Virus record (IMG/VR): IMGVR_UViG_3300022752_003639
Coordinates: 1 to 64,000 of that record
Reading direction: 5' to 3' (one strand)
DNA: 64,000 nucleotides
Origin: a virus
Shown: positions 1 to 64,000 of the stretch, piece by piece
Layout of the letters: every line of letters begins with the position of its first letter
Position numbering within the stretch: position 1 is the first letter of the stretch
Translations under genes and position numbers: made by a program
The notes under the pieces: generated by a model
Databases searched by the model: none
The model's input: only the letters and a program-made list of their open reading frames with translations
Told to the model about the DNA's origin: nothing

Positions 1-1
1 T

Positions 2-307
2 ATAGGACCATGGTATCATTTTACACCAGAAATACATGGAAACTTTCTAAAAATTAATTTAGTACAAAATTTAATTAACGATCAATATACAGGAAAACAA
101 AGTTCATTTAGTAGTAAAGTCAACATTAATAAACAAGTCTGGACAAATATATCACCTAAACCAAAACTTATAGGTTATGAAGGTAGAAATAATCCGCCTG
201 GATACATACCTCATTTTATGAAAGAGTTTCGCAATACGATTATGCGAAATACAACAGACTCTGATATATATTTCGATTTAGGTACCTTCTATGAGAGTTT
301 CAAATGA
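2..307 (+). CDS. Partial CDS (C-terminal end, runs off left edge), hypothetical
   Basis: Open frame IGPWYHF...KPKLIGYEG...YESFK-TGA; stop overlaps next start (ATGA). Confidence 0.7.
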   Translation: MGPWYHFTPEIHGNFLKINLVQNLINDQYTGKQSSFSSKVNINKQVWTNISPKPKLIGYEGRNNPPGYIPHFMKEFRNTIMRNTTDSDIYFDLGTFYESFK

Positions 308-849
308 AAACTGTAACATGGCGTACAGGCACAAACAAAGACCTAGATCAAATATTTGACGCCTATAGGATAGAACAATATGAGGATAAAAATCATAAGT
401 TATCTAAAAACTATAGCACAGAATTTTACAAGTTTTCCATTGCACTTACAATCGCATTCAATGACAATGATGAACCTGAAATATGTTCAAGCATAGCCAG
501 TAGAGATTGTTGGCCAAAAGGCGCTTATCGTATTTTAAGCAGATTATGGAAAACTAAAAATTATAGAATTACTCACAGCAAGTTTATAAGTGAAGCAATG
601 GTCGGAAACGCCAGTAGTCAAATTCAATGGCTAAAAAATAATACAGATTGTAAACTTTATTTTATAAGTCGAGAAACAGGTAACTGGATGCGCTGGACAG
701 CAGAACATTTTGATAGCCAGTATGGGTTAAAATTCATAATTGCACCTAATAAATACCTAACTTGCCCAAATGAATGTGATAATAGTTGCTGGCAACACAT
801 TATTTATAATGGCAATAAAAATATATTAAAAACATGGAAACAGCGATAA
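304..849 (+). CDS. Hypothetical protein, possible GNAT-like fold
   Basis: 181 aa ORF coupled to both neighbours; fold is a weak guess from helix/strand pattern. Confidence 0.45.
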   Translation: MKTVTWRTGTNKDLDQIFDAYRIEQYEDKNHKLSKNYSTEFYKFSIALTIAFNDNDEPEICSSIASRDCWPKGAYRILSRLWKTKNYRITHSKFISEAMVGNASSQIQWLKNNTDCKLYFISRETGNWMRWTAEHFDSQYGLKFIIAPNKYLTCPNECDNSCWQHIIYNGNKNILKTWKQR

Positions 850-1637
850 CTAAGCCTTTGTTACCTTTGAAAGATATACCAAAAACTGTTTGGTTATTAA
901 TCCCTATCAACCTATTAGGTTTGTATGCTCTCTATGTTATTCTTTTCAAGGATACACCTTCATGGTGGTGGATTGCTTCTTTAATAGGGTTTATCTTTCA
1001 AAAAGAGATTGGCATCAGTGCAGGTTATCATAGGCTTTTTAGTCATTATAGTTATTCAGTTTCTAGACCTATTAAGTTGTTTATTCTCTGGTGCGGGTTA
1101 ATTTCTGGACAGGGAAGTCCATATTGGTGGGCAGCACTACATAGAGGCTATCATCATAAACACAGTGATACTGATAAAGATCCTCATAGCCCTAAACATG
1201 GATTCTGGCACAGTTACATTTTATGGCTTTTTAAGATTAAAGAAAAAGATATCAGTACCAGATACATAATCGATCTAATTAGGGATAAAGATTTGGCTTT
1301 TTCTCACAAACATTACCTAGTTATCTTAACCTTAAGTCATCTAATTATCGCTTTGATAAACTTTAACTTATGGTTATTTTTTATGGTATTGCCTGCTTTT
1401 CTTACCTTACATTGCTATTCAATACAAACAAGTTTTCAACATTTAGGAAAGTTAGGTTATCAAACTTACGATACAAAGGATAACAGTTGCAATAATATAT
1501 TGTTATTTCCCATTGTATTTGGTGATGCATGGCATAATAATCATCATGCAGACCCAGGTAATCCAAACTTTGGTAAACGTTGGTGGGAAATTGACACTAC
1601 TTTTTGGATTATAAAATTATTACGTAGTCATCAATAA
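834..1637 (+). CDS. Membrane fatty acid desaturase 1 (Delta9/DesC-like)
   Basis: His boxes HRLFSH, HRGYHH, WHNNHH; DPHSP and WWEID motifs; hydrophobic segments. Confidence 0.92.
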   Translation: METAITKPLLPLKDIPKTVWLLIPINLLGLYALYVILFKDTPSWWWIASLIGFIFQKEIGISAGYHRLFSHYSYSVSRPIKLFILWCGLISGQGSPYWWAALHRGYHHKHSDTDKDPHSPKHGFWHSYILWLFKIKEKDISTRYIIDLIRDKDLAFSHKHYLVILTLSHLIIALINFNLWLFFMVLPAFLTLHCYSIQTSFQHLGKLGYQTYDTKDNSCNNILLFPIVFGDAWHNNHHADPGNPNFGKRWWEIDTTFWIIKLLRSHQ

Positions 1638-2510
1638 ATGGATTATCCTATAAACTTCATTAGAGAAATAGAACCAGAAGAGAGTACGTATACATATGTG
1701 TACATAGACCTTGTTCATAGTTGTAATATGGAATGTAATAACTGTTATCTACCAAATAGAGATTATCCCGATGCTGATTTTGAAAAACTTAAAAATTTTA
1801 TATCTAAGTTTAATCTACGAACAGAGTTTAGGTTAATAGGTGGTGAACCTACTTTATATTCCCATTTAGTTGCATTAATATCATTTATTAAAAGTAATCC
1901 ATTGAACCATAGGGTGACATTGGTTACAAACGGGTTAAAATTATCCAGCAAACGATATGTAAAGTCTTTATCAGATGCAGGACTTAATAGAATTTATCTG
2001 AGCATGAACGGATTTGACAATGACGATATATATCAAAAATTAGATAATATGAAGTGCGCAAAATTAAAAATGAAGGCTCTGGAAAACATTTTAGACAATC
2101 AAATCGGAATGTCAGTAGGATATATTATTGTTAAGAATGTAAATGAATATTTAATTGACAATATGATTCGATATTTTAAGAAAAATAGACAACGCATGAC
2201 TTTTGAATTTAGGAATATAGGAGAAGTGGGTAGAAATATGCTTTCGGTAGATCTAGTAGAAAATTATGAATATAACGAAATAATTGATCTACTATCTGAA
2301 AAATTTAACTTTAATAAAACTGCGGTACATATTGATGACGAATATAGTAGAGTATACAAGGTAGACAAATTTATCATTAGAGTAAATGATTGGGGAATGT
2401 TCAAAAGAGGAATAGCACATTCCGCAGATAAAATTAGAGGTAGAATGACTGAAAATTATAAGGTCGCTCCATTCTTATCTCATATTAAACAGAATGAATT
2501 TAAATATTAA
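1638..2510 (+). CDS. Radical SAM protein (MoaA-like core, no evident SPASM cysteines)
   Basis: CNMECNNC (CxxxCxxC), GGEPT, TNG motifs. Confidence 0.88.
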   Translation: MDYPINFIREIEPEESTYTYVYIDLVHSCNMECNNCYLPNRDYPDADFEKLKNFISKFNLRTEFRLIGGEPTLYSHLVALISFIKSNPLNHRVTLVTNGLKLSSKRYVKSLSDAGLNRIYLSMNGFDNDDIYQKLDNMKCAKLKMKALENILDNQIGMSVGYIIVKNVNEYLIDNMIRYFKKNRQRMTFEFRNIGEVGRNMLSVDLVENYEYNEIIDLLSEKFNFNKTAVHIDDEYSRVYKVDKFIIRVNDWGMFKRGIAHSADKIRGRMTENYKVAPFLSHIKQNEFKY

Positions 2511-2512
2511 AA

Positions 2513-3652
2513 GTGCTTAAAAATCTGGGTTATTATCAGGTCGGAGACAAAATTTTTTACGGTAAAACAGAAGCTATCTATCACTCTTATTTTTCAAAAG
2601 AGGAGATAAGCTGGCATTTTTATAATAATGTATGGAATAATTTTTCTAAAACTAAAATGCATACTTTAGAAAATATTAATTTGGAAACTATCTATAAAAA
2701 CCGCGCTATGCAACTGCGAGAAAAGTATGACTACATAATTCTAAACTATAGTGGAGGTGCAGACAGCCATAATGTCTTAATGACCTTTTTGAATAATAAT
2801 TTAAGACTAGATGAGATTTATGTTCAAAGAAGTGCGTCAGTTGATGAAAAGATTTATACACCTAATAAAGAAAACAAAAATGCTGAAAATATCTTAAGCG
2901 AATGGGATTATACAATTAAGCCTTCATTAGATTATGTAACTAAGTATTTTCCAAATATTAAAATAAACTTAGATGATATATTTGAAAAAAACTTAGATAA
3001 ACTTATACATGAAGATATGTTTTTACAATCTAGTAACTTTATAGGATTGTTCGAATTATTAAGACAGTCTTCTTATTCAAACACTATTGAAAAAAATTTA
3101 AATGCAGGTATAAAAACTTGTTCTATCTTTGGAATAGATAAACCTATAGTAATTATTAAAAATAATGAAGGATTTGTGCTATTCTCAGACCAAGAAATCT
3201 CTTCTGCATCGAGATGTATTAAAAAAGACCTTAAAAACTTTAGCTTGGTTGAATTATTTTACTGGACTCCTGATATGCCCGAGATAGCATTTAAACAGGC
3301 ACAAGTAGTATATGATTTCTTTTCAAAAAATGAAACTTATAAAAAAATGATGGATATTAAAAATATAGATCAAAAAAACTTACATTTAATATATGATGCC
3401 TATCGAAAAGCTGTTATTCCTTTAATATATTCAACTTGGAATAATGATACATTTCAAGTTAATAAACCTCAACCGTATAACCAAGTTGGAAGGTCACGGG
3501 ATAAGATATACATAAATAGTGCAGATTTTTCAAATGTGATCGAAAAATATAATAGTCATTTAACAGATTGGAAAACAGTTTTAGATGAAAAATACTTCTT
3601 CAAGGAGTTAAACAAATTTAAAACTTATTTTACACCTTGGTATAAATTATGA
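2513..3652 (+). CDS. PP-loop (adenine nucleotide alpha-hydrolase / asparagine-synthetase-like) protein
   Basis: GTG start; YSGGADS PP-loop motif; no QueC Zn-binding cysteine cluster. Confidence 0.7.
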   Translation: MLKNLGYYQVGDKIFYGKTEAIYHSYFSKEEISWHFYNNVWNNFSKTKMHTLENINLETIYKNRAMQLREKYDYIILNYSGGADSHNVLMTFLNNNLRLDEIYVQRSASVDEKIYTPNKENKNAENILSEWDYTIKPSLDYVTKYFPNIKINLDDIFEKNLDKLIHEDMFLQSSNFIGLFELLRQSSYSNTIEKNLNAGIKTCSIFGIDKPIVIIKNNEGFVLFSDQEISSASRCIKKDLKNFSLVELFYWTPDMPEIAFKQAQVVYDFFSKNETYKKMMDIKNIDQKNLHLIYDAYRKAVIPLIYSTWNNDTFQVNKPQPYNQVGRSRDKIYINSADFSNVIEKYNSHLTDWKTVLDEKYFFKELNKFKTYFTPWYKL

Positions 3653-4530
3653 AAATTATAATAACAACACTGTTACTTTTCTTTTCTACAAACATTTTTG
3701 CAAATGAACAGTTTAAAATATTAGTAGGATTTCCTCCTGGTGGAGGACAATACCTGATAGGGACTATTATACAAAAAGGATTCGGAGATGAAGGAATAAA
3801 TTCAATATTAGTCACAAAACCTGGAGCAGGAGGAGTAATTGCTTTAAATGAATGCATTAAAAATGCAGATCCTTTAACACTATGTTTGGTGTCTCAATCG
3901 CAACTTGTTTTTTCATCTAAATTGACTTCAAATGTTGTAAATTATGATTCTAAAAATTTAACCTATGTTAAATTAATCGGCAGTAGCCCTATGGTTTTAG
4001 TTACATACAAAGATAATTTTAAGAATATAGATGAAATTATTCATGAAATAAAATATAAGGAAATTAATTTAGGTGGTGGTGCTTTAGGAAATTCTTATGT
4101 TATAAATCAGTTTTTGATATTTTTAAAGGCTTTCAAGTCTAAAAATATAGAATATAATGGAGTTGGTCCTGCTCTAAAAGACCTTATAGGAAAACATATT
4201 TCATATGTAATAGCCCCATATACGGCTGTCAAGAGTCAAATTGATTCAAATTCTATAAGATTAGTTGCTAGCTTTTCTAATAAAATATATTTTCCTAATA
4301 TACCAGTTATTGATGAGTTCGTAGTAACAGATACAATTTTTGGATTTGTAGCGAATGAAAGTATAAATGAAAGTGCAATTCAAACGCAAAAACAAGCTTT
4401 ATCTAGGATTTTGAATTCTGATAAAGTAAAAACTGCATTGTTAGATCAAGGTATCTTTATATTGAAAGACGATAATGATGTCTATTTTAAAAGAGAAATA
4501 ATAAAACAAATCAAAAACATAGAAAATTAG
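3649..4530 (+). CDS. Bug/TctC-family periplasmic solute-binding protein
   Basis: Signal-like N-terminus; ILVGFPPGGG, KPGAGGVIA, YNGVGPALKDLIG motifs. Confidence 0.85.
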   Translation: MKIIITTLLLFFSTNIFANEQFKILVGFPPGGGQYLIGTIIQKGFGDEGINSILVTKPGAGGVIALNECIKNADPLTLCLVSQSQLVFSSKLTSNVVNYDSKNLTYVKLIGSSPMVLVTYKDNFKNIDEIIHEIKYKEINLGGGALGNSYVINQFLIFLKAFKSKNIEYNGVGPALKDLIGKHISYVIAPYTAVKSQIDSNSIRLVASFSNKIYFPNIPVIDEFVVTDTIFGFVANESINESAIQTQKQALSRILNSDKVKTALLDQGIFILKDDNDVYFKREIIKQIKNIEN

Positions 4531-4531
4531 A

Positions 4532-5152
4532 TTATAAATTTAACAATTTAAGCCTATATTTTTGTTTTAGAGCAAACAGACAAATAATTGTTTCTACTTC
4601 GAAAGTTTTCTTATGTTCGGGAAAATAAAATTTATGAAGAGGGGATCTACAAGTTTCTCCAACTGCATATACAGCTTCGTAAAAACAGTTATATTTGTTT
4701 TCTATAATACCTTCTTCATTAAATTTTTTCCAAATTTTATCTAGCGCCTGTTGATGTTTTAAAGGTCGTCTACTATAAAAACTATAATATCCGTTCTTTT
4801 CTCCATGATTCATTAGAATATACATGCACTTACCGTATATATTCATACTTAATTTATAATTACCTAAATCTTTTTTTTCGAAATTGGAAAAATGTCTATG
4901 TGCGTACCAATATTGTATATTGTCTGGAAAATATCCGTTAACAGAACATACTAACTTATTATTATAATACGCACCAACAATTATTCTTTGTTTTTCTTCG
5001 AAGTCATTAGTAAATTTTTCAATCATAAAATTAGAAAAGTCGATAGTTTTTCTTTGATTTAAAAACTTGTCACTACTATTAAACAACTCTATATATGCGT
5101 CTAAATCATCAATGTCTAAAATTTTAATTGAAAAATCATCTTTATCCATCAA
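4532..5152 (-). CDS. GNAT-like hypothetical protein
   Basis: IKILDIDDLDAY...IVGAYYNNKLVCSV resembles GNAT beta1-alpha1 and beta2-beta3 pattern. Confidence 0.5.
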   Translation of the reverse strand: MMDKDDFSIKILDIDDLDAYIELFNSSDKFLNQRKTIDFSNFMIEKFTNDFEEKQRIIVGAYYNNKLVCSVNGYFPDNIQYWYAHRHFSNFEKKDLGNYKLSMNIYGKCMYILMNHGEKNGYYSFYSRRPLKHQQALDKIWKKFNEEGIIENKYNCFYEAVYAVGETCRSPLHKFYFPEHKKTFEVETIICLFALKQKYRLKLLNL

Positions 5153-6365
5153 ATTTCTCCACTACAACAGCAGCACATTTACCACCGAAACCAAAACTGT
5201 TTTTTATGCCATATTTAAAATTTGGAAATTCCCTTTTATGATTATCAGATATTAATATATCGATTGGATTTTTTAAATTTGCAATTCTTCCTATTTTATT
5301 CATATTCATAGATTGAATAAGATATGCTAATTCAATTAATCCACAGGCAGACATAGTATGACCAATATTAGCCTTTAAAGCCATTAAAGCAGAATTAGGA
5401 AAATACTCCTTTATAATATTATATTCTGATGGATCACCGTTCGGCGTGCTTGTAGCATGACAACTTATTATAGATATCTGATCTCTTTGTAAATTAGCGT
5501 ATTTAAGTGCCATATCTATACTTTGTCTAGCTCCTATAGCTGCTGGGTCCATTCCGGTTTCGTGATATAATTCTGTTGCGAAACCAATAGATTTAATCAC
5601 GGCTAGAACATTATCTCCATCTTTTTCCGCTTTAGGCAATGACTTCAAAACCAATGAACAAGCACCTTCACCCATTACAAAACCCTTACGATCTTTATCA
5701 AACGGTGATGATATAGGCGGTTCTCTTAAATCCAAAGCTCCTATGGATTGAAACATAAAAATATCAATAGGATCTACCATTACATCACACGCACCTACAA
5801 GAATTTGATCATAAACTTCTGCCTGTAGTAATCTTACAGCATAATCTATCATGAGTATTCCAGTAGCACAGGCACTAGTCATACATAGATTTATACCTTT
5901 GAATCCAAACTTTTTACAAATTAAATAACCTAAATTGTCTCTCTGAGCTGCTAAAGCCTGTCTAGGGCTTAGCCTTTTATTGTCAATTAATTTAGAAACA
6001 TTCTCTAATATTAGTTTTTGAGGACCACCTAACGACCCAAATATAACACCAGTATTAGTTTTATTCATAATATTGGCATCAAGCACAGCCCTATTAGCTG
6101 AGTATAAACCAATTATAGAATATCTATCTAGATTTTTTTGTTCTGTATTATCTAAAAAGTCTAGTTTTATTTCAGCATCGTTAATTTGAAAAGCACCATT
6201 TATTTTGATAGCAGGGTAAGTTTTTTTATCAAAATTTTTAATTTCGGATATTGGAGATTGAGCCTGTAAGTACCTATTCCAATTAATATTAATATCTTCC
6301 CCTAAGGCATCGACTATACCTAATCCAATGATAGCAATTTCATCCATTTTTTTATAAAATGTCAT
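5142..6365 (-). CDS. fabF: Beta-ketoacyl-ACP synthase II-like
   Basis: Cys-His-His triad: TSACATG, HATSTPNGD, KANIGHT; C-terminal NSFGFGG. Confidence 0.92.
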   Translation of the reverse strand: MTFYKKMDEIAIIGLGIVDALGEDININWNRYLQAQSPISEIKNFDKKTYPAIKINGAFQINDAEIKLDFLDNTEQKNLDRYSIIGLYSANRAVLDANIMNKTNTGVIFGSLGGPQKLILENVSKLIDNKRLSPRQALAAQRDNLGYLICKKFGFKGINLCMTSACATGILMIDYAVRLLQAEVYDQILVGACDVMVDPIDIFMFQSIGALDLREPPISSPFDKDRKGFVMGEGACSLVLKSLPKAEKDGDNVLAVIKSIGFATELYHETGMDPAAIGARQSIDMALKYANLQRDQISIISCHATSTPNGDPSEYNIIKEYFPNSALMALKANIGHTMSACGLIELAYLIQSMNMNKIGRIANLKNPIDILISDNHKREFPNFKYGIKNSFGFGGKCAAVVVEKFDG

Positions 6366-6379
6366 TTAGTCTTGAAATA

Positions 6380-7195
6380 TTAAACTGTATAAGCTCTAGG
6401 ATCATTTCTATCAATTATAAAATATTTCTTAACTAACCAACCGGAAAAATCAAACTCCCCTTTTTTCATAGCCTGATTATATTCGCTTGGATAAGCATGA
6501 TGATTATTATGTAATCCTTCACCTAGAGTATACCAATGTATCCATTTATTATTTTGACTTTTGTCAGAAGTTTCAAAATTTCTATATGAAATACTTGTTG
6601 GTACATGGCTTAAAGTGGTGACAAACACACCGCTTCCGAATATATACCAACCCAAAGGAGCAAATAATATAAAAATAGGAATATGCCAATCTATTAGTCC
6701 TAACACTAATGAAAATATAATCAGACAAGCCCATATCTTAAAATAATTATGATGTACAAATTTAATTGTAGGGTCTCGTATTAAATCCTTAGGTAATATT
6801 CTTACCTGTTTAATTTTATTAAACCATTCAAAAGGTTTAATTTCCCATAATCCTAAGCTTTCTTTTATACTATTTTTTGGACTATGAATATCAAGATCTT
6901 CATCACTATATCTATGGTGATGTCTATGACTAGTAGCATATAATATAGGACTTCCTGCACCAATCAACACACTTGCCCAAGTTAAAAAAACATGTTTCTT
7001 TTTAGTGGTAACAAATGATCTATGAGCGAAATATCTATGCATAGCTATATGATTAGCAGGAATCACTACAATTTTACTAATCAAAAATGCTAAAATAGTC
7101 CACAACCATTCACCACTAAAGAATGGATATATTAAACTAAACCCCCAAGAAAGCAAACCTAATGCCCAAATGGTTCTTAATTTGTATATGTTCAT
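6380..7195 (-). CDS. Membrane fatty acid desaturase 2
   Basis: HRYFAH, HRHHH, LHNNHH boxes. Confidence 0.92.
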   Translation of the reverse strand: MNIYKLRTIWALGLLSWGFSLIYPFFSGEWLWTILAFLISKIVVIPANHIAMHRYFAHRSFVTTKKKHVFLTWASVLIGAGSPILYATSHRHHHRYSDEDLDIHSPKNSIKESLGLWEIKPFEWFNKIKQVRILPKDLIRDPTIKFVHHNYFKIWACLIIFSLVLGLIDWHIPIFILFAPLGWYIFGSGVFVTTLSHVPTSISYRNFETSDKSQNNKWIHWYTLGEGLHNNHHAYPSEYNQAMKKGEFDFSGWLVKKYFIIDRNDPRAYTV

Positions 7196-7827
7196 ACACC
7201 GTATTTGCTTATAATTATATTAAAAATGCTTTCGTCGAAGAACCCAATCGTAAATGCTCTTCTATCGTTATTAATATTATGTACACTATGTATCAAATCT
7301 GTACGCATAATATTCCATCGGTGGCTTGGAAAAATTGTAGAATTTACCTTACTTAATACATTTAGGTCAAAACAATGAGACCATGGATCCCTAATTAGTT
7401 CTTTACCATTTTCCTGCCACCAAATAGTTTCAACGTTTGTTCCACCGGAGGTTAGCAAAAAACTAATACAAAATGGACCACGGGTTTTTCCGTCTGTATG
7501 AGGATGTAACTGGCAGATATTATTGCCATTTGCTTTTATACTTTGAAAACCTATAGTTAAAGTTAATCCTTCTAATTCAGGAATTAAATTATTTATAAAT
7601 TGTGTATACCTATCAGTTAGCGGCCATCTAGAATAAATTGCATCATCTACTTCTGTATTATCAAGTTGCTTTATTTTTTGTTGAGATAGCTTTTGTTTGA
7701 GAGATCCTGTTTTAGAATCTTCGATGATATCGATTATATCTTTTGGCAATTCTGGTAAATCTAAAATAGAGAATGTTTTCATTTTTTTTGCAAACAATAC
7801 TTTATAAAAAGACCTGGTAAGTCCCAT
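7192..7827 (-). CDS. Fe(II)/2-oxoglutarate dioxygenase-like protein
   Basis: HTD...HSV..R metal/2OG motif pattern. Confidence 0.65.
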   Translation of the reverse strand: MGLTRSFYKVLFAKKMKTFSILDLPELPKDIIDIIEDSKTGSLKQKLSQQKIKQLDNTEVDDAIYSRWPLTDRYTQFINNLIPELEGLTLTIGFQSIKANGNNICQLHPHTDGKTRGPFCISFLLTSGGTNVETIWWQENGKELIRDPWSHCFDLNVLSKVNSTIFPSHRWNIMRTDLIHSVHNINNDRRAFTIGFFDESIFNIIISKYGV

Positions 7828-8543
7828 TCAAATTTTTTAACTGCATAGTAAGGACTTTGGCTATTGGCATGATGATTATTATGCAGTCCACTTCCAAGCA
7901 TTAAGATATTTACTAAAGTATTATTCTTACTATTATCGTTTGTATCAAAATTCCTGTATCCCCATTTATGGCATACAATGTCTATCAATAAACTACTAGT
8001 ATGAAAAGTCCATACCGCACTTAAACTAAACAAAAATATAGCCAACTTTAAATCAATTAAAGCGGTGATGCTATATACAATTATAACAAATTCTAAATAG
8101 TGTCTATGTAAGAAATTATGAAATGGATCCTTGGCCAGGTCTGAAATTATTTTAGGAGAAAATTTAACCATAGGCCAATTTACCAACCAAACATCATACC
8201 ATTTATTATAGAGTGGACTTTGAGGATCTTTTCTTGTATCTGAATATCTATGATGTATTCTATGTGTTCCTACCCATCCATAACTACTTCCTAGAAAATT
8301 TAATGATCCTAATAATATCAAAATTATTTCTTTCCATCTTTGAGTATTAAAACTTCTATGGGCACATAATCTATGATAACCTATTTCGCCTCCAATCTTT
8401 CCAAATAAGATCCAACCTAGTATAGTTAATAATAAATCTTTATAATTCCAATCTATATAAAATAATAAAATTATTATAAGGTGATGGAAAACAATTAGTA
8501 TCTTAAATTGTATATCCATATTTGGTTTATAAAATTTTAACAT
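7779..8543 (-). CDS. Membrane fatty acid desaturase 3
   Basis: HRLCAH, HRIHH, LHNNHH boxes. Confidence 0.92.
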   Translation of the reverse strand: MLKFYKPNMDIQFKILIVFHHLIIILLFYIDWNYKDLLLTILGWILFGKIGGEIGYHRLCAHRSFNTQRWKEIILILLGSLNFLGSSYGWVGTHRIHHRYSDTRKDPQSPLYNKWYDVWLVNWPMVKFSPKIISDLAKDPFHNFLHRHYLEFVIIVYSITALIDLKLAIFLFSLSAVWTFHTSSLLIDIVCHKWGYRNFDTNDNSKNNTLVNILMLGSGLHNNHHANSQSPYYAVKKFEWDLPGLFIKYCLQKK

Positions 8544-9319
8544 GGAATAATAGGACCTTGGTATGCCAGGATAGCTTTTTTTATTACCTTTTCTAAAGTA
8601 GAATTATCTCTTACGTCATTATAAATTAAAATATCAATTCGTTCTTTATCACTATAATTTTTATAAGCATGTTGATGATAACCGTTTAAGTACCAAATTT
8701 TACCGCATGTAAAATTAGCAACAAAATATTTCGAATTATTTTTATAATACGATAATTCTTCAAAAAAATATCTATCGCTATGGACCTCTTTAGAAACAAT
8801 ATGCGCTACATTTTTATCAGCAATAATTGGTATATGAATTATACACTGTTCGGGTTTATTATATTTTTTTATTAATTCGTCATTTTGATGACTATGCCAA
8901 CCTAGAGCGTGTCCTGGCCCAGATTTTACAATTTTGACCAATAAAGGTTTATCTGTTATACTAAGAACCAAATCCATTAATAATGGAAAATTTTTGGTTA
9001 CTTCTGTAGGATACCATCTTTGATCTTCAACGGGCCATTCGTAAAAATCTTCTAACTCGTTATTATCTTTATTTTTCCATCTAGCAAAGTGTTCCCTTAC
9101 AATAGAAGAATTTCCTGACTTATAAATTGTTGTAAGAGCACATTGTTTATACGATTTGTGAATTTCCTCAAGGAATGGTGTCAATTGAAAATATGGCGGA
9201 TGATAATTATGCCAAGTTCTATTTTTTAAAACTTCAGATTTTATACTATTAATATCAAATTGAATGCCTAATTCCATAAACGGAATAAATCTAAGATTGT
9301 TTATTGTTTTCAACTTCAT
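8537..9319 (-). CDS. Asp/Asn beta-hydroxylase-like (cupin) oxygenase
   Basis: WHSH...IHIPII...HQHAYKN...RIDIL pattern as in AspH-type enzymes. Confidence 0.6.
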   Translation of the reverse strand: MKLKTINNLRFIPFMELGIQFDINSIKSEVLKNRTWHNYHPPYFQLTPFLEEIHKSYKQCALTTIYKSGNSSIVREHFARWKNKDNNELEDFYEWPVEDQRWYPTEVTKNFPLLMDLVLSITDKPLLVKIVKSGPGHALGWHSHQNDELIKKYNKPEQCIIHIPIIADKNVAHIVSKEVHSDRYFFEELSYYKNNSKYFVANFTCGKIWYLNGYHQHAYKNYSDKERIDILIYNDVRDNSTLEKVIKKAILAYQGPIIPC

Positions 9320-10070
9320 TTTTTATTAAAAGGTATTTAATTACTAATCCAGGTAAATCAAATTCTCCTGGTTTATGATTAAAGTATGGATTACCTGGTT
9401 GGGCATGATGATTATTATGTAGACCACTACCTCCTGTAACAATATTAACTAACAGATTATTTCTACTTCGGTCTAGAATGTCATAATTCCTATATCCGTA
9501 TTTGTGACAAACTATATCTATCAGATAAGCACCAACATGAAATTGTATCACAGATGGAATAATAATCACAAAAATTAAAAACTTATAATTAATTAATGCC
9601 AACAAAACAATTGTTGTATAACTTAATATAAAATAATTTTTGTGAATAAAGAGATGCCATTTATCTTTAATCAAATCGGAAATGTTTTTTGGACTTACAA
9701 TAAAAGGTTTCCAAACGACTAACCAAACTTTCCAAAGTTTATTAAAATATGGACTGTGAGGATCCTTATCAGTATCTGCTGTTTTATGATGAATTCTGTG
9801 AACTCCACACCAAGATAAACTACTTCCTACAAAATTTAAACTACCTAAAATTAGTAGGATTCGTTCCTTGGTCTTTGTAGTTTTAAAACTACGGTGGGCA
9901 AATAATCTGTGAAATCCTATTTCACCTCCGATTTTTCCTATTAAAATATATGATAAAAATGTGAAAAGGAAATAATACCATTCAACATTAACGATAAAAA
10001 AACTTGAAATAAAAAGTATGTGGGTGGTTAATAGTAATGAACGAATTTTAGTAAGAGTATTAACGTGCAT
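9291..10070 (-). CDS. Membrane fatty acid desaturase 4
   Basis: HRLFAH, HRIHH, LHNNHH boxes; closely similar to desaturase 3. Confidence 0.92.
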   Translation of the reverse strand: MHVNTLTKIRSLLLTTHILFISSFFIVNVEWYYFLFTFLSYILIGKIGGEIGFHRLFAHRSFKTTKTKERILLILGSLNFVGSSLSWCGVHRIHHKTADTDKDPHSPYFNKLWKVWLVVWKPFIVSPKNISDLIKDKWHLFIHKNYFILSYTTIVLLALINYKFLIFVIIIPSVIQFHVGAYLIDIVCHKYGYRNYDILDRSRNNLLVNIVTGGSGLHNNHHAQPGNPYFNHKPGEFDLPGLVIKYLLIKNEVENNKQS

Positions 10071-10440
10071 AATTGTTTATGAAATCCTGTTCGGAAATTT
10101 CAACAATTTCGTAAGTAAAAGTAAATTTATTTGAATACCCCTGTTCATTATGAAAAATAGTATTTTCATTGTAAAGAACATCTAGTCTATTTTTACATTC
10201 TAATGCGGTTTCTTGAGTATCATATATTCGTTCTGAAATAAGAATATTTCCATTTAACCAACGTTTGAATCCTATTTGTCGACCATCATTTACATATTCT
10301 TTAACTATTTCTTGATAAAGAGGTACATTACCTGGTTTAAAAACGTATGGTGTTAAATTAAAAAGTGTAAGTTGAGCATCCTCACTTAAAAGGTTAGTAT
10401 CATGAATTATTGTAAATGTTTTATAAACCCAAAAGCTCAT
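10060..10440 (-). CDS. Hypothetical protein (first gene of leftward operon)
   Basis: 126 aa ORF with AAGGA SD upstream. Confidence 0.7.
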   Translation of the reverse strand: MSFWVYKTFTIIHDTNLLSEDAQLTLFNLTPYVFKPGNVPLYQEIVKEYVNDGRQIGFKRWLNGNILISERIYDTQETALECKNRLDVLYNENTIFHNEQGYSNKFTFTYEIVEISEQDFINNYAR

Positions 10441-10450
10441 ATTTTGTCCT

Positions 10451-10479
10451 TATAAATAAAATTTATTATATATTTATTG
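10451..10479. promoter_or_regulatory. Back-to-back T4-late-like promoter motifs in divergent intergenic gap
   Basis: TATAAATA at 10451-10458 (+) and ATAAATA on the minus strand within 10471-10479. Confidence 0.45.
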
Positions 10480-10486
10480 ATAGACT

Positions 10487-11263
10487 ATGTTATATTCAAA
10501 CGTTTCGAGCATTAAAATATTACAATTAATCAGTACTGTGATTACATTGTACCTTATGACATTACAATTTAATCTTTATTGGTGGCTTTTATCTTTTTTT
10601 GTTTATTTTTTAACAGGTTGCTTAGGTATTACAATAACTTACCATCGTTATCTTTCTCATAAGGCATTCAAAATGCCTAAAGTTTTTGAATATCTTTTTA
10701 GTATGTTTGGTGCTCTTGGAGGAACAGGATCAACTATAGGTTGGTTAGCCGTGCATAATGTTCATCACAAATTTAGCGACAAAGATAAGGATCCGCATAG
10801 CCCACATTTACTCGGGCCCAAATTGTTGCTCACAAATTATAATTATAAATTTAATCCTCTAGATGCTAAATTATTACTTAGAGATAAATTTCATATTATA
10901 CTGCATCAGTATTATAATCTAATACTTTTAATTTGGGCATTCTTATTATTGGCTATTAATTACAAACTTTTTTTGTTTGCCTTTATTGTTCCTGTTTGTT
11001 TTCAAATTTGGGCAAGTAATATAAGCAATTACGCTAACCATATGTTTGGATACCAAAATTACGAAACAGGCGAAGGAAGTAAAAATACCTGGTGGGTAAG
11101 TGCAATTACTTGGGGTGAAGGATGGCATAATAATCATCATGCAGAACCCTGGCATTACAGTTTTCAAAGAAAATGGTGGGAAATAGATATTAGCGGATAT
11201 GTAATTTATTTAATTGTTATACTTACAGGTAATAAAAAGAGCCTATATAATTCAAAATATTAA
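10487..11263 (+). CDS. Membrane fatty acid desaturase 5
   Basis: HRYLSH, HNVHH, WHNNHH boxes; TWGEGWHNNHH and WWEID. Confidence 0.93.
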   Translation: MLYSNVSSIKILQLISTVITLYLMTLQFNLYWWLLSFFVYFLTGCLGITITYHRYLSHKAFKMPKVFEYLFSMFGALGGTGSTIGWLAVHNVHHKFSDKDKDPHSPHLLGPKLLLTNYNYKFNPLDAKLLLRDKFHIILHQYYNLILLIWAFLLLAINYKLFLFAFIVPVCFQIWASNISNYANHMFGYQNYETGEGSKNTWWVSAITWGEGWHNNHHAEPWHYSFQRKWWEIDISGYVIYLIVILTGNKKSLYNSKY

Positions 11264-11272
11264 AAAAATAGA

Positions 11273-11301
11273 TTGACATACTAGCAACAAACTAATATAA
11301 T
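11273..11301 (+). promoter_or_regulatory. Sigma70 promoter for tRNA cluster
   Basis: TTGACA-17 nt-TATAAT. Confidence 0.85.
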
Positions 11302-11309
11302 AAGTTTAT

Positions 11310-11404
11310 AGTAGACAGCACTGGTGTGCGGCGGAGACTTATAAACTCTGGAGACTGGTCAGATGGGCTGGAACGGTAGGGTTCGATTCCCTAGTCTACT
11401 ACCA
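11310..11404 (+). tRNA. Atypical tRNA, anticodon UAU, long variable arm, Sec-like D arm
   Basis: 7-bp acceptor AGTAGAC/GTCTACT + A + CCA; T arm TAGGG-TTCGATT-CCCTA; anticodon loop CT-TAT-AA; about 26-nt variable region. Confidence 0.75.
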
Positions 11405-11428
11405 AAGCGAGATTAAAAAAAGTTAATT

Positions 11429-11518
11429 GCCTGGGTGGTGAAATAGGTAGACACAAGGGACTTAAAATCCCTCGCTTCCGAAAGGGGCATGCCGGTTCGA
11501 GTCCGGCCCTAGGCACCA
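11429..11518 (+). tRNA. tRNA-Leu(UAA)
   Basis: GCCTGGG/CCTAGGC acceptor, AGGGA-CT-TAA-AA-TCCCT anticodon arm, long V arm, encoded CCA. Confidence 0.95.
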
Positions 11519-11526
11519 GTTTTACA

Positions 11527-11605
<79 letters not shown>

Positions 11606-11620
11606 AATTCTTTTTATCAT

Positions 11621-11965
11621 ATGATACCATTTGAACTTTCGACACTACAACATACATGGTTTATTGACATAGACGGAACCATATTCAAACATGAAGGTCT
11701 CTGGGAAGATGGTGAGGATACCCTGCTTCCAGGTGTACAAGAACTTTGGAACGCCATACCACAAGATGACTGTATCATTCTTACCACTGCCAGAAACGCT
11801 TTTTCTGCAGAACAAACAAAACAAGCACTCAAGAAATTTAATCTAAGATACGATAAGATTATCTTTGATTTGCCTGTTGGTGAAAGAATTGTAATTAACG
11901 ATACTAAACCTTCTGGATTAGAAACTGCTATAGCATGGAACGTCAAAAGAAATAGAGGCTTTTAA
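11621..11965 (+). CDS. HAD-superfamily phosphatase (small, capless)
   Basis: FIDIDGTI motif I, TTAR motif II, INDTKP. Confidence 0.8.
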   Translation: MIPFELSTLQHTWFIDIDGTIFKHEGLWEDGEDTLLPGVQELWNAIPQDDCIILTTARNAFSAEQTKQALKKFNLRYDKIIFDLPVGERIVINDTKPSGLETAIAWNVKRNRGF

Positions 11966-12005
11966 GAAGTTTATTAAATACATACTTAATTAACAAGGAT
12001 AAAAA

Positions 12006-12392
12006 ATGCCAACTCATAAATTACCACTAGAACTCGGATATACCGATGCTAGAGGAAAAATTTTACCTATAGTACATGACATGGCCAATGTACAAATGAT
12101 TTGGTCTGAAACAGGTGCCATTAGGGCCAACCATTATCATAAAACAGACACTCATGTTTGTTTCTTAGTCAGCGGAGATATGGATTATTATTGGCGTGAC
12201 CACGGTGAAACAAAAATTCATAAAGAACGTATAGTTGCAGGGGAGTTGTTTAAAACTGGACCATTAATCGACCATGAAATGGTATTTACAAGTCCATCTG
12301 TAATGGTTGTTATTAGTGAACATAAGCGTGATGCTGTAAGTTATGATGAAGACATTGTAAGAATTCGTCCGTTACATGAGCAATATGTTTAA
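12006..12392 (+). CDS. Cupin, nucleotide-sugar isomerase/epimerase-like
   Basis: RANHYH...H cupin motifs; sugar-gene context. Confidence 0.7.
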   Translation: MPTHKLPLELGYTDARGKILPIVHDMANVQMIWSETGAIRANHYHKTDTHVCFLVSGDMDYYWRDHGETKIHKERIVAGELFKTGPLIDHEMVFTSPSVMVVISEHKRDAVSYDEDIVRIRPLHEQYV

Positions 12393-13527
12393 GTACCAAT
12401 CTTGTAGATGTTGCGGCAATAATAATATTAATCCCTGGTTATCATTGCCATCTAGTCCTGTAGCTAATGCATTGTTTGAGATACCGAATTTCACAAAGTA
12501 TCCTTTAGATTTAAACTACTGTGAACAGTGTGGTCATTTGCAATTGGCAGCAGCACCTGATCCAGACAAGGTTTTTGCCAGTTACAGATATAAATCTGCG
12601 GTTTCTAAATCATTTAGAAATCATTTTACCGCTTTGGCAAATTATGCTTTTGAAAAATTCAATCTTTCTAATAATAGTAAAGTTTTAGAAATCGGCAGCA
12701 ATGATGGATTCTTGTTACTCCAATTTAAAGAAAAAGGATGCCAGGTCCAAGGAGTTGAGCCGAGTGCATATCTTGTAAATGAATACGTAGAAAATAACAT
12801 GCCATTGGTAAACGGGTTTTTTACCACTGCACTGGTCAATAAACGTGAATGGACTGCTAAATTTGATTTAGTTTGTGCTAATAATGTATTGGCGCATATT
12901 CCAGATACAGACGATGTAATAAAGGGCATATCACGATCGTTAAAGGATGGCGGAGTTCTAATGGTCGAATGCGGCCATCGTGATGCTATATTACAAGGAA
13001 CACATTTAGATAATGTTTATCATGAGCATATTGACTATTATAGCCCCCATTCATTTGGCACATTATTAGCAAAACATGGCCTGACTGTTGAAGAATTTGA
13101 GCTTATAAACTCACATGGTTTAAGTTTTAGATTAATTGCTAGAAAAGTAGATAAACCATCTATTACAACATTTGAACCTGTAAACATAGATATACAACGT
13201 ACGAAGGTAGAAAATTATATAGTTCAACGTAAGAATAACATGAACTCTATTATTTTAGGAAGACCTTTTGTAGCCTACGGTGCAGCGGCTAAAGCTGTAA
13301 CAAGTTTATACATGTTAGATTTAGTTTCAAATTCATTGTTTGGGGTGTACGATGACAATGAACTAAAACAAGGATTTTATTTCCCAGGAACAAACATAGT
13401 AATAGAAAGTCCTGAAAAAATGAATAAAGATTGTCTTGTAGTTGTTACTGCTTGGAATTTCTTTGAAGAAATTAAGAATAAGTTAATGTCTCGTGGACAC
13501 AAAGGAGAAATTGTCTGTATGCAGTAG
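12376..13527 (+). CDS. NDP-sugar C-methyltransferase (3-C-methyltransferase type)
   Basis: N-terminal CRCC...CEQC Zn site, EIGSNDG SAM motif, ANNVLAH, YHEH, YGAAAK, DDNELKQG. Confidence 0.9.
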   Translation: MSNMFKYQSCRCCGNNNINPWLSLPSSPVANALFEIPNFTKYPLDLNYCEQCGHLQLAAAPDPDKVFASYRYKSAVSKSFRNHFTALANYAFEKFNLSNNSKVLEIGSNDGFLLLQFKEKGCQVQGVEPSAYLVNEYVENNMPLVNGFFTTALVNKREWTAKFDLVCANNVLAHIPDTDDVIKGISRSLKDGGVLMVECGHRDAILQGTHLDNVYHEHIDYYSPHSFGTLLAKHGLTVEEFELINSHGLSFRLIARKVDKPSITTFEPVNIDIQRTKVENYIVQRKNNMNSIILGRPFVAYGAAAKAVTSLYMLDLVSNSLFGVYDDNELKQGFYFPGTNIVIESPEKMNKDCLVVVTAWNFFEEIKNKLMSRGHKGEIVCMQ

Positions 13528-14231
13528 TATACGGCACTGGCAAATGGGCCAGGCTATTAGGAAATAAGATTAAGAACCATGGACTTTTACCAGTTCATAT
13601 CGGATCTGATGACAGATTAGCGTTATTTTCAAGATCTCAATATCCCAAATTTACTCAGGGATATCCTTTGTTTATCCTTTCTAAAACTGAAAATCATTTA
13701 AATGATTTAAAAGATTGCCTACCACATTTACCTAAAGAAATTTATATAGAAAAAGGATTTGCTTCCGCCAACGAAAGGCGTAAGGCTAAAGAATTAGTTG
13801 GAGATATTCCGGTATTTTTTTTAAGTCAATACAGATTTAGTGAAATATTTACAGACTTTTTAGAACAACAAGAAACAATCTGTGGAATAAAATACAATTG
13901 GGCTGTAGAACAGCATTCAGCTCAAGAATGGATGTACCATATTGTTTCTATAGATAATTATTTGAAAAATAATAATTCTGATTTATATGTAGAACAGTTT
14001 GGACATTACGTTATAGATTCAATCAGCCAGGTCAACATTATCAAGAGCAAGATTAGATCTCTCATTATAGAAATAGAAACAACTACCGCAGATTATACCA
14101 TTGAACTAGGAAATACTAATTCTTTAAAAAGAGGTTCAACTGTTTTGACCGTAGTAAACAACGAAGATTGTCTCGGTGAACAAATTTCGCATATAATAAA
14201 TGATAAAAAAGAAAAGTTAGAAAGGTTATAA
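13515..14231 (+). CDS. Rossmann-fold oxidoreductase-like protein; start extended to CTG
   Basis: Frame open upstream of the track TTG (13668) to CTG 13515 with AAGGAG SD; gives YAVVYGTGKWA (GxGxxA). Confidence 0.6.
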   Translation: MYAVVYGTGKWARLLGNKIKNHGLLPVHIGSDDRLALFSRSQYPKFTQGYPLFILSKTENHLNDLKDCLPHLPKEIYIEKGFASANERRKAKELVGDIPVFFLSQYRFSEIFTDFLEQQETICGIKYNWAVEQHSAQEWMYHIVSIDNYLKNNNSDLYVEQFGHYVIDSISQVNIIKSKIRSLIIEIETTTADYTIELGNTNSLKRGSTVLTVVNNEDCLGEQISHIINDKKEKLERL

Positions 14232-15230
14232 ATGAAAATATTAATTTTAGGGTCTGATGGGTTTATAGGCTATCATTTAACTGATTCAATCCTACAAGAT
14301 GAAAAATTTGCAGAATATACAATTACAGGAATAGATGCCAATAAACTGCGCACAGACATGCTTCCGTCGTCTAACAGGTTCCAGTTTCATAAAGCTAATA
14401 TTTTACAGTCTAGACAATACATAGATTCTTTAATACAAGATACAGACATTGTATTACCGCTAGTAGCCATTGCTACACCAAAAATATATGTCGAACGTCC
14501 AATGGATGTATTTGAACTAGATTTTGAAGAAAATTTAAGAATATTGAAACTATGTCACAAACTAAACAAACGTGTAATTTTTCCTAGCACCAGCGAAGTA
14601 TATGGTAAAGGAATTGCACCATTTGACGAAAATACCACAGATTTAACCTATGGCCCAATTAAATATAGCCGATGGATTTATGCCTGTAGTAAACAGCTAT
14701 TGGACAGGGTGGTATTTGCCATGCATCAAAAGTCACCATTTCGTTTTACTTTGTTCAGGCCTTTTAATTGGGTAGGCCCATACCTGGACAGTTTAGAGTC
14801 AAGCTCAGAAGGATCTAGTAGACTAATTACTCAACTCATAAACGACGCTCAAATTAAAGGAGAAGTTACTTTAGTAGATGGAGGCAATCAGAAACGGTGT
14901 TTTACTGATGTAAGAGACGGAGTTTCAGCTCTAAAGGCTATGATATTAAATGAAGATATAAGTAACCAAAAAATTTACAATGTTGGTAATCCTTGGAACA
15001 ATTTCAGTGTGAGAGAAGTGGCAATGATGTTAATTGAAAAAATGAAGGAACACAAGTTAGTAACTGACGTACAGATTAAAGTAAAAAGCAGTGGAGAATT
15101 TTACGGTGCTGGGTATGAAGATGTTAGTAATAGAGTACCTAGTATAAACAACATTGGTAATGATTTGAACTGGACACCACAGTATACATTTGAGCAAAGT
15201 TTACATAATATTTTATCATCGCTTAAATAA
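14232..15230 (+). CDS. ArnA decarboxylase-domain-like UDP-glucuronate oxidase/decarboxylase (standalone)
   Basis: GSDGFIG, PLVAIATP, VFELDFEENL, FPSTSEVYG, RWIYACSKQLLDRV, FRPFNW match the ArnA C-terminal domain. Confidence 0.9.
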   Translation: MKILILGSDGFIGYHLTDSILQDEKFAEYTITGIDANKLRTDMLPSSNRFQFHKANILQSRQYIDSLIQDTDIVLPLVAIATPKIYVERPMDVFELDFEENLRILKLCHKLNKRVIFPSTSEVYGKGIAPFDENTTDLTYGPIKYSRWIYACSKQLLDRVVFAMHQKSPFRFTLFRPFNWVGPYLDSLESSSEGSSRLITQLINDAQIKGEVTLVDGGNQKRCFTDVRDGVSALKAMILNEDISNQKIYNVGNPWNNFSVREVAMMLIEKMKEHKLVTDVQIKVKSSGEFYGAGYEDVSNRVPSINNIGNDLNWTPQYTFEQSLHNILSSLK

Positions 15231-15248
15231 TACAAACGGAGACTATAT

Positions 15249-15386
15249 ATGGCTAAAGCAAAAGAACAAAGTCAAAGGAAATCTATTAAAAAAAGTACCA
15301 GTCAAGGCGGGTCTGCACCAAAAACAAGTACAATGAATAAGTCTAAACGTAGAAGTTACAAATCATATCGAGGACAGGGCAAATAG
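15249..15386 (+). CDS. Small basic protein (45 aa) ending RRSYKSYRGQGK; not in ORF track
   Basis: ATG with GGAG SD; Lys/Arg/Ser rich; followed by terminator. Confidence 0.8.
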   Translation: MAKAKEQSQRKSIKKSTSQGGSAPKTSTMNKSKRRSYKSYRGQGK

Positions 15387-15411
15387 TGTAATTCATACAT
15401 GAAATTAACTT

Positions 15412-15436
15412 AAATGCAGGCTAGTCCTGCATTTTT
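15412..15436 (+). terminator. Intrinsic terminator
   Basis: AAATGCAGG-CTAGT-CCTGCATTT then T run. Confidence 0.75.
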
Positions 15437-15437
15437 C

Positions 15438-15466
15438 TTGACATAATTTGAAAAATCTGTTAAAAT
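15438..15466 (+). promoter_or_regulatory. Sigma70 promoter
   Basis: TTGACA-17-TAAAAT. Confidence 0.75.
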
Positions 15467-15476
15467 AAACAAGGAG

Positions 15477-15899
15477 GTGAACATGAAACAATTTTCTCTT
15501 TTGGATAAAGTAGGTAATGATCTAGTTGGAATTTTCCATAGATTGGCATTATTTTCAATCGGTGCGGCTACAGTTTATGCAGCGGGATGGGAATTTTTTG
15601 AAATGTTCAAAAAACACCATGCTAGTATACAAGATCTTTTGTTAATGTTTATCTATCTTGAAATCGGTGCTATGGTTGGCATATATTTTAAAACAAATCA
15701 TATGCCTGTAAGATTTTTAATTTATATTGCTATAACAGCGTTGACACGGCATTTGGTTGATCTCGTCGCCCATAGTAAAGATAATCTAATTGAAATTATA
15801 GCCCTTGGCGGTACTACCCTAATCTTAGCAATAAGTTTGTTAATAATAAGATATGGTAGTAGTAAATTCCCCAGCACCTCAAAAGAAGAAATTCAATGA
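15477..15899 (+). CDS. psiE: Phosphate-starvation-inducible E family membrane protein
   Basis: DLLLMFIYLEIGAMVGIYF...PVRFLIYIAITALTR; four hydrophobic segments. Confidence 0.85.
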   Translation: MNMKQFSLLDKVGNDLVGIFHRLALFSIGAATVYAAGWEFFEMFKKHHASIQDLLLMFIYLEIGAMVGIYFKTNHMPVRFLIYIAITALTRHLVDLVAHSKDNLIEIIALGGTTLILAISLLIIRYGSSKFPSTSKEEIQ

Positions 15900-16147
15900 C
15901 AGAATTATTTAGAGATAAACTTGACCAAGAAATCAAGATAGGCGATTGTGTAGTATATTCACTACATAATTCTTTAGATTTGGGAATAGTCGTTAAAATA
16001 AATCCAAAAATGGTAAAAATTAAGAAAATAGAACCTCCAAGAAAGTGGCAATCGCTAACATACAATAGATATCCATCTGATTTGGTAAAGATAGAAGGAC
16101 CAGTAGTTAGTATGTATATATTGAAGAAATCATCAGGAGCAAAATAA
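15896..16147 (+). CDS. Hypothetical protein (KOW/SH3-like IKIGDCVV)
   Basis: Coupled ORF. Confidence 0.65.
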   Translation: MTELFRDKLDQEIKIGDCVVYSLHNSLDLGIVVKINPKMVKIKKIEPPRKWQSLTYNRYPSDLVKIEGPVVSMYILKKSSGAK

Positions 16148-16749
16148 TGCCAGCAACTTTTTTTATCAGTGACACACATTTCGGACACGAGAAAACCTGC
16201 ACCGTATTCAAACGGGCAGACGGCTCACCACTTCGTCCCTTCAGTTGTGCTGAAGAAATGGACGAGTTTATGGTAAAGGCTTGGAACGAACGTGTTCGTC
16301 CAAATGACAAGGTATACCACTGTGGCGATGTGGTTATCAATCGCAAGTTCCTACACATTCTTGGTAGGCTTAATGGAGACAAAGTGCTTATACGCGGTAA
16401 CCACGATATCTTTAAACTGGAGGACTACAGCCAATACTTTAGAGACATTCGTGCCTTTGACGTTAAGAACGGTATGATCTTTAGTCACGTTCCCATTCAT
16501 CCAGAAAGTCTTGGTAGGTTTGGCACCAACATTCACGGACACCTTCACGCCAACCGTGTGATGAAGATCACGGGTGTTAATCGAAAGTCCGGAGAATTTG
16601 AATATGGTGACGAGATCGACCCACGTTATTTCAACGTAAGTGTTGAACAAATTGACTTTGCTCCAATTAGTCTTGAAGAAGTTAATGCTAGGATTGTAGC
16701 ACAAGGAGGGCATGTAGGATTTCGTAACGGCAATGCGCCTATAATGTAG
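16147..16749 (+). CDS. Calcineurin-like metallophosphoesterase
   Basis: DTHFGH, HCGD, GNHD, HGHLH. Confidence 0.9.
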   Translation: MPATFFISDTHFGHEKTCTVFKRADGSPLRPFSCAEEMDEFMVKAWNERVRPNDKVYHCGDVVINRKFLHILGRLNGDKVLIRGNHDIFKLEDYSQYFRDIRAFDVKNGMIFSHVPIHPESLGRFGTNIHGHLHANRVMKITGVNRKSGEFEYGDEIDPRYFNVSVEQIDFAPISLEEVNARIVAQGGHVGFRNGNAPIM

Positions 16750-16758
16750 GAGAATATT

Positions 16759-16938
16759 GTGAATAAAAAATTAAAAAAATTTGAACCGTTAAATTTTAAT
16801 GCTACTCAAAAAATAGAAGACCTAGTAAAAAGAGGAGGCGTTATAATTGTTGAGAAAAAAGATTATGTTGAAATCAAACGTATCTCTAGTATTGCCAAAG
16901 TCGATCAATGGGGTCGAGTAGAATGGAGACCAGAATAA
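16759..16938 (+). CDS. Hypothetical 59 aa protein; not in ORF track
   Basis: GTG start after AGGAG; MNKKLKK...VEWRPE. Confidence 0.65.
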   Translation: MNKKLKKFEPLNFNATQKIEDLVKRGGVIIVEKKDYVEIKRISSIAKVDQWGRVEWRPE

Positions 16939-16972
16939 TTTTTTGTAATTAAGTATTAAGATAATTAATAAT

Positions 16973-17992
16973 ATGACTACATTACACATACTTTCTGCTC
17001 CAGACAAACCTGTACACATTGATAATCGTATAGATGCGTTTGCTGTAGGAGCCGTTAAGTTTATTGACAACATGATGAAATACGGTTGGGATTGTATACA
17101 TTATGGAATACCAGGTTGCCAAGTTAATTGCGAAACTGTCATGGCGTTACCTTTTATCTATAATGACTACCAGGAAAACATGAGAGTATACAATGTCAAC
17201 GCAGGTAAAGAAATTCAACAACGTAAAAAACCTGGAGACATGATCATGTGTTTTCATGGATGGGGCAACCAGCAAGCAGCAGAAATGAACATTGACTTAA
17301 CTATTGTAGAACCATACATAGCCTATGATCATACTGCTGTATTTGCCCCTTTTAGAGTGTTCTCTTCTTATGCTGTACAACATATGTACTATGGGCATCA
17401 TAAGATGTTAATGACTCCTAGCTGGTTTGATGCTGTAATATCTAATGGATTTACTCCAAGCGAATTTGAATTTACAGCCAAAAAAGAAAACTATGTTCTT
17501 TATTTTGGAAGAGTAATAGAAAGTAAAGGAATAAATGTTTGTATACAGGCTACTCAATTATCGGGTGATAAATTAATAATAGCAGGACCAGGTTCTCTAG
17601 AAGATCTAGGATATAAAGAAATACCCGAACATGTTACCTGTGTAGGATTGTGCGACGCACGACAAAGAAAAGAACTAATGAAAAATGCCAAAGCAATATT
17701 TGGACCTACATACTATATAGAACCTTTTGGAAATATGGTAATTGAAGGATACTTATCTGGTACACCATCGATAACCACTGATTGGGGTGGTTTTATAGAT
17801 ACAGTAGTACATGGTGTTACAGGATTTAGATGTAGAGAAATGAGAGAGTTCGTAGATGCTTTGAAAAATATACATACTATTGACCCACATGTTTGCAGAA
17901 AATTTGCTGAAGATAATTACGGAGAAGAAGTGATATATAAAAAATATCATGACTATTTGGTCAAATTACAATCAAAAGATTTCTATAGATGA
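16973..17992 (+). CDS. GT-B glycosyltransferase (GT4-like)
   Basis: FGRVIESKG, EPFGNMVIEGYLSGTP, GVTGF. Confidence 0.88.
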   Translation: MTTLHILSAPDKPVHIDNRIDAFAVGAVKFIDNMMKYGWDCIHYGIPGCQVNCETVMALPFIYNDYQENMRVYNVNAGKEIQQRKKPGDMIMCFHGWGNQQAAEMNIDLTIVEPYIAYDHTAVFAPFRVFSSYAVQHMYYGHHKMLMTPSWFDAVISNGFTPSEFEFTAKKENYVLYFGRVIESKGINVCIQATQLSGDKLIIAGPGSLEDLGYKEIPEHVTCVGLCDARQRKELMKNAKAIFGPTYYIEPFGNMVIEGYLSGTPSITTDWGGFIDTVVHGVTGFRCREMREFVDALKNIHTIDPHVCRKFAEDNYGEEVIYKKYHDYLVKLQSKDFYR

Positions 17993-18750
17993 AAATTGCT
18001 TTTATAGTAACAAGTAGTATAGATGTTGACAATCAGTATCCATTAACTTATAGCCAGGTTAGGTCTCATTTCTCATCAGAAGAAAGACTTCGACAAACAC
18101 TATTCACTGTTAATTCTTTAGACCTAGTAAGAAATCCCGAACTAGATATTTTTGTAATAGATGCGTCAGATAATTACGACTCTTATGAAGGCGTGATAAA
18201 CTGGCAAAGACGCTGTAAATTTATCAGTGTAAAAAAATTATTTCCAGAAATATATCACAAGGTAAGGACTCATAATAATAAAAGTCATTGCGAAACAACA
18301 ATAGTAAAAACATTTATGGAAAAATTTTATGACGAACTTAGACATTACGATTATATATGTAAACTTAGTGGTAGGTATTTTATAGATGGATCTTTTAGCT
18401 TAGAATATTTTACACCAGAAAACACAGATAAACTATTCTTTAAAAATCATCTTAGCTTTGACTGGAATGATAACTGGGGTTATCAAATGGTAGATAGAAG
18501 AGCTTTACAAGGTGATAATAAACTTTATCAATACTCTAGTGTATTATATGGTTGGGGATCACAATATCTAGATAAAATGCTAGACATAAATCGAGTAATC
18601 TGCGAAATAACAGGCAAAGAAAATTCAACACATTACGATATAGAAACTTTATTATATTTCTTTACAAGAGAATTTGAACAAGATATAATTCATGTTCCAT
18701 GGACCGTAAATGGATGGGACGGTGTTAATGGAAGGTATTTAAAATATTAA
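17989..18750 (+). CDS. Hypothetical, possibly glycosyltransferase-like
   Basis: KLSGRY motif seen in GT-like proteins; GT cluster context. Confidence 0.45.
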   Translation: MKIAFIVTSSIDVDNQYPLTYSQVRSHFSSEERLRQTLFTVNSLDLVRNPELDIFVIDASDNYDSYEGVINWQRRCKFISVKKLFPEIYHKVRTHNNKSHCETTIVKTFMEKFYDELRHYDYICKLSGRYFIDGSFSLEYFTPENTDKLFFKNHLSFDWNDNWGYQMVDRRALQGDNKLYQYSSVLYGWGSQYLDKMLDINRVICEITGKENSTHYDIETLLYFFTREFEQDIIHVPWTVNGWDGVNGRYLKY

Positions 18751-19289
18751 TGGATCTTACCTTAATTATTGTAGATAATTTCTATACCAATCCTGATATA
18801 GTTAGAAATTATGCGTTGAGCCTGCCTTTTAATGTCACTGGTAATTTTCCGGGTGCTAGAACAAGACCATATTTGCCCGAAGATGTAAAATTTTCAATCC
18901 AACATTGGATGAATCCTGTAGGACGTATTACTAATTGGTTTGAAAATTACGGATATACAGGGGCTTTTCAAATAGCTACTGCACAAGATAGAACTTGGAT
19001 ACACAGTGACTACTTTAACAAATGGGCAGGAGTATGTTATCTTAGCCCAGATGCTCCTGTAAGTGCAGGAACTGCTCTTTACCAACACAAACTATCTAAA
19101 AATTATAGAAGAGTAGATACCGACTATGAAGGGTATGATTTTACCAAATGGGATCTGTTCGATAAAATAGGAAATAGGTATAATAGATTAATCTTGTATA
19201 GAGGAGACTTATTTCATGCGAGTATAGATTATTTTGGTGATAATCTACACAATGGAAGACTTTTTCAAACTTTTTTCTTTGATACATAA
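18750..19289 (+). CDS. 2OG-Fe(II) oxygenase-like protein (DUF6445-like)
   Basis: WIHSD, AGVCYL, GTALY, YNRLILY, FHAS, RLFQ. Confidence 0.75.
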   Translation: MDLTLIIVDNFYTNPDIVRNYALSLPFNVTGNFPGARTRPYLPEDVKFSIQHWMNPVGRITNWFENYGYTGAFQIATAQDRTWIHSDYFNKWAGVCYLSPDAPVSAGTALYQHKLSKNYRRVDTDYEGYDFTKWDLFDKIGNRYNRLILYRGDLFHASIDYFGDNLHNGRLFQTFFFDT

Positions 19290-20047
19290 TGAGTTATAAA
19301 ATTTGTCACATCATTTTTAGCACTAACAGACTAGAATATCTAATCCCAAGTTTGAATAGTCAAAGAATGTTAAATTGGTACGGATGTAAAGTTGATAAGA
19401 TTTTTATAGATGATTATCCCAGGACAAGAAATGATCTTATGTTAAGATCATTTTTAACTTACTATAACTATAACGAAATAATTTTTCATAAGAACAATAT
19501 TGGTCTAAGTGCTACCTGGACAGAATTTTGGAATATGATAAGAGATAGAGAGTATGATTATATATTTCATCAAGAGGATGATGTGGTCTTTCTAGAACCT
19601 ATTTGTATAAGTGATTTAATTGAAATTTTAGAAAAAGACAAACAAATCAGTCAGGTTACATTATCTAGACAGGCTTGGTACAGTAATGAGCAAGATCCTA
19701 GTGCAAACAACGATGATATAATTTACAAGAATTTTAGGTACCAAAAAAATAGTTGCATATTTTCACCTATGGCCAGTCTTTATAGCCATAATATAATTAA
19801 GTATCCCTGGAAAGAATTAATTTCTCATAATATTAATGAAGGGACAATTGGTAAAATTTTAAATGACAAATACGGCATGGTATCTGCCAATGTTAAAAAC
19901 TTTTTTGGACTTAAACTTATAAACCATATCGGTGAATGGTTCACAGGCAAACGTATATTACCAGGAGAACCTGGGTTTGAAACATACGGTCATTTTGACC
20001 CTAATAAAAGATATACCAGTAAAGATGGAAGATTATTGTATGAATAG
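19289..20047 (+). CDS. GT-A glycosyltransferase-like protein
   Basis: FIDD, YIFHQEDD, INHIG. Confidence 0.7.
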   Translation: MSYKICHIIFSTNRLEYLIPSLNSQRMLNWYGCKVDKIFIDDYPRTRNDLMLRSFLTYYNYNEIIFHKNNIGLSATWTEFWNMIRDREYDYIFHQEDDVVFLEPICISDLIEILEKDKQISQVTLSRQAWYSNEQDPSANNDDIIYKNFRYQKNSCIFSPMASLYSHNIIKYPWKELISHNINEGTIGKILNDKYGMVSANVKNFFGLKLINHIGEWFTGKRILPGEPGFETYGHFDPNKRYTSKDGRLLYE

Positions 20048-20741
20048 AACATATTTAAATAATATTGTACATGAAAGAACACAAGGGATTGTTCAACAAG
20101 GACCCTTTACTGGTTTAAAATTATGCAATTACGACAATGGATGTTTAGGAAATAAATTATTAGGAAGTTATGAATCGCAACTTTACGCTGCCATTGAACA
20201 GACAATAAACTACCAACCAGATTTAGTTATAAATTTAGGGTGTGGTGAAGGATATTACGGGTTAGGGTTAGCTAAACGACTCCCCAATGTCAGAAACATT
20301 CTTATAGATAATGCAGAACACGAGCTAATTAATGCTTTGTATAATCTTCAATCAAATAAGTTATCTAATGTAGAATTATGGAACTATGCTGATATAGATG
20401 TAATACAATATATTATGCGCAAGTACAAGAAACCTTTTTTATTCATAGATGTTGAAGGGTATGAGATAACTTTTTTAGATCAAAACATAAACAGCGAATT
20501 GGTAAAATCGTGTATTATTGTTGAATGCCACGATTTTCAAGGTATTCCTATTACGCAAATTTTAAATGAAAGATTTAATGATTCACATCATGTCTTTAAT
20601 ATCTTAGATGATTTAAACAAAACATCGGATCATCATGCTATTAAAGATCTAACCAAAGAAGAAAAAAATTTGCTATTGAGTGAAGGTAGGCCTGGTGTAA
20701 TGAATTGGTTATATATGATTCCAAAAAAATTAATATTATAA
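20040..20741 (+). CDS. Class I SAM-dependent methyltransferase-like protein
   Basis: INLGCGEGYYG, IDVEGYE; start moved to ATG 20040. Confidence 0.75.
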   Translation: MNRTYLNNIVHERTQGIVQQGPFTGLKLCNYDNGCLGNKLLGSYESQLYAAIEQTINYQPDLVINLGCGEGYYGLGLAKRLPNVRNILIDNAEHELINALYNLQSNKLSNVELWNYADIDVIQYIMRKYKKPFLFIDVEGYEITFLDQNINSELVKSCIIVECHDFQGIPITQILNERFNDSHHVFNILDDLNKTSDHHAIKDLTKEEKNLLLSEGRPGVMNWLYMIPKKLIL

Positions 20742-20749
20742 ATATTTTG

Positions 20750-21463
20750 ATGTTTATCTGGGCTAATTTATCTAGAAACCATATTATAGACAGTATATAT
20801 CAAACATATAATTTGCAGGATGATGATCTACCTGTAACCTTATTTCATAAACGTCTATCTAGGCATATAAAGTCAATTGCACCAGTTATTGTAAAAGCTC
20901 ACTATACACCTAAAGTTCCAAAAAATGAAATTTATATAGGGGGCTCTTATTGTGCCGAATCAGATCAATTAGGAAAAAAATCTATCACAATAGATTGTTA
21001 TTATGCTAAAAGATATAAAAAAATCAGCATATGCACATCGAATTTATTTTCTTTAGCTAGTTTAATAAGTGATGTTATGTTACACGAAATTATCCATATG
21101 AGGCAATATAGAAAAAGAAATTATAAAGACATTCCTAATTATATAAGTGTAGTAAAACATACTGAATTAAGAGAAGAACAAAATTATCTTGGACATAGAG
21201 ATGAGATAGATGCCTACAGTTTTAACATTGCCTGTGAACTACTAATGAAGTTTAAAAATGATAATCTACGTATTATAGATTTTTTAGATGGTAAAATTAA
21301 ATGCCATACAACCAAAATGCCATGTTTAAGGAAATACTTACAGGTTTTTAAAAAAGATTGGAACCATCCTGTGATGCAACGACTCAAAAAGCAAATTCAA
21401 AAAAATCTCAATAAGGCAAAAAATGGAAAGCCGTTTAAAAATAATTTTTATATCTGGTATTGA
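20750..21463 (+). CDS. HExxH-containing hypothetical protein (putative Zn metallopeptidase)
   Basis: LHEIIHMRQ followed by DEIDAYS; TATAAATA at 20737-20744 just upstream. Confidence 0.6.
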   Translation: MFIWANLSRNHIIDSIYQTYNLQDDDLPVTLFHKRLSRHIKSIAPVIVKAHYTPKVPKNEIYIGGSYCAESDQLGKKSITIDCYYAKRYKKISICTSNLFSLASLISDVMLHEIIHMRQYRKRNYKDIPNYISVVKHTELREEQNYLGHRDEIDAYSFNIACELLMKFKNDNLRIIDFLDGKIKCHTTKMPCLRKYLQVFKKDWNHPVMQRLKKQIQKNLNKAKNGKPFKNNFYIWY

Positions 21464-21488
21464 CACTCATATAACTTGATGTTACAAT
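21460..21488 (+). promoter_or_regulatory. Sigma70 promoter
   Basis: TTGACA-17-TACAAT. Confidence 0.75.
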
Positions 21489-21493
21489 CAAGT

Positions 21494-21727
21494 ATGAACT
21501 TTAAAACTTATCAATCTCAGATTATTTCAATCAAGACAGATAACCCTGCATTTTTAATCAATGATGAAATGACAGTGTCTCCAAGAGCAAGTTTTGAAAT
21601 CGCCCGAAAATGTCCAGAGAAATATAAAGACATAATTTTAGAATGTCTTGGTAAAGGTTGGCTTCGACCTGTCGCACATATGACAGAACGTGAGATGATG
21701 ATTTCAGGATTACTGAATGACTATTAA
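21494..21727 (+). CDS. Hypothetical protein, possibly leaderless
   Basis: ATG at the predicted TSS. Confidence 0.65.
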   Translation: MNFKTYQSQIISIKTDNPAFLINDEMTVSPRASFEIARKCPEKYKDIILECLGKGWLRPVAHMTEREMMISGLLNDY

Positions 21728-21796
21728 TCTGACAAATAAATATGAATGTCACATAACGGTGACAAATTAAGCGTACCGCGTAAGGAAGGAAATATA

Positions 21797-22486
21797 ATGT
21801 CTTATAATAAAACTAAAACAGACCCTGATCTTGGTCGTCGTATTCATGAACATTTGGTAAAATGCGGAGTAGAAACTCCTACTAGTGAACGAACCTTTAT
21901 AATAGATCGTAAAGGTAAAATTGAAGTAATTGAGCAATTGTTTTCTCAAATAATGAAGGCTCTTGATCTAGATTTATCAGATGATAGTCTAGCAGAAACA
22001 CCAAAGCGTGTGGCCAAGATGTATGTAAATGAAATCTTCTGGGGGTTAGATTGGGAAGCATTTCCTAAATGTACCACAGTGGACAATAAAATGAAATACG
22101 ATGAAATGGTCGTAGAACGTAATATTAATGTTCAATCCAATTGTGAGCATCATTTTGTTGTTATTGACGGATTGGCCACAGTAGCATACATACCAAGAAC
22201 AAAAGTACTAGGATTGAGTAAAATTAATAGAGTAGTAGAATATTTTAGTAAACGTCCTCAAATTCAAGAAAGACTTACTGAACAGATATATCATGCGTTA
22301 TCCTATATTTTAGATACAGAAAATATTGCGGTAGTTATCGACGCCCAACATTATTGTGTCAAAAGTAGAGGAGTTGAGGACACAGGTTCATCTACTACAA
22401 CTAGTAAATTGGGAGGAGTATTTAAATCAGATCCCAGTGTACGATTAGAATTTATGAATATTGTAAATTCTTGCCAGAAACGATAA
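21797..22486 (+). CDS. folE: GTP cyclohydrolase I
   Basis: ETPKRVAKMY, SNCEHH, GLSKINR, RPQIQER, HYCVKSRG; start at ATG after AAGGAAGG. Confidence 0.95.
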   Translation: MSYNKTKTDPDLGRRIHEHLVKCGVETPTSERTFIIDRKGKIEVIEQLFSQIMKALDLDLSDDSLAETPKRVAKMYVNEIFWGLDWEAFPKCTTVDNKMKYDEMVVERNINVQSNCEHHFVVIDGLATVAYIPRTKVLGLSKINRVVEYFSKRPQIQERLTEQIYHALSYILDTENIAVVIDAQHYCVKSRGVEDTGSSTTTSKLGGVFKSDPSVRLEFMNIVNSCQKR

Positions 22487-22500
22487 CTTAAAGGTAACAA

Positions 22501-23223
22501 ATGAAAAAAGGTAAATTAAATATTCCCAGTCGAATTCAGACTCCGGCATCAGCTAATATCAATCAAACACCAGCACAAACAGATTCACAAGGTCGTCCAC
22601 CAAGTGTAATGGTAGCAGTACCTGCAATGGAAATGGTAAATGCCGAATTCGCACAACACTTAGCCATGGCCTGTGCTAATATGGTTGCACACGGCGTTCG
22701 TATTAATTGTGCATTTAACATTGGAAGCGTTATAACAATTGCACGTAGAAACTTAGTTGACATTTTTCTAAAGAGCGATTTTGATTATATCTGGTGGGTA
22801 GATTCAGATATGAAATTTCCTGTTGATACTCCCCTTAGACTACTAAAAAGAAACAAGGCCATTGTAGGCTGTAACTATCGTAGACGTAGATTTCCTAATC
22901 CAAACTTCACAGGGATGATGGGTAATGCAGGACAGTTTAGTGAATTTCATACCACTGACAACAGTCCTCCGATGGAGTTAATCGACGTTTTGCCGCATGG
23001 ATTAGTTTTAGTTCATAGGGAAGTATACGAACGTATACCACAACCACATTATTTACAGGAATATATTCCCAGTTTAAATTTAGAAATTGGAGAAGATATA
23101 TTTTTCTGTCAACAGGCACAAAAGGCAGGATATGAAATTTGGTGTGATCAAGAATTAAGTAAAGAAGTTGCTCATATAGGTATCTTCCACTTTAATTATA
23201 ACTTAAGTGTGCCAAAAAATTAA
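22501..23223 (+). CDS. GT-A glycosyltransferase-like protein
   Basis: ITIARRNLV, WVDSD (DxD), GEDIFFC. Confidence 0.75.
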   Translation: MKKGKLNIPSRIQTPASANINQTPAQTDSQGRPPSVMVAVPAMEMVNAEFAQHLAMACANMVAHGVRINCAFNIGSVITIARRNLVDIFLKSDFDYIWWVDSDMKFPVDTPLRLLKRNKAIVGCNYRRRRFPNPNFTGMMGNAGQFSEFHTTDNSPPMELIDVLPHGLVLVHREVYERIPQPHYLQEYIPSLNLEIGEDIFFCQQAQKAGYEIWCDQELSKEVAHIGIFHFNYNLSVPKN

Positions 23224-23234
23224 AAGGTAAAATT

Positions 23235-23399
23235 ATGTTCGAATCTATTGAAATTCGCAAATGTATGAACGGTGTCATTGTTGTATTGCGGACTGAAGAT
23301 GAAGATGAAGAATATGTCTATGATAGTGCTAGGAAAGCCATAAAATTTGTCAAAGATTTATTAGAGGCTAAAAATAAAGACATTCAACCGCAAGGTTAG
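23235..23399 (+). CDS. Hypothetical 54 aa protein; not in ORF track
   Basis: AAGG SD; MFESIEIRK...IQPQG. Confidence 0.65.
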   Translation: MFESIEIRKCMNGVIVVLRTEDEDEEYVYDSARKAIKFVKDLLEAKNKDIQPQG

Positions 23400-23408
23400 T
23401 ATTGAAAT

Positions 23409-23858
23409 ATGGATATTAAAAAAGATTACATTTTAGGTGATCCAGTATGGATACATGGTATCCACAGAGATAATAGACTGGTAAAAGGTGAAGTTATTAA
23501 GAAGTTTGTCATGGATCATCCTAATTACTCAAATGATTATTACTATATTGTAGAAATTCCAACTCATATAGAACCATTACTAGAAATAAGACAATGGGAA
23601 AATATGAGTCAAGATCAACATGGTCCAATTGGCATGTATAGAAGTCTTGGTACAAGTAAATCGGTTACTGATAGATTTATGAAAAAGGTAGGATATAATT
23701 TTTCCTCAGATACAAATCCTGAAGACTTAGAAGAACCCACTGCCGAACAGATACATGCAGCTATTGAAAAATCACAAAAGGCAAACAAGCATACTCCGTT
23801 AATGATTAAACCGGAAAAACCTAAACGTAAGTTCTACAATAGGAAGAAAAAAACTTGA
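23409..23858 (+). CDS. Hypothetical protein
   Basis: ORF in co-directional run. Confidence 0.7.
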   Translation: MDIKKDYILGDPVWIHGIHRDNRLVKGEVIKKFVMDHPNYSNDYYYIVEIPTHIEPLLEIRQWENMSQDQHGPIGMYRSLGTSKSVTDRFMKKVGYNFSSDTNPEDLEEPTAEQIHAAIEKSQKANKHTPLMIKPEKPKRKFYNRKKKT

Positions 23859-24184
23859 CTACGTGGACTCATATCCTGCAGGCATTTAATCCAGATTATG
23901 ATGAACTTAGACGAATGCTTATAAACGGTCCATCGATTAGATGCGAATTATCTAAAGAAGGTAGAGAAACTAGGTTGGTACTGGTTGAACACTATGAGCA
24001 TCGCAAAGAGATACTGGATGTTGATCAGCACACAGTTAGATTCGACGACATCGTTTCCCATGTTCAAGATGAACTACGTAATTGGAAAAATGTTCGCAGG
24101 ATGGCCTGGGATCAGTGGAATTTTAAAACTAAGAAAGATGCAGAGAAATTTGTCACTTTGTTTAATTTAAAATGGGCAAAATAA
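23855..24184 (+). CDS. Hypothetical protein
   Basis: TTG start coupled to upstream stop. Confidence 0.65.
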   Translation: MTTWTHILQAFNPDYDELRRMLINGPSIRCELSKEGRETRLVLVEHYEHRKEILDVDQHTVRFDDIVSHVQDELRNWKNVRRMAWDQWNFKTKKDAEKFVTLFNLKWAK

Positions 24185-24480
24185 TTTGGGTTGAAACCTT
24201 TGAGGAAGATCAATATGTGATGAAAGAGTGGCACAAGATTCGTGTTCACCGTTTCAATATGGGTGATGTAGAAGATCCAGAAATATATGCAGGTGCTGCT
24301 CTATGGGAATGGCAGCAAACAGATAAAGGAAAATTCATTATGGAACATGGTAAAGATGTCAATTATCAAATTGGCGTAGACTATAACGCCTATGGATATA
24401 AATGTGTTATAATGTGTGAGTTAGAAAAGAAAAAACTAGCAGAATACTATTTAAGATGGGGGAAAATTGACCGTGTCTAA
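24172..24480 (+). CDS. Hypothetical protein
   Basis: ORF in run; FNMGDVEDPEIYA motif. Confidence 0.7.
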   Translation: MGKIIWVETFEEDQYVMKEWHKIRVHRFNMGDVEDPEIYAGAALWEWQQTDKGKFIMEHGKDVNYQIGVDYNAYGYKCVIMCELEKKKLAEYYLRWGKIDRV

Positions 24481-24835
24481 TCCTTTTAAAGATCAAGAAC
24501 GATTTATGTTAGCCTGTGATCAAACTGTTGGCGAAATAAATTCGCGCCAGTTTACTCTCTATCTTAAATTAATAACAGAAGAGTTTCTTGAACTGCAAGA
24601 ATCTAAAACACAGTTAGACCAATTAGATGCATTGATTGACATTTTGGTTGTTACCATCGGTGCTATTCATTCAATGGGAGCAGATGCAGAAGGTGCATGG
24701 CGAGAAGTCATGCGTAGTAATCTATCAAAAATAGATGTAAACTCTGGAAAAGTAAATAAGAGAGAGGATGGCAAAGTATTGAAACCCGATGGTTGGAGTC
24801 CTCCTCATCTACAACCATTTTTACCAAAGGAGTAA
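24467..24835 (+). CDS. MazG-like / PRA-PH-type nucleotide pyrophosphohydrolase
   Basis: LITEEFLEL, DALID, SNLSK, REDGKVLKP. Confidence 0.8.
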   Translation: MTVSNPFKDQERFMLACDQTVGEINSRQFTLYLKLITEEFLELQESKTQLDQLDALIDILVVTIGAIHSMGADAEGAWREVMRSNLSKIDVNSGKVNKREDGKVLKPDGWSPPHLQPFLPKE

Positions 24836-24837
24836 TC

Positions 24838-25536
24838 ATGTTTGGAACAGACATTTTAACATACAATAGTTTTACATATAGAAGTGCGGAAGAGATTAAT
24901 TCTGCCATGGGCCGTGTCTATGGACATATGGCACTAGCAGTTTTGACAAGTATGATAGTTAGTTTATTTGTAAGTTCTAGTCCAGCATTAATGGCCTTTT
25001 TCTTCACAGGCTGGATGAAATGGATAACCATGTTCTTACCATTAGTTGCAGTATTTGGTATTTCATACGCATTGAATAATGAGCCTAGTAAGCTTGTGGC
25101 TATTGCTTTACTTCACGGATTTGCTGCGTTAATGGGGCTTAGTTTTGCTACTATCTTTATAATATTTAAAATGGGTAGTATATTTGGTGCCTTTATGGGT
25201 GCTGCAATTTTATTTGGAGTTATGAGTGGATACGGATACTTCACAAAGAAGAGCTTGGATAGTGTCGGAAAGTTTATGTTTGTTGGTCTTATCGCTATTA
25301 TTCTTGCCAGTATTGTCAATATTTTCATTGGTAGCAGTGTACTCGGCATGGTCATTAGCGCTCTTGCTATCATTATATTTTTGGGACTAACTGCTTACGA
25401 TACTCAAAAGATAAGAGAAATGCTAAGTGTAGATACCTCAGATGCAGTGGAAATTAGTGGCGCTCTAACACTCTATTTGGATTTTATAAACTTATTTTTA
25501 AATCTACTACAACTATTTGGCGAGAAGAAAGATTGA
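24838..25536 (+). CDS. Bax inhibitor-1/YccA family membrane protein
   Basis: About 7 TM; LTAYDTQKI and ALTLYLDFINLF signature. Confidence 0.92.
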   Translation: MFGTDILTYNSFTYRSAEEINSAMGRVYGHMALAVLTSMIVSLFVSSSPALMAFFFTGWMKWITMFLPLVAVFGISYALNNEPSKLVAIALLHGFAALMGLSFATIFIIFKMGSIFGAFMGAAILFGVMSGYGYFTKKSLDSVGKFMFVGLIAIILASIVNIFIGSSVLGMVISALAIIIFLGLTAYDTQKIREMLSVDTSDAVEISGALTLYLDFINLFLNLLQLFGEKKD

Positions 25537-25817
25537 AATATAGAAAGAAACCTGTTACAATAGAAGCATTAGAATTTGTTTATAGTAAAGAAGGGATAGA
25601 ACAACTCCGCGAATTCTGTGGATCTGCTTTGGGTAATACGCACAAAGAACGTCACCCAGACGCTCTAGGTGAAGCAGAAATTGGCACATTAGAAGATGGT
25701 GTTCATCTTACCGTTAAGCATATTGCCACAGAAGGTGATTACATAATAAAAGGTGTCCAAGGAGAGTTCTATCCCTGTAAACCCGATATTTTTTGGCAGA
25801 CATACGAAAAGGCGTAA
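25533..25817 (+). CDS. Conserved phage hypothetical (PGDYG-like)
   Basis: KYRKKPVTIEA, GDYIIKGVQGEFYPCKPDIF. Confidence 0.75.
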   Translation: MKYRKKPVTIEALEFVYSKEGIEQLREFCGSALGNTHKERHPDALGEAEIGTLEDGVHLTVKHIATEGDYIIKGVQGEFYPCKPDIFWQTYEKA

Positions 25818-25818
25818 C

Positions 25819-26661
25819 ATGAGGAAACATTACTGGAGTTGTAGCAGGTTCGCTGATTGGCTACGTGGCACAGATAAGCCTAGTGCGGAGACCAGTTTGG
25901 GTTGGGCTAAATGGCATAAGGCCTCAAAGGAAACACATCCCATTAGATATTGGATCGCCGAGGAAGGGTTAGACTATGTACAAAATTTCCTATGGTGGCC
26001 CATTGATCGTGTTTATGACATTAAGTATTATATTAATAATCGTTGGGTCACTAGAACTCACTGCCTTACTGCTCACCCACGAGATATTCCTAGAGGTCAA
26101 TGGCGCGATGTGGGCTATCGTTTTCTCCCTTGCCTTTTCAATGAGCTCGTTGATTTTGTTGAAGTTGAGTCTGCTTGGAGTCACATAGCCTGGGACAAGG
26201 AGGCTCGTGACAAATATAAAAGCCCTTGGTATGCTACAGGATGGTTTCGTTGGCGTACTTGGCGTTGTCCAGAAGCCGGTGTAGATCATCTTAAATGGGC
26301 AATGACATTGACCAATAAAGACTTTATTGAAGAAGGCCAAAAGGAAGAACCAACCCAGCAAGCAATATCCGCAAAGGAAATCCTTGAACTATACACTTGG
26401 TGGAAGGAAGTCTATCCCAACCGTCCAGACCCACACGATGCCAGTGGTTGGAGTGCTCGCTGTGAATTGGGTAGAGAGAAGGCCAGAGCGCAAGGTTTAG
26501 ATGATTTGGCATTTTTGGGTAGCGAAAGCGAAACCGAAGATGAACGTAAGGAAACTATGCAAATTTTGGACCTATGCCACAAAATTGAGCAAGAGCAAAA
26601 AGACGAAGATACCCAAATGATGATTCGTTTGATTAAGATCCGCGATAGTCTTTGGACTTAA
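25819..26661 (+). CDS. Trp-rich hypothetical protein
   Basis: Long ORF; start moved to ATG 25819. Confidence 0.75.
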   Translation: MRKHYWSCSRFADWLRGTDKPSAETSLGWAKWHKASKETHPIRYWIAEEGLDYVQNFLWWPIDRVYDIKYYINNRWVTRTHCLTAHPRDIPRGQWRDVGYRFLPCLFNELVDFVEVESAWSHIAWDKEARDKYKSPWYATGWFRWRTWRCPEAGVDHLKWAMTLTNKDFIEEGQKEEPTQQAISAKEILELYTWWKEVYPNRPDPHDASGWSARCELGREKARAQGLDDLAFLGSESETEDERKETMQILDLCHKIEQEQKDEDTQMMIRLIKIRDSLWT

Positions 26662-26662
26662 A

Positions 26663-27199
26663 ATGAGTAATCTAAACAAAAGCCCGGAACGCAATTCTTT
26701 TGCTATGAATAATGCTCGCCGTAGATCAGAGGAAAAAGGTGAAGATCCTGACCAAAATGAATACATCACTTTTCTCACCTCGGAGTTAGAGCAACGCAGA
26801 GAACAAGAACAGAACCCAGAATGGCAAAAAGATAACCTAGAATACGATCTACGCTCTACTAAATGGATCTGTGATAAGGCAAAGGCCAGCGAGTCATATG
26901 CTCAAAATTTGTATGCGGCAATGTGTAACAATGACTTTCAAAAGTTAGATACCTGGCCCATTCTTACAGATAAGCGCTGGCACTGCTCATGGAGATACGC
27001 AGGTGGTATAGTGGCTGATATGAGAGAGAAAGGTGACTACATAGATTGGTATTGCTCTGGTATTAAGGGCGACATAGATCTTGGTGGTGGCATTGAAGAG
27101 GATCCACATCCTACCTGGGTAAATGAAAGTGTCGTTACAGATGAAATACGTAAAGACCTAACACGCCTAGGATGGATCGTAATTGAATCAAACAATTAA
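26663..27199 (+). CDS. Hypothetical protein
   Basis: ORF in run. Confidence 0.75.
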   Translation: MSNLNKSPERNSFAMNNARRRSEEKGEDPDQNEYITFLTSELEQRREQEQNPEWQKDNLEYDLRSTKWICDKAKASESYAQNLYAAMCNNDFQKLDTWPILTDKRWHCSWRYAGGIVADMREKGDYIDWYCSGIKGDIDLGGGIEEDPHPTWVNESVVTDEIRKDLTRLGWIVIESNN

Positions 27200-27458
27200 A
27201 AGTATCTGTTTACCGTTAAGTGTTTGGCCAGTTATACACAAAAGGTTATCTAAAGAGTATCCATCTAGTGTAATTCTTTTAAGAAATAAAATGAAAGAGG
27301 TATTAGGGTTTACCGTTAGAACTTACAGAGATTGGGAACCTAATATGGTTCATTTTAATGAATATATAGTGTTGGATTTTTACGACACTAAAAAGAAAAC
27401 CATGTTTATACTTAAATTTTCTGAAATATTGAACAAGTATAACATTGACATCTCCTAA
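27183..27458 (+). CDS. Hypothetical protein
   Basis: ORF in run. Confidence 0.6.
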   Translation: MNQTIKSICLPLSVWPVIHKRLSKEYPSSVILLRNKMKEVLGFTVRTYRDWEPNMVHFNEYIVLDFYDTKKKTMFILKFSEILNKYNIDIS

Positions 27459-27473
27459 AAATGATAGTATACT
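27445..27473 (+). promoter_or_regulatory. Sigma70 promoter
   Basis: TTGACA-17-TATACT. Confidence 0.8.
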
Positions 27474-27503
27474 ATAAGTATAGTAAATTTTTAGGAGCAA
27501 TTT

Positions 27504-28685
27504 GTGGCTACAACTACTGCCAAGCGTGTTAAAAACCATGCTGCCTTAACCAAAGCAAATAAAGATAACAGCCCAAAATGGGATGGTTCAGATGCTTGGT
27601 CAGGCGAGAAATTCACCAAACATTTTCGTGATTCTATGATGTGGTATAGCCAAAATAAAACCAGTAAGGACCTAAAACCACAGGTAATTAATTGGATGGC
27701 TCGTGAAGGGTTTACAAAAGAAACAATAGCCCAATACAAAAAAACCAAAGATTCTCGTAGCGGAATGACCATGTGTGCTCTAGCATCTTGTATGATGCGT
27801 GGCATGCCAGCTTTACATCCTGAATTCAATAATGGTAAAGATAGCGGAATATGGTTAAAGGCCCAGATAATGGAGGTAATTAACACTGGAGATTTTGAAG
27901 AAGAACGTGAAACGACGGTTGTAAAAGTTCATAACCCAATTGTTACTATACAAGATCGTATAAGAGAACAAGCAGGAGCAATGGCGGAAGAAATAGATAT
28001 TGCTATCGATTCATTTATTACTAATCCAGAGGCTTTTGACCCAAAACAATTTAGTTTAGTCAAGGTATTCCGCGGTAAAGGTGTAAAAAGTGCTCATGCT
28101 AGATATATAAAGGGGTTTTATGAATTTGGTCATTCTGAATTGTTGGAACTTGCCTCTGGCCAAGCTGACGAACAATTGCGAGAAGCATATAAGCATCTGC
28201 CACGTAAACATGTAAAGAAGTTAATAGAATTTTACCAAATTATAATGGATAGTTGTGACCAAATTAGTGCAGAGGCAAAAATTAACAAAAAACCGCGTGC
28301 TAAAAAAGTCAAACCTGCAGAAGATCTAGTTAAAAAACTTAAATTTAAAACCAGTGATGACAAACTTGGTATTGTTAGTGTTCCCCCTGGACAAATTATT
28401 AAATCGCAAAGTGTATTGATTTATAATGTAAAAACACGTAAAATGGGTTATTATATAGCTAAAAACTTAGAAGGACTATCTGTTAAAGGAACTACTCTTG
28501 AAAACTTTACAGAAAAAAGTGTACAAAAAACGTTACGTAAACCTTTAGAACAGTTAAAAGAGCTCAAGGAATTGAACACCCAAAAAAGAGTAGAAAATTG
28601 GTTTGATAAAGTAATTAAAACCACTGCAATTAAGTTAAATGGCAGATTAAATGAAGATACCGTAATTTTAAAAGTTTTTAAATAA
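27504..28685 (+). CDS. Lys-rich hypothetical protein (393 aa)
   Basis: GTG start after AGGAG; first gene behind promoter. Confidence 0.8.
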   Translation: MATTTAKRVKNHAALTKANKDNSPKWDGSDAWSGEKFTKHFRDSMMWYSQNKTSKDLKPQVINWMAREGFTKETIAQYKKTKDSRSGMTMCALASCMMRGMPALHPEFNNGKDSGIWLKAQIMEVINTGDFEEERETTVVKVHNPIVTIQDRIREQAGAMAEEIDIAIDSFITNPEAFDPKQFSLVKVFRGKGVKSAHARYIKGFYEFGHSELLELASGQADEQLREAYKHLPRKHVKKLIEFYQIIMDSCDQISAEAKINKKPRAKKVKPAEDLVKKLKFKTSDDKLGIVSVPPGQIIKSQSVLIYNVKTRKMGYYIAKNLEGLSVKGTTLENFTEKSVQKTLRKPLEQLKELKELNTQKRVENWFDKVIKTTAIKLNGRLNEDTVILKVFK

Positions 28686-28694
28686 GAGACAACA

Positions 28695-29051
28695 ATGAGT
28701 GGTTATACCTTAGTTCGTAAAGTCAAACATCTGGAAACAGAGTGTGATAGATTGGGCTTTACCATGTGCCATGCTCGCATGTATAGTAAAGAATTTGGTG
28801 ATGTAGTCGCCCTAAAGCCCAAAGATTTGGAAAGTCTACCTGTATTCAGTCGTGATGCCGAGGTATTTGTAGGCACACTCTCAGAGTTAGAATCGTGGCT
28901 CATGGGCTTGGAGTGGGCTCGTAGATATGATCGTATGCTGTTTGGTGTCAAACATGACAAAAATAGAGAACGCAAAGAACAAGATCTACGCAACAAACAA
29001 TTAATGAAAATAATTAAAGAAGGCAAATTACCAGATGAACAGTCATCTTAG
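28695..29051 (+). CDS. Hypothetical protein
   Basis: ORF in run. Confidence 0.7.
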   Translation: MSGYTLVRKVKHLETECDRLGFTMCHARMYSKEFGDVVALKPKDLESLPVFSRDAEVFVGTLSELESWLMGLEWARRYDRMLFGVKHDKNRERKEQDLRNKQLMKIIKEGKLPDEQSS

Positions 29052-29247
29052 GTCATTAGCAGAACGAGCCGCTAGAGATATTGATCTTGCCTACCCCGGA
29101 GATGCTTTTCCAAATGCTATTGTCAAACACATCGTCAAAGACCTTACCGCAGAATTCGCCAAGGTCAAATGGATGGGCGATGATGAAGGTTGGGAACGGG
29201 CTGTAAAAGCAGTTTCGGAAGAGATTAAAAAACGATACGGTGTGTGA
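29035..29247 (+). CDS. Small hypothetical, distant member of paralogue family
   Basis: MNSHLRSLAERA...IKKRYGV. Confidence 0.65.
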   Translation: MNSHLRSLAERAARDIDLAYPGDAFPNAIVKHIVKDLTAEFAKVKWMGDDEGWERAVKAVSEEIKKRYGV

Positions 29248-29266
29248 CCTTGTTGGGAGAAGTATT

Positions 29267-29476
29267 ATGAACGAAATAGTTAAAGCCATTTGGAACAAGG
29301 CAGCATCAAGTCATGAACAGGCTGACACAAGTTGGCAGACTAAAGAAAACTTTATGAGTAGGTTTGCTGAATTGATTGTAGAAGAATGCTGCTCACAACT
29401 ATATGACCGTGGTCAATACAGTGACGGTGATTGGGCCAAATATCGTATTCGTAAACACTTTGGATTAGAGAAATGA
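29267..29476 (+). CDS. Small hypothetical, FAELIVEEC paralogue family
   Basis: RFAELIVEECC...IRKHFGLEK. Confidence 0.7.
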   Translation: MNEIVKAIWNKAASSHEQADTSWQTKENFMSRFAELIVEECCSQLYDRGQYSDGDWAKYRIRKHFGLEK

Positions 29477-29706
29477 ACAGTGATTTTGAACGACAGGCAA
29501 GGTGGTATGCCCTAAAGTTAATCTTGGTATACATCAGCATCATAGCCACCTTATTTGTTATAGGCTACATCGATCTATTTTATTTGTTCGTTGTGGTTAC
29601 ATTAATGTTTGTTTTAGTCATAGCGGGTGCCATATATAGGGATGCCTATTATACTAAACTTGTAGAGTTAGAGGTAGAGAAATATGACCAATCAAGAACT
29701 AATTAA
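29473..29706 (+). CDS. Small 2-TM membrane protein
   Basis: Two hydrophobic stretches. Confidence 0.65.
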   Translation: MNSDFERQARWYALKLILVYISIIATLFVIGYIDLFYLFVVVTLMFVLVIAGAIYRDAYYTKLVELEVEKYDQSRTN

Positions 29707-29821
29707 TACCCTGCGTAAGGCCAGTGAAAGCCAAGATAACATAGCATTGAAGATGTTATTGATTATGGCGGCTGAAAGAATGGAAAGATTACATCATGCT
29801 CTATATGGAGATAAGGAATGA
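29684..29821 (+). CDS. Hypothetical 45 aa protein; not in ORF track
   Basis: GAGG SD; MTNQELINTLRKA...YGDKE. Confidence 0.55.
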   Translation: MTNQELINTLRKASESQDNIALKMLLIMAAERMERLHHALYGDKE

Positions 29822-30051
29822 ACGAACGAATTCGAGAACTTGCTCGACAGGCTGGATTGAAAGTAAATGCAGATGGCGATTTCCTGGTGTTTACTGGGTC
29901 AAGTGGTAGTCGTTACAGAGTTCATAAGAACTCGTATCGTACAAATTATCTTACTGGCTCCATTCTTACTGATCTTCAGAAAAACAACACTACCTCTACC
30001 ATACAACTCATGCCCGAGACCACTAATTTCTTGGAACTAGATTATGAATAA
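29818..30051 (+). CDS. Small hypothetical with family N-terminus but unrelated C-terminus
   Basis: MNERIRELARQAG. Confidence 0.65.
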   Translation: MNERIRELARQAGLKVNADGDFLVFTGSSGSRYRVHKNSYRTNYLTGSILTDLQKNNTTSTIQLMPETTNFLELDYE

Positions 30052-30277
30052 ACGTATTGAAGAATTAGCCGTTTCTAGCGGCATTTATGACAGTCTATGC
30101 GACCCTTACGATGCTTTGAAGAATGGTGATTACTATAGCAGCATTAAGGTTGACTTAGAAAAGTTCGCCGAGTTGATTGTAGAAGAATGTGCTAATGTCG
30201 CCGATGAGAATTACATCCATCGCGGAAGTAGAACTTGTGGGCTAGCGATTAGACTACATTTCGGAGTTGAAGAATGA
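30044..30277 (+). CDS. Small hypothetical, FAELIVEEC family
   Basis: MNKRIEELA...KFAELIVEECA...IRLHFGVEE. Confidence 0.7.
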   Translation: MNKRIEELAVSSGIYDSLCDPYDALKNGDYYSSIKVDLEKFAELIVEECANVADENYIHRGSRTCGLAIRLHFGVEE

Positions 30278-30372
30278 ACGAGATTGGTTTGGCACTGCTG
30301 GCCTGTTATGTGATAGGTTTTGTCACTGGTTTTGTTTGGGGCTGGCAAAAAGAATTAGGATTAGAAGAATGA
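30274..30372 (+). CDS. 32 aa single-TM peptide; not in ORF track
   Basis: ATGA-coupled at both ends; MNEIGLALLACYVIGFVTGFVWGW. Confidence 0.55.
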   Translation: MNEIGLALLACYVIGFVTGFVWGWQKELGLEE

Positions 30373-30581
30373 ACACTATTAGATTATGTAAGAGAGAAGT
30401 AGAACGAATTAAAGAACTGTTTGATACCATACACCAAACCGGTAATGTTGGATTTGTCCTTCTTACGCAAAATGATGAAGACTCTGGTATTGGTTATGAA
30501 CTTAGAGCCACCTTCCAGATTACTCACAAAGACACAGATGGTGAATTTACTGTGACAATAACTGACCACAGAGATTGGTAA
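30369..30581 (+). CDS. Hypothetical protein
   Basis: Start moved to coupled ATG 30369. Confidence 0.6.
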   Translation: MNTIRLCKREVERIKELFDTIHQTGNVGFVLLTQNDEDSGIGYELRATFQITHKDTDGEFTVTITDHRDW

Positions 30582-30582
30582 T

Positions 30583-30822
30583 ATGAACAATCGCCTAGAG
30601 GATTTAATGTATCGAGCAGGACTAACCGCCCAGGGTTGTTGGGATAGCATGGACGACTATGATCACAGGGCTATAGAAAAGTTTGCTGACCTCATTATAC
30701 AAGATTGCCTATTAGCACTTGAACCTGATTCCATGGCACCGGAGATAGACTATGATGTGGAAGAAAAGTTCTATCGTCGCAGTGCTAAAAAAATTAAAAG
30801 ACATTTTGGAATTGAACAATGA
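30583..30822 (+). CDS. Small hypothetical, FAELI family
   Basis: MNNRLEDLMYRAG...KFADLIIQDC...IKRHFGIEQ. Confidence 0.7.
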   Translation: MNNRLEDLMYRAGLTAQGCWDSMDDYDHRAIEKFADLIIQDCLLALEPDSMAPEIDYDVEEKFYRRSAKKIKRHFGIEQ

Positions 30823-31055
30823 ATGGCAAAATTATAGAACTGGCTCGTGAAGCAAATGTGCTGAGAACTGAATATGCTGCTCCTAAATATGGAGTTCATA
30901 GTGAACCCAGTTTAATTGACCTAATTCGATTCGCAGAACTAATAATAAACGAATGTGCTAACAGATTGGATTGTGATAATAGAATTGTCAACGTTACTAC
31001 TCCACAGGTGACTTGTGGCTTTATACTAAAAAACCATTTTGGACTGGAAAAATAA
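30819..31055 (+). CDS. Small hypothetical, FAELI family
   Basis: MNGKIIELAREA...RFAELIINECA...LKNHFGLEK. Confidence 0.7.
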   Translation: MNGKIIELAREANVLRTEYAAPKYGVHSEPSLIDLIRFAELIINECANRLDCDNRIVNVTTPQVTCGFILKNHFGLEK

Positions 31056-31256
31056 ATGACTATTGATACTTACAACCGCAAGGCTCGTTTTGCTGAACTA
31101 AAGCCATATGATCCATTTGCCGACAAAGATGACTTTATGGAAGTCTGCGAATGGCACAATGGTGAAGGATTTGATGTGACTATAAACAATCGTATTGTTT
31201 CATACACTTGGGGGCAGTGGGAATGCCTACAGGTATTGGTAAATTTTAAGGCCTAA
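31056..31256 (+). CDS. Hypothetical protein
   Basis: EVCEWHNGEGFDV motif; end of run. Confidence 0.7.
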   Translation: MTIDTYNRKARFAELKPYDPFADKDDFMEVCEWHNGEGFDVTINNRIVSYTWGQWECLQVLVNFKA

Positions 31257-31286
31257 TCTATAGTTTTTTTATTTTCTCATTTAACA

Positions 31287-31315
31287 TTGACACAAATACG
31301 GATTTATATTATAGT
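31287..31315 (+). promoter_or_regulatory. Sigma70 promoter
   Basis: TTGACA-17-TATAGT. Confidence 0.75.
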
Positions 31316-31344
31316 AAAGAAATATACTATACATAGGAGATATT

Positions 31345-31482
31345 ATGAGTTGGTTTCAAGAAGGAGTTATGCTATTTGTAATAGCAATGATTGGACTTGG
31401 TGTAATACATGAGTTAGAAAAAATAGCCAGAATTTTAAATCACCATTTAGACGAAAATAAAGAGCATCATAATGATAATTGA
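31345..31482 (+). CDS. 45 aa single-TM peptide; not in ORF track
   Basis: AGGAG SD; MSWFQEGVMLFVIAMIGLGVI. Confidence 0.65.
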   Translation: MSWFQEGVMLFVIAMIGLGVIHELEKIARILNHHLDENKEHHNDN

Positions 31483-31717
31483 AAAACTTGCACTTTATAC
31501 TGCAATTATATATTTCTGTAGCGGAAACGACTGTGGTATGATAACTACATCTAATCCTCTAAGGAGCGATGAAGAATGTCGCCAAGAACTAGGAACGATG
31601 GAAGATCGATTACGTTCAAACAAAGAAAAAACATTTTCCAAAATCGATGGAAGATGTAGCCGTATGTTGTTGGATTATAAAGAATTTAAATCTGATGTAT
31701 GTGATACTAAAACTTAG
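31472..31717 (+). CDS. Small secreted Cys-containing protein
   Basis: Hydrophobic N-terminus, five Cys. Confidence 0.6.
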   Translation: MIIEKLALYTAIIYFCSGNDCGMITTSNPLRSDEECRQELGTMEDRLRSNKEKTFSKIDGRCSRMLLDYKEFKSDVCDTKT

Positions 31718-31725
31718 GATATAAT

Positions 31726-31848
31726 ATGTGGATACTAAAATTAGTTGCTGTAGGGTTTTTTACAGCCATAGGTTGGGGTGTGGCAGATGCTTATGTAGTT
31801 CAGCCATATATTGCACCTAAAACTAAAGTTGAAATAGAGATAGAATAA
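31726..31848 (+). CDS. 40 aa single-TM peptide; not in ORF track
   Basis: AGGA SD; MWILKLVAVGFFTAIGWGVADAYV. Confidence 0.6.
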   Translation: MWILKLVAVGFFTAIGWGVADAYVVQPYIAPKTKVEIEIE

Positions 31849-32276
31849 TGAATTTCATAAAAAATCTTTTCTCACGGTGTAGAAATACTCAAAAATATTG
31901 GATGTTTATCTATTTTATAATTTTATTTTTTGCAGTAATTTTTACAATTTATAAAACTATATATTTGAACGAAGTTAAAAATATTGATCAAACTGCAAAT
32001 GAATTATCTGTATTAAACACTAAATTAGACAAATTAGAAAAAACAACTTTAGAAAATAACTTAGAACTACAAAAACAAATATTACAAAACAAAAAATTAA
32101 TTACAGAACAAGAAACACTTATCACAGCCAATAAACAGTTAGAAAAGAGAATACAGGCTCATACAGAACTTTTAAAAAGAATGTGTGAATATATTGTAGT
32201 AATTACTGTAGATAAAAAAATTACTCCTAGGCAATGTTTAGCTGATTACAGTTGGAAAAGAGAGGAAGGGCTGTAG
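31848..32276 (+). CDS. TM-anchored coiled-coil protein
   Basis: One TM then heptad-like helix. Confidence 0.7.
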   Translation: MNFIKNLFSRCRNTQKYWMFIYFIILFFAVIFTIYKTIYLNEVKNIDQTANELSVLNTKLDKLEKTTLENNLELQKQILQNKKLITEQETLITANKQLEKRIQAHTELLKRMCEYIVVITVDKKITPRQCLADYSWKREEGL

Positions 32277-32371
32277 TGGATACTATTGAGGTAATGATAG
32301 GTAATGCGTTATTTTTTGTATTAATATTGTTAATATTTGTATTCCTTTGGAAATATAGTAAATTTAAATGA
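32276..32371 (+). CDS. 31 aa single-TM peptide; not in ORF track
   Basis: GTG overlapping upstream TAG; LFFVLILLIFVFLW. Confidence 0.5.
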   Translation: MDTIEVMIGNALFFVLILLIFVFLWKYSKFK

Positions 32372-32457
32372 ACACTTTAGACATCGTTATTAATATCTCA
32401 ATCGTGATATTTTTTGGGTTACTAATTATTTTGACACTAATAGCAGATAGAAAATGA
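32368..32457 (+). CDS. 29 aa single-TM peptide; not in ORF track
   Basis: ATGA-coupled at both ends. Confidence 0.55.
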   Translation: MNTLDIVINISIVIFFGLLIILTLIADRK

Positions 32458-32903
32458 CTAATGAACAAATTAGAGAACAAGACTTGAAAAATCAAAAAGC
32501 CTTGGCATTTCCACAGATTGGAGACTATTGGCACGAAATGTTCTGTCCCTACTTTGTCATAGTGAACAAGGAAGGTGATAAATTCCGTGTGCTTAGTTGC
32601 TTGGGTGGGCCTAAAAGTTTTACTCGTAAAGATGAACTTAACGCACAGATCGAAGTGGATAACGGTCATTGGGGCTTTGACTACTCAAAGAGTATGCTGG
32701 TGGATCACGAGTGGATTCGACGGGCCGTGACCTATGGTAGCATTGATGGCTTTGTGGCAGATGTGGTGCAGAGTGAAAAAACTGCTCGAATCGCTCAAGA
32801 ATGGCGTAACTGGAAGCAGACAGAAATGCGCAAACAGATTCAAGCCTTGGAATCAGAGTGGGAACAATTTACAGGTTGGAAATATTTGAAGGAAACAGCA
32901 TGA
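32454..32903 (+). CDS. Hypothetical protein
   Basis: ORF in run. Confidence 0.75.
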   Translation: MTNEQIREQDLKNQKALAFPQIGDYWHEMFCPYFVIVNKEGDKFRVLSCLGGPKSFTRKDELNAQIEVDNGHWGFDYSKSMLVDHEWIRRAVTYGSIDGFVADVVQSEKTARIAQEWRNWKQTEMRKQIQALESEWEQFTGWKYLKETA

Positions 32904-33226
32904 CCAAAATTGTTATTAATCGTTGCTTTGGTGGTTTTGGTTTGAGCGATTTAGCCATGCTTGAAATCGCTAATCGTAAAGGATGGACTCGTATTTTGAA
33001 ATCTAGACATTATTCACTTATGTCACCAGATGGAGGAGAGATTACTGATTATGATATTCCACGGGATGATCCTGATCTCGTAGTAGCTGTAGAGATGTTA
33101 AAGGAAAAATCGTTTGGAGAATTTGCTGAACTTTTGGTTGTAGAAATACCCAATGATGTAGAATGGTGTATAGAAGAATACGATGGTAGAGAATGGATAG
33201 CCGAACGTCATAGGGTATGGCCTTGA
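32900..33226 (+). CDS. Conserved phage hypothetical protein
   Basis: KIVINRCFGGFGLS...RDDPDLV...IEEYDGREW. Confidence 0.75.
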   Translation: MTKIVINRCFGGFGLSDLAMLEIANRKGWTRILKSRHYSLMSPDGGEITDYDIPRDDPDLVVAVEMLKEKSFGEFAELLVVEIPNDVEWCIEEYDGREWIAERHRVWP

Positions 33227-33251
33227 CTTTAAAATAAAAAATCTGTATAAT
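33223..33251 (+). promoter_or_regulatory. Sigma70 promoter
   Basis: TTGACT-17-TATAAT. Confidence 0.8.
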
Positions 33252-33284
33252 AAAATTATATTAATTTATAATTAAGGAAGTTCT

Positions 33285-35258
33285 GTGAACTTAAAAAAAC
33301 TTTTGCCTGCTTTACTTTTGTTTAATTCAGTAGCATATTCACAGGTAGAATCTTTACCAAATAGTTATAAGGTCGTAGGAATAGACACAGTCTGGCAATA
33401 TGGGTACAAAGGTTCTGGAGTAAGAGTTGCAGTTATTGATAACGGTTTTGATTTAAATCATAAAGATCTTGAAGGAAGATTTTGGAAAGCAAGCAATTTT
33501 TATGATCTTACTAGTAATGTTAAATGGGCAGGCCATGGAACTGGCATGGCTAGTATTATTGGAGCTAAGGCAGGCAATGGTGGAGTAGTAGGTGTAGCGC
33601 CAGAATCACATCTATGGTTAGCGCAAATAGGCGCTGGCCAGTACAGTCCACTTATGAGCACGGCAGCATTTAATTTAGCACTAAATTGGGCTAGCTCATG
33701 GAGTGCTTCTGTGATTAATGCTAGTCTAGGGTATGCATATGATGATAATTTTATTAAATCAGCCCGATATGATACTAAGACAAATACTTATATTGTAGAC
33801 CAATCTCTGCTAAGAACTGTAACTAAGACTGATTCATTGGCCGTGGCAACAGGCCGTAATTCTATTATTGTTATCAGCGCAGGCAACCAATCATTACCAT
33901 ATGCTAGTTTTCCTGCGCAGTTTGCTTCGAGACTAGATATCTACGGTAATCTAATCTTAGGTGGAAAAATGTTAGTGGTAGGCAGTGTTTCTGATGACGG
34001 AACAATCAGCACTTTTAGCAATAGAGCTGGCCACATTTGTTCAATGCCTGTTGCTAATACTTGCTTAGATCTTGTTAAAACTACTGATTTTTTTGTTGTA
34101 GCACCTGGAAACAAAATTCCCCAGGCACAGGCTTTAGGAAATTCTACAATTTATGGATCTGGAACCAGTGAAAGTGCAGCATTAGTCACTGGTGGTATAG
34201 CATTATTAAGGCAAGCATGGCCTCAACTACGCTCTGAACAATTAGTTAAATTAGTATTGAGTACAACTAAAGATCTCGGAGCTCCTGGCACAGATAATAT
34301 ATATGGCAGAGGTATGGTAGACTTTGCCAATGCTGCTAAATCTCAAGGTATAATAAAACTAGCCTCTGCTAATATGAAACTAGGATCCGATATACCGCAA
34401 CCTAGTAATGTTATTAATAATATTGACGGAACAAAATTATTAGGTCAGGGTAATTTTACATCATTACTGGTTTCAAGCAATATACTTAAGACTGCTCAGG
34501 TGATAGACAGCTATGATAGAAATTATACAGCAGACTTTACTCGAGCTATTGCCAAATTACCTGTTGTGTATAATCCAGATAGTCCTTGGTTATCATTTTC
34601 TAGCATGATTAAATTACCGATTGATAAAAATAAAGACTTAACCATACATAAGTCTTATAATGGATTAGCTACTGAACTGAACATTTATCAGCATAACTGG
34701 GTTTATAACCTACAGGTAGGTAATCAGCAAGATTTCAATGGCTATCTAGGTAATTCTGGATATGGATCTCTATCCTTGGGCAGTAGTTATACAAATTGGA
34801 TGATGTTAGGCATAGAAAGAAAGTTAACTGATACAACTAATCTAGTAGCAAACTATGGTCAAGGTATGACAGATATTTTGAATTCAACTTACAGCATGAT
34901 TTATACCGAACCTGGATTACGATCTGCAACATGGAGTGTCGGGCTCAAATCTAATAATATATTTTATGAGCAAGATGTTTTACAATTGAAAATAGCTAAT
35001 CCTGTGCATATCGTTAAGGGCTATGCACAGATTACGGCAGTAACAGGATATACTTATGAGGAAGATGCAGAAGGCAATTTTACAGCATCACCTGTTATTG
35101 GAAAAGAGCGCATAAATTTAGCTCAAAATAATATAAAGCCAATACTATCTTTAAGTTATAAACGATCTTTATCACATGTAAGCAATATCGGCATATCTTG
35201 GTCTGGTTCTTCAGATTCTTATAAAATGGGATTATTTTATAATTATATATTCAAATAA
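33285..35258 (+). CDS. Secreted S8 (subtilisin-like) peptidase with C-terminal beta-rich domain
   Basis: Signal peptide; VAVIDNG (Asp), GHGTGMA (His), SAGN, GTSESA (Ser); DNIYGRG. Confidence 0.88.
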   Translation: MNLKKLLPALLLFNSVAYSQVESLPNSYKVVGIDTVWQYGYKGSGVRVAVIDNGFDLNHKDLEGRFWKASNFYDLTSNVKWAGHGTGMASIIGAKAGNGGVVGVAPESHLWLAQIGAGQYSPLMSTAAFNLALNWASSWSASVINASLGYAYDDNFIKSARYDTKTNTYIVDQSLLRTVTKTDSLAVATGRNSIIVISAGNQSLPYASFPAQFASRLDIYGNLILGGKMLVVGSVSDDGTISTFSNRAGHICSMPVANTCLDLVKTTDFFVVAPGNKIPQAQALGNSTIYGSGTSESAALVTGGIALLRQAWPQLRSEQLVKLVLSTTKDLGAPGTDNIYGRGMVDFANAAKSQGIIKLASANMKLGSDIPQPSNVINNIDGTKLLGQGNFTSLLVSSNILKTAQVIDSYDRNYTADFTRAIAKLPVVYNPDSPWLSFSSMIKLPIDKNKDLTIHKSYNGLATELNIYQHNWVYNLQVGNQQDFNGYLGNSGYGSLSLGSSYTNWMMLGIERKLTDTTNLVANYGQGMTDILNSTYSMIYTEPGLRSATWSVGLKSNNIFYEQDVLQLKIANPVHIVKGYAQITAVTGYTYEEDAEGNFTASPVIGKERINLAQNNIKPILSLSYKRSLSHVSNIGISWSGSSDSYKMGLFYNYIFK

Positions 35259-35279
35259 TTATAATCTTTTAAATACAAT

Positions 35280-35504
35280 ATGCGCATATTACCTATCAGC
35301 CATTACTATCCTAGTCTAATACATAGGTATGATTACATGGTTTTTAGTCAAGACACACTGGTAAACGATATAGGATCTGCTCCATTGAATAAAAGTTACA
35401 CTGATATAAATGCACCTGTTCACGTACCTATTCAGGTACATCCAGCAGCAATTATAACTCTCAGTGCTGATGCTCTTTTTTTATTAACCAAACCGATAGA
35501 ATGA
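35280..35504 (+). CDS. Hypothetical protein
   Basis: ORF in run. Confidence 0.5.
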   Translation: MRILPISHYYPSLIHRYDYMVFSQDTLVNDIGSAPLNKSYTDINAPVHVPIQVHPAAIITLSADALFLLTKPIE

Positions 35505-35671
35505 AACAAGATAATCAAGTTTTTACAACAGATCCAAGAATAACCCAATCTAAGTTGTTTAGTACGGAGACTTTACCAAAAATTTATTACGATCTTAAAG
35601 CTCAAGACAAAAAGAAAAGAAAGGTATTAGCCGATGAGCAATCAATTAGACAAAATCAAGAACAGTATTAG
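35501..35671 (+). CDS. Hypothetical 56 aa protein; not in ORF track
   Basis: ATGA-coupled to upstream ORF; overlaps next ORF by 38 nt. Confidence 0.4.
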   Translation: MKQDNQVFTTDPRITQSKLFSTETLPKIYYDLKAQDKKKRKVLADEQSIRQNQEQY

Positions 35672-35921
35672 ACGTCAAAAAGATGAAAATGCTGTGGCTA
35701 AACAGGTTAAGATAGCCAAAGCATATAATATTCCTGTAGAAGAACCTCACAAGTTAGCAAAACATCATGCCACCAACTGCGGTAACCCTAAATGTCATAT
35801 GTGTGCTAACCCAAGGAAAATATTTAAAGAACCTACTGCACAAGAACGCAGACTATTTCAAGACGCAGATACTCCAAACGATAGGCACAGCAATGGACTC
35901 AAACCCAGGGATGAAGTTTAG
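35634..35921 (+). CDS. Small protein with possible Zn site
   Basis: HHATNCGNPKCHMCANPR. Confidence 0.7.
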   Translation: MSNQLDKIKNSIRRQKDENAVAKQVKIAKAYNIPVEEPHKLAKHHATNCGNPKCHMCANPRKIFKEPTAQERRLFQDADTPNDRHSNGLKPRDEV

Positions 35922-36117
35922 ACCTCAACAGCTTCATAGAAAATTTAGTATTAAGCATAGTAACTGGCAACCTAGATCTAAATGGTCGCCCAAAGACTAT
36001 TTACTTCATGTGTTTAGTATGTTACACTATAAAAGTAGACATGCTCCTAGGCCTATACAGATAAAATGGCGTAAGGCTTCTACTAGATTTGAACGTCAAC
36101 ATCACAAAATTATCTAA
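35911..36117 (+). CDS. Basic hypothetical protein
   Basis: Start moved to ATG 35911. Confidence 0.5.
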   Translation: MKFRPQQLHRKFSIKHSNWQPRSKWSPKDYLLHVFSMLHYKSRHAPRPIQIKWRKASTRFERQHHKII

Positions 36118-36135
36118 ACTACACAAAGGAATCTT

Positions 36136-36666
36136 ATGAACATTAAAGACTATTTAGAAGTGGTTAACTATCGTATCACAGAAGGTGACACATTTGGTTG
36201 GACCTGCTTTGGTGAGCATGCCTACAACCTCAGCGCATGGAATGGAGATCACGATGGTTGGAGTTTTAACATGGTGTTCGATACTCGTGACCAAACTGTT
36301 TATTCAGTAGAAGCCTGTGACTATAAGCGTAAACGTGCATATCGTTATCTCAATCCAGATCATCGTGAAACCTATATTACCTATGGTAAGACCAAACATG
36401 CAGACTACTACAATCAAGCCTGGGACAATGTTGACTTTACAGACCTAGAAGTTGAAGAAGATTGGATTGAAAAGGCCCGTAGCATTGTTGCTGACAAGGA
36501 ATACAGCACTGATGTCATTCTTCCGTTAGAGTTAGATGATGATGAACTATTCGCTCTGATGAAAATGGCTCACGAACGAGACATTACCTTTAATCAACTT
36601 TGCCGTGAGGCCATACAGGCTGCTATAGATCGTGAAAAAAAGACTGCTGGCAAACTCGAGGTTTAA
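36136..36666 (+). CDS. Hypothetical protein with C-terminal RHH-like segment
   Basis: AAGGA SD; LELDDDELFALMKMAHERDITFNQL. Confidence 0.75.
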   Translation: MNIKDYLEVVNYRITEGDTFGWTCFGEHAYNLSAWNGDHDGWSFNMVFDTRDQTVYSVEACDYKRKRAYRYLNPDHRETYITYGKTKHADYYNQAWDNVDFTDLEVEEDWIEKARSIVADKEYSTDVILPLELDDDELFALMKMAHERDITFNQLCREAIQAAIDREKKTAGKLEV

Positions 36667-36670
36667 ACCA

Positions 36671-36967
36671 GTGACACTTGCAGACGAACGTTATCGCAGT
36701 CTCGTTGAAACTAAGAAGTTTCTTATGACACTTCTTAGTCCACATGCAACTCCAAAAGTTCCACGAGTGATCCGTGAACGTGCTCGTTCGTTATTGAGAC
36801 ACTGGCCCGATAACTACCATTTAGAAAAGATGACCATAGACATGCCTCATGACTTTGCCAAAGAAATGGAGCCACTATATCGCATGGTCAAACAGCGTGA
36901 ACAAGAACTTAATGAAGAAGTAACACAACCTAAAGACCCTCACAACCAAGAAAATTTAAACTGGTAA
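36671..36967 (+). CDS. Conserved hypothetical protein
   Basis: GTG after GAGG; TLADERYRS...RSLLRHWP. Confidence 0.7.
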   Translation: MTLADERYRSLVETKKFLMTLLSPHATPKVPRVIRERARSLLRHWPDNYHLEKMTIDMPHDFAKEMEPLYRMVKQREQELNEEVTQPKDPHNQENLNW

Positions 36968-36970
36968 TTT

Positions 36971-37318
36971 ATGACAACTAATGCTTTTATCTTTGCCTGG
37001 GATGAATTCGGTATTGAAAGCATTGTGCCCATTACCGAATACGAACACTGGGACAAGCAGCAACTAATGGAAATGTTGAAAGATAAACCTAGACGGCGTA
37101 ATCCATTAGACCTCATAGTTCGCAATCTCATACTTCGTGCTCAGGTCAACGCCCAACGGCATTATGAAATATATGCCATAGACTGTGAAAAGGAAATGGA
37201 TGAAAAATTCTGGCGTAGATCTTGGGCAGAAGATCCGCAGGCCATGGCAGACATTATTAGAGAACGTGGACACAAACTCTTTTCAGCAAGACGCACTCAA
37301 CAACCATTAATAACATAA
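36971..37318 (+). CDS. Hypothetical protein
   Basis: ORF in run. Confidence 0.75.
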   Translation: MTTNAFIFAWDEFGIESIVPITEYEHWDKQQLMEMLKDKPRRRNPLDLIVRNLILRAQVNAQRHYEIYAIDCEKEMDEKFWRRSWAEDPQAMADIIRERGHKLFSARRTQQPLIT

Positions 37319-37327
37319 GGATAAAAA

Positions 37328-37912
37328 ATGCTAGTACCTATGGTAATTGAACGGACCAGTCAAGGTGAACGTGCCTTTGACATTTACAGTAGACTTTTAA
37401 ACGAACGTATTGTTTTTCTAAATGGTCCAGTAGACGACAATGTAAGTAATTTAATCATCGCTCAAATTCTACACTTAGAAAGTCAAGACTCTGACAAAGA
37501 TATTAATTTTTATATCAATAGCCCAGGCGGTATAATTACAGCAGGCATGGCTATCTATGATGTCATGCAGTTTGTTAAACCAGACATTGCCACATATGTT
37601 TTAGGGCAAGCCTGTTCTATGGGGTCATTTTTAGCACAGGCAGGCACTGCGGGTAAACGCTATATGTTGCCCCATGCACGCCATATGATTCACCAGCCCA
37701 GTGGAGGTGCTAGAGGTATGGCATCAGATATTGAAATTTCCTATAAAGAAATTATGGCCATGAAACATATGTTAACCAACCTGTATGTGAAACATAATAC
37801 CGCAGGTAAGACCTATGAAGACTTTGAGCGTGACATGGATCGCGATAAGTTTATGAGTGCAGAAGAAGCATTTGTTTATGGACTATGTGATAGGATCGTA
37901 GCCTCCAGATAA
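37328..37912 (+). CDS. clpP: ATP-dependent Clp protease proteolytic subunit
   Basis: [23 protein letters not shown] (Ser), MIHQP (His), RDKFM (Asp). Confidence 0.96.
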
Positions 37913-37971
37913 ACTTACAAGAAAATTCTCCTCTAAGAGTAATTAAATAATTGTGCTTATGGGAGAACATC

Positions 37972-38319
37972 ATGGTCAACTTTATTTTGAATAGGCACAT
38001 AGAAAAACTACAACAATTTAATAGACAAAGAGGAGTATGGATTAGATTAAGTATATTAGTTGTTATAATTGTAAGTATAATATTGCTAGACTATTTTTTA
38101 AAAGATACTAGTCATTTTCATTACTTTTTAATAAGTTCGGGATTTATCATAGCAGTGATTTGGTGGTATTGGACAATGCAAGTTGTTAAAGAAATTATTA
38201 ACCATAAATATTACGAGACTGAATTACTTAAGATGCTAATTGCTGATATTAGAGATATTAAAAAATCAGTTCATCAAAACATGAGTATTGACAAACATAT
38301 AAAAGATACATATAATTAG
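37972..38319 (+). CDS. 2-TM membrane protein
   Basis: ATG after GGGAG; two hydrophobic helices. Confidence 0.7.
   Translation: MVNFILNRHIEKLQQFNRQRGVWIRLSILVVIIVSIILLDYFLKDTSHFHYFLISSGFIIAVIWWYWTMQVVKEIINHKYYETELLKMLIADIRDIKKSVHQNMSIDKHIKDTYN
38288..38316 (+). promoter_or_regulatory. Sigma70 promoter for queD
   Basis: TTGACA-17-TATAAT. Confidence 0.85.
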
Positions 38320-38324
38320 TACTC

Positions 38325-38393
38325 AGTGGACTTAGACATTCACCCCACTTTAAATATTCTGCATGTCATCAAACTTACTCAAGGAGGCAAGAG
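38325..38393 (+). ncRNA. Candidate structured 5' leader of queD (preQ1-II/III-like pseudoknot)
   Basis: P1 AGTGG/CCACT, loop ACTTA-GACAT, P2 GACAT/ATGTC; imperfect hairpin over the GGAGG SD. Confidence 0.45.
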
Positions 38394-38957
38394 ATGACAA
38401 GATCATCAACATTAGAACTAAAACAAAATTCTGAAACAAGCTTTTCAACATATTATCCTGTAACATACAAATATACCAGTACAAAAGAATATCATGACGC
38501 ATTTCCTTGTGCATATCGTCAATGGCGAGCTGACAGCCATTGTAATATGATACACGGTTATTCATTTTCTATGAAATTCTATTTTGGAACTAATGATTTA
38601 GATGTAAGGAACTGGGCTGCTGATTATGGCGGATTAAAAGAATTAAAAAAATTTTTAGAAGATAAATTCGATCATACATTACTGGTGGCACAAGATGATC
38701 CGGAATTTCAAACATTTAAATTACTTCAGGAGAAAAAATTAGCGAAACTTACAATATTACCTAAATTAGGTTGCGAAAGTCTAGCAGACATGCTTTACAA
38801 GTATGTCAACGCTGTTTATATTCCTGATATGTGGGGTCCAGGCGAAGCAGACAGACTATGGTGTTATCGTGTGGAAGTAAGAGAAACTCAGGCTAACATG
38901 GCTTTTAGAGAAGGTCATAGAGAATGGAATGAGGATTTATTTGCAGGCTTTGAATGA
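38394..38957 (+). CDS. queD: 6-carboxytetrahydropterin synthase (QueD/PTPS family)
   Basis: SHCNMIHGY, DYGGLKELK, FDHTLL, GCESLA, VRET. Confidence 0.88.
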   Translation: MTRSSTLELKQNSETSFSTYYPVTYKYTSTKEYHDAFPCAYRQWRADSHCNMIHGYSFSMKFYFGTNDLDVRNWAADYGGLKELKKFLEDKFDHTLLVAQDDPEFQTFKLLQEKKLAKLTILPKLGCESLADMLYKYVNAVYIPDMWGPGEADRLWCYRVEVRETQANMAFREGHREWNEDLFAGFE

Positions 38958-39133
38958 AGGATTTTATTTTCTCATTAATAGGTGCAGTAATACTCGTAAT
39001 CCTTGGATGTGTTATAGGATTTTGGCTGAATATTGTAATTACACCAGATCTGCCTAATGGTTTTTACGAGTGCAGAGATTGCAGTGATAAATCATGGGCA
39101 GATACAGAACGTTGGTGGCGTAAAACAAAATAA
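38954..39133 (+). CDS. 59 aa TM protein; not in ORF track
   Basis: ATGA-coupled to queD; N-terminal TM, CRDC. Confidence 0.6.
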   Translation: MKDFIFSLIGAVILVILGCVIGFWLNIVITPDLPNGFYECRDCSDKSWADTERWWRKTK

Positions 39134-39143
39134 TTAGGCAAAT

Positions 39144-40325
39144 ATGAAAAATGTAGCAGTAATTGGAGCAGGAATAGCAGGAATAACCGCTGCTTATTAT
39201 TTGACACAAGCAGGTTACAATGTTAAAGTTTATGAAAAAGAATCTTATCCTGCTATGGAATGTAGTTATGCAAATGGCGGGCAAATCTCTGTAAGTAATA
39301 GCCAAACATGGAATACTTGGTCAAATGTCTATAAGGGTATTAAATGGTTGGCTCGTAAAGATGCTCCGCTTTTATTAAGACCTAGTTTAGATTGGGATAA
39401 AGCCAAATGGCTAGCTAAGTTTTTATATCATACAGCAAATAATGAATTCGCTAGAAATACAATTAAAACAATTACACTAGGATTAGAATCACGTAAATTG
39501 TATAGTGAGATCGAAAAAGAAGAAAATATAAAATATGATCGGTTGAACAAGGGTATTTTACATATCTATAAAAATGCAAATTATTTCAATGAAGCCATGA
39601 TGTTACAAGAACTTTATGCCCACAATGGGTGCGAATGGCAAATTATTAACGATTATAGTAAATTACTTAAAATTGAACCCGCACTTGAAAAATTTGATAA
39701 CCTAGTTGGAGGTATATATACGCCTAGCGATTATACCGGAGATATTCATAAATTTTGTTTCGAATTATACAAAAAATTAGAAGAAAAATATGATGTTAAA
39801 TTTTTCTTTAATACTGAAATACTATCTATTGAAAAATTATTAGATTACGATCATATCATCATAGCCAACGGCAGTCATGCTAGACATACCAGTAAAATGC
39901 TAGGTGATAATTTACCTATCTATCCAGTAAAAGGCTATAGTATAACAATTAAGTTAGATACTTTGAGCTCATCAGAATCTGCTCCATTCGTAAGCCTTTT
40001 AGACGACGAATCTAAAATAGTAACCAGCAGACTGGGTAATCATCTCAGGGTAGCGGGTACAGCAGAAATAATAGGTGATAATTGGGACATAAGGCAAGAT
40101 AGAATCAATCCACTATTGAAATGGGTTAACAATAATTTTCCTGATATTTCAACAAGATATTACAAACCTTGGGCTTGTCTTAGACCCATGACCCCTAACA
40201 TGCTGCCTATTGTAAAACAAGGTAAAAATCCTAAGATATTTTATCATGTAGGCCATGGCCATTTAGGATGGACATTAGCCAGTGCTACTGCTAAAGAATT
40301 AGTAAGAATTGTTAAAGGAACATAA
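39144..40325 (+). CDS. dadA: D-amino acid dehydrogenase-like FAD oxidoreductase
   Basis: [43 protein letters not shown]. Confidence 0.85.
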
Positions 40326-41257
40326 TGAAAAAAATATTAGTAACAGGTGGAGCAGGTTTTTTAGGTAGCCATTTATGTGAATATCTTTTAAAAAAAGGTA
40401 ATCACGTATTGTGTGTAGATAATTATTTTACTGGAAGTATACAAAATATCCAGCACTTATTACCTAATCCCTATTTTGAATTTTTAAGACAAGATATCTG
40501 TTTTCCATTGTATGTAGAAGTAGATGAAATCTATAACTTGGCCTGCCCTGCTAGTCCTAAGTATTATCAGCTAGATCCTATACAGACCATGAAGACCAGC
40601 ATATTAGGTGCTTACAATATGTTGGGATTGGCCAAACGCACAGGTGCGAAAATTTTACAAGCCAGTACTAGTGAAGTCTATGGTGATCCTCAAATTCACC
40701 CACAGACAGAAGATTATTGGGGCAATGTTAACCCTATTGGGACTCGTGCTTGTTATGATGAAGGCAAACGTTCAGCAGAAACTCTGTTTATGGACTATAG
40801 ACGCAAACATCACGTGGATACAAAAATTGTTAGAATTTTTAATACATACGGACCAAGAGTTGGTATTGACGACGGCCGTGTGATCAGTAATTTCATAGTA
40901 CAAGCGTTAAGAGGAGAAGATATTACCATATATGGTAACGGTAACCAGACCAGGAGCTTTTGTTATGTAGATGATCTAATACGTGGCATGGTATCTATGA
41001 TGGACACCGATTTTTATACCTGCGGGCCGATAAATTTAGGTAACCCCGGTGAATTTACAATACTGGAATTAGCCAAGATTATTTTAGAAAAGACTCATAG
41101 TGTAAGCAAAATAGTATATAAAAAACTACCGGATGACGATCCATTGCAACGTAGACCAAATATAGACATGGCCAAAAAGATATTAAAATGGGAACCTAGT
41201 ATTGATTTAGGTACAGGATTATCATATACCATTGACTATTTTAAATATAGACTGTAA
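40325..41257 (+). CDS. UDP-glucuronate decarboxylase (UDP-xylose synthase type)
   Basis: [49 protein letters not shown]. Confidence 0.93.
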
Positions 41258-41280
41258 AATAGACTTATAGATGAGAAAAT

Positions 41281-41469
41281 ATGAATAATTTAAATTATAA
41301 ATGGACATTGGAAGTACAAGAAGACCCTCAAACAGGTGATGCTATGATTCAATTTCCTCCAGATTTTTTAGCTAAAACTGGGTGGAATGAGGGAGACACC
41401 ATAAAATGGCAGGATAACGGAGATGGTTCTTGGACATTGGAAAAAAGTATCAGCACAAAATCAGAGTGA
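41281..41469 (+). CDS. AbrB/MazE-like small DNA-binding protein
   Basis: IQFPPDFLAKTGWNEGDTIKW. Confidence 0.65.
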   Translation: MNNLNYKWTLEVQEDPQTGDAMIQFPPDFLAKTGWNEGDTIKWQDNGDGSWTLEKSISTKSE

Positions 41470-41648
41470 ACTGGTCCGACGATCAGGGAAATATCTGGTG
41501 GAATGAAACCTGTGCCATGGTCCTTGAAGTATTCGGACTACCCGGCGATAAGTTCATTTATAAGCCAGAGTATGATTACATGCTATTTGAGTTCGAAGAT
41601 GAGCATGATGCCTTCATGTGTAAACTATTACTAAGTGATAGAATTTGA
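41430..41648 (+). CDS. Hypothetical protein
   Basis: ORF in run. Confidence 0.65.
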   Translation: MDIGKKYQHKIRVNWSDDQGNIWWNETCAMVLEVFGLPGDKFIYKPEYDYMLFEFEDEHDAFMCKLLLSDRI

Positions 41649-41940
41649 TATGTCAGATAATGTTTTATGCAAAGACTGTATTCATGGATTTTTTAGATGG
41701 CAAGATTATCCCATGGCATGGTTTGATAAATCCAGTTATTTGTATTGTAAAAAAGCATATACAGAAGCGACCGAAGAACACGATCCTGTAGTAGGTATAA
41801 GGTACGAACCAGGAAGATATAGGTCAGCAAGATTTGAAAGATTAAAAATTTTTCAAGATGAAACTAGATGTGGGCCGGAAGGAAAATTTTGGTCACCTAA
41901 AAATAAAAAAGATTTATTTGTCTTATTAAAGAGAACATGA
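41635..41940 (+). CDS. Hypothetical Cys-containing protein
   Basis: CKDC...C...C pattern. Confidence 0.6.
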   Translation: MIEFDMSDNVLCKDCIHGFFRWQDYPMAWFDKSSYLYCKKAYTEATEEHDPVVGIRYEPGRYRSARFERLKIFQDETRCGPEGKFWSPKNKKDLFVLLKRT

Positions 41941-42131
41941 TGAATAACGATGATATAAAAAACCGTATGAAAGAACTAATGGGGCCCATAGATCGTCAAA
42001 TAATGATGTGCGATGATAGAAACGAACTTATAATGTTAGCTAGCTGTTTAATGATTACCTGTAAAGATTTACTAGATCAAGAAATAGGTACACGAGGAAG
42101 AAAATTAATGTTCGAGGATTTTTCAAAATGA
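41937..42131 (+). CDS. Hypothetical protein
   Basis: Coupled ORF. Confidence 0.65.
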   Translation: MMNNDDIKNRMKELMGPIDRQIMMCDDRNELIMLASCLMITCKDLLDQEIGTRGRKLMFEDFSK

Positions 42132-42325
42132 AAACTGAAAAAATTATTAGACAAACTGAAGATTTTCGTTTAATTTTAAAAAAAACTTTGTGCGACTCCC
42201 CTAAAAATCTATATCATATAGAATTAGAGGGGCAGCAAATTAGAGACAAAACTTTTACCAGTACCTATAGTTTCTTCTTGACCAAAGAAGAAATAGTGTT
42301 ATTGACTCAGCACCTTGCAGACTGA
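42128..42325 (+). CDS. Hypothetical protein
   Basis: Coupled ORF. Confidence 0.6.
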   Translation: MKTEKIIRQTEDFRLILKKTLCDSPKNLYHIELEGQQIRDKTFTSTYSFFLTKEEIVLLTQHLAD

Positions 42326-42327
42326 AT

Positions 42328-43287
42328 ATGCAAATTATACCGCTAAAAGGAGGAAGTTTAAGTTCAACTAATCATCATAAAGATAATAATTTTGAATTTG
42401 TAAGGAAAACCATTAATCTTTCATCGTCTAGAGAATACGGGTATGTAAGATGGTATTCTCAGTTAAAAAAGTTGCAGAGATTTACGACAATGTGGCCAAA
42501 TCTTGTCCCTAAAGTTTTAAGCGTTGGAGTAGAAAATGGCAACGCTTATTTTGATTTAGAATTTTTACAGGGATATACAGACATAAAAACTATTTTTTCA
42601 AGAGATCATATATCAGATAATCTCATTTTAAAAATTAATAATTCACTTTGGCAAGCATTTAATAAAATTCATGCAAATAAGTTAATTGCAAACAAAGGAG
42701 CAACTTTTCTTTACTTTCAAGAAGAAATATTTCAAAAAATTTTAGATGCAAGAAAAAATGAAGGATTTAACAATTTTCTTAAACATAATTCATATTTTTA
42801 TAATGGTCAAAAAGTTCCTAATATTGTAAATGAGCTGCATGTATTAGAAAAATATTTTTCATCTATAGATTTAGAATATGAAAACTTTATTCATGGCAAT
42901 CCCACACTTGAAAACACCATGTATTCAATAGATGAAGACAAAATAAAATTTATAGATTTATATGAAGAAAGTATAATAGATAGTAAGTTTTTAGACTATA
43001 GTCAGGTATTACAATGTTCTAGAAGCTTTTATGGATTTATTAATGATAGAGAAGTCAATATCAATGGTAACTCAGTATTTTATAACCAAGTAGTTCCAAA
43101 AAATTATTTGAAATTTACAGAATGTTTTCTTAATAATATTAATAAAAAAGATTTAACATTTATAGATATTTTAGAAGCTAGTCAATTTATAAGAATGTTG
43201 CCATTTAAATGTTATGCAGGAGAAATAGACAAGGCTAAATATTTCTTCGTACATGCTTGTTACCTATTTAATAAGATTTTTAAATGA
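42328..43287 (+). CDS. APH/choline-kinase-like phosphotransferase
   Basis: KGGSLS loop, VRK lysine, HGNPTLEN catalytic loop (Asn for Asp), FIDL. Confidence 0.7.
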   Translation: MQIIPLKGGSLSSTNHHKDNNFEFVRKTINLSSSREYGYVRWYSQLKKLQRFTTMWPNLVPKVLSVGVENGNAYFDLEFLQGYTDIKTIFSRDHISDNLILKINNSLWQAFNKIHANKLIANKGATFLYFQEEIFQKILDARKNEGFNNFLKHNSYFYNGQKVPNIVNELHVLEKYFSSIDLEYENFIHGNPTLENTMYSIDEDKIKFIDLYEESIIDSKFLDYSQVLQCSRSFYGFINDREVNINGNSVFYNQVVPKNYLKFTECFLNNINKKDLTFIDILEASQFIRMLPFKCYAGEIDKAKYFFVHACYLFNKIFK

Positions 43288-44378
43288 ATACTTGGAATAT
43301 AAATTGCCAATTAGAACAAGAATTTTCGATAATAGAAACATATGATCTTACTAATAATAATTTTTTAAAAAACCATATAGATTTTAATAAAAGACAAATT
43401 ATTATTGTAGATAAAAAAATTAGTTTATTATATTCCGACTTTCTTGATATATTTCCAGATGCTGTAATACTAAAACTTCAAATCGAAGAAACTCAAAAAA
43501 ATTTGCAAAGTATTGAAAAGATTATTAATTTTTTCAACCATAATAATCTTTTAAGAAGAGAAGAAGTAATTGCAATAGGAGGAGGAGTGTTATTGGATTT
43601 GGTAGGATTTGCATGTAGTATATATAGAAGAGGAATTCCGTATATAAAAATTCCTACTACTTTACTTGCCTACGTAGATGCAAGTATAGGTACTAAGGTT
43701 GGAATTAATTACTTAGGTAAAAGAAATAGATTGGGTAGCTATTATCCCCCTTCTAAAGTCTTATTAGACAAAAAGTTCTTCAAAACTCAAGAAGAAAAAC
43801 AGATTATAAATGGAATTGGTGAAATTTTAAAACTCGCTATTATTAGCAATTTAAAATTATTCGAACTTATTGAACAAGGTAATAATATCGTTTCAAACTC
43901 ATTACAAAATAGCGATGAAATATTATTTCAATCTATAGATACCATGGTTAACGAACTACAAAACAATCTGTATGAAAGAAACTTAAAACGACCAGTAGAT
44001 TTTGGACATACATTTAGTCCTATGATTGAAATGAAAAATCTACCTTCTATGTTACATGGTGAAGCAGTAATGTTAGATTGCTTTTTTTCCTGTTGCTTAA
44101 GTTATTATAAAAACTTTATAACCAAACAAGACCTAAATCGTATATACAATTGTATAAGAAAATACAAACTGCCAACTTTTCATTCGGATTTCGCAGACAT
44201 AAATTTAATTCTAATGTCACTAGAAGAGACAACACTACATAGAGACGGTTATCAAAATATTCCTTTACCAAAAACTTTAGGAAAGAATATCATTACTAAT
44301 GGTGTCACTTCAGACGACTTAAAAAAAACCATTGAAATATTCTTAGAATATGAAAACAGCATTAATCACAGGAACTAG
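43284..44378 (+). CDS. Sedoheptulose 7-phosphate cyclase, 2-epi-5-epi-valiolone synthase-like (DHQS superfamily)
   Basis: GGGVLLD, YRRG, PTTLLAYVDA, MVNELQNNLYE..L.R.VDFGHTFSP, LHGEAV. Confidence 0.8.
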   Translation: MNTWNINCQLEQEFSIIETYDLTNNNFLKNHIDFNKRQIIIVDKKISLLYSDFLDIFPDAVILKLQIEETQKNLQSIEKIINFFNHNNLLRREEVIAIGGGVLLDLVGFACSIYRRGIPYIKIPTTLLAYVDASIGTKVGINYLGKRNRLGSYYPPSKVLLDKKFFKTQEEKQIINGIGEILKLAIISNLKLFELIEQGNNIVSNSLQNSDEILFQSIDTMVNELQNNLYERNLKRPVDFGHTFSPMIEMKNLPSMLHGEAVMLDCFFSCCLSYYKNFITKQDLNRIYNCIRKYKLPTFHSDFADINLILMSLEETTLHRDGYQNIPLPKTLGKNIITNGVTSDDLKKTIEIFLEYENSINHRN

Positions 44379-45021
44379 TCAAGGACTGGGCAAGGATATA
44401 GCCCAATACTTTTTACAAAATAACTTTAAGGTGATAGGACTTTCTAGAACTGTTGGCAATATTGAACATAAAAACTTTATTCATATTCCAATAGACTTGT
44501 CATGCCATGATCAGTTAGCTAAGTTGTTCAATAACTTTCCTTATCAGGTAGATTTGGTTATACATAATGCAGCAAGATTTAAACAGTCAACACTAGAAAA
44601 TCTGTCCATAGAAGAAATTTGTAATATATTAAATGTCAATATCAAATCACCTGTAATACTTACTAAACTACTTTTACCCTATATAAGTAAAAACAGTCAT
44701 ATTATCTTTATAAACAGTGTAGCAGGACTCTATAATTTAGATAATCAGTCAGTGTATTGTGCAAGTAAACACGCTCTTACATCTTTTGCCAAGATCATTG
44801 GTAAAGAATTAAGAAAAGATAAAATAAAAGTATTCAGTATTCATCCAGGAGGAATTAATACACCGTTGTGGAACGAATCTAATCCATACCCTCTTGGTGA
44901 TCATAACAAAGCATTATCAAAAACCGAAATCGTAAAAATAATAGATTTAATATTAAATTTAAATGATAATACATATGTTAGTAATATTGAAGTGTTTCCT
45001 ACAATAGAATGGCACGGATAA
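44350..45021 (+). CDS. Short-chain dehydrogenase/reductase
   Basis: TGTSQGLG, HNAA, YCASK, HPG. Confidence 0.92.
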   Translation: MKTALITGTSQGLGKDIAQYFLQNNFKVIGLSRTVGNIEHKNFIHIPIDLSCHDQLAKLFNNFPYQVDLVIHNAARFKQSTLENLSIEEICNILNVNIKSPVILTKLLLPYISKNSHIIFINSVAGLYNLDNQSVYCASKHALTSFAKIIGKELRKDKIKVFSIHPGGINTPLWNESNPYPLGDHNKALSKTEIVKIIDLILNLNDNTYVSNIEVFPTIEWHG

Positions 45022-45033
45022 TACCATTTGTAC

Positions 45034-45062
45034 TTGTAAAATATGAAAAATAATGCTATAAT
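45034..45062 (+). promoter_or_regulatory. Sigma70 promoter for uvsE
   Basis: TTGTAA-17-TATAAT with TG upstream of -10. Confidence 0.6.
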
Positions 45063-45081
45063 AATATAAATCGGAGATAAC

Positions 45082-46110
45082 ATGACAAAAAAAATTGGTT
45101 TTGCGTGTAAGTGGATTGATAGGCCTGATCAAGTAAACGGAATTAAGGCTAAAGACGACTGTAAAAAATATAATACAGGCACGACTACCGTAGCTTGGTT
45201 AAATAGACAAAGTAAAGATGTTGCTGAAAAAAAACTGTGGGATCTACTTAAAAACAATATTGAATCTACACGTTTATTAGTTGAAAGGGTTGGGAAATTA
45301 AATGAAAAACTTCGTATGGTACGTCTTAGCAGTGACATTCTCCCTGTTTATACTGAACCAAGTTGGAGCTATTTCTATAGAGATAACACCGTTCGCCAGT
45401 ATCTTGAACGCCATTTTCTCACTATTGGGGATATTGCTCGTAGGGATAATATTCGCTTGTCTTTTCATCCTGGCCAGTATACTGTGCTTGCTTCTGATAA
45501 TCCAGAAATTGTTAATAGGTCAATAGAGGAATTTGAATATCATGTGGATATGGCCCGTTGGATGGGATACGGTAAGAAATTTCAAGACTTTAAAATCAAT
45601 GTCCACATCGCGGGTCGCGCCGGTCCCCAAGGCATTAGAAACGTCTTTTCAAGATTGTCTCCAGAAGCACGTAACACAATTACCATCGAAAATGAAGAAA
45701 TAAAGTACGGCCTAGCTGATTGTTTAGAATTAGCAGATATCTTGCCTATTGTACTAGATGTACATCATTTTTGGGTTAGAGAAGGAGAGTATATTCAACC
45801 AGAAGATCCTCTTGTTTACAAAGTATTAGAAAGTTGGCGAGGAGAAAGGCCTGTTCTTCATTACAGTATAAGTAGAGAAGATGTATTGGTAGGACACGAT
45901 CCGGGCGGAGCTCCTTTTATGGAATCAATACTAAGACGAGGTATAACAAAACAAAAATTACGTGCTCACAGTGATTTTTTCTGGAATCACACAGTGAATA
46001 GATATGTTCTTAGATTCGCTGATCAATTCGATATCATGTGCGAAAGTAAAGGTAAAAATATTGCCAGTTTTGCCTTGTTTGAGTTTGCCGAAACCAATGG
46101 CTTAATTTAA
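45082..46110 (+). CDS. uvsE: UV-damage endonuclease (UVDE)
   Basis: GFACK, RLSSD, RLSFHPGQY, IENEE, LDVHH, HSD, CESKGK. Confidence 0.92.
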   Translation: MTKKIGFACKWIDRPDQVNGIKAKDDCKKYNTGTTTVAWLNRQSKDVAEKKLWDLLKNNIESTRLLVERVGKLNEKLRMVRLSSDILPVYTEPSWSYFYRDNTVRQYLERHFLTIGDIARRDNIRLSFHPGQYTVLASDNPEIVNRSIEEFEYHVDMARWMGYGKKFQDFKINVHIAGRAGPQGIRNVFSRLSPEARNTITIENEEIKYGLADCLELADILPIVLDVHHFWVREGEYIQPEDPLVYKVLESWRGERPVLHYSISREDVLVGHDPGGAPFMESILRRGITKQKLRAHSDFFWNHTVNRYVLRFADQFDIMCESKGKNIASFALFEFAETNGLI

Positions 46111-46503
46111 TTATTGAGCCTTTTTCGTCCTGCCACGAGTTTTCTTAACCACAGTTTCCTCGACTTTAGTCTTGGCTCTTTTAGCTGCTACTCTAGCATC
46201 TGAAAGAGTCACTTTACCATCACCGTCTAAATCTGCAAGTTTTTTAGCTCTGCCTCTAGTCTTTTTAACAGTTTCTTCTACTTTTGTGGCGATTTGTTTG
46301 GCTTCTTCTTCCGCTTTGGACGTTAAAGCCTTTACGTCAGATAAATTTACCTTTCCGTCCTTGTTTACGTCCATTGTATTAGGTATAACTTCTCCGGCTT
46401 TGTTAATTAAACTTGAAGTTGCTTCTTGTATTTTTGGATTTTTGTTATAAAACCACCAAACTGCTCCTGCAACAATACCTACTATTAAAATAATAATTTC
46501 CAT
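46111..46503 (-). CDS. TM-anchored protein with two EF-hand-like loops
   Basis: N-terminal TM; DVNKDGKVNLSD and DLDGDGKVTLSD; repeated KKTRGR. Confidence 0.75.
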   Translation of the reverse strand: MEIIILIVGIVAGAVWWFYNKNPKIQEATSSLINKAGEVIPNTMDVNKDGKVNLSDVKALTSKAEEEAKQIATKVEETVKKTRGRAKKLADLDGDGKVTLSDARVAAKRAKTKVEETVVKKTRGRTKKAQ

Positions 46504-46569
46504 AAAATAAATCCTTTAAGGTTGATTATATATTTAACCAATAAATACATTGTTATTTAGGAGAATGAG

Positions 46570-46773
46570 ATGTCCGAGCAATACGAAAACTTTGAGGACT
46601 ATGATGAAATGGAAGATGGAGATTTTGGGTTTATTATCAGTGCCAATGGACAATTAAAATCTATAATGTTTCCTGAAGATCTATTTGACGAACCACCTAG
46701 ACAAGTTAAACGTATTTGTAAAATCTTCGGCATAAAAGATCTAAATCAATTAGAACCAAGGACTCTACACTAA
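46570..46773 (+). CDS. Small acidic hypothetical protein
   Basis: AGGAG SD. Confidence 0.7.
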   Translation: MSEQYENFEDYDEMEDGDFGFIISANGQLKSIMFPEDLFDEPPRQVKRICKIFGIKDLNQLEPRTLH

Positions 46774-46843
46774 TAAAAAAGTAAATTAGCCCTAATCATG
46801 ATTTTATTTTATTCAAATAAATAGTTTATCCAATAACTATATT

Positions 46844-49800
46844 ATGAGTAACGCCCGTCCTAATCTTGTTGATTTACCTGTTTTAACTGATCCAGATCCG
46901 GCTACAACGCTGTTTATTGTGCAGGATTCAGCAGTTAATCAAACCTTATCTGTAACTTTAGCACAAACTTTACTAGCACAAAAAGGTCCTACAGGGCCTC
47001 AGGGTCCACAAGGTATTACTGGCCCTACAGGACCAAGTGGTCCTCAGGGTATAACAGGGCCGCAGGGACCAATTGGTATAACTGGACCACAAGGTCCACA
47101 AGGCGTAACTGGACCACAAGGTCCACAAGGTCCACAAGGCGTAACTGGACCACAGGGTCCAAGTGGACCACAAGGCGTGACTGGACCACAAGGTCCAATT
47201 GGAGTTACAGGACCACAGGGCCCAATAGGACCACAAGGTCCCACAGGAGCAGGTGTTACAGGACCAACAGGTCCGTATAGTACAGTAACCAACAACCTAG
47301 AAGGAGGAGCCCTAGGTAGCATTCCATATCAAAATGCATCTAGTGTTACAGTATTTTTAGGTATCGGCGCTAATAATGCAATTTTAAGATCTAACGGAAG
47401 TATACCAACCTGGGCATCAAGTGGCACTGTACAAGTTGGATTTGCTACACAAGCCAAACAATTATATATTAATAATGTTTTAGATGATGCTATACCTGCT
47501 GTAAGATATCCGGCGCTTTCGGCAGGACCAAATGCGTTTGACGATGTCTCTGTTAACGCAAATTTATTTTACGACCTTTCTAAACAGAAACTTTCAGTCG
47601 GAGTAGTATCAGTAACATCAACAACAAATTCTACCAGTACCACTACAGGCGCATTTACAGTTTCTGGTGGTATGGCAGTGGCGAAAGATGTATTCATTGG
47701 CGGAAATGTAAGTATACTAGGTGCATTAAACATAGGAACTAATCTTAGCGTTAATAATGTTAATACATCTACTAATTTGGCAGGAGGTGTAGCAGGAGCT
47801 ATACCATATCAAACATCAACAGGACAAACTAGCTTTTTTGGTCCGGGTAGTAACGGTAATGTTTTAGTTGCCAATGGCTCAGCTATGCCGACGTTTAATA
47901 ATACATTAACATTATTCGGTTTAGCAAATTCTACTAATCAGTTTACCGGTGCTTTTCAAGTTAGAGGTGGTGCAGGAATAGGTCAAGCTCTGTGGGTAGG
48001 CGGTAAAATTGTTTCTTTAAGCACGGACCAAGCTACATCTACATTAACAGGCGCATTAGTAGTATCTGGGGGTGCAGGAATTGGTGGTAATCTATATGTA
48101 GCTGGTGAGATCGTAGCAGATAAATTAACTATTCAATACACCACTGTTACTACCACGTTGGTAGTAACAGACGACGTTATAGAAACTACGAATTCAACAC
48201 AGGCAATAAGCACCACGACGGGAGCATTAAAAGTAGCGGGCGGTGCTGGTATAGGTAGAAATTTATATGTCGGAGGTACTATATTTGGTACAGCTACCAA
48301 TGCCACTTCAGCAGCTAATTTATCAGGTGGTGCCCAAGGAAGTATACCTTACCAGACTAACATAGGTCAAACAGCATTTATTCCAATAGGCACAAGTAGT
48401 TATATCCTAGTTTCAAACGGTAGTACAGCAACATGGTTAAATCCTAACAACTTAAGTTCTGGCGCAAGTACAACGGCTTCTAACTTGTCATTTGGTGACC
48501 AATACTTAATCCCCTACCAAACAGGTCCAGGTAGTACAACATTTGAATACGGGTTTGAATATTGGTACAACGATAATTTATTCAGTGTAACAAATGTTGT
48601 TATAAATGGCACTATTGGTTCTCCTTCACCCAACACAGGATCTTTAAGAGTTTTGGGAGGAGTAGGCATAGCACAAAACGTAGCAGTTGGCGGGCAAGGA
48701 TTATTTGCCAACGGTGCTAATGCAAGTTCTACTAACAGTGGTGCAGTTATTGTAACCGGTGGAGTTGGTATTGGCGCAAATTTATACGTAGGTGGACAGA
48801 CTAATCTAGCAGGAATTAACACCGTAGTAAATGCAACAAATGCAGGCTCTACCAATTCAGGCGCACTACAGGTAGTAGGAGGAGTTGGAATAGGTCAAAG
48901 TTTAGTTGTAGGCGGACGCACGACTATTACTAATATTACATCAGCTACTTCAACAATAACTGGTGCATTTAATGTGTTTGGCGGAGTAGGAGTTGGCGGA
49001 GACATATTTGTAGGAGGAACCATCTATGGTAATGCCAGTGGTATTATTTCAACAGCTACAAATTTAAATGGTGGGGTAGCCGGACAGACACCTTATCAAC
49101 AAAGTCCCGGAAGAACCGTTTTCACAGGTCCAGGTAATGCCGGCGAAGTAATGGTCAGTAGAGGATCAGGAGGACCTGCATTTTTTAATACACTGACGTT
49201 GGATGGATTAACTGTTTCTGTAAGTACTTTGACAGGGGCTTTTCAAGTAAGGGGTGGAGCTGGCATAGGAGGAGATTTATATGCTAGTCGTATGCGAACA
49301 GTTTTTGGTACACAAGCTACATCAACTATAACAGGCGACTTAGTTACACAAGGTGGCGTAGGCATAGGTGGTAATTTATATGTAGGTGGCAATATTGTAG
49401 GTAACCTTGGTGTAGCTGTAAATACAGCCAGCCAGGTTAATACAGTTTCATTACCTATTTCAGGTACATATTATCCAACTTTTGTAGATTCAAACAATGC
49501 TTCTTCTAGTGGTGAATTATTATATACTACTAGCAGTGTTTCTGTTAACCCAAACAGTGGATTTTTCACAGCCAATGGAGTTTCTTTACCACAAAATACT
49601 GTAGGTACAAATTACTTCGGAGTTTCGGGTGAACCAACATATTATATTGGTCAAACTGTTGGTAACACAGACGGCTGGAAAATCTATGGCGAAAGCCCGG
49701 CAGGAAACGAAACAAGTAACTTTATTTTACAATCAGAAAACGATTACGATCAGAATGAATCTATAAGATTTAGATTTAAACGTACCTACGGCACATATAT

Positions 49801-50281
49801 TACTAATGATATACTTGTGGCAAAATATGATCAAGTTTATATTACCACAGGAACTTTCCAAGTAGGTTATACCAGTCCACAAGCAGGATCAACAGCATCA
49901 ATAAATGGTTCATTATATGTTAATGGTGAAATCAGAGCCACTGGAGATGTCACAGCCTATTATACTTCAGATGCCAGTTTGAAAGAAAACATAAGATTAA
50001 TTGACAACCCAATTACACTGATAAACCAAATTCACGGTTACTATTTTGACTGGAAGGAAGATTTTATTGAAAGTCGTGGCGGAGAAGACGGGTTCTTTGT
50101 AAGAAAGCAAGATGTTGGTGTTATTGCTCAAGAGATAGAAAAAATACTTCCGCAACTTGTCGCTACGAAACCAAACGGGCATAAAGCTATTCAATATGGA
50201 AAAATTATTCCATTACTTATTGAATCAGTTAAATATCTTGCGTCAGAAGTAGAAAATTTAAAAAATAACTTAAAGAAATAA
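46844..50281 (+). CDS. Tail fibre with collagen segment, internal repeats and C-terminal S74 intramolecular chaperone
   Basis: GXY repeats; ten GA.x.V.GG.GIG..L.VGG repeats; [10 protein letters not shown]...GVIAQE...[11 protein letters not shown]. Confidence 0.9.
46985..47275 (+). repeat. Collagen-like Gly-X-Y tandem repeat
   Basis: GPQ/GPT/GVT/GIT triplets, near-identical GGACCACAAGGT units. Confidence 0.95.
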
Positions 50282-50294
50282 GCGGAGTTAGACT

Positions 50295-51050
50295 TTGGCT
50301 AGTACTATTACAAATTATAGCAATTCTATAAATGTTAATTTTCCTGTTCCAGGAGAAGATAATGACTCACAGGGGTTTAGGAACAACTTTTCTAAAATAC
50401 AGTCTGCTCTAGGAGTTGCTAGCAAAGAAATAACAGGGCTACAAAATGGATCAGTTAGCCTAACCACAACAAATGACTTTGGTGAAAATATTGTAAAAAG
50501 AGCAACTTTACAGGCCCCAAGTTTATTAACTGTTAACAATGGATCAGTCAGTGGAGTAGTAGAAGTAGATTATCAAACTGGTAGTTACCAAAAATATTCA
50601 GTTAACGTGAATACCCATACATTCACTGTGGTAAATTGGCCAAGTGACAATAAATGTGGTGTGGTAACTTTAGAAATAACTCCAAGTACTTCCAGTGTTA
50701 TAAACATTAACTTAGGCGGTATTACAACATTATTAACAAGAACAGGATTTCCTGTAAGCTATACTCAAACTACTCCTGTGATTTGGAATTTATGGAGTTA
50801 TGACAGCGGTAATACTGTATTTGCAGCTGAATTGGTGAATATGGCAATTAAAACAGACGGTAATGGCAATGTGTATACCAAATCCGGCACGACAGCAATG
50901 AAGGACGGATTTATTCGCATACCGTCTGCTGCTGGGGCACCAACAGGTGTACCAACTAGTATAGCAGGAACAGTTCCTTTATATTACGATTCTACCAATA
51001 ACAAGATTTATGTTTATAACGGAAGTTGGAAACAAGTTGGATTAAGTTAA
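50295..51050 (+). CDS. Probable virion structural (tail/fibre-associated) protein
   Basis: TTG after GGAG; FPVPGEDNDSQGFRNNF; Ser/Thr/Gly rich; follows fibre. Confidence 0.65.
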   Translation: MASTITNYSNSINVNFPVPGEDNDSQGFRNNFSKIQSALGVASKEITGLQNGSVSLTTTNDFGENIVKRATLQAPSLLTVNNGSVSGVVEVDYQTGSYQKYSVNVNTHTFTVVNWPSDNKCGVVTLEITPSTSSVININLGGITTLLTRTGFPVSYTQTTPVIWNLWSYDSGNTVFAAELVNMAIKTDGNGNVYTKSGTTAMKDGFIRIPSAAGAPTGVPTSIAGTVPLYYDSTNNKIYVYNGSWKQVGLS

Positions 51051-51292
51051 TGTATAACCCATTAATAAAAGATCTGAGCAAATTAAAAGACGATGATATA
51101 GAACTAAAAATAGCAGAACTTTTTAAAAAATACACAATAGCTGCTAAAATGGGTCAAGGCTTAGTTTGCGAACAGCTCAATATTGCCATATCACATTATA
51201 GAAATGAGCAAGCCAATAGGCACATAGAAAATCACAAAAAACTACAAGAAAAAAATAAAGATTTTGACGACTTAATTAACATAGACCGTTGA
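51050..51292 (+). CDS. Hypothetical protein
   Basis: Start moved to ATG 51050. Confidence 0.7.
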   Translation: MYNPLIKDLSKLKDDDIELKIAELFKKYTIAAKMGQGLVCEQLNIAISHYRNEQANRHIENHKKLQEKNKDFDDLINIDR

Positions 51293-51317
51293 CATTTAGC
51301 CCTATCTATAATATAAT
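51289..51317 (+). promoter_or_regulatory. Sigma70 promoter
   Basis: TTGACA-17-TATAAT. Confidence 0.8.
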
Positions 51318-51322
51318 AAATT

Positions 51323-51853
51323 ATGGAAATAAATTCATATGGTCAGGTTACTTTAAGCGAGGATGAAGCTGTTCAAGTTATATATTCAACAAAAACACAA
51401 GATTTAGGCAGGTTCTTCTTTGAAGAATCTGTAGTATCACAGTTTAATCATGCGTTAAACAAAAATAAAGATAATATTGCATGTATAAGGTCCATCCAAT
51501 CGAATAACTTAACAATGGAAGAATTTGATCTACATAATCAAGGCCATTGGTTTATGCCAAAAAATTATTGTCCGAATCTTATTGAAATGTTATATCAGTC
51601 TTGTGACACTGAAGAAAAACGTAATAGAGTAGAAAAAGAATTAAAATTATTTACTCAGCATAAAATGTATGACCTATTATATTACCTTAAATACTTGGTA
51701 GATACCATGCGAGAAAACAATATTGTGTGGGGTGTAGGCAGAGGTAGTTGCGTTGCCAGTTATGTATTATACTTAATAGGAGTACATAAAATAGATTCTT
51801 TGAAGTATCAGTTAGATATAAATGAATTTCTAAAGGAGTTAAAAAATGAATAA
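51323..51853 (+). CDS. DNA polymerase III alpha (DnaE)-like fragment
   Basis: RVEKELKLF...YLVDTMRENNIVWGVGRGSCVASYVLYLIG..KID matches the DnaE GRGS region; ends before PDxDxD. Confidence 0.8.
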   Translation: MEINSYGQVTLSEDEAVQVIYSTKTQDLGRFFFEESVVSQFNHALNKNKDNIACIRSIQSNNLTMEEFDLHNQGHWFMPKNYCPNLIEMLYQSCDTEEKRNRVEKELKLFTQHKMYDLLYYLKYLVDTMRENNIVWGVGRGSCVASYVLYLIGVHKIDSLKYQLDINEFLKELKNE

Positions 51854-52094
51854 AACATATAAATCGTTTCAAGGAAAAGAAGTTGACATGGAAAAAATCA
51901 TGCGCAATAATGAACTTATGCCTGCTGTAGGTAACGTACGTGTTAATGCAAGAGGCGATGAGCTAGGTCCAGGTGGAAAGATAATAAGAAAAAGAGAACA
52001 AATTGTAGCAGATTATTACGAAAAAACACCTGCTAAACAACGTGAAGAAATTAAACCAATAGAAAAAAAAGATAAAAAACCAACAGGAGTATAA
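51846..52094 (+). CDS. Hypothetical protein
   Basis: AAGGAG SD; NARGDELGPGG. Confidence 0.75.
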   Translation: MNKTYKSFQGKEVDMEKIMRNNELMPAVGNVRVNARGDELGPGGKIIRKREQIVADYYEKTPAKQREEIKPIEKKDKKPTGV

Positions 52095-52104
52095 GAGGAA
52101 AAAT

Positions 52105-52437
52105 ATGAAACTTAAAGGAAAAGTTATTCCATTGAGGGATAACATTATTGTTAGCGACATGAATTTTGATCATGAAATTACAAAAAGCGGATTATTCATA
52201 GCCAGTGACAACGGTAAAACATCTGGTATACATCCTAGATGGGGAAGAGTATTTGCTATCGGAAAAGATCAAAAAGATGTGATAATTGGGGAATGGGTAT
52301 TGGTAGAACACGGTCGGTGGACAAGAACAGTAGAATGGGAAGATAAAGACGGTAACACAAAAGAATTAAGAATGATCGAAGGTAAATCTATACTTGCAGT
52401 ATCAGAAAATCCACCTTCTGATGTACTACGAAATTAA
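52105..52437 (+). CDS. groES: GroES-like co-chaperonin
   Basis: PLRDNIIV, TKSGLFI, GRVFAIG, DVIIGEWVLV, ILAV. Confidence 0.82.
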   Translation: MKLKGKVIPLRDNIIVSDMNFDHEITKSGLFIASDNGKTSGIHPRWGRVFAIGKDQKDVIIGEWVLVEHGRWTRTVEWEDKDGNTKELRMIEGKSILAVSENPPSDVLRN

Positions 52438-52457
52438 TCAGAATTTAATAATATCAT

Positions 52458-52486
52458 TTGACAACTATTAAAGAAAATCTTATAAT
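52458..52486 (+). promoter_or_regulatory. Sigma70 promoter
   Basis: TTGACA-17-TATAAT. Confidence 0.85.
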
Positions 52487-52510
52487 CTATTATATGATAA
52501 TAGGTTAGAA

Positions 52511-52876
52511 ATGACATCAAGTAATCCCATAACTATACTTACCATTAACAATAGTGCAGAATATAATAGACGACGAAATGTAACAAAACAAAAGGCAACC
52601 ATGAAATCAAAATTTAAACGCTGGATTCGCAACTGGCTCAATGAAGAGCAAGTAGAGGCATTATCAGGCTCAAGACTAGTGGATTCTACAGAATTAGACT
52701 CAAATCAGCCTATGCGTATTACTATTCACAGAGCAGCAGGTGGTATGGTCGTAGAAACACGAACCTATGATCGTCTTAAAGATCGAAATAACCAAAACCT
52801 ACATATTGTCACTCATGAACAAAACCTAGGAGAAAGTCTAAGCAAGATTGTAACTATGGAGTCATTACGTGGCTAA
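52511..52876 (+). CDS. Hypothetical protein
   Basis: ORF behind promoter. Confidence 0.7.
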   Translation: MTSSNPITILTINNSAEYNRRRNVTKQKATMKSKFKRWIRNWLNEEQVEALSGSRLVDSTELDSNQPMRITIHRAAGGMVVETRTYDRLKDRNNQNLHIVTHEQNLGESLSKIVTMESLRG

Positions 52877-53789
52877 AGAACTTTGGACAGAGCGTTATAG
52901 ACCTAAAACAGTAGATCAGTATGTCTTTAAAGATAAAGCACAAAAACGACAAGTTCAATTATGGATCAAAGAAAAGTCTATTCCTCATCTGTTACTAAGT
53001 GGTGCGGCAGGCATTGGCAAAACAACATTGGCAAAAGTTCTCATAAATGAGCTCGGGATCGAAGATTACGATGTATTAGAAATTAATGCATCACGAGAAA
53101 ACAATGTAGAGACAGTAAGAGACAAAATTATTAATTTTGTTCAAATGATTCCGTTTGGTCCTTTTAAAATTGTTTTGTTAGATGAAGCAGATTATCTAAC
53201 TCCAAATGCTCAAGCCATACTTCGTGGTGTAATGGAAACTTACAGCAACCATAGTAGATTCATACTTACATGTAACTATCCAAACAGAATTATTCCTGCC
53301 ATACATAGTCGATGTCAGGGCTTTCATGTAGAACGTACTGACCAAACAGAATTTACTGCTAGGGTGGCAACAATTTTAGTCGAAGAAGAAATAGATTTTG
53401 AATTAGATGTATTAGATACTTTTGTTAAGGTTACCTATCCTGATCTTAGAAAATGTATAAACATGATTCAACAACATTGTGCTAACCAAAAACTTTTATT
53501 ACCAAGTACCAACGATAGAGAGTCTAGTGATTATAAAATAGACATGGTTGAATTATTTAAACAGGGTAAAATACAAGATGCTAGAAAATTACTCTGCGGT
53601 AAAGTTAGACCAGAAGAAATGGAAGAAATCTATCGTTGGATGTACGATAATTTAGAATTGTTTGGAAAAACAGATGAGACAAAAGATAAAGCCTTGCTTA
53701 TTATTAAACAAGGTCTGGTAGATCATGCTCTCATTGCAGATCCAGAAATAAATCTTGCGGCCTGTCTAGTCAAGTTGTCAAGACTATAA
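52869..53789 (+). CDS. Clamp loader AAA+ subunit (RFC small subunit / T4 gp44-like)
   Basis: LWTERYRP, GAAGIGKT, INAS, LDEAD, CNYPNRII.AIHSRC. Confidence 0.93.
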   Translation: MAKELWTERYRPKTVDQYVFKDKAQKRQVQLWIKEKSIPHLLLSGAAGIGKTTLAKVLINELGIEDYDVLEINASRENNVETVRDKIINFVQMIPFGPFKIVLLDEADYLTPNAQAILRGVMETYSNHSRFILTCNYPNRIIPAIHSRCQGFHVERTDQTEFTARVATILVEEEIDFELDVLDTFVKVTYPDLRKCINMIQQHCANQKLLLPSTNDRESSDYKIDMVELFKQGKIQDARKLLCGKVRPEEMEEIYRWMYDNLELFGKTDETKDKALLIIKQGLVDHALIADPEINLAACLVKLSRL

Positions 53790-53790
53790 C

Positions 53791-53838
53791 AATAAATCGA
53801 GCAGTATAAAAGCAGGCTGATCGTTTGCTCGATTTATT
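53791..53838. terminator. Inverted repeat between convergent genes, probable bidirectional terminator
   Basis: 13-bp perfect arms AATAAATCGAGCA/TGCTCGATTTATT, 22-nt loop. Confidence 0.7.
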
Positions 53839-53841
53839 ATT

Positions 53842-54597
53842 TCAAACCACTTCTTTATATATTTTTAAAACTTCTTTTACAACAGGATGCCTTTCTACAT
53901 CCTTTGTTTCGAATTTTGCCATAGCGATCATTTTTAAATCACCTCCTTCTTCTTGTAATTTGCAAAATTCAAACAAACCGTTTTCTCGAGGCCTATCTGC
54001 CTGACATAAATCTCCCGTAACTACCATTCTAGAATTTTCTCCGAGTCTGGTCAATAACATCTTCATTTGAGAAGGTGTGGCATTTTGCATTTCATCTGCT
54101 ATGACAAAAGCATTTTTAAAAGTACGCCCTCTCATATAAGCCAACGGCGAAATTTCTATAACTCCATCTTCCAACATACTTAATATTTCTCGAGGATGAT
54201 AGTATTCCTCGAAAACATCAAATATTGGTCTTGTCCAAGGTTCCATTTTTTGAATTAATGTGCCTGGTAAAAATCCGTGTTCCTCATCAACTGAAACAGC
54301 TGGTCGGGTAACAATAATTTTACTGGTTATACCTTCTTTAAGTAATTTTATAGCCATCTGGACAGCTAACATCGTTTTGCCTGTTCCCGCAGGACCGATA
54401 GCTAATATTATATATTTTTTTGGATTTATTAACAGTTCAAAATATTTTTCTTGAGACAGGTTTCTGGGAATTATACTAACTTGCTGTTTACGTTTTAGGT
54501 AAGGCTTAATCTGTATAAGGTTATTGCTCATTTCTTTTGAAAATCTAGGATCCTTTTCTAAAAAAGAATTCCGTTCACGACGCTTGGTTCTAGGCAA
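53842..54597 (-). CDS. phoH: PhoH-like ATPase
   Basis: GPAGTGKT, TRPAV, LAYMRGRT, DEMQN, TRLG, GDLCQAD, RHPVV. Confidence 0.95.
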   Translation of the reverse strand: MPRTKRRERNSFLEKDPRFSKEMSNNLIQIKPYLKRKQQVSIIPRNLSQEKYFELLINPKKYIILAIGPAGTGKTMLAVQMAIKLLKEGITSKIIVTRPAVSVDEEHGFLPGTLIQKMEPWTRPIFDVFEEYYHPREILSMLEDGVIEISPLAYMRGRTFKNAFVIADEMQNATPSQMKMLLTRLGENSRMVVTGDLCQADRPRENGLFEFCKLQEEGGDLKMIAMAKFETKDVERHPVVKEVLKIYKEVV

Positions 54598-54737
54598 TTT
54601 ACTCTCCTGATCATAATATAATGATCAACCTGCAAATGTATTTAAAATATGATTTTAAAAAGGCAATAAAATAGCCTAATTTTAATCATTGTATATAATC
54701 ACTCAAAAAAAAACTAAATACAGACAAGGATAATCAT

Positions 54738-55259
54738 ATGCATGACGTTCTAGACATTATTAAAAACCTACAAGTTATAAGTGAAAATAACGGTGCTTTT
54801 TCTGTGGTCAAAGATTTTGAAAGAGTATTAGACGAATTAGACATTTATGTATTTGATAATTGGGAAGATGGAGAATTAGTAGAGGGCCCGCATGTTAACA
54901 GACATGATATTACTTGTCAATTTATGTGGCCATTAAAGTCTGCTCCGGATCCAAAAGGAGCAAAACGATTAGTTGACTATGGTTGCGATATTACATATAA
55001 AAAAGACCATATTCTTATGCCAAGAAAAATAAAAGATCCTGGAGATTTCAGGCCCGGAACACGTAAAGGTAAAATAGATGCTCATCCAGTGTGGATAGTT
55101 ACAATTACGATGCCTAAAAAACTCATGCAGGATGTTGCAGTTGGACAAGAAAATAAAGAATCTGCTAGAAGAGCAGAATTAATGAAATACAATAGTATGG
55201 ATATGACTCAAGAAGCAGCAGCGCAACAAGCACCACAGGAGGCACCAGCTAATGCGTAA
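54738..55259 (+). CDS. Hypothetical protein
   Basis: AAGGA SD; TAAATA upstream. Confidence 0.8.
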   Translation: MHDVLDIIKNLQVISENNGAFSVVKDFERVLDELDIYVFDNWEDGELVEGPHVNRHDITCQFMWPLKSAPDPKGAKRLVDYGCDITYKKDHILMPRKIKDPGDFRPGTRKGKIDAHPVWIVTITMPKKLMQDVAVGQENKESARRAELMKYNSMDMTQEAAAQQAPQEAPANA

Positions 55260-55995
55260 ACATCTTAAAGAAGGATTGAGATCTGGAGATTTAAAGAATT
55301 ATATAGACAAACTTTTTACAGTAGACCAATATAAAAGTAAGATGGGCGAAGACAAAGATATTGTTGTTATAGGATTTAAAGTTAAAGAAAAACATCCTGC
55401 TATAGATCTGGTAGAATTTATAGAAAAAGGTTATGATTTTATATTAGATGCAGACATGAGCGCAGGAGAAGAGCACGATGGCAAATACCAAGTATTTGTA
55501 GAAATTCAAAGAACTCCTCAACTTGCTGAACAACTTGAAGAGCTATTAGACGGTGTAACTAAATTATGCGATTGCGAAAATTGGAGGTTCAGATACCAAA
55601 AAGCAAATCACAGTGTAGAATTTACCAAAGAATCATTAACAGAAAATGTTCCTTTAACACCACAATCCTATGAATCTGCTATGTTAGAAATAAAAGAATC
55701 AGATTTAAATGATTTTTTTGATCAAGGATCTGTGGAATTACAATTAACAGAAAATAATAGATTAACATTTAGAAAACCATTTGCTAATGACATTGAAACA
55801 ACTTTTCTAGCAATAGGAGATTATAATAATGTACTAAAAGCATTTCCTGGTGCTTTGAGATTAGATGAAAGTAGTCAAAGCCAAGTTATATTTTTAGCAA
55901 AGTATCTCGGAAACTACGATATTGACAAAATTGGTAATGTGTTTTTAATTAGAAATGGGGATCGTGCAGTTGTTTTAGAAAAAAATAGGTGGTAA
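55252..55995 (+). CDS. Hypothetical protein
   Basis: GGAGG SD; coupled. Confidence 0.8.
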   Translation: MRKHLKEGLRSGDLKNYIDKLFTVDQYKSKMGEDKDIVVIGFKVKEKHPAIDLVEFIEKGYDFILDADMSAGEEHDGKYQVFVEIQRTPQLAEQLEELLDGVTKLCDCENWRFRYQKANHSVEFTKESLTENVPLTPQSYESAMLEIKESDLNDFFDQGSVELQLTENNRLTFRKPFANDIETTFLAIGDYNNVLKAFPGALRLDESSQSQVIFLAKYLGNYDIDKIGNVFLIRNGDRAVVLEKNRW

Positions 55996-55997
55996 AC

Positions 55998-56621
55998 ATG
56001 TCCGAACAATCAGAACCTGAAGTTAACCTTTTGTTATGGATGTTAGAGACAACTATGGATTGGATACCAGCTGGTGTATGGCATCTATTAGTTATTGCAG
56101 GATTTTTAGGATATTTTTTAACATTTGTTATGCGATTAATTCCTTTTATGGGAATTTATGCATTACCTATTAGAATATTAAGTTTTGTTGTACTATTGGG
56201 GTCAGTTTATGTTGAAGGGGCCTTGAACTATAGAACTTCAGAAGAAGTAATAAACATAATAGAAGAAGGTAATAAAAAAGCAGAAAATATTACCGCTGAA
56301 ACAGACTCAACTGTAAAACAAGAAGAAGAAAAAATAGATAAAGAGAAAGATCAATTAAAAGATCAGGTCGGCGCTCTTTTTGGTAAAACAAAAGACTTAG
56401 AAGCTAAAGCAGCAGAAGAACGTAGAAAAGCGGCAGAAGCATCTGTTAACTTTAATAAGATGAGTTCGGCAGAGAAAGAAGCTTTTAATAATAAGTTTAA
56501 AGAACAAGAAGCAAAACATCAGAAAGAACTTGAAGATGCTAGAAGAGCTAATCAAGAGTGTCCTATTCCAAACGCCGTAGTTGACCAAATTAATAAAGTA
56601 GTGAAGGGAGAAAAGCAATGA
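55998..56621 (+). CDS. Inner-membrane coiled-coil protein, i-spanin-like
   Basis: Two TMs then long coiled coil; ends CPIPNAVVDQIN. Confidence 0.6.
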   Translation: MSEQSEPEVNLLLWMLETTMDWIPAGVWHLLVIAGFLGYFLTFVMRLIPFMGIYALPIRILSFVVLLGSVYVEGALNYRTSEEVINIIEEGNKKAENITAETDSTVKQEEEKIDKEKDQLKDQVGALFGKTKDLEAKAAEERRKAAEASVNFNKMSSAEKEAFNNKFKEQEAKHQKELEDARRANQECPIPNAVVDQINKVVKGEKQ

Positions 56622-56953
56622 GAATGCTTGGTATTATCTTTTGCACTTTATTAATTTCTAGTTGTGGGTTATTTGAACCTAAAGTAATACGTGTGCCAGT
56701 ACCTCCTCCGGATTGGCCACCTGCCAGTGTCGAACTAATGAAAAAATGTGAAGAATTAAAAGAACTAAAAGCTGGAAAAGAAGGTGAACCTGTACGATTA
56801 AATGATTTACTTAATAACTTAGTTGAGAATTATACATTACATTATAAGTGTTCTTTGAAAAACGATAGTTGGCAACAATGGTATAAGGATCAAAAGAATA
56901 ATTACGAAGAAACTGTTAATAAAAGCAAGGCAGCGATAACAGGATCAAAATGA
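56618..56953 (+). CDS. Lipoprotein, o-spanin-like
   Basis: Lipobox ISSC; Pro-rich PVPPPDWPP. Confidence 0.65.
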   Translation: MRMLGIIFCTLLISSCGLFEPKVIRVPVPPPDWPPASVELMKKCEELKELKAGKEGEPVRLNDLLNNLVENYTLHYKCSLKNDSWQQWYKDQKNNYEETVNKSKAAITGSK

Positions 56954-57354
56954 TTAGAATATTTTTTGCATTAGTACTATCGAGCTTTCTTTCAGGATGT
57001 GTACTATTAGATGCATACTTAATGACTAAATATGATCCTAATGAATATAAATTAATTACAGATATACGATCACAGGCACATAGATATAAAGAAGAGTGCG
57101 CTAATGTAGAACAAAGTAAAGATCATGCTAGGCATATTTTTACTCAAACTGAGTTGTTTATGATGTATAGCGAGCACGTACCAAGAAATAAAGATGTTCA
57201 AGCAGCCTCTAAAGAGTTAAATGAAATAGCCAAAGAGTTGCATGAAAGATATACTAAAGGGTCTGTTAGTATTATATTTTGTAAATTAAAATTTGATAAT
57301 ATAGAAAATAGTTCAAAACGTATGCAATCTATAATAGGGAGTAGGCCAAGATGA
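56950..57354 (+). CDS. Second lipoprotein
   Basis: Lipobox LSGC. Confidence 0.7.
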   Translation: MIRIFFALVLSSFLSGCVLLDAYLMTKYDPNEYKLITDIRSQAHRYKEECANVEQSKDHARHIFTQTELFMMYSEHVPRNKDVQAASKELNEIAKELHERYTKGSVSIIFCKLKFDNIENSSKRMQSIIGSRPR

Positions 57355-57680
57355 GTAGCGAAATTTGGGAAGAAAATTATCAATACTGTATGAATTGTGA
57401 TATAGAAATTATTAGAATTGCCAGCCAAGAAATTTACAATTTAAAACAAAAGTTTGATAATCAAGAAATTTCAGTAACTGATTTTTATTTAGAAACTGAC
57501 AATATAACAAAAAACACATTCAGTAAACCCGTACCTAATGGCAAATTACATGATCCTATAGCTTTAGAAAATGTAACTGATCTGTTTATTAAAATATTAT
57601 GTCATGTAAAAAACATTTCATATACTTCAAAGATCGAAGCTCTAATGAAAATTCAAGAAGAATACAAAAAAATTAATTAG
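57351..57680 (+). CDS. Helical protein, tandem paralogue 1 (SHOCT-like motif)
   Basis: ASQEIYNLKQKFDNQEISVTDF. Confidence 0.65.
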   Translation: MSSEIWEENYQYCMNCDIEIIRIASQEIYNLKQKFDNQEISVTDFYLETDNITKNTFSKPVPNGKLHDPIALENVTDLFIKILCHVKNISYTSKIEALMKIQEEYKKIN

Positions 57681-57694
57681 TTAAGGTAAAAATC

Positions 57695-58057
57695 ATGAGT
57701 AACGAAATTTGGCAAGAATGGTATAATAAGAGTATTAATTCTACCGACGAAAGAATTAAATTTGCAGCCAACGAGCTTGTTAAACTAAAAATTAGTTTAA
57801 CAAACGGAGAAATTACTAACGATGAATTCTTTGATATTGCTACAGACTTAGGGGTTAACACATTAGGAGTATTACAAAATATACCAGGTATAGATGGTAG
57901 ACCTGAGTGCAATAAATTTTTTATACTTTATATAAGTGAAGCTATGGGTTGGGATTTAACTGATCCATTCGGTGAAGGCGATCTTCCTAAAAAAGTTGGG
58001 GAATATAAAGTATCTAGATTAAAAATCACCGGAGGAGTTCCAGGAGGAAATCAATGA
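57695..58057 (+). CDS. Helical protein, tandem paralogue 2
   Basis: AANELVKLKISLTNGEITNDEF. Confidence 0.65.
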   Translation: MSNEIWQEWYNKSINSTDERIKFAANELVKLKISLTNGEITNDEFFDIATDLGVNTLGVLQNIPGIDGRPECNKFFILYISEAMGWDLTDPFGEGDLPKKVGEYKVSRLKITGGVPGGNQ

Positions 58058-58311
58058 GCGTAGAACAACACCAACATAGTTTATACGAGTGTTTAGGTAC
58101 AGGTGATCCTATCATTATGAATGCTGCTCAACAGGCTAATGAGCTTACAGAAATGATGAAACGTGGTGAACTTTCAAAAGAAGAATATATGAGTCTAATG
58201 TCTGATATACAAAGACAGGCAAATATAGATAGTCATATGGATAGTTTTGATGCAAAACAAAAATTACATATAGCAATTACTGGTTTAATAAGTATTGCTT
58301 CTATGATATAA
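58054..58311 (+). CDS. Helical protein, tandem paralogue 3
   Basis: AAQQANELTEMMKRGELSKEEY. Confidence 0.7.
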   Translation: MSVEQHQHSLYECLGTGDPIIMNAAQQANELTEMMKRGELSKEEYMSLMSDIQRQANIDSHMDSFDAKQKLHIAITGLISIASMI

Positions 58312-58321
58312 CGGAGCAAAT

Positions 58322-58945
58322 ATGTCTGATTTTATTTTAACTAAAGAACAATTAGCACAACTACTTCCAGGAAATCCTTATATAGATCACTGGCATCATG
58401 CTATGGAACGTTGTTTACCAGATTATGATATAAACACCCCACAAAGAATAGCTATGTTTTTAGCTCAGTGTATTCACGAAAGTGGAGGATTTAAATTTTT
58501 GAAAGAAAATTTAAATTACAAAGCAGCGAGTCTTGTAAAAGTATGGCCTAGGTATTTCCCTACCATGGAGGTAGCTCAGCAGTATGCTAATAAACAAGAA
58601 ATGATAGCTAATAGAGCATATGGTGGTCGCATGGGCAATGGTCCTGAACATACAGGAGACGGTTGGAAATTTTGTGGAAGAGGGCTCATACAGTTGACAG
58701 GTCGTAATAATTATCAGGCATTTGCAGATAGTATAGAAACTGATATTGAAGAAATTCCTGCATACCTGCAAACATTCGAAGGTGCAGTTCAGTCAGCCTG
58801 CTGGTTTTGGGAATCTAATAAGTTAAATAACTTTGCAGATCAAGGAGATGTACTTAATGCGACTAAACGTATTAACGGAGGCACTATTGGCCTTGCAGAT
58901 CGTACAAAACACTATCAACACGCCTTACATATAATGGGAGCATAA
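58322..58945 (+). CDS. GH19 (chitinase/lysozyme-like) endolysin
   Basis: FLAQCIHESGGF, GRGLIQLTGRNNY, INGGTIGLADR. Confidence 0.92.
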   Translation: MSDFILTKEQLAQLLPGNPYIDHWHHAMERCLPDYDINTPQRIAMFLAQCIHESGGFKFLKENLNYKAASLVKVWPRYFPTMEVAQQYANKQEMIANRAYGGRMGNGPEHTGDGWKFCGRGLIQLTGRNNYQAFADSIETDIEEIPAYLQTFEGAVQSACWFWESNKLNNFADQGDVLNATKRINGGTIGLADRTKHYQHALHIMGA

Positions 58946-58946
58946 A

Positions 58947-59510
58947 ATGAGCGCAGTAGACACAATGTTAAGATTTTTTACCAAGGAAGCAAAGGATCCC
59001 AATGCTCCTAAACCACCTCCTGGTTCACGTTCTGAACGCGAAGCTAAGATTAAAGATAAGGCAGGTCTTGTCATTAATATCTTTGCCTTATTGTTAGCCG
59101 TAAACGCATGGTATGGTGGAAAATTAAGTTCAACTGTTTTAAACAATACAATAGCTGCAAATAATCAGTGGTCATGGTATCAGGCTAAAAACATTAGAGA
59201 GGTTCTTTATACAACTTCTGCAATGGACACTCGTATTCCTGAAAATAAAGCAAAATTTGAAGAAGAGGCCAAACGTATGCATCATGATAAAGAAGAAATC
59301 ATGGTAAAAGCCAAAGCACTCGAGGCTGAACGTGATGAAGCTAAGAAACGTAGCCCATGGATTGGGTATGCTTCAACAGCCTACCAACTTAGTATTGTAC
59401 TTTTATCTGCTAGTATTCTTGCTGTGAGTATGCCATTATTTTATGGTAGTTTTCTGGTAGCAGGAGCAGGATTGATATTAAGTTTAAATGGACTATACCT
59501 TTGGTTTTAA
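58947..59510 (+). CDS. DUF4337-like membrane protein
   Basis: ANNQWSWYQAKNIR; N- and C-terminal TMs; LQ/IVLLSASIL pattern. Confidence 0.7.
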   Translation: MSAVDTMLRFFTKEAKDPNAPKPPPGSRSEREAKIKDKAGLVINIFALLLAVNAWYGGKLSSTVLNNTIAANNQWSWYQAKNIREVLYTTSAMDTRIPENKAKFEEEAKRMHHDKEEIMVKAKALEAERDEAKKRSPWIGYASTAYQLSIVLLSASILAVSMPLFYGSFLVAGAGLILSLNGLYLWF

Positions 59511-59532
59511 ATAGAATAAACAAGGAGTGAAC

Positions 59533-60153
59533 ATGGGAACAGCAGATGACTACGCTAAAATGAGCGATAGTGAAAAGAAAAAAGAAGATTGGATGAATTC
59601 CAAATGGCGTCCTATGATGGGGTGGCTATATATGTTAGTATGTTTCGCAGACTTTGTAGCATTTCCTGTCATGTATGCAGTTATGACATCACTAATGTTC
59701 AAAGGACAACTGCCTCAAGGTTATCCAAGTCAATGGAACCCATTAACTTTACAAGGTGCAGGATTATTTCACCTTGCCATGGGTGCGGTTCTAGGATTAG
59801 CAGCATGGGGTCGTACACAGGAAAAATTAAACGGAGCAAATAATGGCGGCGCAGCACCTACACCAAGCAGTATGCCTACATCATTTGGCCAAGCACCGAC
59901 AGGGGGATTTGGATCCTCAGGAACAGGCTTTGGCGGAAGCGGCTTTGGAGGCGCACCTAGCCAGGGTTTTCAGCAGCCACCCGCAGGTAACACAGGCGCA
60001 GCAGCAGGTGGCTTCGGTAGTGCAGCGCCAGTTGCCGTAGCAGCAGGACTAGGAGCTGCGGCAGCTATGGCAGTTCCATTTACCAGTAATGAAGTATTAG
60101 TAGGACCCGGTGGAAAACCTATGCCTGTCCAACCACCGGAACCAGAAATTTAA
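59533..60153 (+). CDS. Holin-like membrane protein (3TM holin type) with Gly-rich tail
   Basis: WMNSKWRPMMGWLY...DF..FP...GAVLGLAAWGRTQEK. Confidence 0.65.
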   Translation: MGTADDYAKMSDSEKKKEDWMNSKWRPMMGWLYMLVCFADFVAFPVMYAVMTSLMFKGQLPQGYPSQWNPLTLQGAGLFHLAMGAVLGLAAWGRTQEKLNGANNGGAAPTPSSMPTSFGQAPTGGFGSSGTGFGGSGFGGAPSQGFQQPPAGNTGAAAGGFGSAAPVAVAAGLGAAAAMAVPFTSNEVLVGPGGKPMPVQPPEPEI

Positions 60154-60163
60154 GGAGCGAAAA

Positions 60164-60394
60164 ATGAAGTACCTAATAGCAATATTAGCCAGCCTAGCAA
60201 TAGCACATGGTGCCTATGCATCAGACGATCATGCAGGTAAAGGCGAGATGAAAAAAGTATGTCATCCAAAAAAGGATAAAGATGGAAACGAAGTGAAAGA
60301 TAAAAGTGGAAAAGTTGTAGAAGTTTGTAAAGAAGTTAAAGTTCGTAAAAAGCTTGAATCAACAGAAATTCCACCAGCCAAAGATAAAAAGTAA
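60164..60394 (+). CDS. Small secreted basic protein with two Cys
   Basis: AAGGAG SD; signal peptide; KKVC...EVCK. Confidence 0.7.
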   Translation: MKYLIAILASLAIAHGAYASDDHAGKGEMKKVCHPKKDKDGNEVKDKSGKVVEVCKEVKVRKKLESTEIPPAKDKK

Positions 60395-60401
60395 TAATTA
60401 G

Positions 60402-60430
60402 TTGACACTTAAATAAAGGTATAGTATAAT
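60402..60430 (+). promoter_or_regulatory. Sigma70 promoter for dnaJ-def-clpA
   Basis: TTGACA-17-TATAAT. Confidence 0.85.
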
Positions 60431-60446
60431 TTACTATACCTTTTTT
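60415..60446 (+). terminator. 12-bp inverted repeat with T run, overlapping the -10 box
   Basis: AAAGGTATAGTA-TAATT-TACTATACCTTT-TTT. Confidence 0.65.
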
Positions 60447-60461
60447 CTATTAATAACAATT

Positions 60462-61289
60462 ATGACAGACTTATATTCAACCCTAGGAGTAGATCGCTCA
60501 GCAGATCCTGAAACTATTAAGCGAGCCTATAGACAATTAGCTGCAAAACATCATCCTGACAGAGGAGGTGACAAAGGTAAATTTCAAGAAATACAAGCAG
60601 CATATGATGTATTAAGCGATCCACAAAAACGTGCGGAATACGATAATCCTCAACCTCAGGGATTTCATTTTGAATTTTCAAACAATGTTCCCCCCGGATT
60701 TGAACAGTTTTTTACTAATCATCCATTCGGAGATATGTTCGGTGGTCCTTTTAGACGACAGGCTCCCGTTAGAAACAGAACAATAAATTTACAAACAGAA
60801 ATTACATTAGAAGATGCTTTTTTTAGTAAAGACCTTATTGCGAATATTCAATTACCAAGCGGCAGAAATCAAACCGTAGAAGTTAAAATTCCCAAAGGTG
60901 TTAGAACTGGTACTGTGTTACGTTTGGCTAACATGGGTGACGACTCTATACAAGGAATACCTAAAGGTGATATACATTTAACAGTGATTATTAAAAATCA
61001 TAACACTTTTAGAAGAGAAGAAGATGATTTATACTACGATTTGAAATTAAACTGCATAGATGCTATATTAGGTAAAACTAAAGATATAGATTGTATAGAT
61101 GGAAAAACAATAGAAGTAGCTATCCCTCCAGGAACACAACATGGCCAATTATTAAGTATTCCTAATCAAGGAATGCCGAATATGAGTAACTCTAACATGA
61201 GGGGCAGGCTTCTGATTAATGTTCAAATTACCATACCTACATATGTTACAGATCAACAAAAATCTTTATTAAAACAAGCCTTTAAATAA
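60462..61289 (+). CDS. dnaJ: DnaJ class II (CbpA-like, no Zn finger)
   Basis: J domain with HPD; G/F region; C-terminal peptide-binding domain. Confidence 0.9.
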
Positions 61290-61292
61290 TCT

Positions 61293-61781
61293 ATGTACAA
61301 AATTTTATCTTTCCCGCATCCTATTCTGTCTGAAAAAATGCCGGAATTCGATTTTGCTAATCCTATAGTAGATCCTATAGAGTTAGAAAAGAATTTAATA
61401 TCAACTATGATTACAAACAAGGGTATAGGATTATCAGCTAATCAGGTTGGGATAAAAGCCAGAGTGTTCGTCATGGGTGATTATGCTATACAGGGTGATT
61501 CCCAGGCATATTTTAATCCAAAAATTATAGATTTTGAAGAAGAAATAGAGGATTTACCTGAAGGATGCTTGAGTTTTCCGAATATTTTTGTTAAAATAAA
61601 ACGTAGTAAGTTTGTACATTGCTCTTGGCAAGATAGTAAAGGAGAATTTCAAGTAGGTACATTTACTGACTTAGGTAGTAAATGCTTTCAACACGAACTC
61701 GATCATTTAGATGGGATTGTGTTTAAAGATCGTGTGAGTCGCCTTAAATGGGACCTAGCATTAAAAAAGAAAAGGAAATAA
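61293..61781 (+). CDS. def: Peptide deformylase
   Basis: GIGLSANQVG, EGCLS, HELDH. Confidence 0.95.
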   Translation: MYKILSFPHPILSEKMPEFDFANPIVDPIELEKNLISTMITNKGIGLSANQVGIKARVFVMGDYAIQGDSQAYFNPKIIDFEEEIEDLPEGCLSFPNIFVKIKRSKFVHCSWQDSKGEFQVGTFTDLGSKCFQHELDHLDGIVFKDRVSRLKWDLALKKKRK

Positions 61782-61783
61782 AA

Positions 61784-64000
61784 ATGATTTCACCAAATAA
61801 AGAACTTGAAGGAGTTTTTGAACAGGCAGTAATAAAAGCTATGAAAATGCATCATGAGTATATCACTTTAGAGCATTTTTTACATTGTTTAATTAATAGT
61901 CAAGAACTTAACAAAATTTTAACTGACTTTGGGGCAGACCTAACTAGTTTAAATAGCGATTTAGATAGATATTTAGAAGAAGAACTATCTAATATTGTCA
62001 ATCTCGAGATACAAAAACCTAGGAAAACTCAAACATTTGACAGAGTATTAAACAAAACATTTACTACAGTTCTTTTTGGCGGAAAAACTGTCATCGAACC
62101 AATAGATTGTTTACTTGCAATATTTACAGAAAAGAAAAGTTATGCTCATTATTTTCTTAAACGAGCAAAAATAGATAAAGATAAATTGATTAACTTTTTA
62201 CAAAAAGAAAATATAAAAGAAGTGGTAGAGGATGAAACAGGTGAAACAAGATTACATCCACACTTAGAAAAACTTCTAAATCAGTTTTGCGTAAATTTGA
62301 CATTAAAAGCTAAAAATAAAAAAATAGATCCTGTTATAGGAAGAGAAAAAGAAATTGAAGAAGTTCAATTAGTGTTGGCAAGACGTAATAAAAGTAACGT
62401 AATTTTAATAGGAGACCCAGGAGTAGGAAAAACTGCTATAGCAGAAGGACTTGCTAAAAATATTGTAGAAGATAATGTTCCCTCTTTTATTAAAGAACAC
62501 AGTGTCTACAGTTTAGATATTAGTTCACTACTTGCCGGTTCAAAATATAGAGGTGATTTTGAAGAAAGATTAAAAACTGTTTTAACTGCCTTAGAAAGAA
62601 AGAAAAATTGTATATTGTTCATAGATGAAGCTCATATGATGAATGGTGCAGGCGCAGCCAGCGGCAACAGCAATGATATGGCTAATATGTTAAAGCCAAT
62701 ACTAACAAAAGGAACTATTAAAGTAGTTGCTAGTACTACATGGGAAGAATTTCGTAAACATTTTGAAAAAGATCGTGCATTGATGAGACGTTTTCAACGT
62801 GTAGTAATTGATGAGCCTAGTGAGGATACTTGTATAAAAATTCTTAAAGGTGTAAAAAAATATTACGAAAAACATCACGGTGTAAAAATTACTAATCAAG
62901 CATTGTTAGATGCAGTAAGTTATTCAGTCAAGTATATTCCTGATAAAAAATTGCCAGACAAAGCATTAGACCTTATTGACTGTGCTTGTGCTCGGTTTAA
63001 GGTAAAAGACGAAGAAAACGGTGTAGTAGACCATGAGGAAATTGTTTTTGAAGTTGCTAAGATAGCAAATCTTCCTATAGAACAGGTAGGTGCTAAAGAA
63101 TCAGTAAATCTTGAAAACTTGGACAAAACACTACGTCAAAAAATCTTTGGGCAAGAAAAGGCCATAGAAAGTTTAGTTGATAAAATCTATATTAGTCAAG
63201 CAGGTCTTAAAGCAGTTGATAAACCTATTGGTAGCTTTTTGTTTGTTGGGCCAACTGGAGTAGGTAAAACTGAAACAGCAAAGCAACTAGCCACTGGGCT
63301 AGGGATTAAACTAATAAGATTTGATATGAGTGAGTTTCAAGAAAAACATTCAGTGGCTAAATTTTTAGGCAGTCCGCCAGGATATGTTGGGTTTGAAGAA
63401 AATGCAGGTCAACTTATTACCAGTCTACAAGAAAATCCTAACTGCGTACTATTGCTCGACGAGGTAGAAAAGGCACATCCCGACGTACTTAGTATCTTAT
63501 TACAACTTATGGATAATGGATTTATAACAGGCAGCAATGGTAAAAAAGCAGATGGACGTAATGCTTTAATTATTATGACTTCAAACTTAGGTGCTGCAGA
63601 TGCTGAACGCAATTCTGTAGGGTTTGGTAGTCTAGAAAGAGACGGCGACCCTAAAGATGCTGTGAACAGATTTTTTGCGCCTGAATTTAGAAACCGTTTA
63701 GATGGTATGGTAAAATTTGGAAAACTTGATAAAATTACCATGGTAAAAATTGTAAACAAATTTATAGATGATCTAAATGTATTAATTAAAGAAAAAAATA
63801 TTCATGTTAGACCTAATTTAGCTGCGACTGATTTCTTAATCGCCAAAGGGTTTAATTCAAAAATGGGAGCTAGACCTTTGTCACGAGCTATTGACGAACA
63901 TATCAAGAAACCCCTTAGTAAAGAAATTCTTTTCGGAAAACTTAATAACGGCGGGCTTGTAGAATTAGATATTATAGATGATAAAATTGTATTCAATATA
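61784..64000 (+). CDS. clpA: ClpA AAA+ unfoldase, runs off right edge; not in ORF track
   Basis: HEYITLEH N-domain, GDPGVGKT, GSKYRGDFEER, IDEAH, LPDKA, GPTGVGKT, LDEVEKAHP, GARPL; no ClpB middle domain. Confidence 0.93.
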   Translation, partial: MISPNKELEGVFEQAVIKAMKMHHEYITLEHFLHCLINSQELNKILTDFGADLTSLNSDLDRYLEEELSNIVNLEIQKPRKTQTFDRVLNKTFTTVLFGGKTVIEPIDCLLAIFTEKKSYAHYFLKRAKIDKDKLINFLQKENIKEVVEDETGETRLHPHLEKLLNQFCVNLTLKAKNKKIDPVIGREKEIEEVQLVLARRNKSNVILIGDPGVGKTAIAEGLAKNIVEDNVPSFIKEHSVYSLDISSLLAGSKYRGDFEERLKTVLTALERKKNCILFIDEAHMMNGAGAASGNSNDMANMLKPILTKGTIKVVASTTWEEFRKHFEKDRALMRRFQRVVIDEPSEDTCIKILKGVKKYYEKHHGVKITNQALLDAVSYSVKYIPDKKLPDKALDLIDCACARFKVKDEENGVVDHEEIVFEVAKIANLPIEQVGAKESVNLENLDKTLRQKIFGQEKAIESLVDKIYISQAGLKAVDKPIGSFLFVGPTGVGKTETAKQLATGLGIKLIRFDMSEFQEKHSVAKFLGSPPGYVGFEENAGQLITSLQENPNCVLLLDEVEKAHPDVLSILLQLMDNGFITGSNGKKADGRNALIIMTSNLGAADAERNSVGFGSLERDGDPKDAVNRFFAPEFRNRLDGMVKFGKLDKITMVKIVNKFIDDLNVLIKEKNIHVRPNLAATDFLIAKGFNSKMGARPLSRAIDEHIKKPLSKEILFGKLNNGGLVELDIIDDKIVFNI

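Follow-up and report, generated by a model that had tools for sequence, protein, structure and literature searches.

Positions 1-11263 of the window (the whole stretch of 64,000 nucleotides that was analysed) lie at one end of a giant-phage fragment of 138 kb, a record that covers about 35% of the genome. Tail-fibre and baseplate genes occur in this IMG/VR virus record, and the carrier of the island is a giant freshwater T4-related phage. Apart from one divergent gene, all genes belong to two closely packed operons that run towards each other (Table 1). The operons converge at 4530/4532, the minus-strand operon comprises eight genes (10440-4532(-)), and the divergence point of desaturase 5 is 10440/10487. 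This layout had been described in an earlier note on the same DNA, and all of its genes were found where it had placed them; the truncated PP-loop B gene was absent from it. In the window, the 12 kb beyond the island is a mosaic of unrelated helper genes.

Table 1. Genes at positions 1-11263 of the window
Feature	Position	Strand	Remark
PP-loop B, C-terminal 101 residues	2..307	+	Gene cut by contig end
4-Cys protein (g01), 181 aa	304..849	+	Highly conserved family without Pfam match
Desaturase 1	834..1637	+	SCD/Delta9-type membrane di-iron; Pfam FA_desaturase, 69.2 bits
Radical SAM enzyme, 290 aa	1638..2510	+	61.7 bits, CxxxCxxC; generic MoaA/TrsS/Tes-like core
PP-loop A, ATP pyrophosphatase	2513..3652	+	SGGADS; stand-alone asparagine-synthetase-type synthetase domain
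Exported TctC/Bug-type solute-binding protein	3649..4530	+	Pfam TctC, 67.7 bits; Sec signal peptide
GNAT-fold acyltransferase (GNAT-206)	4532..5152	-	Predicted structure; overlaps end of ketosynthase gene
KAS-II (FabF)-like ketosynthase	5142..6365	-	Both Pfam ketoacyl-synthase domains match
Desaturase 2	6380..7195	-	Pfam FA_desaturase; 76% identity to L151:9989-10813
Fe(II)/2-oxoglutarate oxygenase-like protein, 211-aa family	7192..7827 (likely start 7782)	-	HxD...H...R triad
Desaturase 3	7779..8543	-	Pfam FA_desaturase; clade placement
Probable cupin or Asp/Asn-beta-hydroxylase-like oxygenase, 260 aa	8537..9319	-	Between desaturases 4 and 3
Desaturase 4	9291..10070	-	Pfam FA_desaturase; sister clade of desaturase 3
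126-aa protein	10060..10440	-	First gene of minus-strand operon
Desaturase 5	10487..11263	+	Pfam FA_desaturase; divergent from minus-strand operon

Desaturases and associated acyl-chain genes

The five desaturases score 58.7-74 bits against Pfam FA_desaturase, all above the cut-off of 29.7 bits. Each has Delta9-type His boxes, and none of the nine His residues that make up the SCD1-type di-iron site varies. Each desaturase belongs to a different, supported clade and has orthologues elsewhere. Desaturase 1 forms a clade of its own (orthologues in loci L029, L143, L084, and L018), and desaturase 5 is 79% identical to a divergent gene at the same position in locus L151. These clades are old and anciently diverged, which speaks against mere dosage or fluidity control; the earlier note had likewise set simple membrane fluidity control aside. 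In related loci, arrays of up to 10 desaturases lie behind one ketosynthase.

Within the clade of the FabF-like ketosynthase, Cys166, His303, His336, and Lys331 are invariant. Viral ketosynthases fall into lineages distinct from bacterial FabF; in at least five of these lineages, ketosynthase genes adjoin desaturases. The structural model of GNAT-206 (pLDDT 95) gave a VIA-align Z of 14.5 (rmsd 3.1, 151 residues aligned) and a Foldseek E of 3e-8, and the protein has no obvious Q/RxxGxG/A loop. C61, C69, C154, and C162 are invariant in the family of the 4-Cys protein, whose members usually lie upstream of desaturase 1 clade genes; a PDB comparison gave no match, and the protein is a possible metal or redox partner. 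Among related radical SAM genes, 21 of 23 have a desaturase gene no more than 1.5 kb away.

H95, D97, H165, and R174 are invariant in the 7192-7827 protein, for which the protein Atlas gave a weak lead. In other phages, this 211-aa family adjoins PP-loop A or TctC. The 260-aa protein at 8537-9319 is only probably an oxygenase or hydroxylase. It has an invariant WHSHQxD...H and a cupin-like HxH...H motif, and its protein-language-model neighbours in the Atlas are viral PF05118 clusters (feature score 0.96); neither Pfam nor PDB yielded a sequence match. The 126-aa protein has an orthologue at the same position in L090/L151 of another phage (42% identity), and family searches with it found no match.

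The five His-box desaturases, the intact Cys-His-His ketosynthase (in which the Lys is conserved as well), and the radical SAM enzyme of the earlier note were all recovered. It had also listed up to two GNAT-like proteins; the model fold upholds the one at 4532-5152, and the 4-Cys protein was rejected as a GNAT (hhalign probability 0.3%). Its two Fe/2OG-type oxygenases reduce to one that is clear from the invariant triad and one, at 8537-9319, that is probable at best.

No ACP had been seen in the window, and a search for an ACP or acyl ligase had been proposed. Searches of the 138-kb record and of complete relatives revealed neither an ACP nor an AMP-binding ligase nor TctA, and no ferredoxin or rubredoxin was found in the record. 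These results imply host partners, although an ACP, ligase, or redox partner could lie in the part of the genome beyond the record.

PP-loop enzymes and the exported binding protein

The SGGADS motif of PP-loop A is invariant in 87 homologues. Its model (379 residues, pLDDT 92) has a PP-loop/AsnB-type fold and resembles the synthetase domains of asparagine synthetase and beta-lactam synthetase, in line with the earlier assignment to a carboxylate-adenylating, amide-forming type. A glutaminase domain is missing. Relatives were found in only 5 MAG contigs among 185,579 prokaryote genomes, and the family appears to be phage-specific, being almost confined to phages. Up to four paralogues occur in one locus. 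The TctC gene, whose start overlaps the PP-loop A stop, encodes the Bug/TctC protein named before; its Pfam score lies above the cut-off of 27 bits, and 34 of 37 phage TctC relatives have signal peptides. PP-loop A and TctC are a phage-specific pairing. The PP-loop B family (about 310 aa) has SGGxDSE in full-length relatives and a weak QueC match, and its homologues occur in 17-36 related loci.

Gene order across phages and its interpretation

In a comparison set of 225 related viral loci, the region splits into two recurrent modules, an acyl-chain module and a carboxylate module. The nine-gene block of desaturase 5 and the minus-strand operon is collinear in another phage (L090/L151; 42-79% amino-acid identity). 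Gene order was permuted within 178 non-redundant loci in 1000 shuffles. In counts that are not independent events, as related phages share ancestry, desaturases adjoined one another 59 times (18.7 expected), the ketosynthase 22 times (5.7), GNAT-206 20 times (7.3), and the 4-Cys protein 10 times (1.8), and PP-loop A adjoined TctC 48 times (7.1), each value reached in 0 of 1000 shuffles; PP-loop B adjoined GNAT-206 9 times (3.1 expected) and desaturases at about chance level. The island is therefore no chance pile-up. The acyl-chain genes are kept together, whereas PP-loop A/TctC is also present independently of desaturases.

During infection, the phage probably re-tailors fatty chains of the cell to an extent that goes far beyond mere control of membrane fluidity. 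Building on the directly observed gene identities, intact catalytic residues, folds, conserved order, and enriched adjacency, we lean towards an acyl-chain tailoring module and a carboxylate-handling module lying side by side. The former would comprise the minus-strand operon, desaturase 5, and the plus-strand group of 4-Cys protein, desaturase 1, and radical SAM enzyme. In this module, the ketosynthase would lengthen acyl chains on host ACP, and the GNAT-fold enzyme would shift an acyl group onto some acceptor. The five SCD-type desaturases, presumably fed by a host electron donor, would add double bonds that probably differ in position or in substrate. The 2OG oxygenase and the cupin-type protein probably hydroxylate, and the radical SAM enzyme may make one more modification. 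Multiply unsaturated, oxygenated acyl chains would result, either in membrane lipids or as a GNAT-made acyl conjugate. In the second module (2513-4530), the exported TctC-type protein would trap a periplasmic carboxylate for uptake by host TctAB, and the cytoplasmic asparagine-synthetase-type enzyme would adenylate a carboxylate and convert it to an amide. Against this scheme, membrane desaturases normally use lipid- or CoA-bound chains and FabF uses ACP-bound ones, so it is not obvious that a chain could pass directly between them.

The two modules share one operon here, which speaks against their separateness. Together with the pairing of PP-loop B with GNAT-206 and the 211-aa oxygenase beside PP-loop A/TctC, this suggests that the modules may cooperate after all. 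All fifteen genes could even form the dedicated pathway of the earlier note, making one polyunsaturated, hydroxylated acyl-amide (a signal, toxin, or special lipid), with the amide bond formed by the GNAT and/or PP-loop enzymes and the head group supplied by the binding protein. The two abutting operons, the amide-forming AsnB/beta-lactam-synthetase-type fold of PP-loop A, the coupling of GNAT to the ketosynthase in this island and to desaturases in other loci, and the above-chance adjacency of PP-loop B to GNAT-206, though not to desaturases, agree with this idea, as does the mixing of all families within 16-20 kb in L150 and L151. A desaturase lies within 10 kb in 42 of 78 PP-loop A loci, but in the other 36 the PP-loop A/TctC pair occurs without one, and some complete genomes with the pair have their only desaturase 30-200 kb away. 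PP-loop A is present in just 10 of 80 desaturase-anchored and 1 of 59 ketosynthase-anchored loci, it directly adjoins a desaturase in one instance, and up to four paralogues per locus would better fit many substrates. The linkage of the acyl-chain genes thus stands, whereas PP-loop A/TctC is separable and rarely accompanies desaturase or ketosynthase loci, so a single linear pathway is not shown; we consider it rather doubtful.

Polyyne clusters (cay, pgn) and JamABC combine several membrane desaturases with acyl-handling genes in one operon. The island shares this arrangement, with at least three membrane desaturases in one operon, and its desaturases could be acetylenases acting on a carrier-bound chain. 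This reading is highly improbable: searches of the 138-kb record and of complete relatives detected neither the acyl-AMP ligase nor the ACP that define such clusters, the island has a ketosynthase and a GNAT in their place, and the sequences carry no sign of acetylenase chemistry. The likeness to polyyne clusters drawn earlier is therefore not sustained. Independent helper genes are also unlikely. Here, the desaturases and FabF would each tune membrane fluidity in cold fresh water (Delta9 monoenes, C16 to C18 elongation), and the remaining genes would be cargo of a hyperplastic region with no connection to them. Viral desaturases have been interpreted along these lines in the literature (PMC5776448, PMC7300359), the lipid genes listed for freshwater pelagimyophages include fabF and stearoyl-CoA desaturase (PMC7029224), and both the Delta9-type His boxes and the neighbouring helper-gene mosaic would fit. 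Yet one Delta9 desaturase suffices for fluidity control, and this phage has five and its relatives up to 10, from old, separate clades and in an order fixed between phages. Gene overlaps and enriched adjacency to the ketosynthase, GNAT, 4-Cys protein, and radical SAM genes suggest joint use.

Comparison with known systems

Cyanophage Delta9 desaturases have been described as helper genes (vFAD) by Roitman et al. (PMC5776448), and 12 FAD genes were reported in four viral populations of cryopeg brine and sea ice by Zhong et al. (PMC7300359). The view in the earlier note that single phage desaturases are known is thus out of date. The present genes share with vFAD the SCD/DesC-type family, the three His boxes, the tailed-phage setting, and multiple copies per virus. 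In contrast, they represent five old clades and are joined in an operon of fixed order to a ketosynthase, a GNAT, two probable oxygenases, and a radical SAM enzyme, whereas the published interpretation is membrane fluidity only. The pelagimyophages of Zaragoza-Solas et al. (PMC7029224) are likewise low-G+C T4-like freshwater phages with FabF and an SCD-type desaturase, and the speH-like gene named there also occurs in several ketosynthase loci. The genes are only listed in that work, without arrays, operon, GNAT/oxygenase partners, or PP-loop/binding-protein pairs.

PP-loop A shares SGGxDS with asparagine synthetase B, beta-lactam synthetase, and TsnB9 (1ct9, 1jgt, 7ylz). The whole model superposes on the carboxylate-adenylating, amide-forming domain of 1ct9 (Z 10.3, rmsd 5.3, 283 residues), and three related entries including 7ylz and 1jgt gave Z 8.1-9.1. 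Unlike these enzymes, it lacks the N-terminal glutaminase domain, has 7-12% sequence identity to them and no match to Pfam or NCBIfam models, is almost phage-confined, and is genetically linked to a binding protein that is exported. This protein resembles orphan Bug/TctC proteins in its Pfam TctC domain, Sec signal peptide, and lack of adjacent TctA/TctB. Bordetella has many such orphans, likewise without adjacent TctA/TctB. The phage-encoded proteins differ in being often multi-copy and each paired with a cytoplasmic PP-loop enzyme.

In ornithine lipid synthesis, OlsB is an N-acyltransferase and OlsC an LpxO-like, Asp/Asn-beta-hydroxylase-like acyl hydroxylase; desaturases are not part of this pathway. 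By analogy, the OlsB/OlsC pairing offers a possible logic for GNAT-206 and the 260-aa protein; no sequence match to OlsB or OlsC was obtained, and an OlsA-type O-acyltransferase was likewise not seen. Phage desaturases in multiple copies, and fabF together with a desaturase in phages, have been published before; what appears to be unreported is the extended operon, together with the links to GNAT and PP-loop genes.

Gene layout and conservation across viral loci

The window covers the first 64 kb of the IMG/VR record (IMGVR_UViG_3300022752_003639). This record is linear, with 138,457 bp and a G+C content of ~30%, and its CheckV completeness of 35% corresponds to a genome of ~400 kb. Neither circularity nor a terminal repeat was seen in the contig, and its first ORF runs off the contig end; tail-fibre, baseplate, and further phage families lie downstream. 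ORF calling resolved positions 1-11263 into two tightly packed operons converging at 4530/4532 and one divergent gene, with overlaps of 4-49 bases between most neighbouring genes. The observation in the earlier note was confirmed by ORF calling, Pfam, catalytic residues, and folds. GenBank phages gave no match to the region by megablast, and promoter and terminator scans were no better than shuffled sequence. Beyond the region, a perfect sigma-70-type consensus (TTGACA, 17-nt spacer, TATAAT) occurs at 11273-11301, just upstream of tRNA-Leu(TAA) (11429-11518) and tRNA-Met (11527-11605). The island goes on at 12006-23223, where further helper genes of mixed kinds form a mosaic: a Polysacc_synt_C fragment, a sugar C-methyltransferase, a nucleotide-sugar epimerase, PsiE, a metallophosphoesterase, glycosyltransferases, DUF6445, a methyltransferase, and GTP cyclohydrolase I.

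Genes of the studied region, with identity of their counterparts on the 73-kb viral contig L090/L151
Feature	Coordinates	Strand	Position	Identity in L090/L151
Truncated ORF (PP-loop B)	2-307	+	first in plus-strand operon	
181-aa protein (g01)	304-849	+	second in plus-strand operon	
Desaturase 1	834-1637	+	third in plus-strand operon	
Radical SAM	1638-2510	+	fourth in plus-strand operon	
PP-loop protein (PP-loop A)	2513-3652	+	fifth in plus-strand operon	
TctC-like protein	3649-4530	+	last in plus-strand operon	
126-aa protein	10440-10060	-	first in minus-strand operon	42%
Desaturase 4	9291-10070	-	after 126-aa protein	77%
260-aa protein	8537-9319	-	flanked by desaturases 4 and 3	65%
Desaturase 3	7779-8543	-	after 260-aa protein	75%
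211-aa protein	7192-7827	-	flanked by desaturases 3 and 2	56%
Desaturase 2	6380-7195	-	after 211-aa protein	76%
Ketosynthase	6365-5142	-	after desaturase 2	52%
206-aa protein (GNAT-206)	5152-4532	-	last in minus-strand operon	62%
Desaturase 5	10487-11263	+	divergent gene	79%

The divergent desaturase 5 and the whole eight-gene minus-strand operon recur in the same order on L090/L151, followed by a PP-loop A gene. Desaturase 4, the 260-aa gene, and desaturase 3 are kept at a second related locus, L007. The closest relative, L084, keeps g01, desaturase 1, PP-loop A, and TctC; counterparts of the window's radical SAM gene and ketosynthase operon are missing from its 15.7 kb. Its PP-loop A (L084:7138-8286) is 88% identical to that of the window, whereas the flanking g01, desaturase 1, and TctC reach only 49-56%; this mosaic conservation of the sequences suggests that either only the PP-loop gene was recently exchanged or constraint is very uneven. 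Upstream of g01 and desaturase 1, L084:955-5836 encodes an ATP-grasp protein (GARS_A-like), a nitroreductase, a 458-aa radical SAM protein, and a 147-aa GNAT.

For a wider survey, 78 PP-loop A-anchored, 59 ketosynthase-anchored, and 80 desaturase-anchored loci were fetched and scored with family profiles. At least 582 desaturase loci and at least 366 PP-loop A loci are present in IMG/VR, and 45 of the 80 desaturase-anchored loci have two or more desaturases within 10 kb. Gene order was shuffled 1000 times within 178 non-redundant loci, and direct same-strand adjacencies were counted. Six pairs exceeded expectation: desaturase-desaturase (59 observed, 18.7 expected), PP-loop A-TctC (48, 7.1), desaturase-ketosynthase (22, 5.7), desaturase-GNAT-206 (20, 7.3), desaturase-g01 (10, 1.8), and GNAT-206-PP-loop B (9, 3.1). 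At most 2 of the 1000 shuffles reached any of these observed values, which are not counts of independent events because related phages share ancestry. Neither desaturase-PP-loop B nor PP-loop A-PP-loop B adjacency was enriched over shuffled order.

Tandem arrays are a further feature of these loci. L189:4970-13314 (IMGVR_UViG_3300013006_001903) carries a ketosynthase followed by eight tandem desaturases, with ten desaturases in the 15-kb locus, and tandem runs of seven and five are found at L172 and L169. Three separate pairs of GNAT-206 followed by a desaturase, plus a radical SAM gene, occupy L196:936-11584, and the order radical SAM, desaturase, GNAT-206 recurs at L175, L176, L180, and L184. 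At L150, a stretch of 16 kb mixes GNAT-206 and both PP-loop families with eight desaturases.

Desaturases, ketosynthase, and accessory proteins

All five of the His-box desaturases recognized in the earlier note score 58.7-74 bits against Pfam FA_desaturase (PF00487; cut-off 29.7). All 16 phage desaturases compared share nine histidines (H53, H58, H90, H93, H94, H197, H229, H232, and H233), which represent the three His boxes (HxxxxH, HxxHH, HxxHH) and the extra His of the SCD1 di-metal site; the boxes align with those of mouse SCD1 (4ymk). By family, the five proteins are SCD/Delta9-type membrane fatty-acid desaturases. In a tree of 105 phage desaturases they fall into separate supported clades, each with orthologues on other contigs, so the paralogues are old and not recent dosage copies.

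Both Pfam ketosynthase domains of the condensing enzyme lie above the curated cut-offs, and its alignment with FabF structures spans the full length. Its Cys-His-His triad, described as intact from the first reading, is invariant in 24 clade members (C166, H303, and H336), as is K331, the Lys typical of elongating ketosynthases. Identity to bacterial FabF is ~31-36%, and the NCBIfam fabF equivalog gives 242.6 bits, below the cut-off of 493.75; because this cut-off is missed, the enzyme is FabF-like and not callable as an equivalog. The viral enzymes are placed apart from bacterial FabF in the ketosynthase tree, and desaturase adjacency occurs in at least five of its viral lineages. A single-protein query of IMG/VR gave nothing and an alignment query gave loci. 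The closest metagenome homologues are 82% identical for the ketosynthase and 77-88% for PP-loop A.

The earlier note allowed for up to two GNAT-like proteins, and this held for one of them. The model of the 206-aa protein (pLDDT 95) gave a Foldseek E of 3e-8 and a VIA-align Z of 14.5 (rmsd 3.1 over 151 residues), and a PDB search with its family profile brought up GNAT chains (E 1e-5). By predicted fold and PDB profile, it can be classed as a GNAT. No conserved copy of the Q/RxxGxG/A pyrophosphate-binding loop (beta4-alpha3) was visible in the family alignment inspected by eye. The full alignment proved too diverse to scan the collection with, and a narrowed one found only two loci. The other candidate, the 181-aa protein, was rejected as a GNAT, with an hhalign probability of 0.3% against the GNAT-206 profile and no Pfam or PDB match. 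Its family has four invariant Cys and gave no match when used as a profile against the PDB. The homologues (P0241-P0360) are unusually conserved, with >50% identity across >180 clusters; Trp is invariant at many positions, and two C-x7-C motifs are arranged symmetrically.

Two Fe/2OG-type oxygenases had also been proposed. H95, D97, H165, and R174 of the 211-aa protein are invariant in five homologues, and these residues, an HxD/E...H facial triad with a 2OG-binding Arg, identify it as a putative Fe(II)/2-oxoglutarate oxygenase. In the 260-aa protein, an invariant WHSHQxD...H (HxH...H) motif is found, and an Atlas language-model feature search (score 0.96) placed 21 of 30 matches in clusters bearing PF05118, the Asp/Asn beta-hydroxylase family (LpxO/OlsC-like). 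The family had no match in Pfam or in a PDB profile search, and because a sequence-level match is missing, the protein is graded only as a probable oxygenase. Pfam at E up to 5 returned nothing for the 126-, 181-, 211-, or 260-aa proteins. The radical SAM assignment was upheld by Pfam (61.7 bits, cut-off 29.5) and by the cluster motif CNMECNNC (CxxxCxxC); no NCBIfam equivalog was reached. Its relatives lie within 1.5 kb of a desaturase in 21 of 23 cases.

PP-loop enzymes and the TctC-type binding protein

PP-loop A, a 379-aa protein, has >380 homologue clusters and no Pfam domain. The SGGxDS motif that first marked it as a PP-loop enzyme reads SGGADS, and all 87 sequences compared share S80, G82, D84, and S85. 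In a Foldseek search with its model (pLDDT 92), only the N-terminal 155 residues matched LarE, TilS, and NadE. A wide VIA-align search paired residues 3-372 with AsnB (Z 10.3, rmsd 5.3, 283 aligned), and further matches were the synthetase domains of human ASNS, TsnB9, and beta-lactam synthetase. Since this match to synthetase domains is near full length, the model supports PP-loop A as a stand-alone AsnB-type synthetase domain without a glutaminase domain, amide-forming by fold. The truncated ORF at the contig end encodes the C-terminal part of a protein from a second PP-loop family, PP-loop B, whose members have ~310 aa and an SGGxDSE motif.

The neighbouring protein matches Pfam TctC (67.7 bits, cut-off 27) and has a signal peptide, in line with its first description as a Bug/TctC protein. 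Sec signal peptides in 34 of 37 phage TctC-like proteins point to a diderm host. No other pair is as tight as PP-loop A with TctC, and many loci have two to four copies of it. At some PP-loop A loci, among them L079 (6469-7464), a DctP-type (TRAP) binding protein (Pfam 158 bits) accompanies the PP-loop genes alongside TctC-type proteins, so the coupling may extend to binding proteins as a class. Members of a radical SAM family of 491 aa are found in 22 of the PP-loop A loci. Outside phages, PP-loop A is very rare: among 185,579 prokaryote genomes, relatives occur on only five MAG contigs, which are probably mis-binned phage DNA.

Two probable modules and comparison with known systems

The earlier note read the region as one dedicated pathway to a polyunsaturated, hydroxylated acyl-amide or lipid. 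This reading is partly supported by the conserved operon and the enriched adjacencies, and the proposed synteny check found nine genes collinear on L090/L151. However, 36 of the 78 PP-loop A/TctC loci have no desaturase within 10 kb, and in some complete genomes the sole desaturase is far from the pair. PP-loop A is also present in only 10 of the 80 desaturase loci and in 1 of the 59 ketosynthase loci. Because the pair is separable in these counts, the region is best read as a phage acyl-chain tailoring operon beside a carboxylate capture-and-amidation pair, with product and physiological role inferred, rather than as one established pathway. Some links between the modules remain: PP-loop B adjoins GNAT-206, in other phages the 211-aa oxygenase family adjoins PP-loop A or TctC, and L150 mixes families of both. 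We regard as rather doubtful the more specific proposal that giant freshwater phages possess a modular, virus-specific pathway to an acyl conjugate with several double bonds and hydroxyl groups, which would serve as a viral lipid or signal molecule in its own right and not as a tweak of host membrane fluidity. Tandem arrays of 5-10 desaturases would then introduce unsaturation position by position, and the product could, for example, be an N-acyl amide; the phage binding protein would import its head group, and either the AsnB-like enzyme or the GNAT would ligate it.

A likeness to bacterial polyyne clusters, which combine a fatty acyl-AMP ligase and a dedicated ACP with three or more adjacent desaturases, was rejected because neither ligase nor ACP was found in the record or in the complete relatives searched. 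ACP (PF00550), AMP-binding ligase (PF00501), ferredoxin, rubredoxin, and TctA were all missing from the 138-kb record, which covers ~35% of the genome. Neither ACP in two complete relatives carrying the ketosynthase, nor AMP-binding ligase in the complete ketosynthase-bearing relatives searched, nor TctA in four complete relatives was found. The earlier note proposed to look for an ACP or acyl ligase just upstream; in L084, ten ORFs scanned upstream of g01 and desaturase 1 gave no Pfam ACP or AMP-binding match. Presumably, the phage enzymes use host ACP, electron donors, and TctAB.

Cyanophage Delta9 desaturases have been characterized (PMC5776448). In four viral populations, Zhong et al. reported a total of 12 FAD genes, which they interpreted as aids to membrane fluidity (PMC7300359). 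Zaragoza-Solas et al. list fabF, stearoyl-CoA desaturase, and speH among the genes that set freshwater pelagimyophages apart (PMC7029224). Neither ketosynthase-desaturase operons nor GNAT-desaturase cassettes nor phage PP-loop/TctC pairs turned up in full-text searches of the literature. Viral desaturases have so far been read as simple fluidity helpers. More elaborate phage lipid or acyl chemistry than assumed is suggested by a conserved operon with a ketosynthase, an acyltransferase, five old desaturase lineages, and probable oxygenases, by couplings that recur in many phage lineages, and by arrays of up to ten desaturases. New regiospecificities could be found among these enzymes. The pairing of an AsnB-like enzyme with an exported binding protein, at no fewer than 366 viral loci against the five prokaryote contigs, would be the first hint of phage-borne "capture and activate" pairs for carboxylates. 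Class II amidotransferases have an N-terminal Ntn glutaminase domain, whereas PP-loop A, with no extra domain in its 379 aa, aligns to AsnB residues 141-516 only.

Follow-up and report, generated by a model that had tools for sequence, protein, structure and literature searches.

The stretch of DNA analysed here, referred to as the window, is the first 64 kb of an IMG/VR virus record of 138,457 bp with a G+C content of 35% and an estimated completeness of 35%. The record has a coding density of 93% in the standard code and encodes a family B DNA polymerase, a baseplate hub with lysozyme, and T4-like myovirus tail-fibre genes. The DNA polymerase shares 43–50% identity with those of the jumbo phages Atu_ph07, Phosso, 121Q, and RaK2, and 79–87% identity with those of hundreds of uncultured contigs. 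DNA of the phage was detected, in public sequencing runs, in freshwater metagenomes from several studies. Outside the window, the structural-gene region of the record includes one open reading frame of 4,652 codons (109430–123388, minus strand).

An operon of three tRNA genes lies in the window behind a sigma-70-type promoter. The elements of the operon and the inner arms of its first tRNA, hereafter the five-arm tRNA, are as follows.

11273–11301, plus strand: sigma-70-type promoter, TTGACA-17 nt-TATAAT (12/12 consensus matches)
11310–11404, plus strand: five-arm tRNA(UAU), 95 nt, 7/5 acceptor/T branch (sequence, fold, covariation)
11318–11329, plus strand: D arm, 4-bp stem GCAC/GUGC with a UGGU tetraloop (sequence, fold; 2/4 pairs covary)
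11332–11350, plus strand: decoding arm, stem CGGAG/CUCUG (A29-U41), loop CUUAUAA (5/6 stem pairs covary)
11355–11371, plus strand: second anticodon-like arm, 5–6-bp stem, loop C-A-GAU-G-G (comparative scans; outer pair covaries)
11377–11393, plus strand: T arm, 5-bp stem UAGGG/CCCUA, loop UUCGAUU (sequence; pair 49-65 covaries)
11429–11518, plus strand: tRNA-Leu(UAA), canonical class II (ARAGORN; Rfam, 56.4 bits)
11527–11605, plus strand: CAU-anticodon tRNA, bacterial tRNA-Ile2-like, with C4-G69 and C5-G68 (ARAGORN, Rfam)

The sequence-only reading of this DNA had reported a perfect promoter ahead of the five-arm tRNA, and the full consensus is indeed present there, with the −10 hexamer ending 8 nt upstream of tRNA position 1. 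A −10 hexamer 7–8 nt before position 1 was seen in several phages (window 11296–11310; L127, L360, and L086), and because of this spacing the primary transcript would be almost without a 5′ leader. RNA-library contigs spanning 11295–11404 differ from the window in 3–8 letters and hence come from relatives, and the flanking genes had no cover. Since the contigs are those of relatives, they cannot prove, and do not disprove, transcription of the five-arm tRNA.

The best E. coli match of the CAU tRNA is a gene annotated as tRNA-Ile (79.5% identity over 97% of the length), present in about one copy per genome, and for this reason the CAU tRNA looks like the lysidine-dependent tRNA-Ile2. In bacteria, tRNA-Ile2 (CAU) is the lysidine-dependent reader of AUA. 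The five-arm tRNA is therefore at least partly redundant, as the same operon already contains a tRNA-Ile2(CAU)-like gene. In L355 and L356, both close relatives, such a gene lies immediately upstream of the five-arm tRNA. Searches of the 138-kb record, which represents only about 35% of the genome, gave no match for TilS (PF01171) or for a class I synthetase (PF00133).

On one side, the operon is flanked by two genes of the fatty-acid-desaturase family (9291–10070, minus strand, and 10487–11263, plus strand), and on the other side by sugar/polysaccharide-modifying genes, including a C-methyltransferase and an NAD-dependent epimerase/dehydratase. These blocks, at 7192–11263 and 12006–15230 of the window, are an unusual auxiliary cargo for a phage. 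When synteny was followed through the upstream desaturase, the closest relative (L089, 79% identity) had no tRNA cluster at that site.

Fold and conservation of the five-arm tRNA

The acceptor stem, AGUAGAC/GUCUACU, has 7 bp including A1-U72 and A4-U69, and is followed by A73 at 11401 and an encoded CCA at 11402–11404. A single linker nucleotide, A8, precedes the D arm and GG follows it. The anticodon UAU occupies 11340–11342 within the 9-nt loop ACUUAUAAA, which consists of A31.A39 around CUUAUAA. Between the anticodon stem and the T stem, 26 nt hold a 6-bp hairpin with three G.U pairs; its loop CAGAUGG lies at 11360–11366, with GAU at 11362–11364, and is followed by the 5-nt linker AACGG. 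This five-helix cloverleaf is the minimum free energy (MFE) structure (RNAfold).

Most of the anatomy given in the sequence-only reading agrees with both the sequence and the MFE fold, namely the 7/5 branch, A73, CCA, A8, the 4-bp D stem with UGGU, and the A.A-closed CU-UAU-AA loop; A4-U69 and A29-U41 are likewise present in the acceptor and anticodon stems. For the extra region, the 26 nt and the G.U-rich stem were described correctly, whereas the region had been taken as a variable one and the GAU-centred loop was overlooked.

The standard tRNA finders did not call the five-arm tRNA: neither ARAGORN at default settings, which the earlier reading had named as a check, nor Rfam at its gathering scores detected it. 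The window copy has no U8 or A14, a small D loop, and the A.A at 31.39. At relaxed thresholds, the best Rfam model was tRNA-Sec (RF01852), whose 33.1 bits fall short of its gathering score of 47. In the description of the molecule as a class II, tRNA-Sec-like body, the Sec-likeness is therefore no more than a resemblance, and the linker after the extra arm is not of class II type.

Three other ways of folding or reading the sequence were rejected. With lowered thresholds, ARAGORN returned a "tRNA-Tyr(AUA)", obtained through a one-base shift of the loop or an invented 2-nt intron, whereas the register conserved among relatives is U33-UAU-A37. A 6-bp Sec-like D stem, taken from the Rfam alignment, would remove C7 from the fully covarying acceptor stem. 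In an 8/4 acceptor/T fold, the eighth acceptor pair would be A8.A65, whereas positions 49 and 65 covary as a T-stem pair; the branch is therefore 7/5, not 8/4.

The subfamily of the window copy was defined by the arm core GGUCAGAUGGGCUG, which was found in 62 viral contigs with 34 distinct sequences; these sequences were aligned. The same pattern had only two matches in 185,579 prokaryote species genomes, both of which were chance matches that do not fold as tRNAs. In the alignment, the five-helix structure was paired in 98.2% of the cells. Sixteen of the 28 pairs were changed on both sides, and none of 500 shuffles of the alignment was as good, whereas sliding the partners along the alignment lowered pairing to 30–46%. 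All five stems covary. For pair 49-65 of the T stem, AU (14), UA (11), CG (8), and GC (1) were observed, and the outer pair of the second arm occurs as C-G, G-C, or U-A. In all 34 relatives, U33, UAU, A37, A73, and CCA are invariant. Positions 31 and 39 are unpaired in 16 of the 34 sequences, and the A.A of the window copy is therefore a tolerated trait of the family. Position 1 differs: the window copy has A1-U72, whereas 33 of the 34 relatives have G1.U72.

The folding energy of the single sequence is unexceptional for its composition (z = −0.69), and the evidence that the fold exceeds chance is, on the aligned sequences, comparative rather than energetic. These comparisons show that the five-arm fold is under selection. 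The window element is a real, conserved tRNA. Its family of five-arm tRNA-Ile(UAU) genes is carried mostly by phages and occurs on about 100 contigs, and most of the relatives are placed within ordinary phage tRNA arrays.

An exact 30-mer of the T arm and acceptor had no match among the viral contigs; in blastn, 50,697 records of cultured phages gave hits to the Leu and CAU tRNAs only and never to the five-arm tRNA; and BLAST of the tRNA cluster against 20 related large records recovered only Leu-like and Met-like tRNAs. In two contigs, the subfamily tRNA is present as its 5′ part only and is followed by unrelated AT-rich sequence, with identity extending up to the start of the anticodon loop in L638 and up to the start of the anticodon stem in L685. 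These partial copies may be scars of recombination or integration.

The GAU arm and its association with UAU

GAU is the anticodon of the major bacterial tRNA-Ile. The association of the GAU loop with the UAU anticodon was examined by three scans. In the first scan, all IMG/VR contigs were searched for CTTATAA, 30–50 nt, and GGTTCGATTCC, leaving the extra arm unconstrained. At least 119 loci were found, at least 64 of which had a perfect 7-bp acceptor stem, a 5-bp T stem, and A73, nearly all of these with CCA. A hairpin loop of the form N-(A/U)-GAU-N-N was present in the "variable" region of 48–49 of the 52 distinct long cloverleaves, in the variants CAGAUUA, UAGAUAA, CAGAUGG, and CUGAUAA.

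In the reverse scan of the viral contigs, only CAGATTA and the T loop were fixed, and 61 distinct long cloverleaves were obtained. The first inner arm carried UAU in 54 of these by script, and in about 59 after the mis-parsed ones had been checked by eye. Positions 32, 37, and 38 vary, giving the loops CUUAUAA, UUUAUAA, CUUAUAC/U, and CCUAUAA. In the third scan, only the D arm of the subfamily was fixed and neither triplet was constrained; among 55 foldable distinct sequences, UAU was found in 54 (CAU in the other one) and GAU in 52 (GAC in the other three).

As a control, the long tRNAs called by ARAGORN at the same loci were inspected. The GAU loop was present in 94 of 95 Ile(UAU) tRNAs, compared with none of about 330 Leu, Ser, and Tyr tRNAs, and the long-armed Asn, Thr, Lys, and Met tRNAs of phages have loops unrelated to it. 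The GAU loop is thus tied to UAU and absent from other long-armed tRNAs. The spacing of the extra arm is also distinct: the linker following it has 5 nt in 65 of 94 UAU tRNAs, compared with a mode of 1 nt in at least 240 Leu and Ser tRNAs and 3 nt in Tyr tRNAs of the same loci. The window element possesses both the 7-nt GAU loop (CAGAUGG) and a linker of about 5 nt (AACGG).

These results suggest that selection keeps both triplets, UAU and GAU. In the second arm, only GAU and the preceding A/U are conserved, and not the full set of loop nucleotides used by IleRS. The extra arm differs from a class II variable arm in that the 3′ half of the molecule has the appearance of an anticodon arm joined through a class I variable loop to a T arm, because the linker has 5 nt rather than the 1 nt of Ser and Leu tRNAs. 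On this view, the extra hairpin is the UAU arm, placed between the D arm and the GAU arm.

The first and second scans, when run over the 185,579 prokaryote genomes, returned mostly chance matches. Among the real long cloverleaves, GAU was paired with UAU in 9 of about 10 found with the CAGATTA pattern (Ruegeria and Pyrinomonadaceae among others) and in 4 of 7 found with the CTTATAA pattern. Five-arm tRNA(UAU) genes with a CAGAUUA loop occur on chromosomal contigs of cultured strains of Ruegeria spp. (L372, L419, and L431) and of Acidobacteria MAGs of the Pyrinomonadaceae (L378, L388, L427, and L475). The Ruegeria copies share the tetraloop type of D arm with the window element.

Codon use and the amino acid meaning of AUA

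AUA accounts for 41% of the Ile codons of the phage (30 per 1000 codons) and UUA for 48% of its Leu codons; the three tRNAs of the operon read exactly AUA and UUA. When the DNA polymerase was aligned with 80 relatives, the 20 AUA columns contained I in 68%, V in 22%, M in 4%, and L in 1.8% of cases. This profile matches that of the AUU/AUC columns, whereas the Leu codons align with L in 82–97%. In 51 orthologue pairs shared with a 331-kb relative (G007), 367 AUA codons align with I in 48%, V in 23%, and L in 12%, compared with I in 62%, V in 15%, and L in 9% for AUU in the same orthologues, and with L in 67–74% for the Leu codons. As the AUA columns align like AUU and unlike the Leu codons, selection treats AUA as Ile; minor misincorporation would be compatible with these alignments.

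In G007, which is 93% complete, the five-arm tRNA(UAU) was found neither by the pattern scan nor by ARAGORN, and AUA makes up 13% of the Ile codons. The median AUA share of Ile codons is likewise 13% in relatives identified by the polymerase locus, compared with 23% at loci with the subfamily tRNA, at similar G+C, and reaches 37–46% in the closest carriers of the five-arm tRNA. AUA use thus seems tied to carriage of the five-arm tRNA, although the contrasts are phylogenetically non-independent and suggestive only.

Four traits are particular to this window: a Sec-like D arm that eludes the standard tRNA finders, a near-leaderless start at a consensus promoter, an operon shared with tRNA-Ile2(CAU) and tRNA-Leu(UAA), and a very high genomic use of AUA.

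Two further tRNA genes were observed in G007. In an odd tRNA-like gene of 101 nt (L086:1350–1450, G007:5418–5518), named "Pro GGG" by ARAGORN, the extra arm is long and the anticodon arm pairs poorly, and the gene gives no match to the Rfam tRNA model; it starts 7 nt downstream of a TTGATC-17-TATAAT promoter and is followed by a tRNA-Thr. A tRNA with the anticodon CUA (L627:9801–9875, G007:329801–329875) is a would-be amber suppressor, and TAG may be recoded in part of that phage.

Relation to known tRNA groups and possible role of the GAU arm

The closest published group to the window element is allo-tRNA(UAU) (Mukai et al., 2017, NAR 45:2776, PMC5389517). Both are near-hits of the tRNA-Sec covariance model, and in both a D tetraloop and a long extra arm go together with UAU as the anticodon. 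The window element combines the long extra arm with a tRNA-Sec-like tetraloop D stem, though the stem has only 4 bp. The paper mentions "possible five-stem-junction structures" and reports such genes from phages and soil bacteria, and its main text, so far as consulted, contains no mention of a GAU loop. Allo-tRNAs are described there as having an 8/4 or 9/3 branch and mostly G73 or U73, whereas the window element has A73. Their branch was not found here either: the sequence-only reading had pointed to the allo-tRNA sets for comparison, and covariation supports 7/5 and rejects 8/4, with 49-65 covarying as a T-stem pair. A Ser identity or a role outside translation has been proposed for allo-tRNA(UAU), and when six such genes were given a CUA anticodon, no suppression with serine was seen in E. 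coli and two of the six were toxic (PMC5389517). Such a serine-suppression assay would not detect insertion of Ile.

The class I tRNA-Ile(UAU) of Mycoplasma mobile also combines UAU with A37 and reads AUA without lysidine (Taniguchi et al., 2013, PMC3575796). Both tRNAs face the same problem, in that an ordinary IleRS is poor with UAU; in M. mobile, it is solved in the enzyme (Arg865) and the ribosome, with an ordinary four-arm class I tRNA (PMC3575796), whereas the window element carries an extra GAU hairpin on the tRNA itself and is phage-borne. U33, UAU, A37, and A73, as expected of a TilS-independent tRNA-Ile(UAU), are all present in the window element, and of the three options offered by the sequence-only reading, a TilS-independent AUA reader is the best supported.

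For the nematode nev-tRNA-Ile(UAU), the likeness lies in the UAU anticodon and the long extra arm (Hamashima et al., 2012, PMC3333845). The body of nev-tRNAs is truly class II, of the Leu type, and in vitro they are reported to accept Leu, whereas the window element has arm flanks of class I type, the GAU loop, and codon evidence for Ile. Bacterial tRNA-Sec (RF01852) resembles it in the short D loop, the long extra arm, and a possible 6-bp anticodon stem, and differs in its 8/5 branch (13 bp), UCA, and G73. Identity with tRNA-Sec was rejected on the score of 33.1 against 47 bits, the 7/5 branch, UAU, and A73. Membership in class II tRNA-Leu or tRNA-Ser, in which the variable arm stands 0–2 nt from the T stem, is contradicted by the 5-nt linker and the anticodon UAU, and also by codon meaning, with AUA aligning with I and V and with L in only 1.8–12%. 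To the extent of the literature searched, no description was found of a second anticodon, an anticodon mimic, a class II tRNA-Ile, or a GAU-bearing second arm.

In bacteria, the reading of AUA normally depends on a CAU tRNA modified with lysidine, since UAU is rejected by IleRS and can also misread AUG. The kcat/Km of E. coli IleRS is 360-fold higher with LAU than with UAU (PMC3575796). On E. coli ribosomes, AUG is misread by UAU anticodons that lack modification (PMC3575796), which counts against reading the window element as an Ile decoder. Nevertheless, the comparisons above make it probable that the window element is a functional phage tRNA, a decoder of AUA, and, by prediction, an acceptor of Ile. 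The operon of three tRNAs would supply decoders for two A-ending codons overused by an AT-rich jumbo phage. In the family, a normal decoding loop, Y-U-UAU-A-N, stands on the first inner arm and would read AUA, and the second arm is a hairpin of 5 bp and 7 nt, N-(A/U)-GAU-N-N, followed by a class-I-sized variable loop of 5 nt. The reading is assigned to the UAU loop because A at "position 33" and a variable "position 37" make the GAU loop unfit for decoding. A73 is part of the Ile identity set of E. coli.

It is possible, though somewhat doubtful, that the GAU arm serves as a handle for the host IleRS. The hairpin would mimic the loop that presents the anticodon in tRNA-Ile(GAU) and would thereby allow charging by an ordinary bacterial IleRS, poor with UAU, either through binding of the second arm or after the two arms have swapped places at the five-way junction. 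In the normal L-shape, the loop of a variable arm is far from the site at which IleRS holds the anticodon, and the handle would therefore need unusual docking or an arm swap. The C29-G41 element of E. coli is missing from the stem of the GAU arm, where A mostly occupies "position 33"; both points speak against a handle. That the charging triplet (GAU, second arm) is physically separate from the codon-reading triplet (UAU, first arm) is offered still more tentatively.

An Ile-accepting AUA decoder in which the GAU hairpin has a job other than recognition by IleRS is about as plausible as the handle. The candidate jobs are recruitment of an enzyme modifying U34 or A37, stabilisation of a core that lacks the U8-A14 contacts, and protection from nucleases; alternatively, the hairpin may be a relic of an anticodon-arm duplication. 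The translational core of this explanation is backed by the same evidence from codons, covariation, and usage, and it gains from the geometric objection to IleRS reaching the loop of the variable arm and from conservation that is limited to GAU and the preceding A/U. However, a relic or a structural hairpin would not keep the exact Ile anticodon in independent samples (52/55 and about 48/52) while its stem covaries, and the long-armed phage Asn, Thr, Lys, and Met tRNAs do not share such a loop.

A tRNA-like RNA with no part in translation, which would either have a regulatory role or serve as a decoy or sponge that occupies anticodon nucleases or toxins of the host, seems unlikely, and the decoy idea in particular fits the data less well. 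The rejection of the window copy by the standard tRNA finders, its A.A mismatch and atypical core, and the presence of a tRNA-Ile2(CAU)-like gene in the operon would be expected of such an RNA, whereas the conservation of U33, UAU, A37, A73, CCA, the 7/5 stems, and the T loop is that of working tRNAs, relatives stand where the AUA decoder would be expected in ordinary phage tRNA arrays, and the carriers use AUA heavily. We know of no anticodon nuclease aimed at tRNA-Ile, which also weakens the decoy. The allo-tRNA(UAU) genes were inactive in the serine-suppression assay and linked to toxin-antitoxin loci (PMC5389517), in agreement with a role outside translation.

Missense decoding, in which LeuRS or SerRS charges the tRNA through the long arm and A73 and AUA is read partly as Leu or Ser, had been put forward in the sequence-only reading and is highly improbable. 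The long extra arm and A73 are present, and the nematode nev-tRNA-Ile(UAU), reported to be charged with Leu in vitro, provides a precedent (PMC3333845). However, the AUA sites behave as Ile, with L at only 1.8–12%, and with AUA at 41% of the Ile codons the proteome-wide damage would be large. The flanks of the arm (4 nt and 5 nt) are unlike those of Leu and Ser arms, the tetraloop D arm lacks the usual core elements of tRNA-Leu, and G73, which favours SerRS, is absent. The proposal is unsupported because the AUA columns, the linker of the arm, and the conserved GAU loop, which none of the approximately 330 Leu, Ser, and Tyr tRNAs carries, all disagree with Leu or Ser.

For the predicted Ile-accepting AUA decoder, several consequences would follow. 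A widespread phage AUA reader with a plain UAU and an Ile anticodon on a spare arm suggests a third, tRNA-built solution to the reading of AUA. If the GAU arm recruits IleRS, the inactivity of allo-tRNA(UAU) genes in serine assays would be explained, and a natural uncoupling of tRNA identity from decoding would be at hand that could be useful for the engineering of orthogonal tRNAs. As the standard tRNA finders miss the subfamily, phage tRNA counts and analyses of codon adaptation underestimate AUA decoders.

Variants at either triplet were also observed. Three members of the subfamily (L660:3734–3829, plus strand; L665:6597–6691, minus strand; L671:752–847, minus strand) keep UAU and have GAC, a Val anticodon, in the loop of the second arm; each has tRNA-His on one side and tRNA-Trp on the other, in arrays that reach 25 tRNAs, and ARAGORN did not call them. 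If the two triplets do have separate functions, these GAC variants would be natural identity switches towards valine and a possible natural test. In one further member (L648:3416–3510, plus strand), the decoding loop has CAU instead of UAU and the GAU arm is kept, and a 79-nt CAU tRNA comes after it, as in the operon of the window.

Follow-up and report, generated by a model that had tools for sequence, protein, structure and literature searches.

A covarying RNA pseudoknot in the leaders of phage queD-like genes, with features suggesting a translational ON switch

What controls the queD-like gene of an uncultured phage, and does the RNA immediately upstream of it behave as a metabolite sensor? 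The gene in question lies in a 64,000-nt stretch of DNA, henceforth the window, which covers the first 64 kb of a phage contig of 138 kb in IMG/VR (G000; 34% GC) that is estimated to be ~35% complete; relatives reach sizes of 355-383 kb. Members of the QueD/PTPS family are typified by a T-fold PTPS domain with a catalytic Cys and a CxxxHGH zinc motif, and the QueD step commits the product of FolE to the deazapurine branch. The window gene (38394..38957, plus strand) codes for a 187-aa protein of the PTPS family (PF01242, E 3.8e-17; phrog_2389 'QueD-like', E 7e-37), which scores 34.8 bits against the NCBIfam QueD cut-off of 89 bits. Its active site has the form CxxxHGY, with Y/F-R-Q in place of the first zinc His. 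Phages Me-ZS1 and R5C, whose gene sets also include QueC, FolE and other members of the queuosine/preQ0 pathway, each have a sole QueD that belongs to the same subfamily and shows the same CxxxHGY variant. A first-pass annotation had described a promoter, two helices (P1 and P2), an ACUUA loop, a Shine-Dalgarno sequence (SD) and an ATG in this region, all of which are present, and had read them as a preQ1-class riboswitch variant exerting feedback control on queD. In what follows, the conserved, riboswitch-like H-type knot in the leader is upheld, but the preQ1 class, the OFF logic and the pathway premise attached to it are not.

The promoter is a consensus sigma-70 element at 38288..38316 of the plus strand (TTGACA 38288-93, a 17-nt spacer and TATAAT 38311-16) that sits within the 3' end of an upstream ORF (37951-38319), which has no assigned function and comes after clpP. 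It is among five perfect sigma-70 consensus promoters that the window contains, where chance would give 0.17. The predicted transcription start at ~38322-38324 falls 1-3 nt 5' of P1. Among relatives the type of promoter differs, yet some promoter is always found just 5' of P1: TAAATA occurs no more than 30 nt upstream of it in 79 of 134 leaders, and a sigma-70 match of at least 10/12 lies upstream in 16 of 134. This recurrence of promoters of various types suggests that the element is located at or near the 5' end of the mRNA. Since no intrinsic terminator was found in the queD leader, control is likely to be exerted at the level of translation.

As judged from its sequence, the ~70-nt leader (~38323-38393) is an H-type pseudoknot element, with two helices in ~45 nt of the plus strand. 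P1 pairs AGUGG (38325..38329) with CCACU (38345..38349). Its 5' strand is followed by L1, ACUUA (38330..38334), with a consensus N-C-U-U in which the C and U are nearly invariant, and then by the 5' strand of P2, GACAUUCA (38335..38342), comprising a variable distal part, a conserved U, and then C and R. L2, CC (38343..38344), ends in C38344, an unpaired C that immediately precedes the P1 3' strand and is invariant in alignment A1 (see below). Beyond P1 lies the A-rich L3, UUAAAUAUUC (38350..38359), with the consensus N-U-A-N-A-A-A-Y-U-C, which includes TAAATA and should occupy the minor groove of P1. The 3' strand of P2, UGCAUGUC (38360..38367), opens with YGC, the G and C of which are invariant and the C of which stands opposite the conserved U. 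The P2 pairing recognized in the first-pass annotation, GACAU (38335-39) with AUGUC (38363-67), is thus part of a longer helix, 38335-42/38360-67, built around one conserved U.C mismatch. Taken alone, the window leader has a minimum free energy of -14.9 kcal/mol (z -1.22 versus shuffles); this one sequence folds no better than its shuffles, and the evidence therefore has to come from its relatives.

A protein-anchored search of IMG/VR recovered at least 587 relatives of the queD-like gene, the best 80 of which are 79-93% identical to it. Nearly all of these best 80 of at least 587 have the same leader; the exceptions are L017, which ends at a contig edge, L075, in which the motif is missing, L005, which is devoid of the P1 5' strand, and L048 and L062, each with a one-pair defect in P1. 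In a MAFFT alignment of 61 distinct leaders from the protein-anchored search (A1), P1 is 99.3% paired with covariation at three of its five pairs, and P2 is 77% paired despite errors of register in the alignment. A1 shows no variation in the two top G-C pairs of P1, in the C that immediately precedes its 3' strand, in A3, A7, U9 and C10 of the 10-nt L3, or in the G and C of the YGC with which the 3' strand of P2 begins. In a model-built alignment of 94 distinct leaders (A4), 88.9% of cells are paired, versus 35-50% when the partners are slid, and both-sided changes occur at 10 of 12 pairs, which was reached by 0/500 shuffles; because the sequences share descent, and because the pattern used to gather part of the second set holds some core positions constant, such counts of covarying cells run higher than the number of independent changes.

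The variety of P2 pair types, as read from the leaders, is unambiguous even so. When 133 distinct leaders from uncultured phage contigs are parsed with regard to structure, the P2 pair beside the mismatch is UA in 52, AU in 39, GC in 12, CG in 7, GU in 3 and a non-pair in 1, and the proximal P2 pair changes from A-U to G-C in eight. P1 is fully paired in all 133, with AU/UA, GC/CG/UA and CG/UA/AU exchanges that yield variants such as AGCGG/CCGCU, AGAGG/CCUCU, ACCGG/CCGGU, AUCGG/CCGAU and UGCGG/CCGCA. The residue or residues of L2 that precede the invariant C are U in 100 leaders, UU in 12, C in 16 and A in 3, and the lengths of P2 (7-10 positions) and L1 (3-8 nt) also differ between leaders. 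While the helices vary, L1 keeps its C-U, L2 its unpaired C, L3 its A3, A7, U9 and C10, and YGC its G and C. Covariation of P1 and P2 among related queD leaders, the check named in the first-pass annotation, is thereby found in 94-133 distinct leaders. The RNA is ~45 nt long, and more than 130 natural variants of it are available.

A scan with the motif only, blind to the gene, gave at least 120 matches in IMG/VR, 80 of which were examined as loci, and four in prokaryote genome assemblies. A PTPS-family gene lies directly downstream in 82 of the 84 loci examined; of the remaining two, one is cut by the end of the contig and the other is a chance match in a MAG of 63% GC. The PTPS proteins downstream of the scanned motif share 33-93% identity with the window protein, and CxxxHGY is found in 154 of 157 proteins translated from motif-bearing loci. 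The genes that flank queD vary widely between contigs, so that the leader and the queD-like gene behave as a cassette. A covariance model of the motif (R1) detects exactly one copy per genome in 6/6 genomes; with no further copy in these six, folE and queE are not under the motif. In L044/L107 we observed a degenerate, 31-bit copy of the motif before a methyltransferase gene; as its P2 is broken, we read it as a decayed duplicate. Searches of 50,697 GenBank phage records with megablast/blastn, using the locus and two leaders, returned no leader match. Likewise, R1 has no match in the cultured phages ACP17, BUDD, R5C, Me-ZS1 and phiST, which have a homologous QueD and in which queD follows so closely on the upstream gene that there is hardly any intergenic leader. 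Taken together, we regard it as nearly certain that a real, widespread and uncatalogued phage RNA pseudoknot controls the translation of queD.

How might such control operate? Downstream of the knot the window can form an RBS-sequestering hairpin (38364..38399, plus strand), the outer stem of which, UGUCAUC (38364-70) with GAUGACA (38393-99), covers the AUG (ATG at 38394), and the inner stems of which, CUU/AAG and CUC/GAG, cover the SD, GGAGG (38383-87). The CUUACUC that the first-pass annotation had proposed to pair over the SD does pair in this manner, as the inner part of this larger AUG-covering hairpin. The hairpin shares 38364-67 with the P2 3' strand, and the SD is outside P2, starting 16 nt past it in the window and ~16-25 nt past it across leaders. 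The window hairpin is worth -10.5 kcal/mol, of which -2.4 is left when the P2 strand is blocked, and the bare P2 duplex is worth -4.1 kcal/mol, so that the knot would need extra stabilization to win. In the 32 leaders of the platform class of the window, RNAalifold predicts P1 together with a stem, GUCRUC/GAUGRC, that contains the AUG; this outer stem is pairable in 32/32 of them, and P2 reaches into its 5' arm with CG<->UA covariation at a shared position. In other platform classes the SD is covered by CCUAUG/CAUAGG, or the AUG by GCCAUUG/CAAUGGC. There are thus at least three platform designs, and in all of them, across 133/133 leaders, the P2 3' strand serves as the 5' arm of a hairpin sequestering the SD or AUG.

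Blocking the P2 3' strand costs the downstream hairpin 4-6 kcal/mol across the 133 leaders and raises the unpaired probability of SD and AUG from 0.31 to 0.54; changes of more than 0.2 are upward in 70 leaders and downward in none. Because P2 competes with the hairpin that sequesters the RBS, formation of the knot should free the ribosome site, which predicts ON logic and runs against the feedback (OFF) control proposed in the first-pass annotation, although this direction is derived from thermodynamic models that are unable to fold pseudoknots. Some leaders of the major class have P2 and the hairpin overlapping by just 2-3 nt, and there the hairpin may instead be coaxially stacked on P2, giving OFF. 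The adenine add riboswitch is a translational ON switch in which the ligand-stabilized aptamer uses a strand that otherwise pairs with the RBS region. The phage leader would follow the same anti-sequestration logic, with an H-type knot in place of the three-way junction of add, and with a candidate ligand where that of add is established. More generally, it combines features typical of riboswitches: a covarying fold in the 5' UTR, conserved unpaired bases, linkage to a gene of one pathway and a platform that shares a strand with the aptamer. On the strength of these features and of the modeled competition, we lean, with modest confidence, towards the queD leader being a ligand-sensing ON riboswitch.

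A leader of this kind could also work without any ligand, either by protecting the 5' end of the mRNA from decay or as a device, kinetic or thermal, that determines what share of transcripts has an open RBS. That P1 starts just a few nt from the predicted 5' end, and that a knot-versus-hairpin competition is inherently sensitive to temperature and folding rate, are both in keeping with this. However, neither role calls for the approximately ten invariant unpaired positions and the conserved mismatch, which are retained despite the great divergence of the motif carriers, and both leave the strict link to one enzyme family unexplained; we accordingly consider this reading unlikely.

A second possibility is that the motif is a diverged member of preQ1-I to which preQ1 or preQ0 binds, so that the end product feeds back to turn queD translation OFF. 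PreQ1-I riboswitches (RF00522; types I-III, e.g. those of B. subtilis queC, T. tengcongensis and E. coli) are H-type knots with a U-rich L1, an A-rich L3, a specificity C that is preceded by U/A just before the P1 3' strand, and a 3-4-step P2 that holds the SD (PMC11625349). The phage motif resembles them in being an H-type knot in a 5' leader with the same topology, P1-L1-P2-L2-P1'-A-rich L3-P2', in which a 5-bp P1 is capped by an invariant G-C pair and L1 is conserved and pyrimidine-rich. Most leaders have UC before the P1 3' strand, like type I, and some have CC/AC, which places C38344 at the position of the ligand-pairing 'specificity' C; moreover, the gene downstream belongs to the pathway from GTP to 7-deazaguanine and queuosine. 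In contrast to class I, with its P2 of 3-4 bp and L1 of 2-3 nt, the longer P2 of the motif contains the invariant U.C mismatch, its L1 is up to 8 nt long and its L3 ends in an invariant UC. Further, the SD is located outside the aptamer, and the separate hairpin competing with P2 implies that the knot should open the RBS, ON rather than OFF. Among the matches listed, the motif is seen in uncultured phage contigs alone, before queD-like genes of the CxxxHGY type.

The first-pass annotation had likened the leader to preQ1-II and preQ1-III. Those classes (RF01054 and RF02680) are HLout knots of four and five helices, respectively, spanning 80-100 nt, which occur upstream of queT and are confined to Bacillota or Ruminococcaceae (PMC11625349). 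They have in common with the phage motif that they are pseudoknotted leaders of queuosine-related genes, and in preQ1-III, too, the expression platform is set apart from the pocket; a simple two-helix H-type knot of ~45 nt with a class I-like layout and a queD-like gene downstream is nevertheless neither class II nor class III. The proposed preQ1 membership is not borne out by profile searches either. At the gathering score, Rfam 15 has no match on the window leader or on 20 diverse loci, and at E<=10 none of its models, including preQ1-I, -II and -III, matches any of three narrow regions (the window leader, L007 and L066). Over the whole genome, RF00522, which has a gathering score of 39 bits, gives 9-12-bit noise elsewhere and nothing at 38318-38373. 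The motif is absent from Rfam 15, and the literature searched yielded no description of it, nor a relevant one of a phage queD/PTPS riboswitch or of a preQ1-IV class. Thus, by analogy, the motif could work like a preQ1-I-type pocket, yet none of the membership searches that could be run places it in that family.

The gene content of the phages bears on the same question, since the first-pass reading presupposed that they make preQ0 or preQ1. The window has a folE gene for GTP cyclohydrolase I (21746..22486, plus strand), which makes the substrate of QueD, and beyond the window the contig has a queE-like radical-SAM gene (G000:92320-93183; phrog_2076, E 1e-54; Fer4_12 domain) that adjoins an IMPDH/GMP-reductase-like gene. 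Among 17 motif-bearing records, four of which are 98-100% complete by CheckV estimate, QueE-like proteins are present in all 17 and FolE in all 13 that were searched for it (G000 and G006-G017). PTPS-family genes number one per record in five records checked, and no second such gene, which would be a DpdL candidate, was found in G000-G004. Profile searches of the 17 records detected no full-length QueC, with partial matches of ~60 residues, and no match to TGT (PF01702); those for DpdA yielded no full-length match in motif-bearing records, and a profile search with phrog_887 gave no match in any control genome either, so that its outcome carries no information. As single-sequence queries, which are insensitive, the TGT of Me-ZS1 and gp042 of phiST, which we take to be DpdA3, also had no match. 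With FolE, QueD and QueE and no full-length QueC, the phages alone would reach CDG at most, and preQ1 becomes just one of several candidate ligands. In phiST-type phages, which have FolE, QueD and QueE without QueC, 7-deazaguanine is placed in DNA through the QueD paralog DpdL and the distant transglycosylase DpdA3 (Cui et al. 2023, PMC10516641). For the motif-bearing phages, the present results back the three biosynthetic enzymes, but no enzyme for insertion into DNA was found with these searches. Given that no full-length QueC or QueF-type route to preQ0/preQ1 was found in the motif-bearing phages, together with the differences in architecture, end-product feedback through a diverged preQ1-I aptamer is in our estimate improbable.

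Alternatively, the knot might be an operator that a phage or host protein recognizes to control translation. A precedent exists in phage T4, where the gene 32 mRNA has a 5' H-type pseudoknot upstream of the RBS that serves as nucleation site for its own product, the ssDNA-binding protein gp32, which thereby controls translation. The phage motif is likewise a conserved H-type knot at the extreme 5' end of the mRNA of a large phage, upstream of the RBS and apparently acting on translation, and its invariant loop bases are possible contacts. It differs in that its knot competes directly with the RBS hairpin and that its gene product, QueD, is an enzyme that is not known to bind RNA. The motif also travels with queD through very different neighborhoods with no conserved adjacent partner gene, which makes such an operator distinctly improbable. 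Finally, it is highly implausible that promoter elements, either the TAAATA at 38351-56 as a late promoter, the caveat raised in the first-pass annotation, or an internal sigma-70 promoter, account for the conservation at the DNA level: many leaders of the major class do carry TTtACA-17/18 nt-TGnTAnnnT overlapping L3 and the hairpin loop, and position 4 of L3 is C in 83 of 101 leaders with the -10 element versus 5 of 32 without it, but the own class of the window has no internal -10, TAAATA is found in L3 of just 6 of its 32 leaders and occurs 65 times in the window, and promoters as the sole explanation are contradicted by the compensatory changes in two helices.

The reading that we prefer, a ligand-sensing ON riboswitch, would make the leader (~38323-38393) a two-state RNA switch. 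In the first state it would adopt the compact H-type knot of P1, P2 and the A-rich L3, with the invariant unpaired C at the P1/P2 junction; in the second, the P2 3' strand would become the 5' arm of the hairpin that buries the SD and AUG. A small ligand with a guanine-like face would most likely dock at the P1/P2 junction against the invariant C, and its binding would stabilize the knot, block the sequestering hairpin and turn QueD translation ON. Candidates for such a ligand include compounds of the 7-deazaguanine type (CDG, 7-deazaguanine, preQ0 and preQ1) and pterins (H2NTP and CPH4). An ON switch before a biosynthetic enzyme is unusual and requires a substrate-like or feed-forward ligand; the ON logic fits a substrate-like signal (H2NTP or CPH4) or another guanine-faced compound better than preQ1. 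To our knowledge, all known preQ1 riboswitches are OFF switches.

Thus, the motif is probably a new, phage-only metabolite sensor. The more specific proposal, that it represents the first riboswitch class known from phages alone, an ON-type H-type knot sensing a pterin or 7-deazaguanine intermediate (H2NTP, CPH4, CDG or 7-deazaguanine) and gating QueD in giant freshwater phages that carry just FolE, QueD and QueE, is tentative, and we place it a little short of an even chance; if true, it would mean a new ligand specificity, or a reversed logic, on a preQ1-I-like scaffold. If the leader binds a ligand, it would be a phage-specific pseudoknot riboswitch with a logic opposite to that of every known preQ1 switch, and giant phages would meter the pathway from GTP to deazapurines with an RNA sensor of their own. 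It would then also provide a handle on how these phages use FolE, QueD and QueE without QueC or a recognizable DNA or tRNA transglycosylase.

The queD-like gene downstream of the pseudoknot leader (window 38394-38957), together with all of its motif-linked homologues, defines a phage subfamily distinguished by its active-site residues. Its members display the signature CxxxHGY, as against CxxxHGH in QueD, and have [FY]-R-Q at the site of the first zinc-binding histidine of canonical QueD; the window's protein scores 34.8 bits against the NCBIfam QueD model, for which the cut-off is 89. Of the three residues that would be expected to coordinate zinc, two thus seem to have been substituted in the subfamily. 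Nevertheless, phages Me-ZS1 and R5C, whose genomes include QueC, FolE and additional genes of the pathway, have no QueD other than this CxxxHGY variant.

In the major class of leaders, namely those with a CCUAUG/CAUAGG hairpin over the Shine-Dalgarno (SD) sequence, a near-consensus promoter overlaps the aptamer DNA (L066:2936-3020 and most other loci of the class, e.g. L013, L047 and L073). The element on the -35 side, TTTACA or TATACA, is formed by the final P1 base and L3, and an extended -10 element, TGnTAnnnT, lies in the loop of the SD-sequestering hairpin at a spacing of 17-18 nt. A cytosine at L3 position 4 tracks the -10 element, being present in 83 of the 101 leaders with the element versus 5 of the 32 that lack it. 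The start predicted for this internal promoter is at the SD, and a short transcript that escapes regulation would result.

Two loci bear aberrant versions of the motif. At L044:1928-1980 (equivalent to L107:1-55), a second, degenerate copy scoring 31 bits with the motif covariance model retains an intact P1 (ACCAG/CUGGU), but its P2 is broken and its L3 ends in UU. This copy, which is flanked by a HIT-family (histidine triad) gene (L044:1525-1920) and a gene for a 309-aa SAM-methyltransferase-like protein, with the intact motif and queD about 1 kb downstream, looks like a decayed duplicate left as a remnant of gene insertion. The natural variant at L005:72-130 has unrelated sequence in place of the 5' strand of P1, with the breakpoint within the loop and the leader otherwise intact; the variant may have arisen by recombination at this point or reflect a chimeric assembly.

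HIT-family genes are the commonest upstream neighbors of major-class leaders (e.g. L030, L041, L045 and L066), and the ends of their products read ...GGVRGVIxGQANYK.... Downstream of queD, the window encodes a D-amino-acid-dehydrogenase-like FAD enzyme and a dTDP-glucose-4,6-dehydratase-like SDR (39144-41257). The former scores 463 bits against NF009074, slightly below the cut-off, and among 80 relatives it comes after queD in about 9.

The motif and queD also occur on three contigs binned into Bacteroidota MAGs, L098 and L099 (Haliscomenobacter) and L101 (Chitinophagales), two of them from the same MAG, with queD identities of 59-91%. These contigs either hint at the host or are mis-binned phage contigs; the strong SD and the TTGACA/TATAAT promoters speak against Bacteroidota as hosts. 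Besides the one ahead of the queD leader, another perfect promoter of this type (TTGACA-17 nt-TATAAT) is found at window 11273-11301, just 5' of two tRNA genes (11429-11515 and 11527-11602), and three more are at 51289, 52458 and 60402.

In the window, a radical-SAM gene (1638-2510) follows a fatty-acid desaturase gene (834-1637), and giant-phage relatives possess large radical-SAM clusters (G001:220000-237000 and G003:65000-74000); a 383-kb relative has 14 PF04055 matches, most within one 17-kb stretch. Elsewhere on the window's contig, a second radical-SAM gene lies between the QueE-like gene and a nearby gene with an IMP dehydrogenase/GMP reductase domain (L232:34-570, corresponding to G000:90853-91389). 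The proximity of the latter to the QueE-like gene suggests that the phage manipulates guanine nucleotide supply too.
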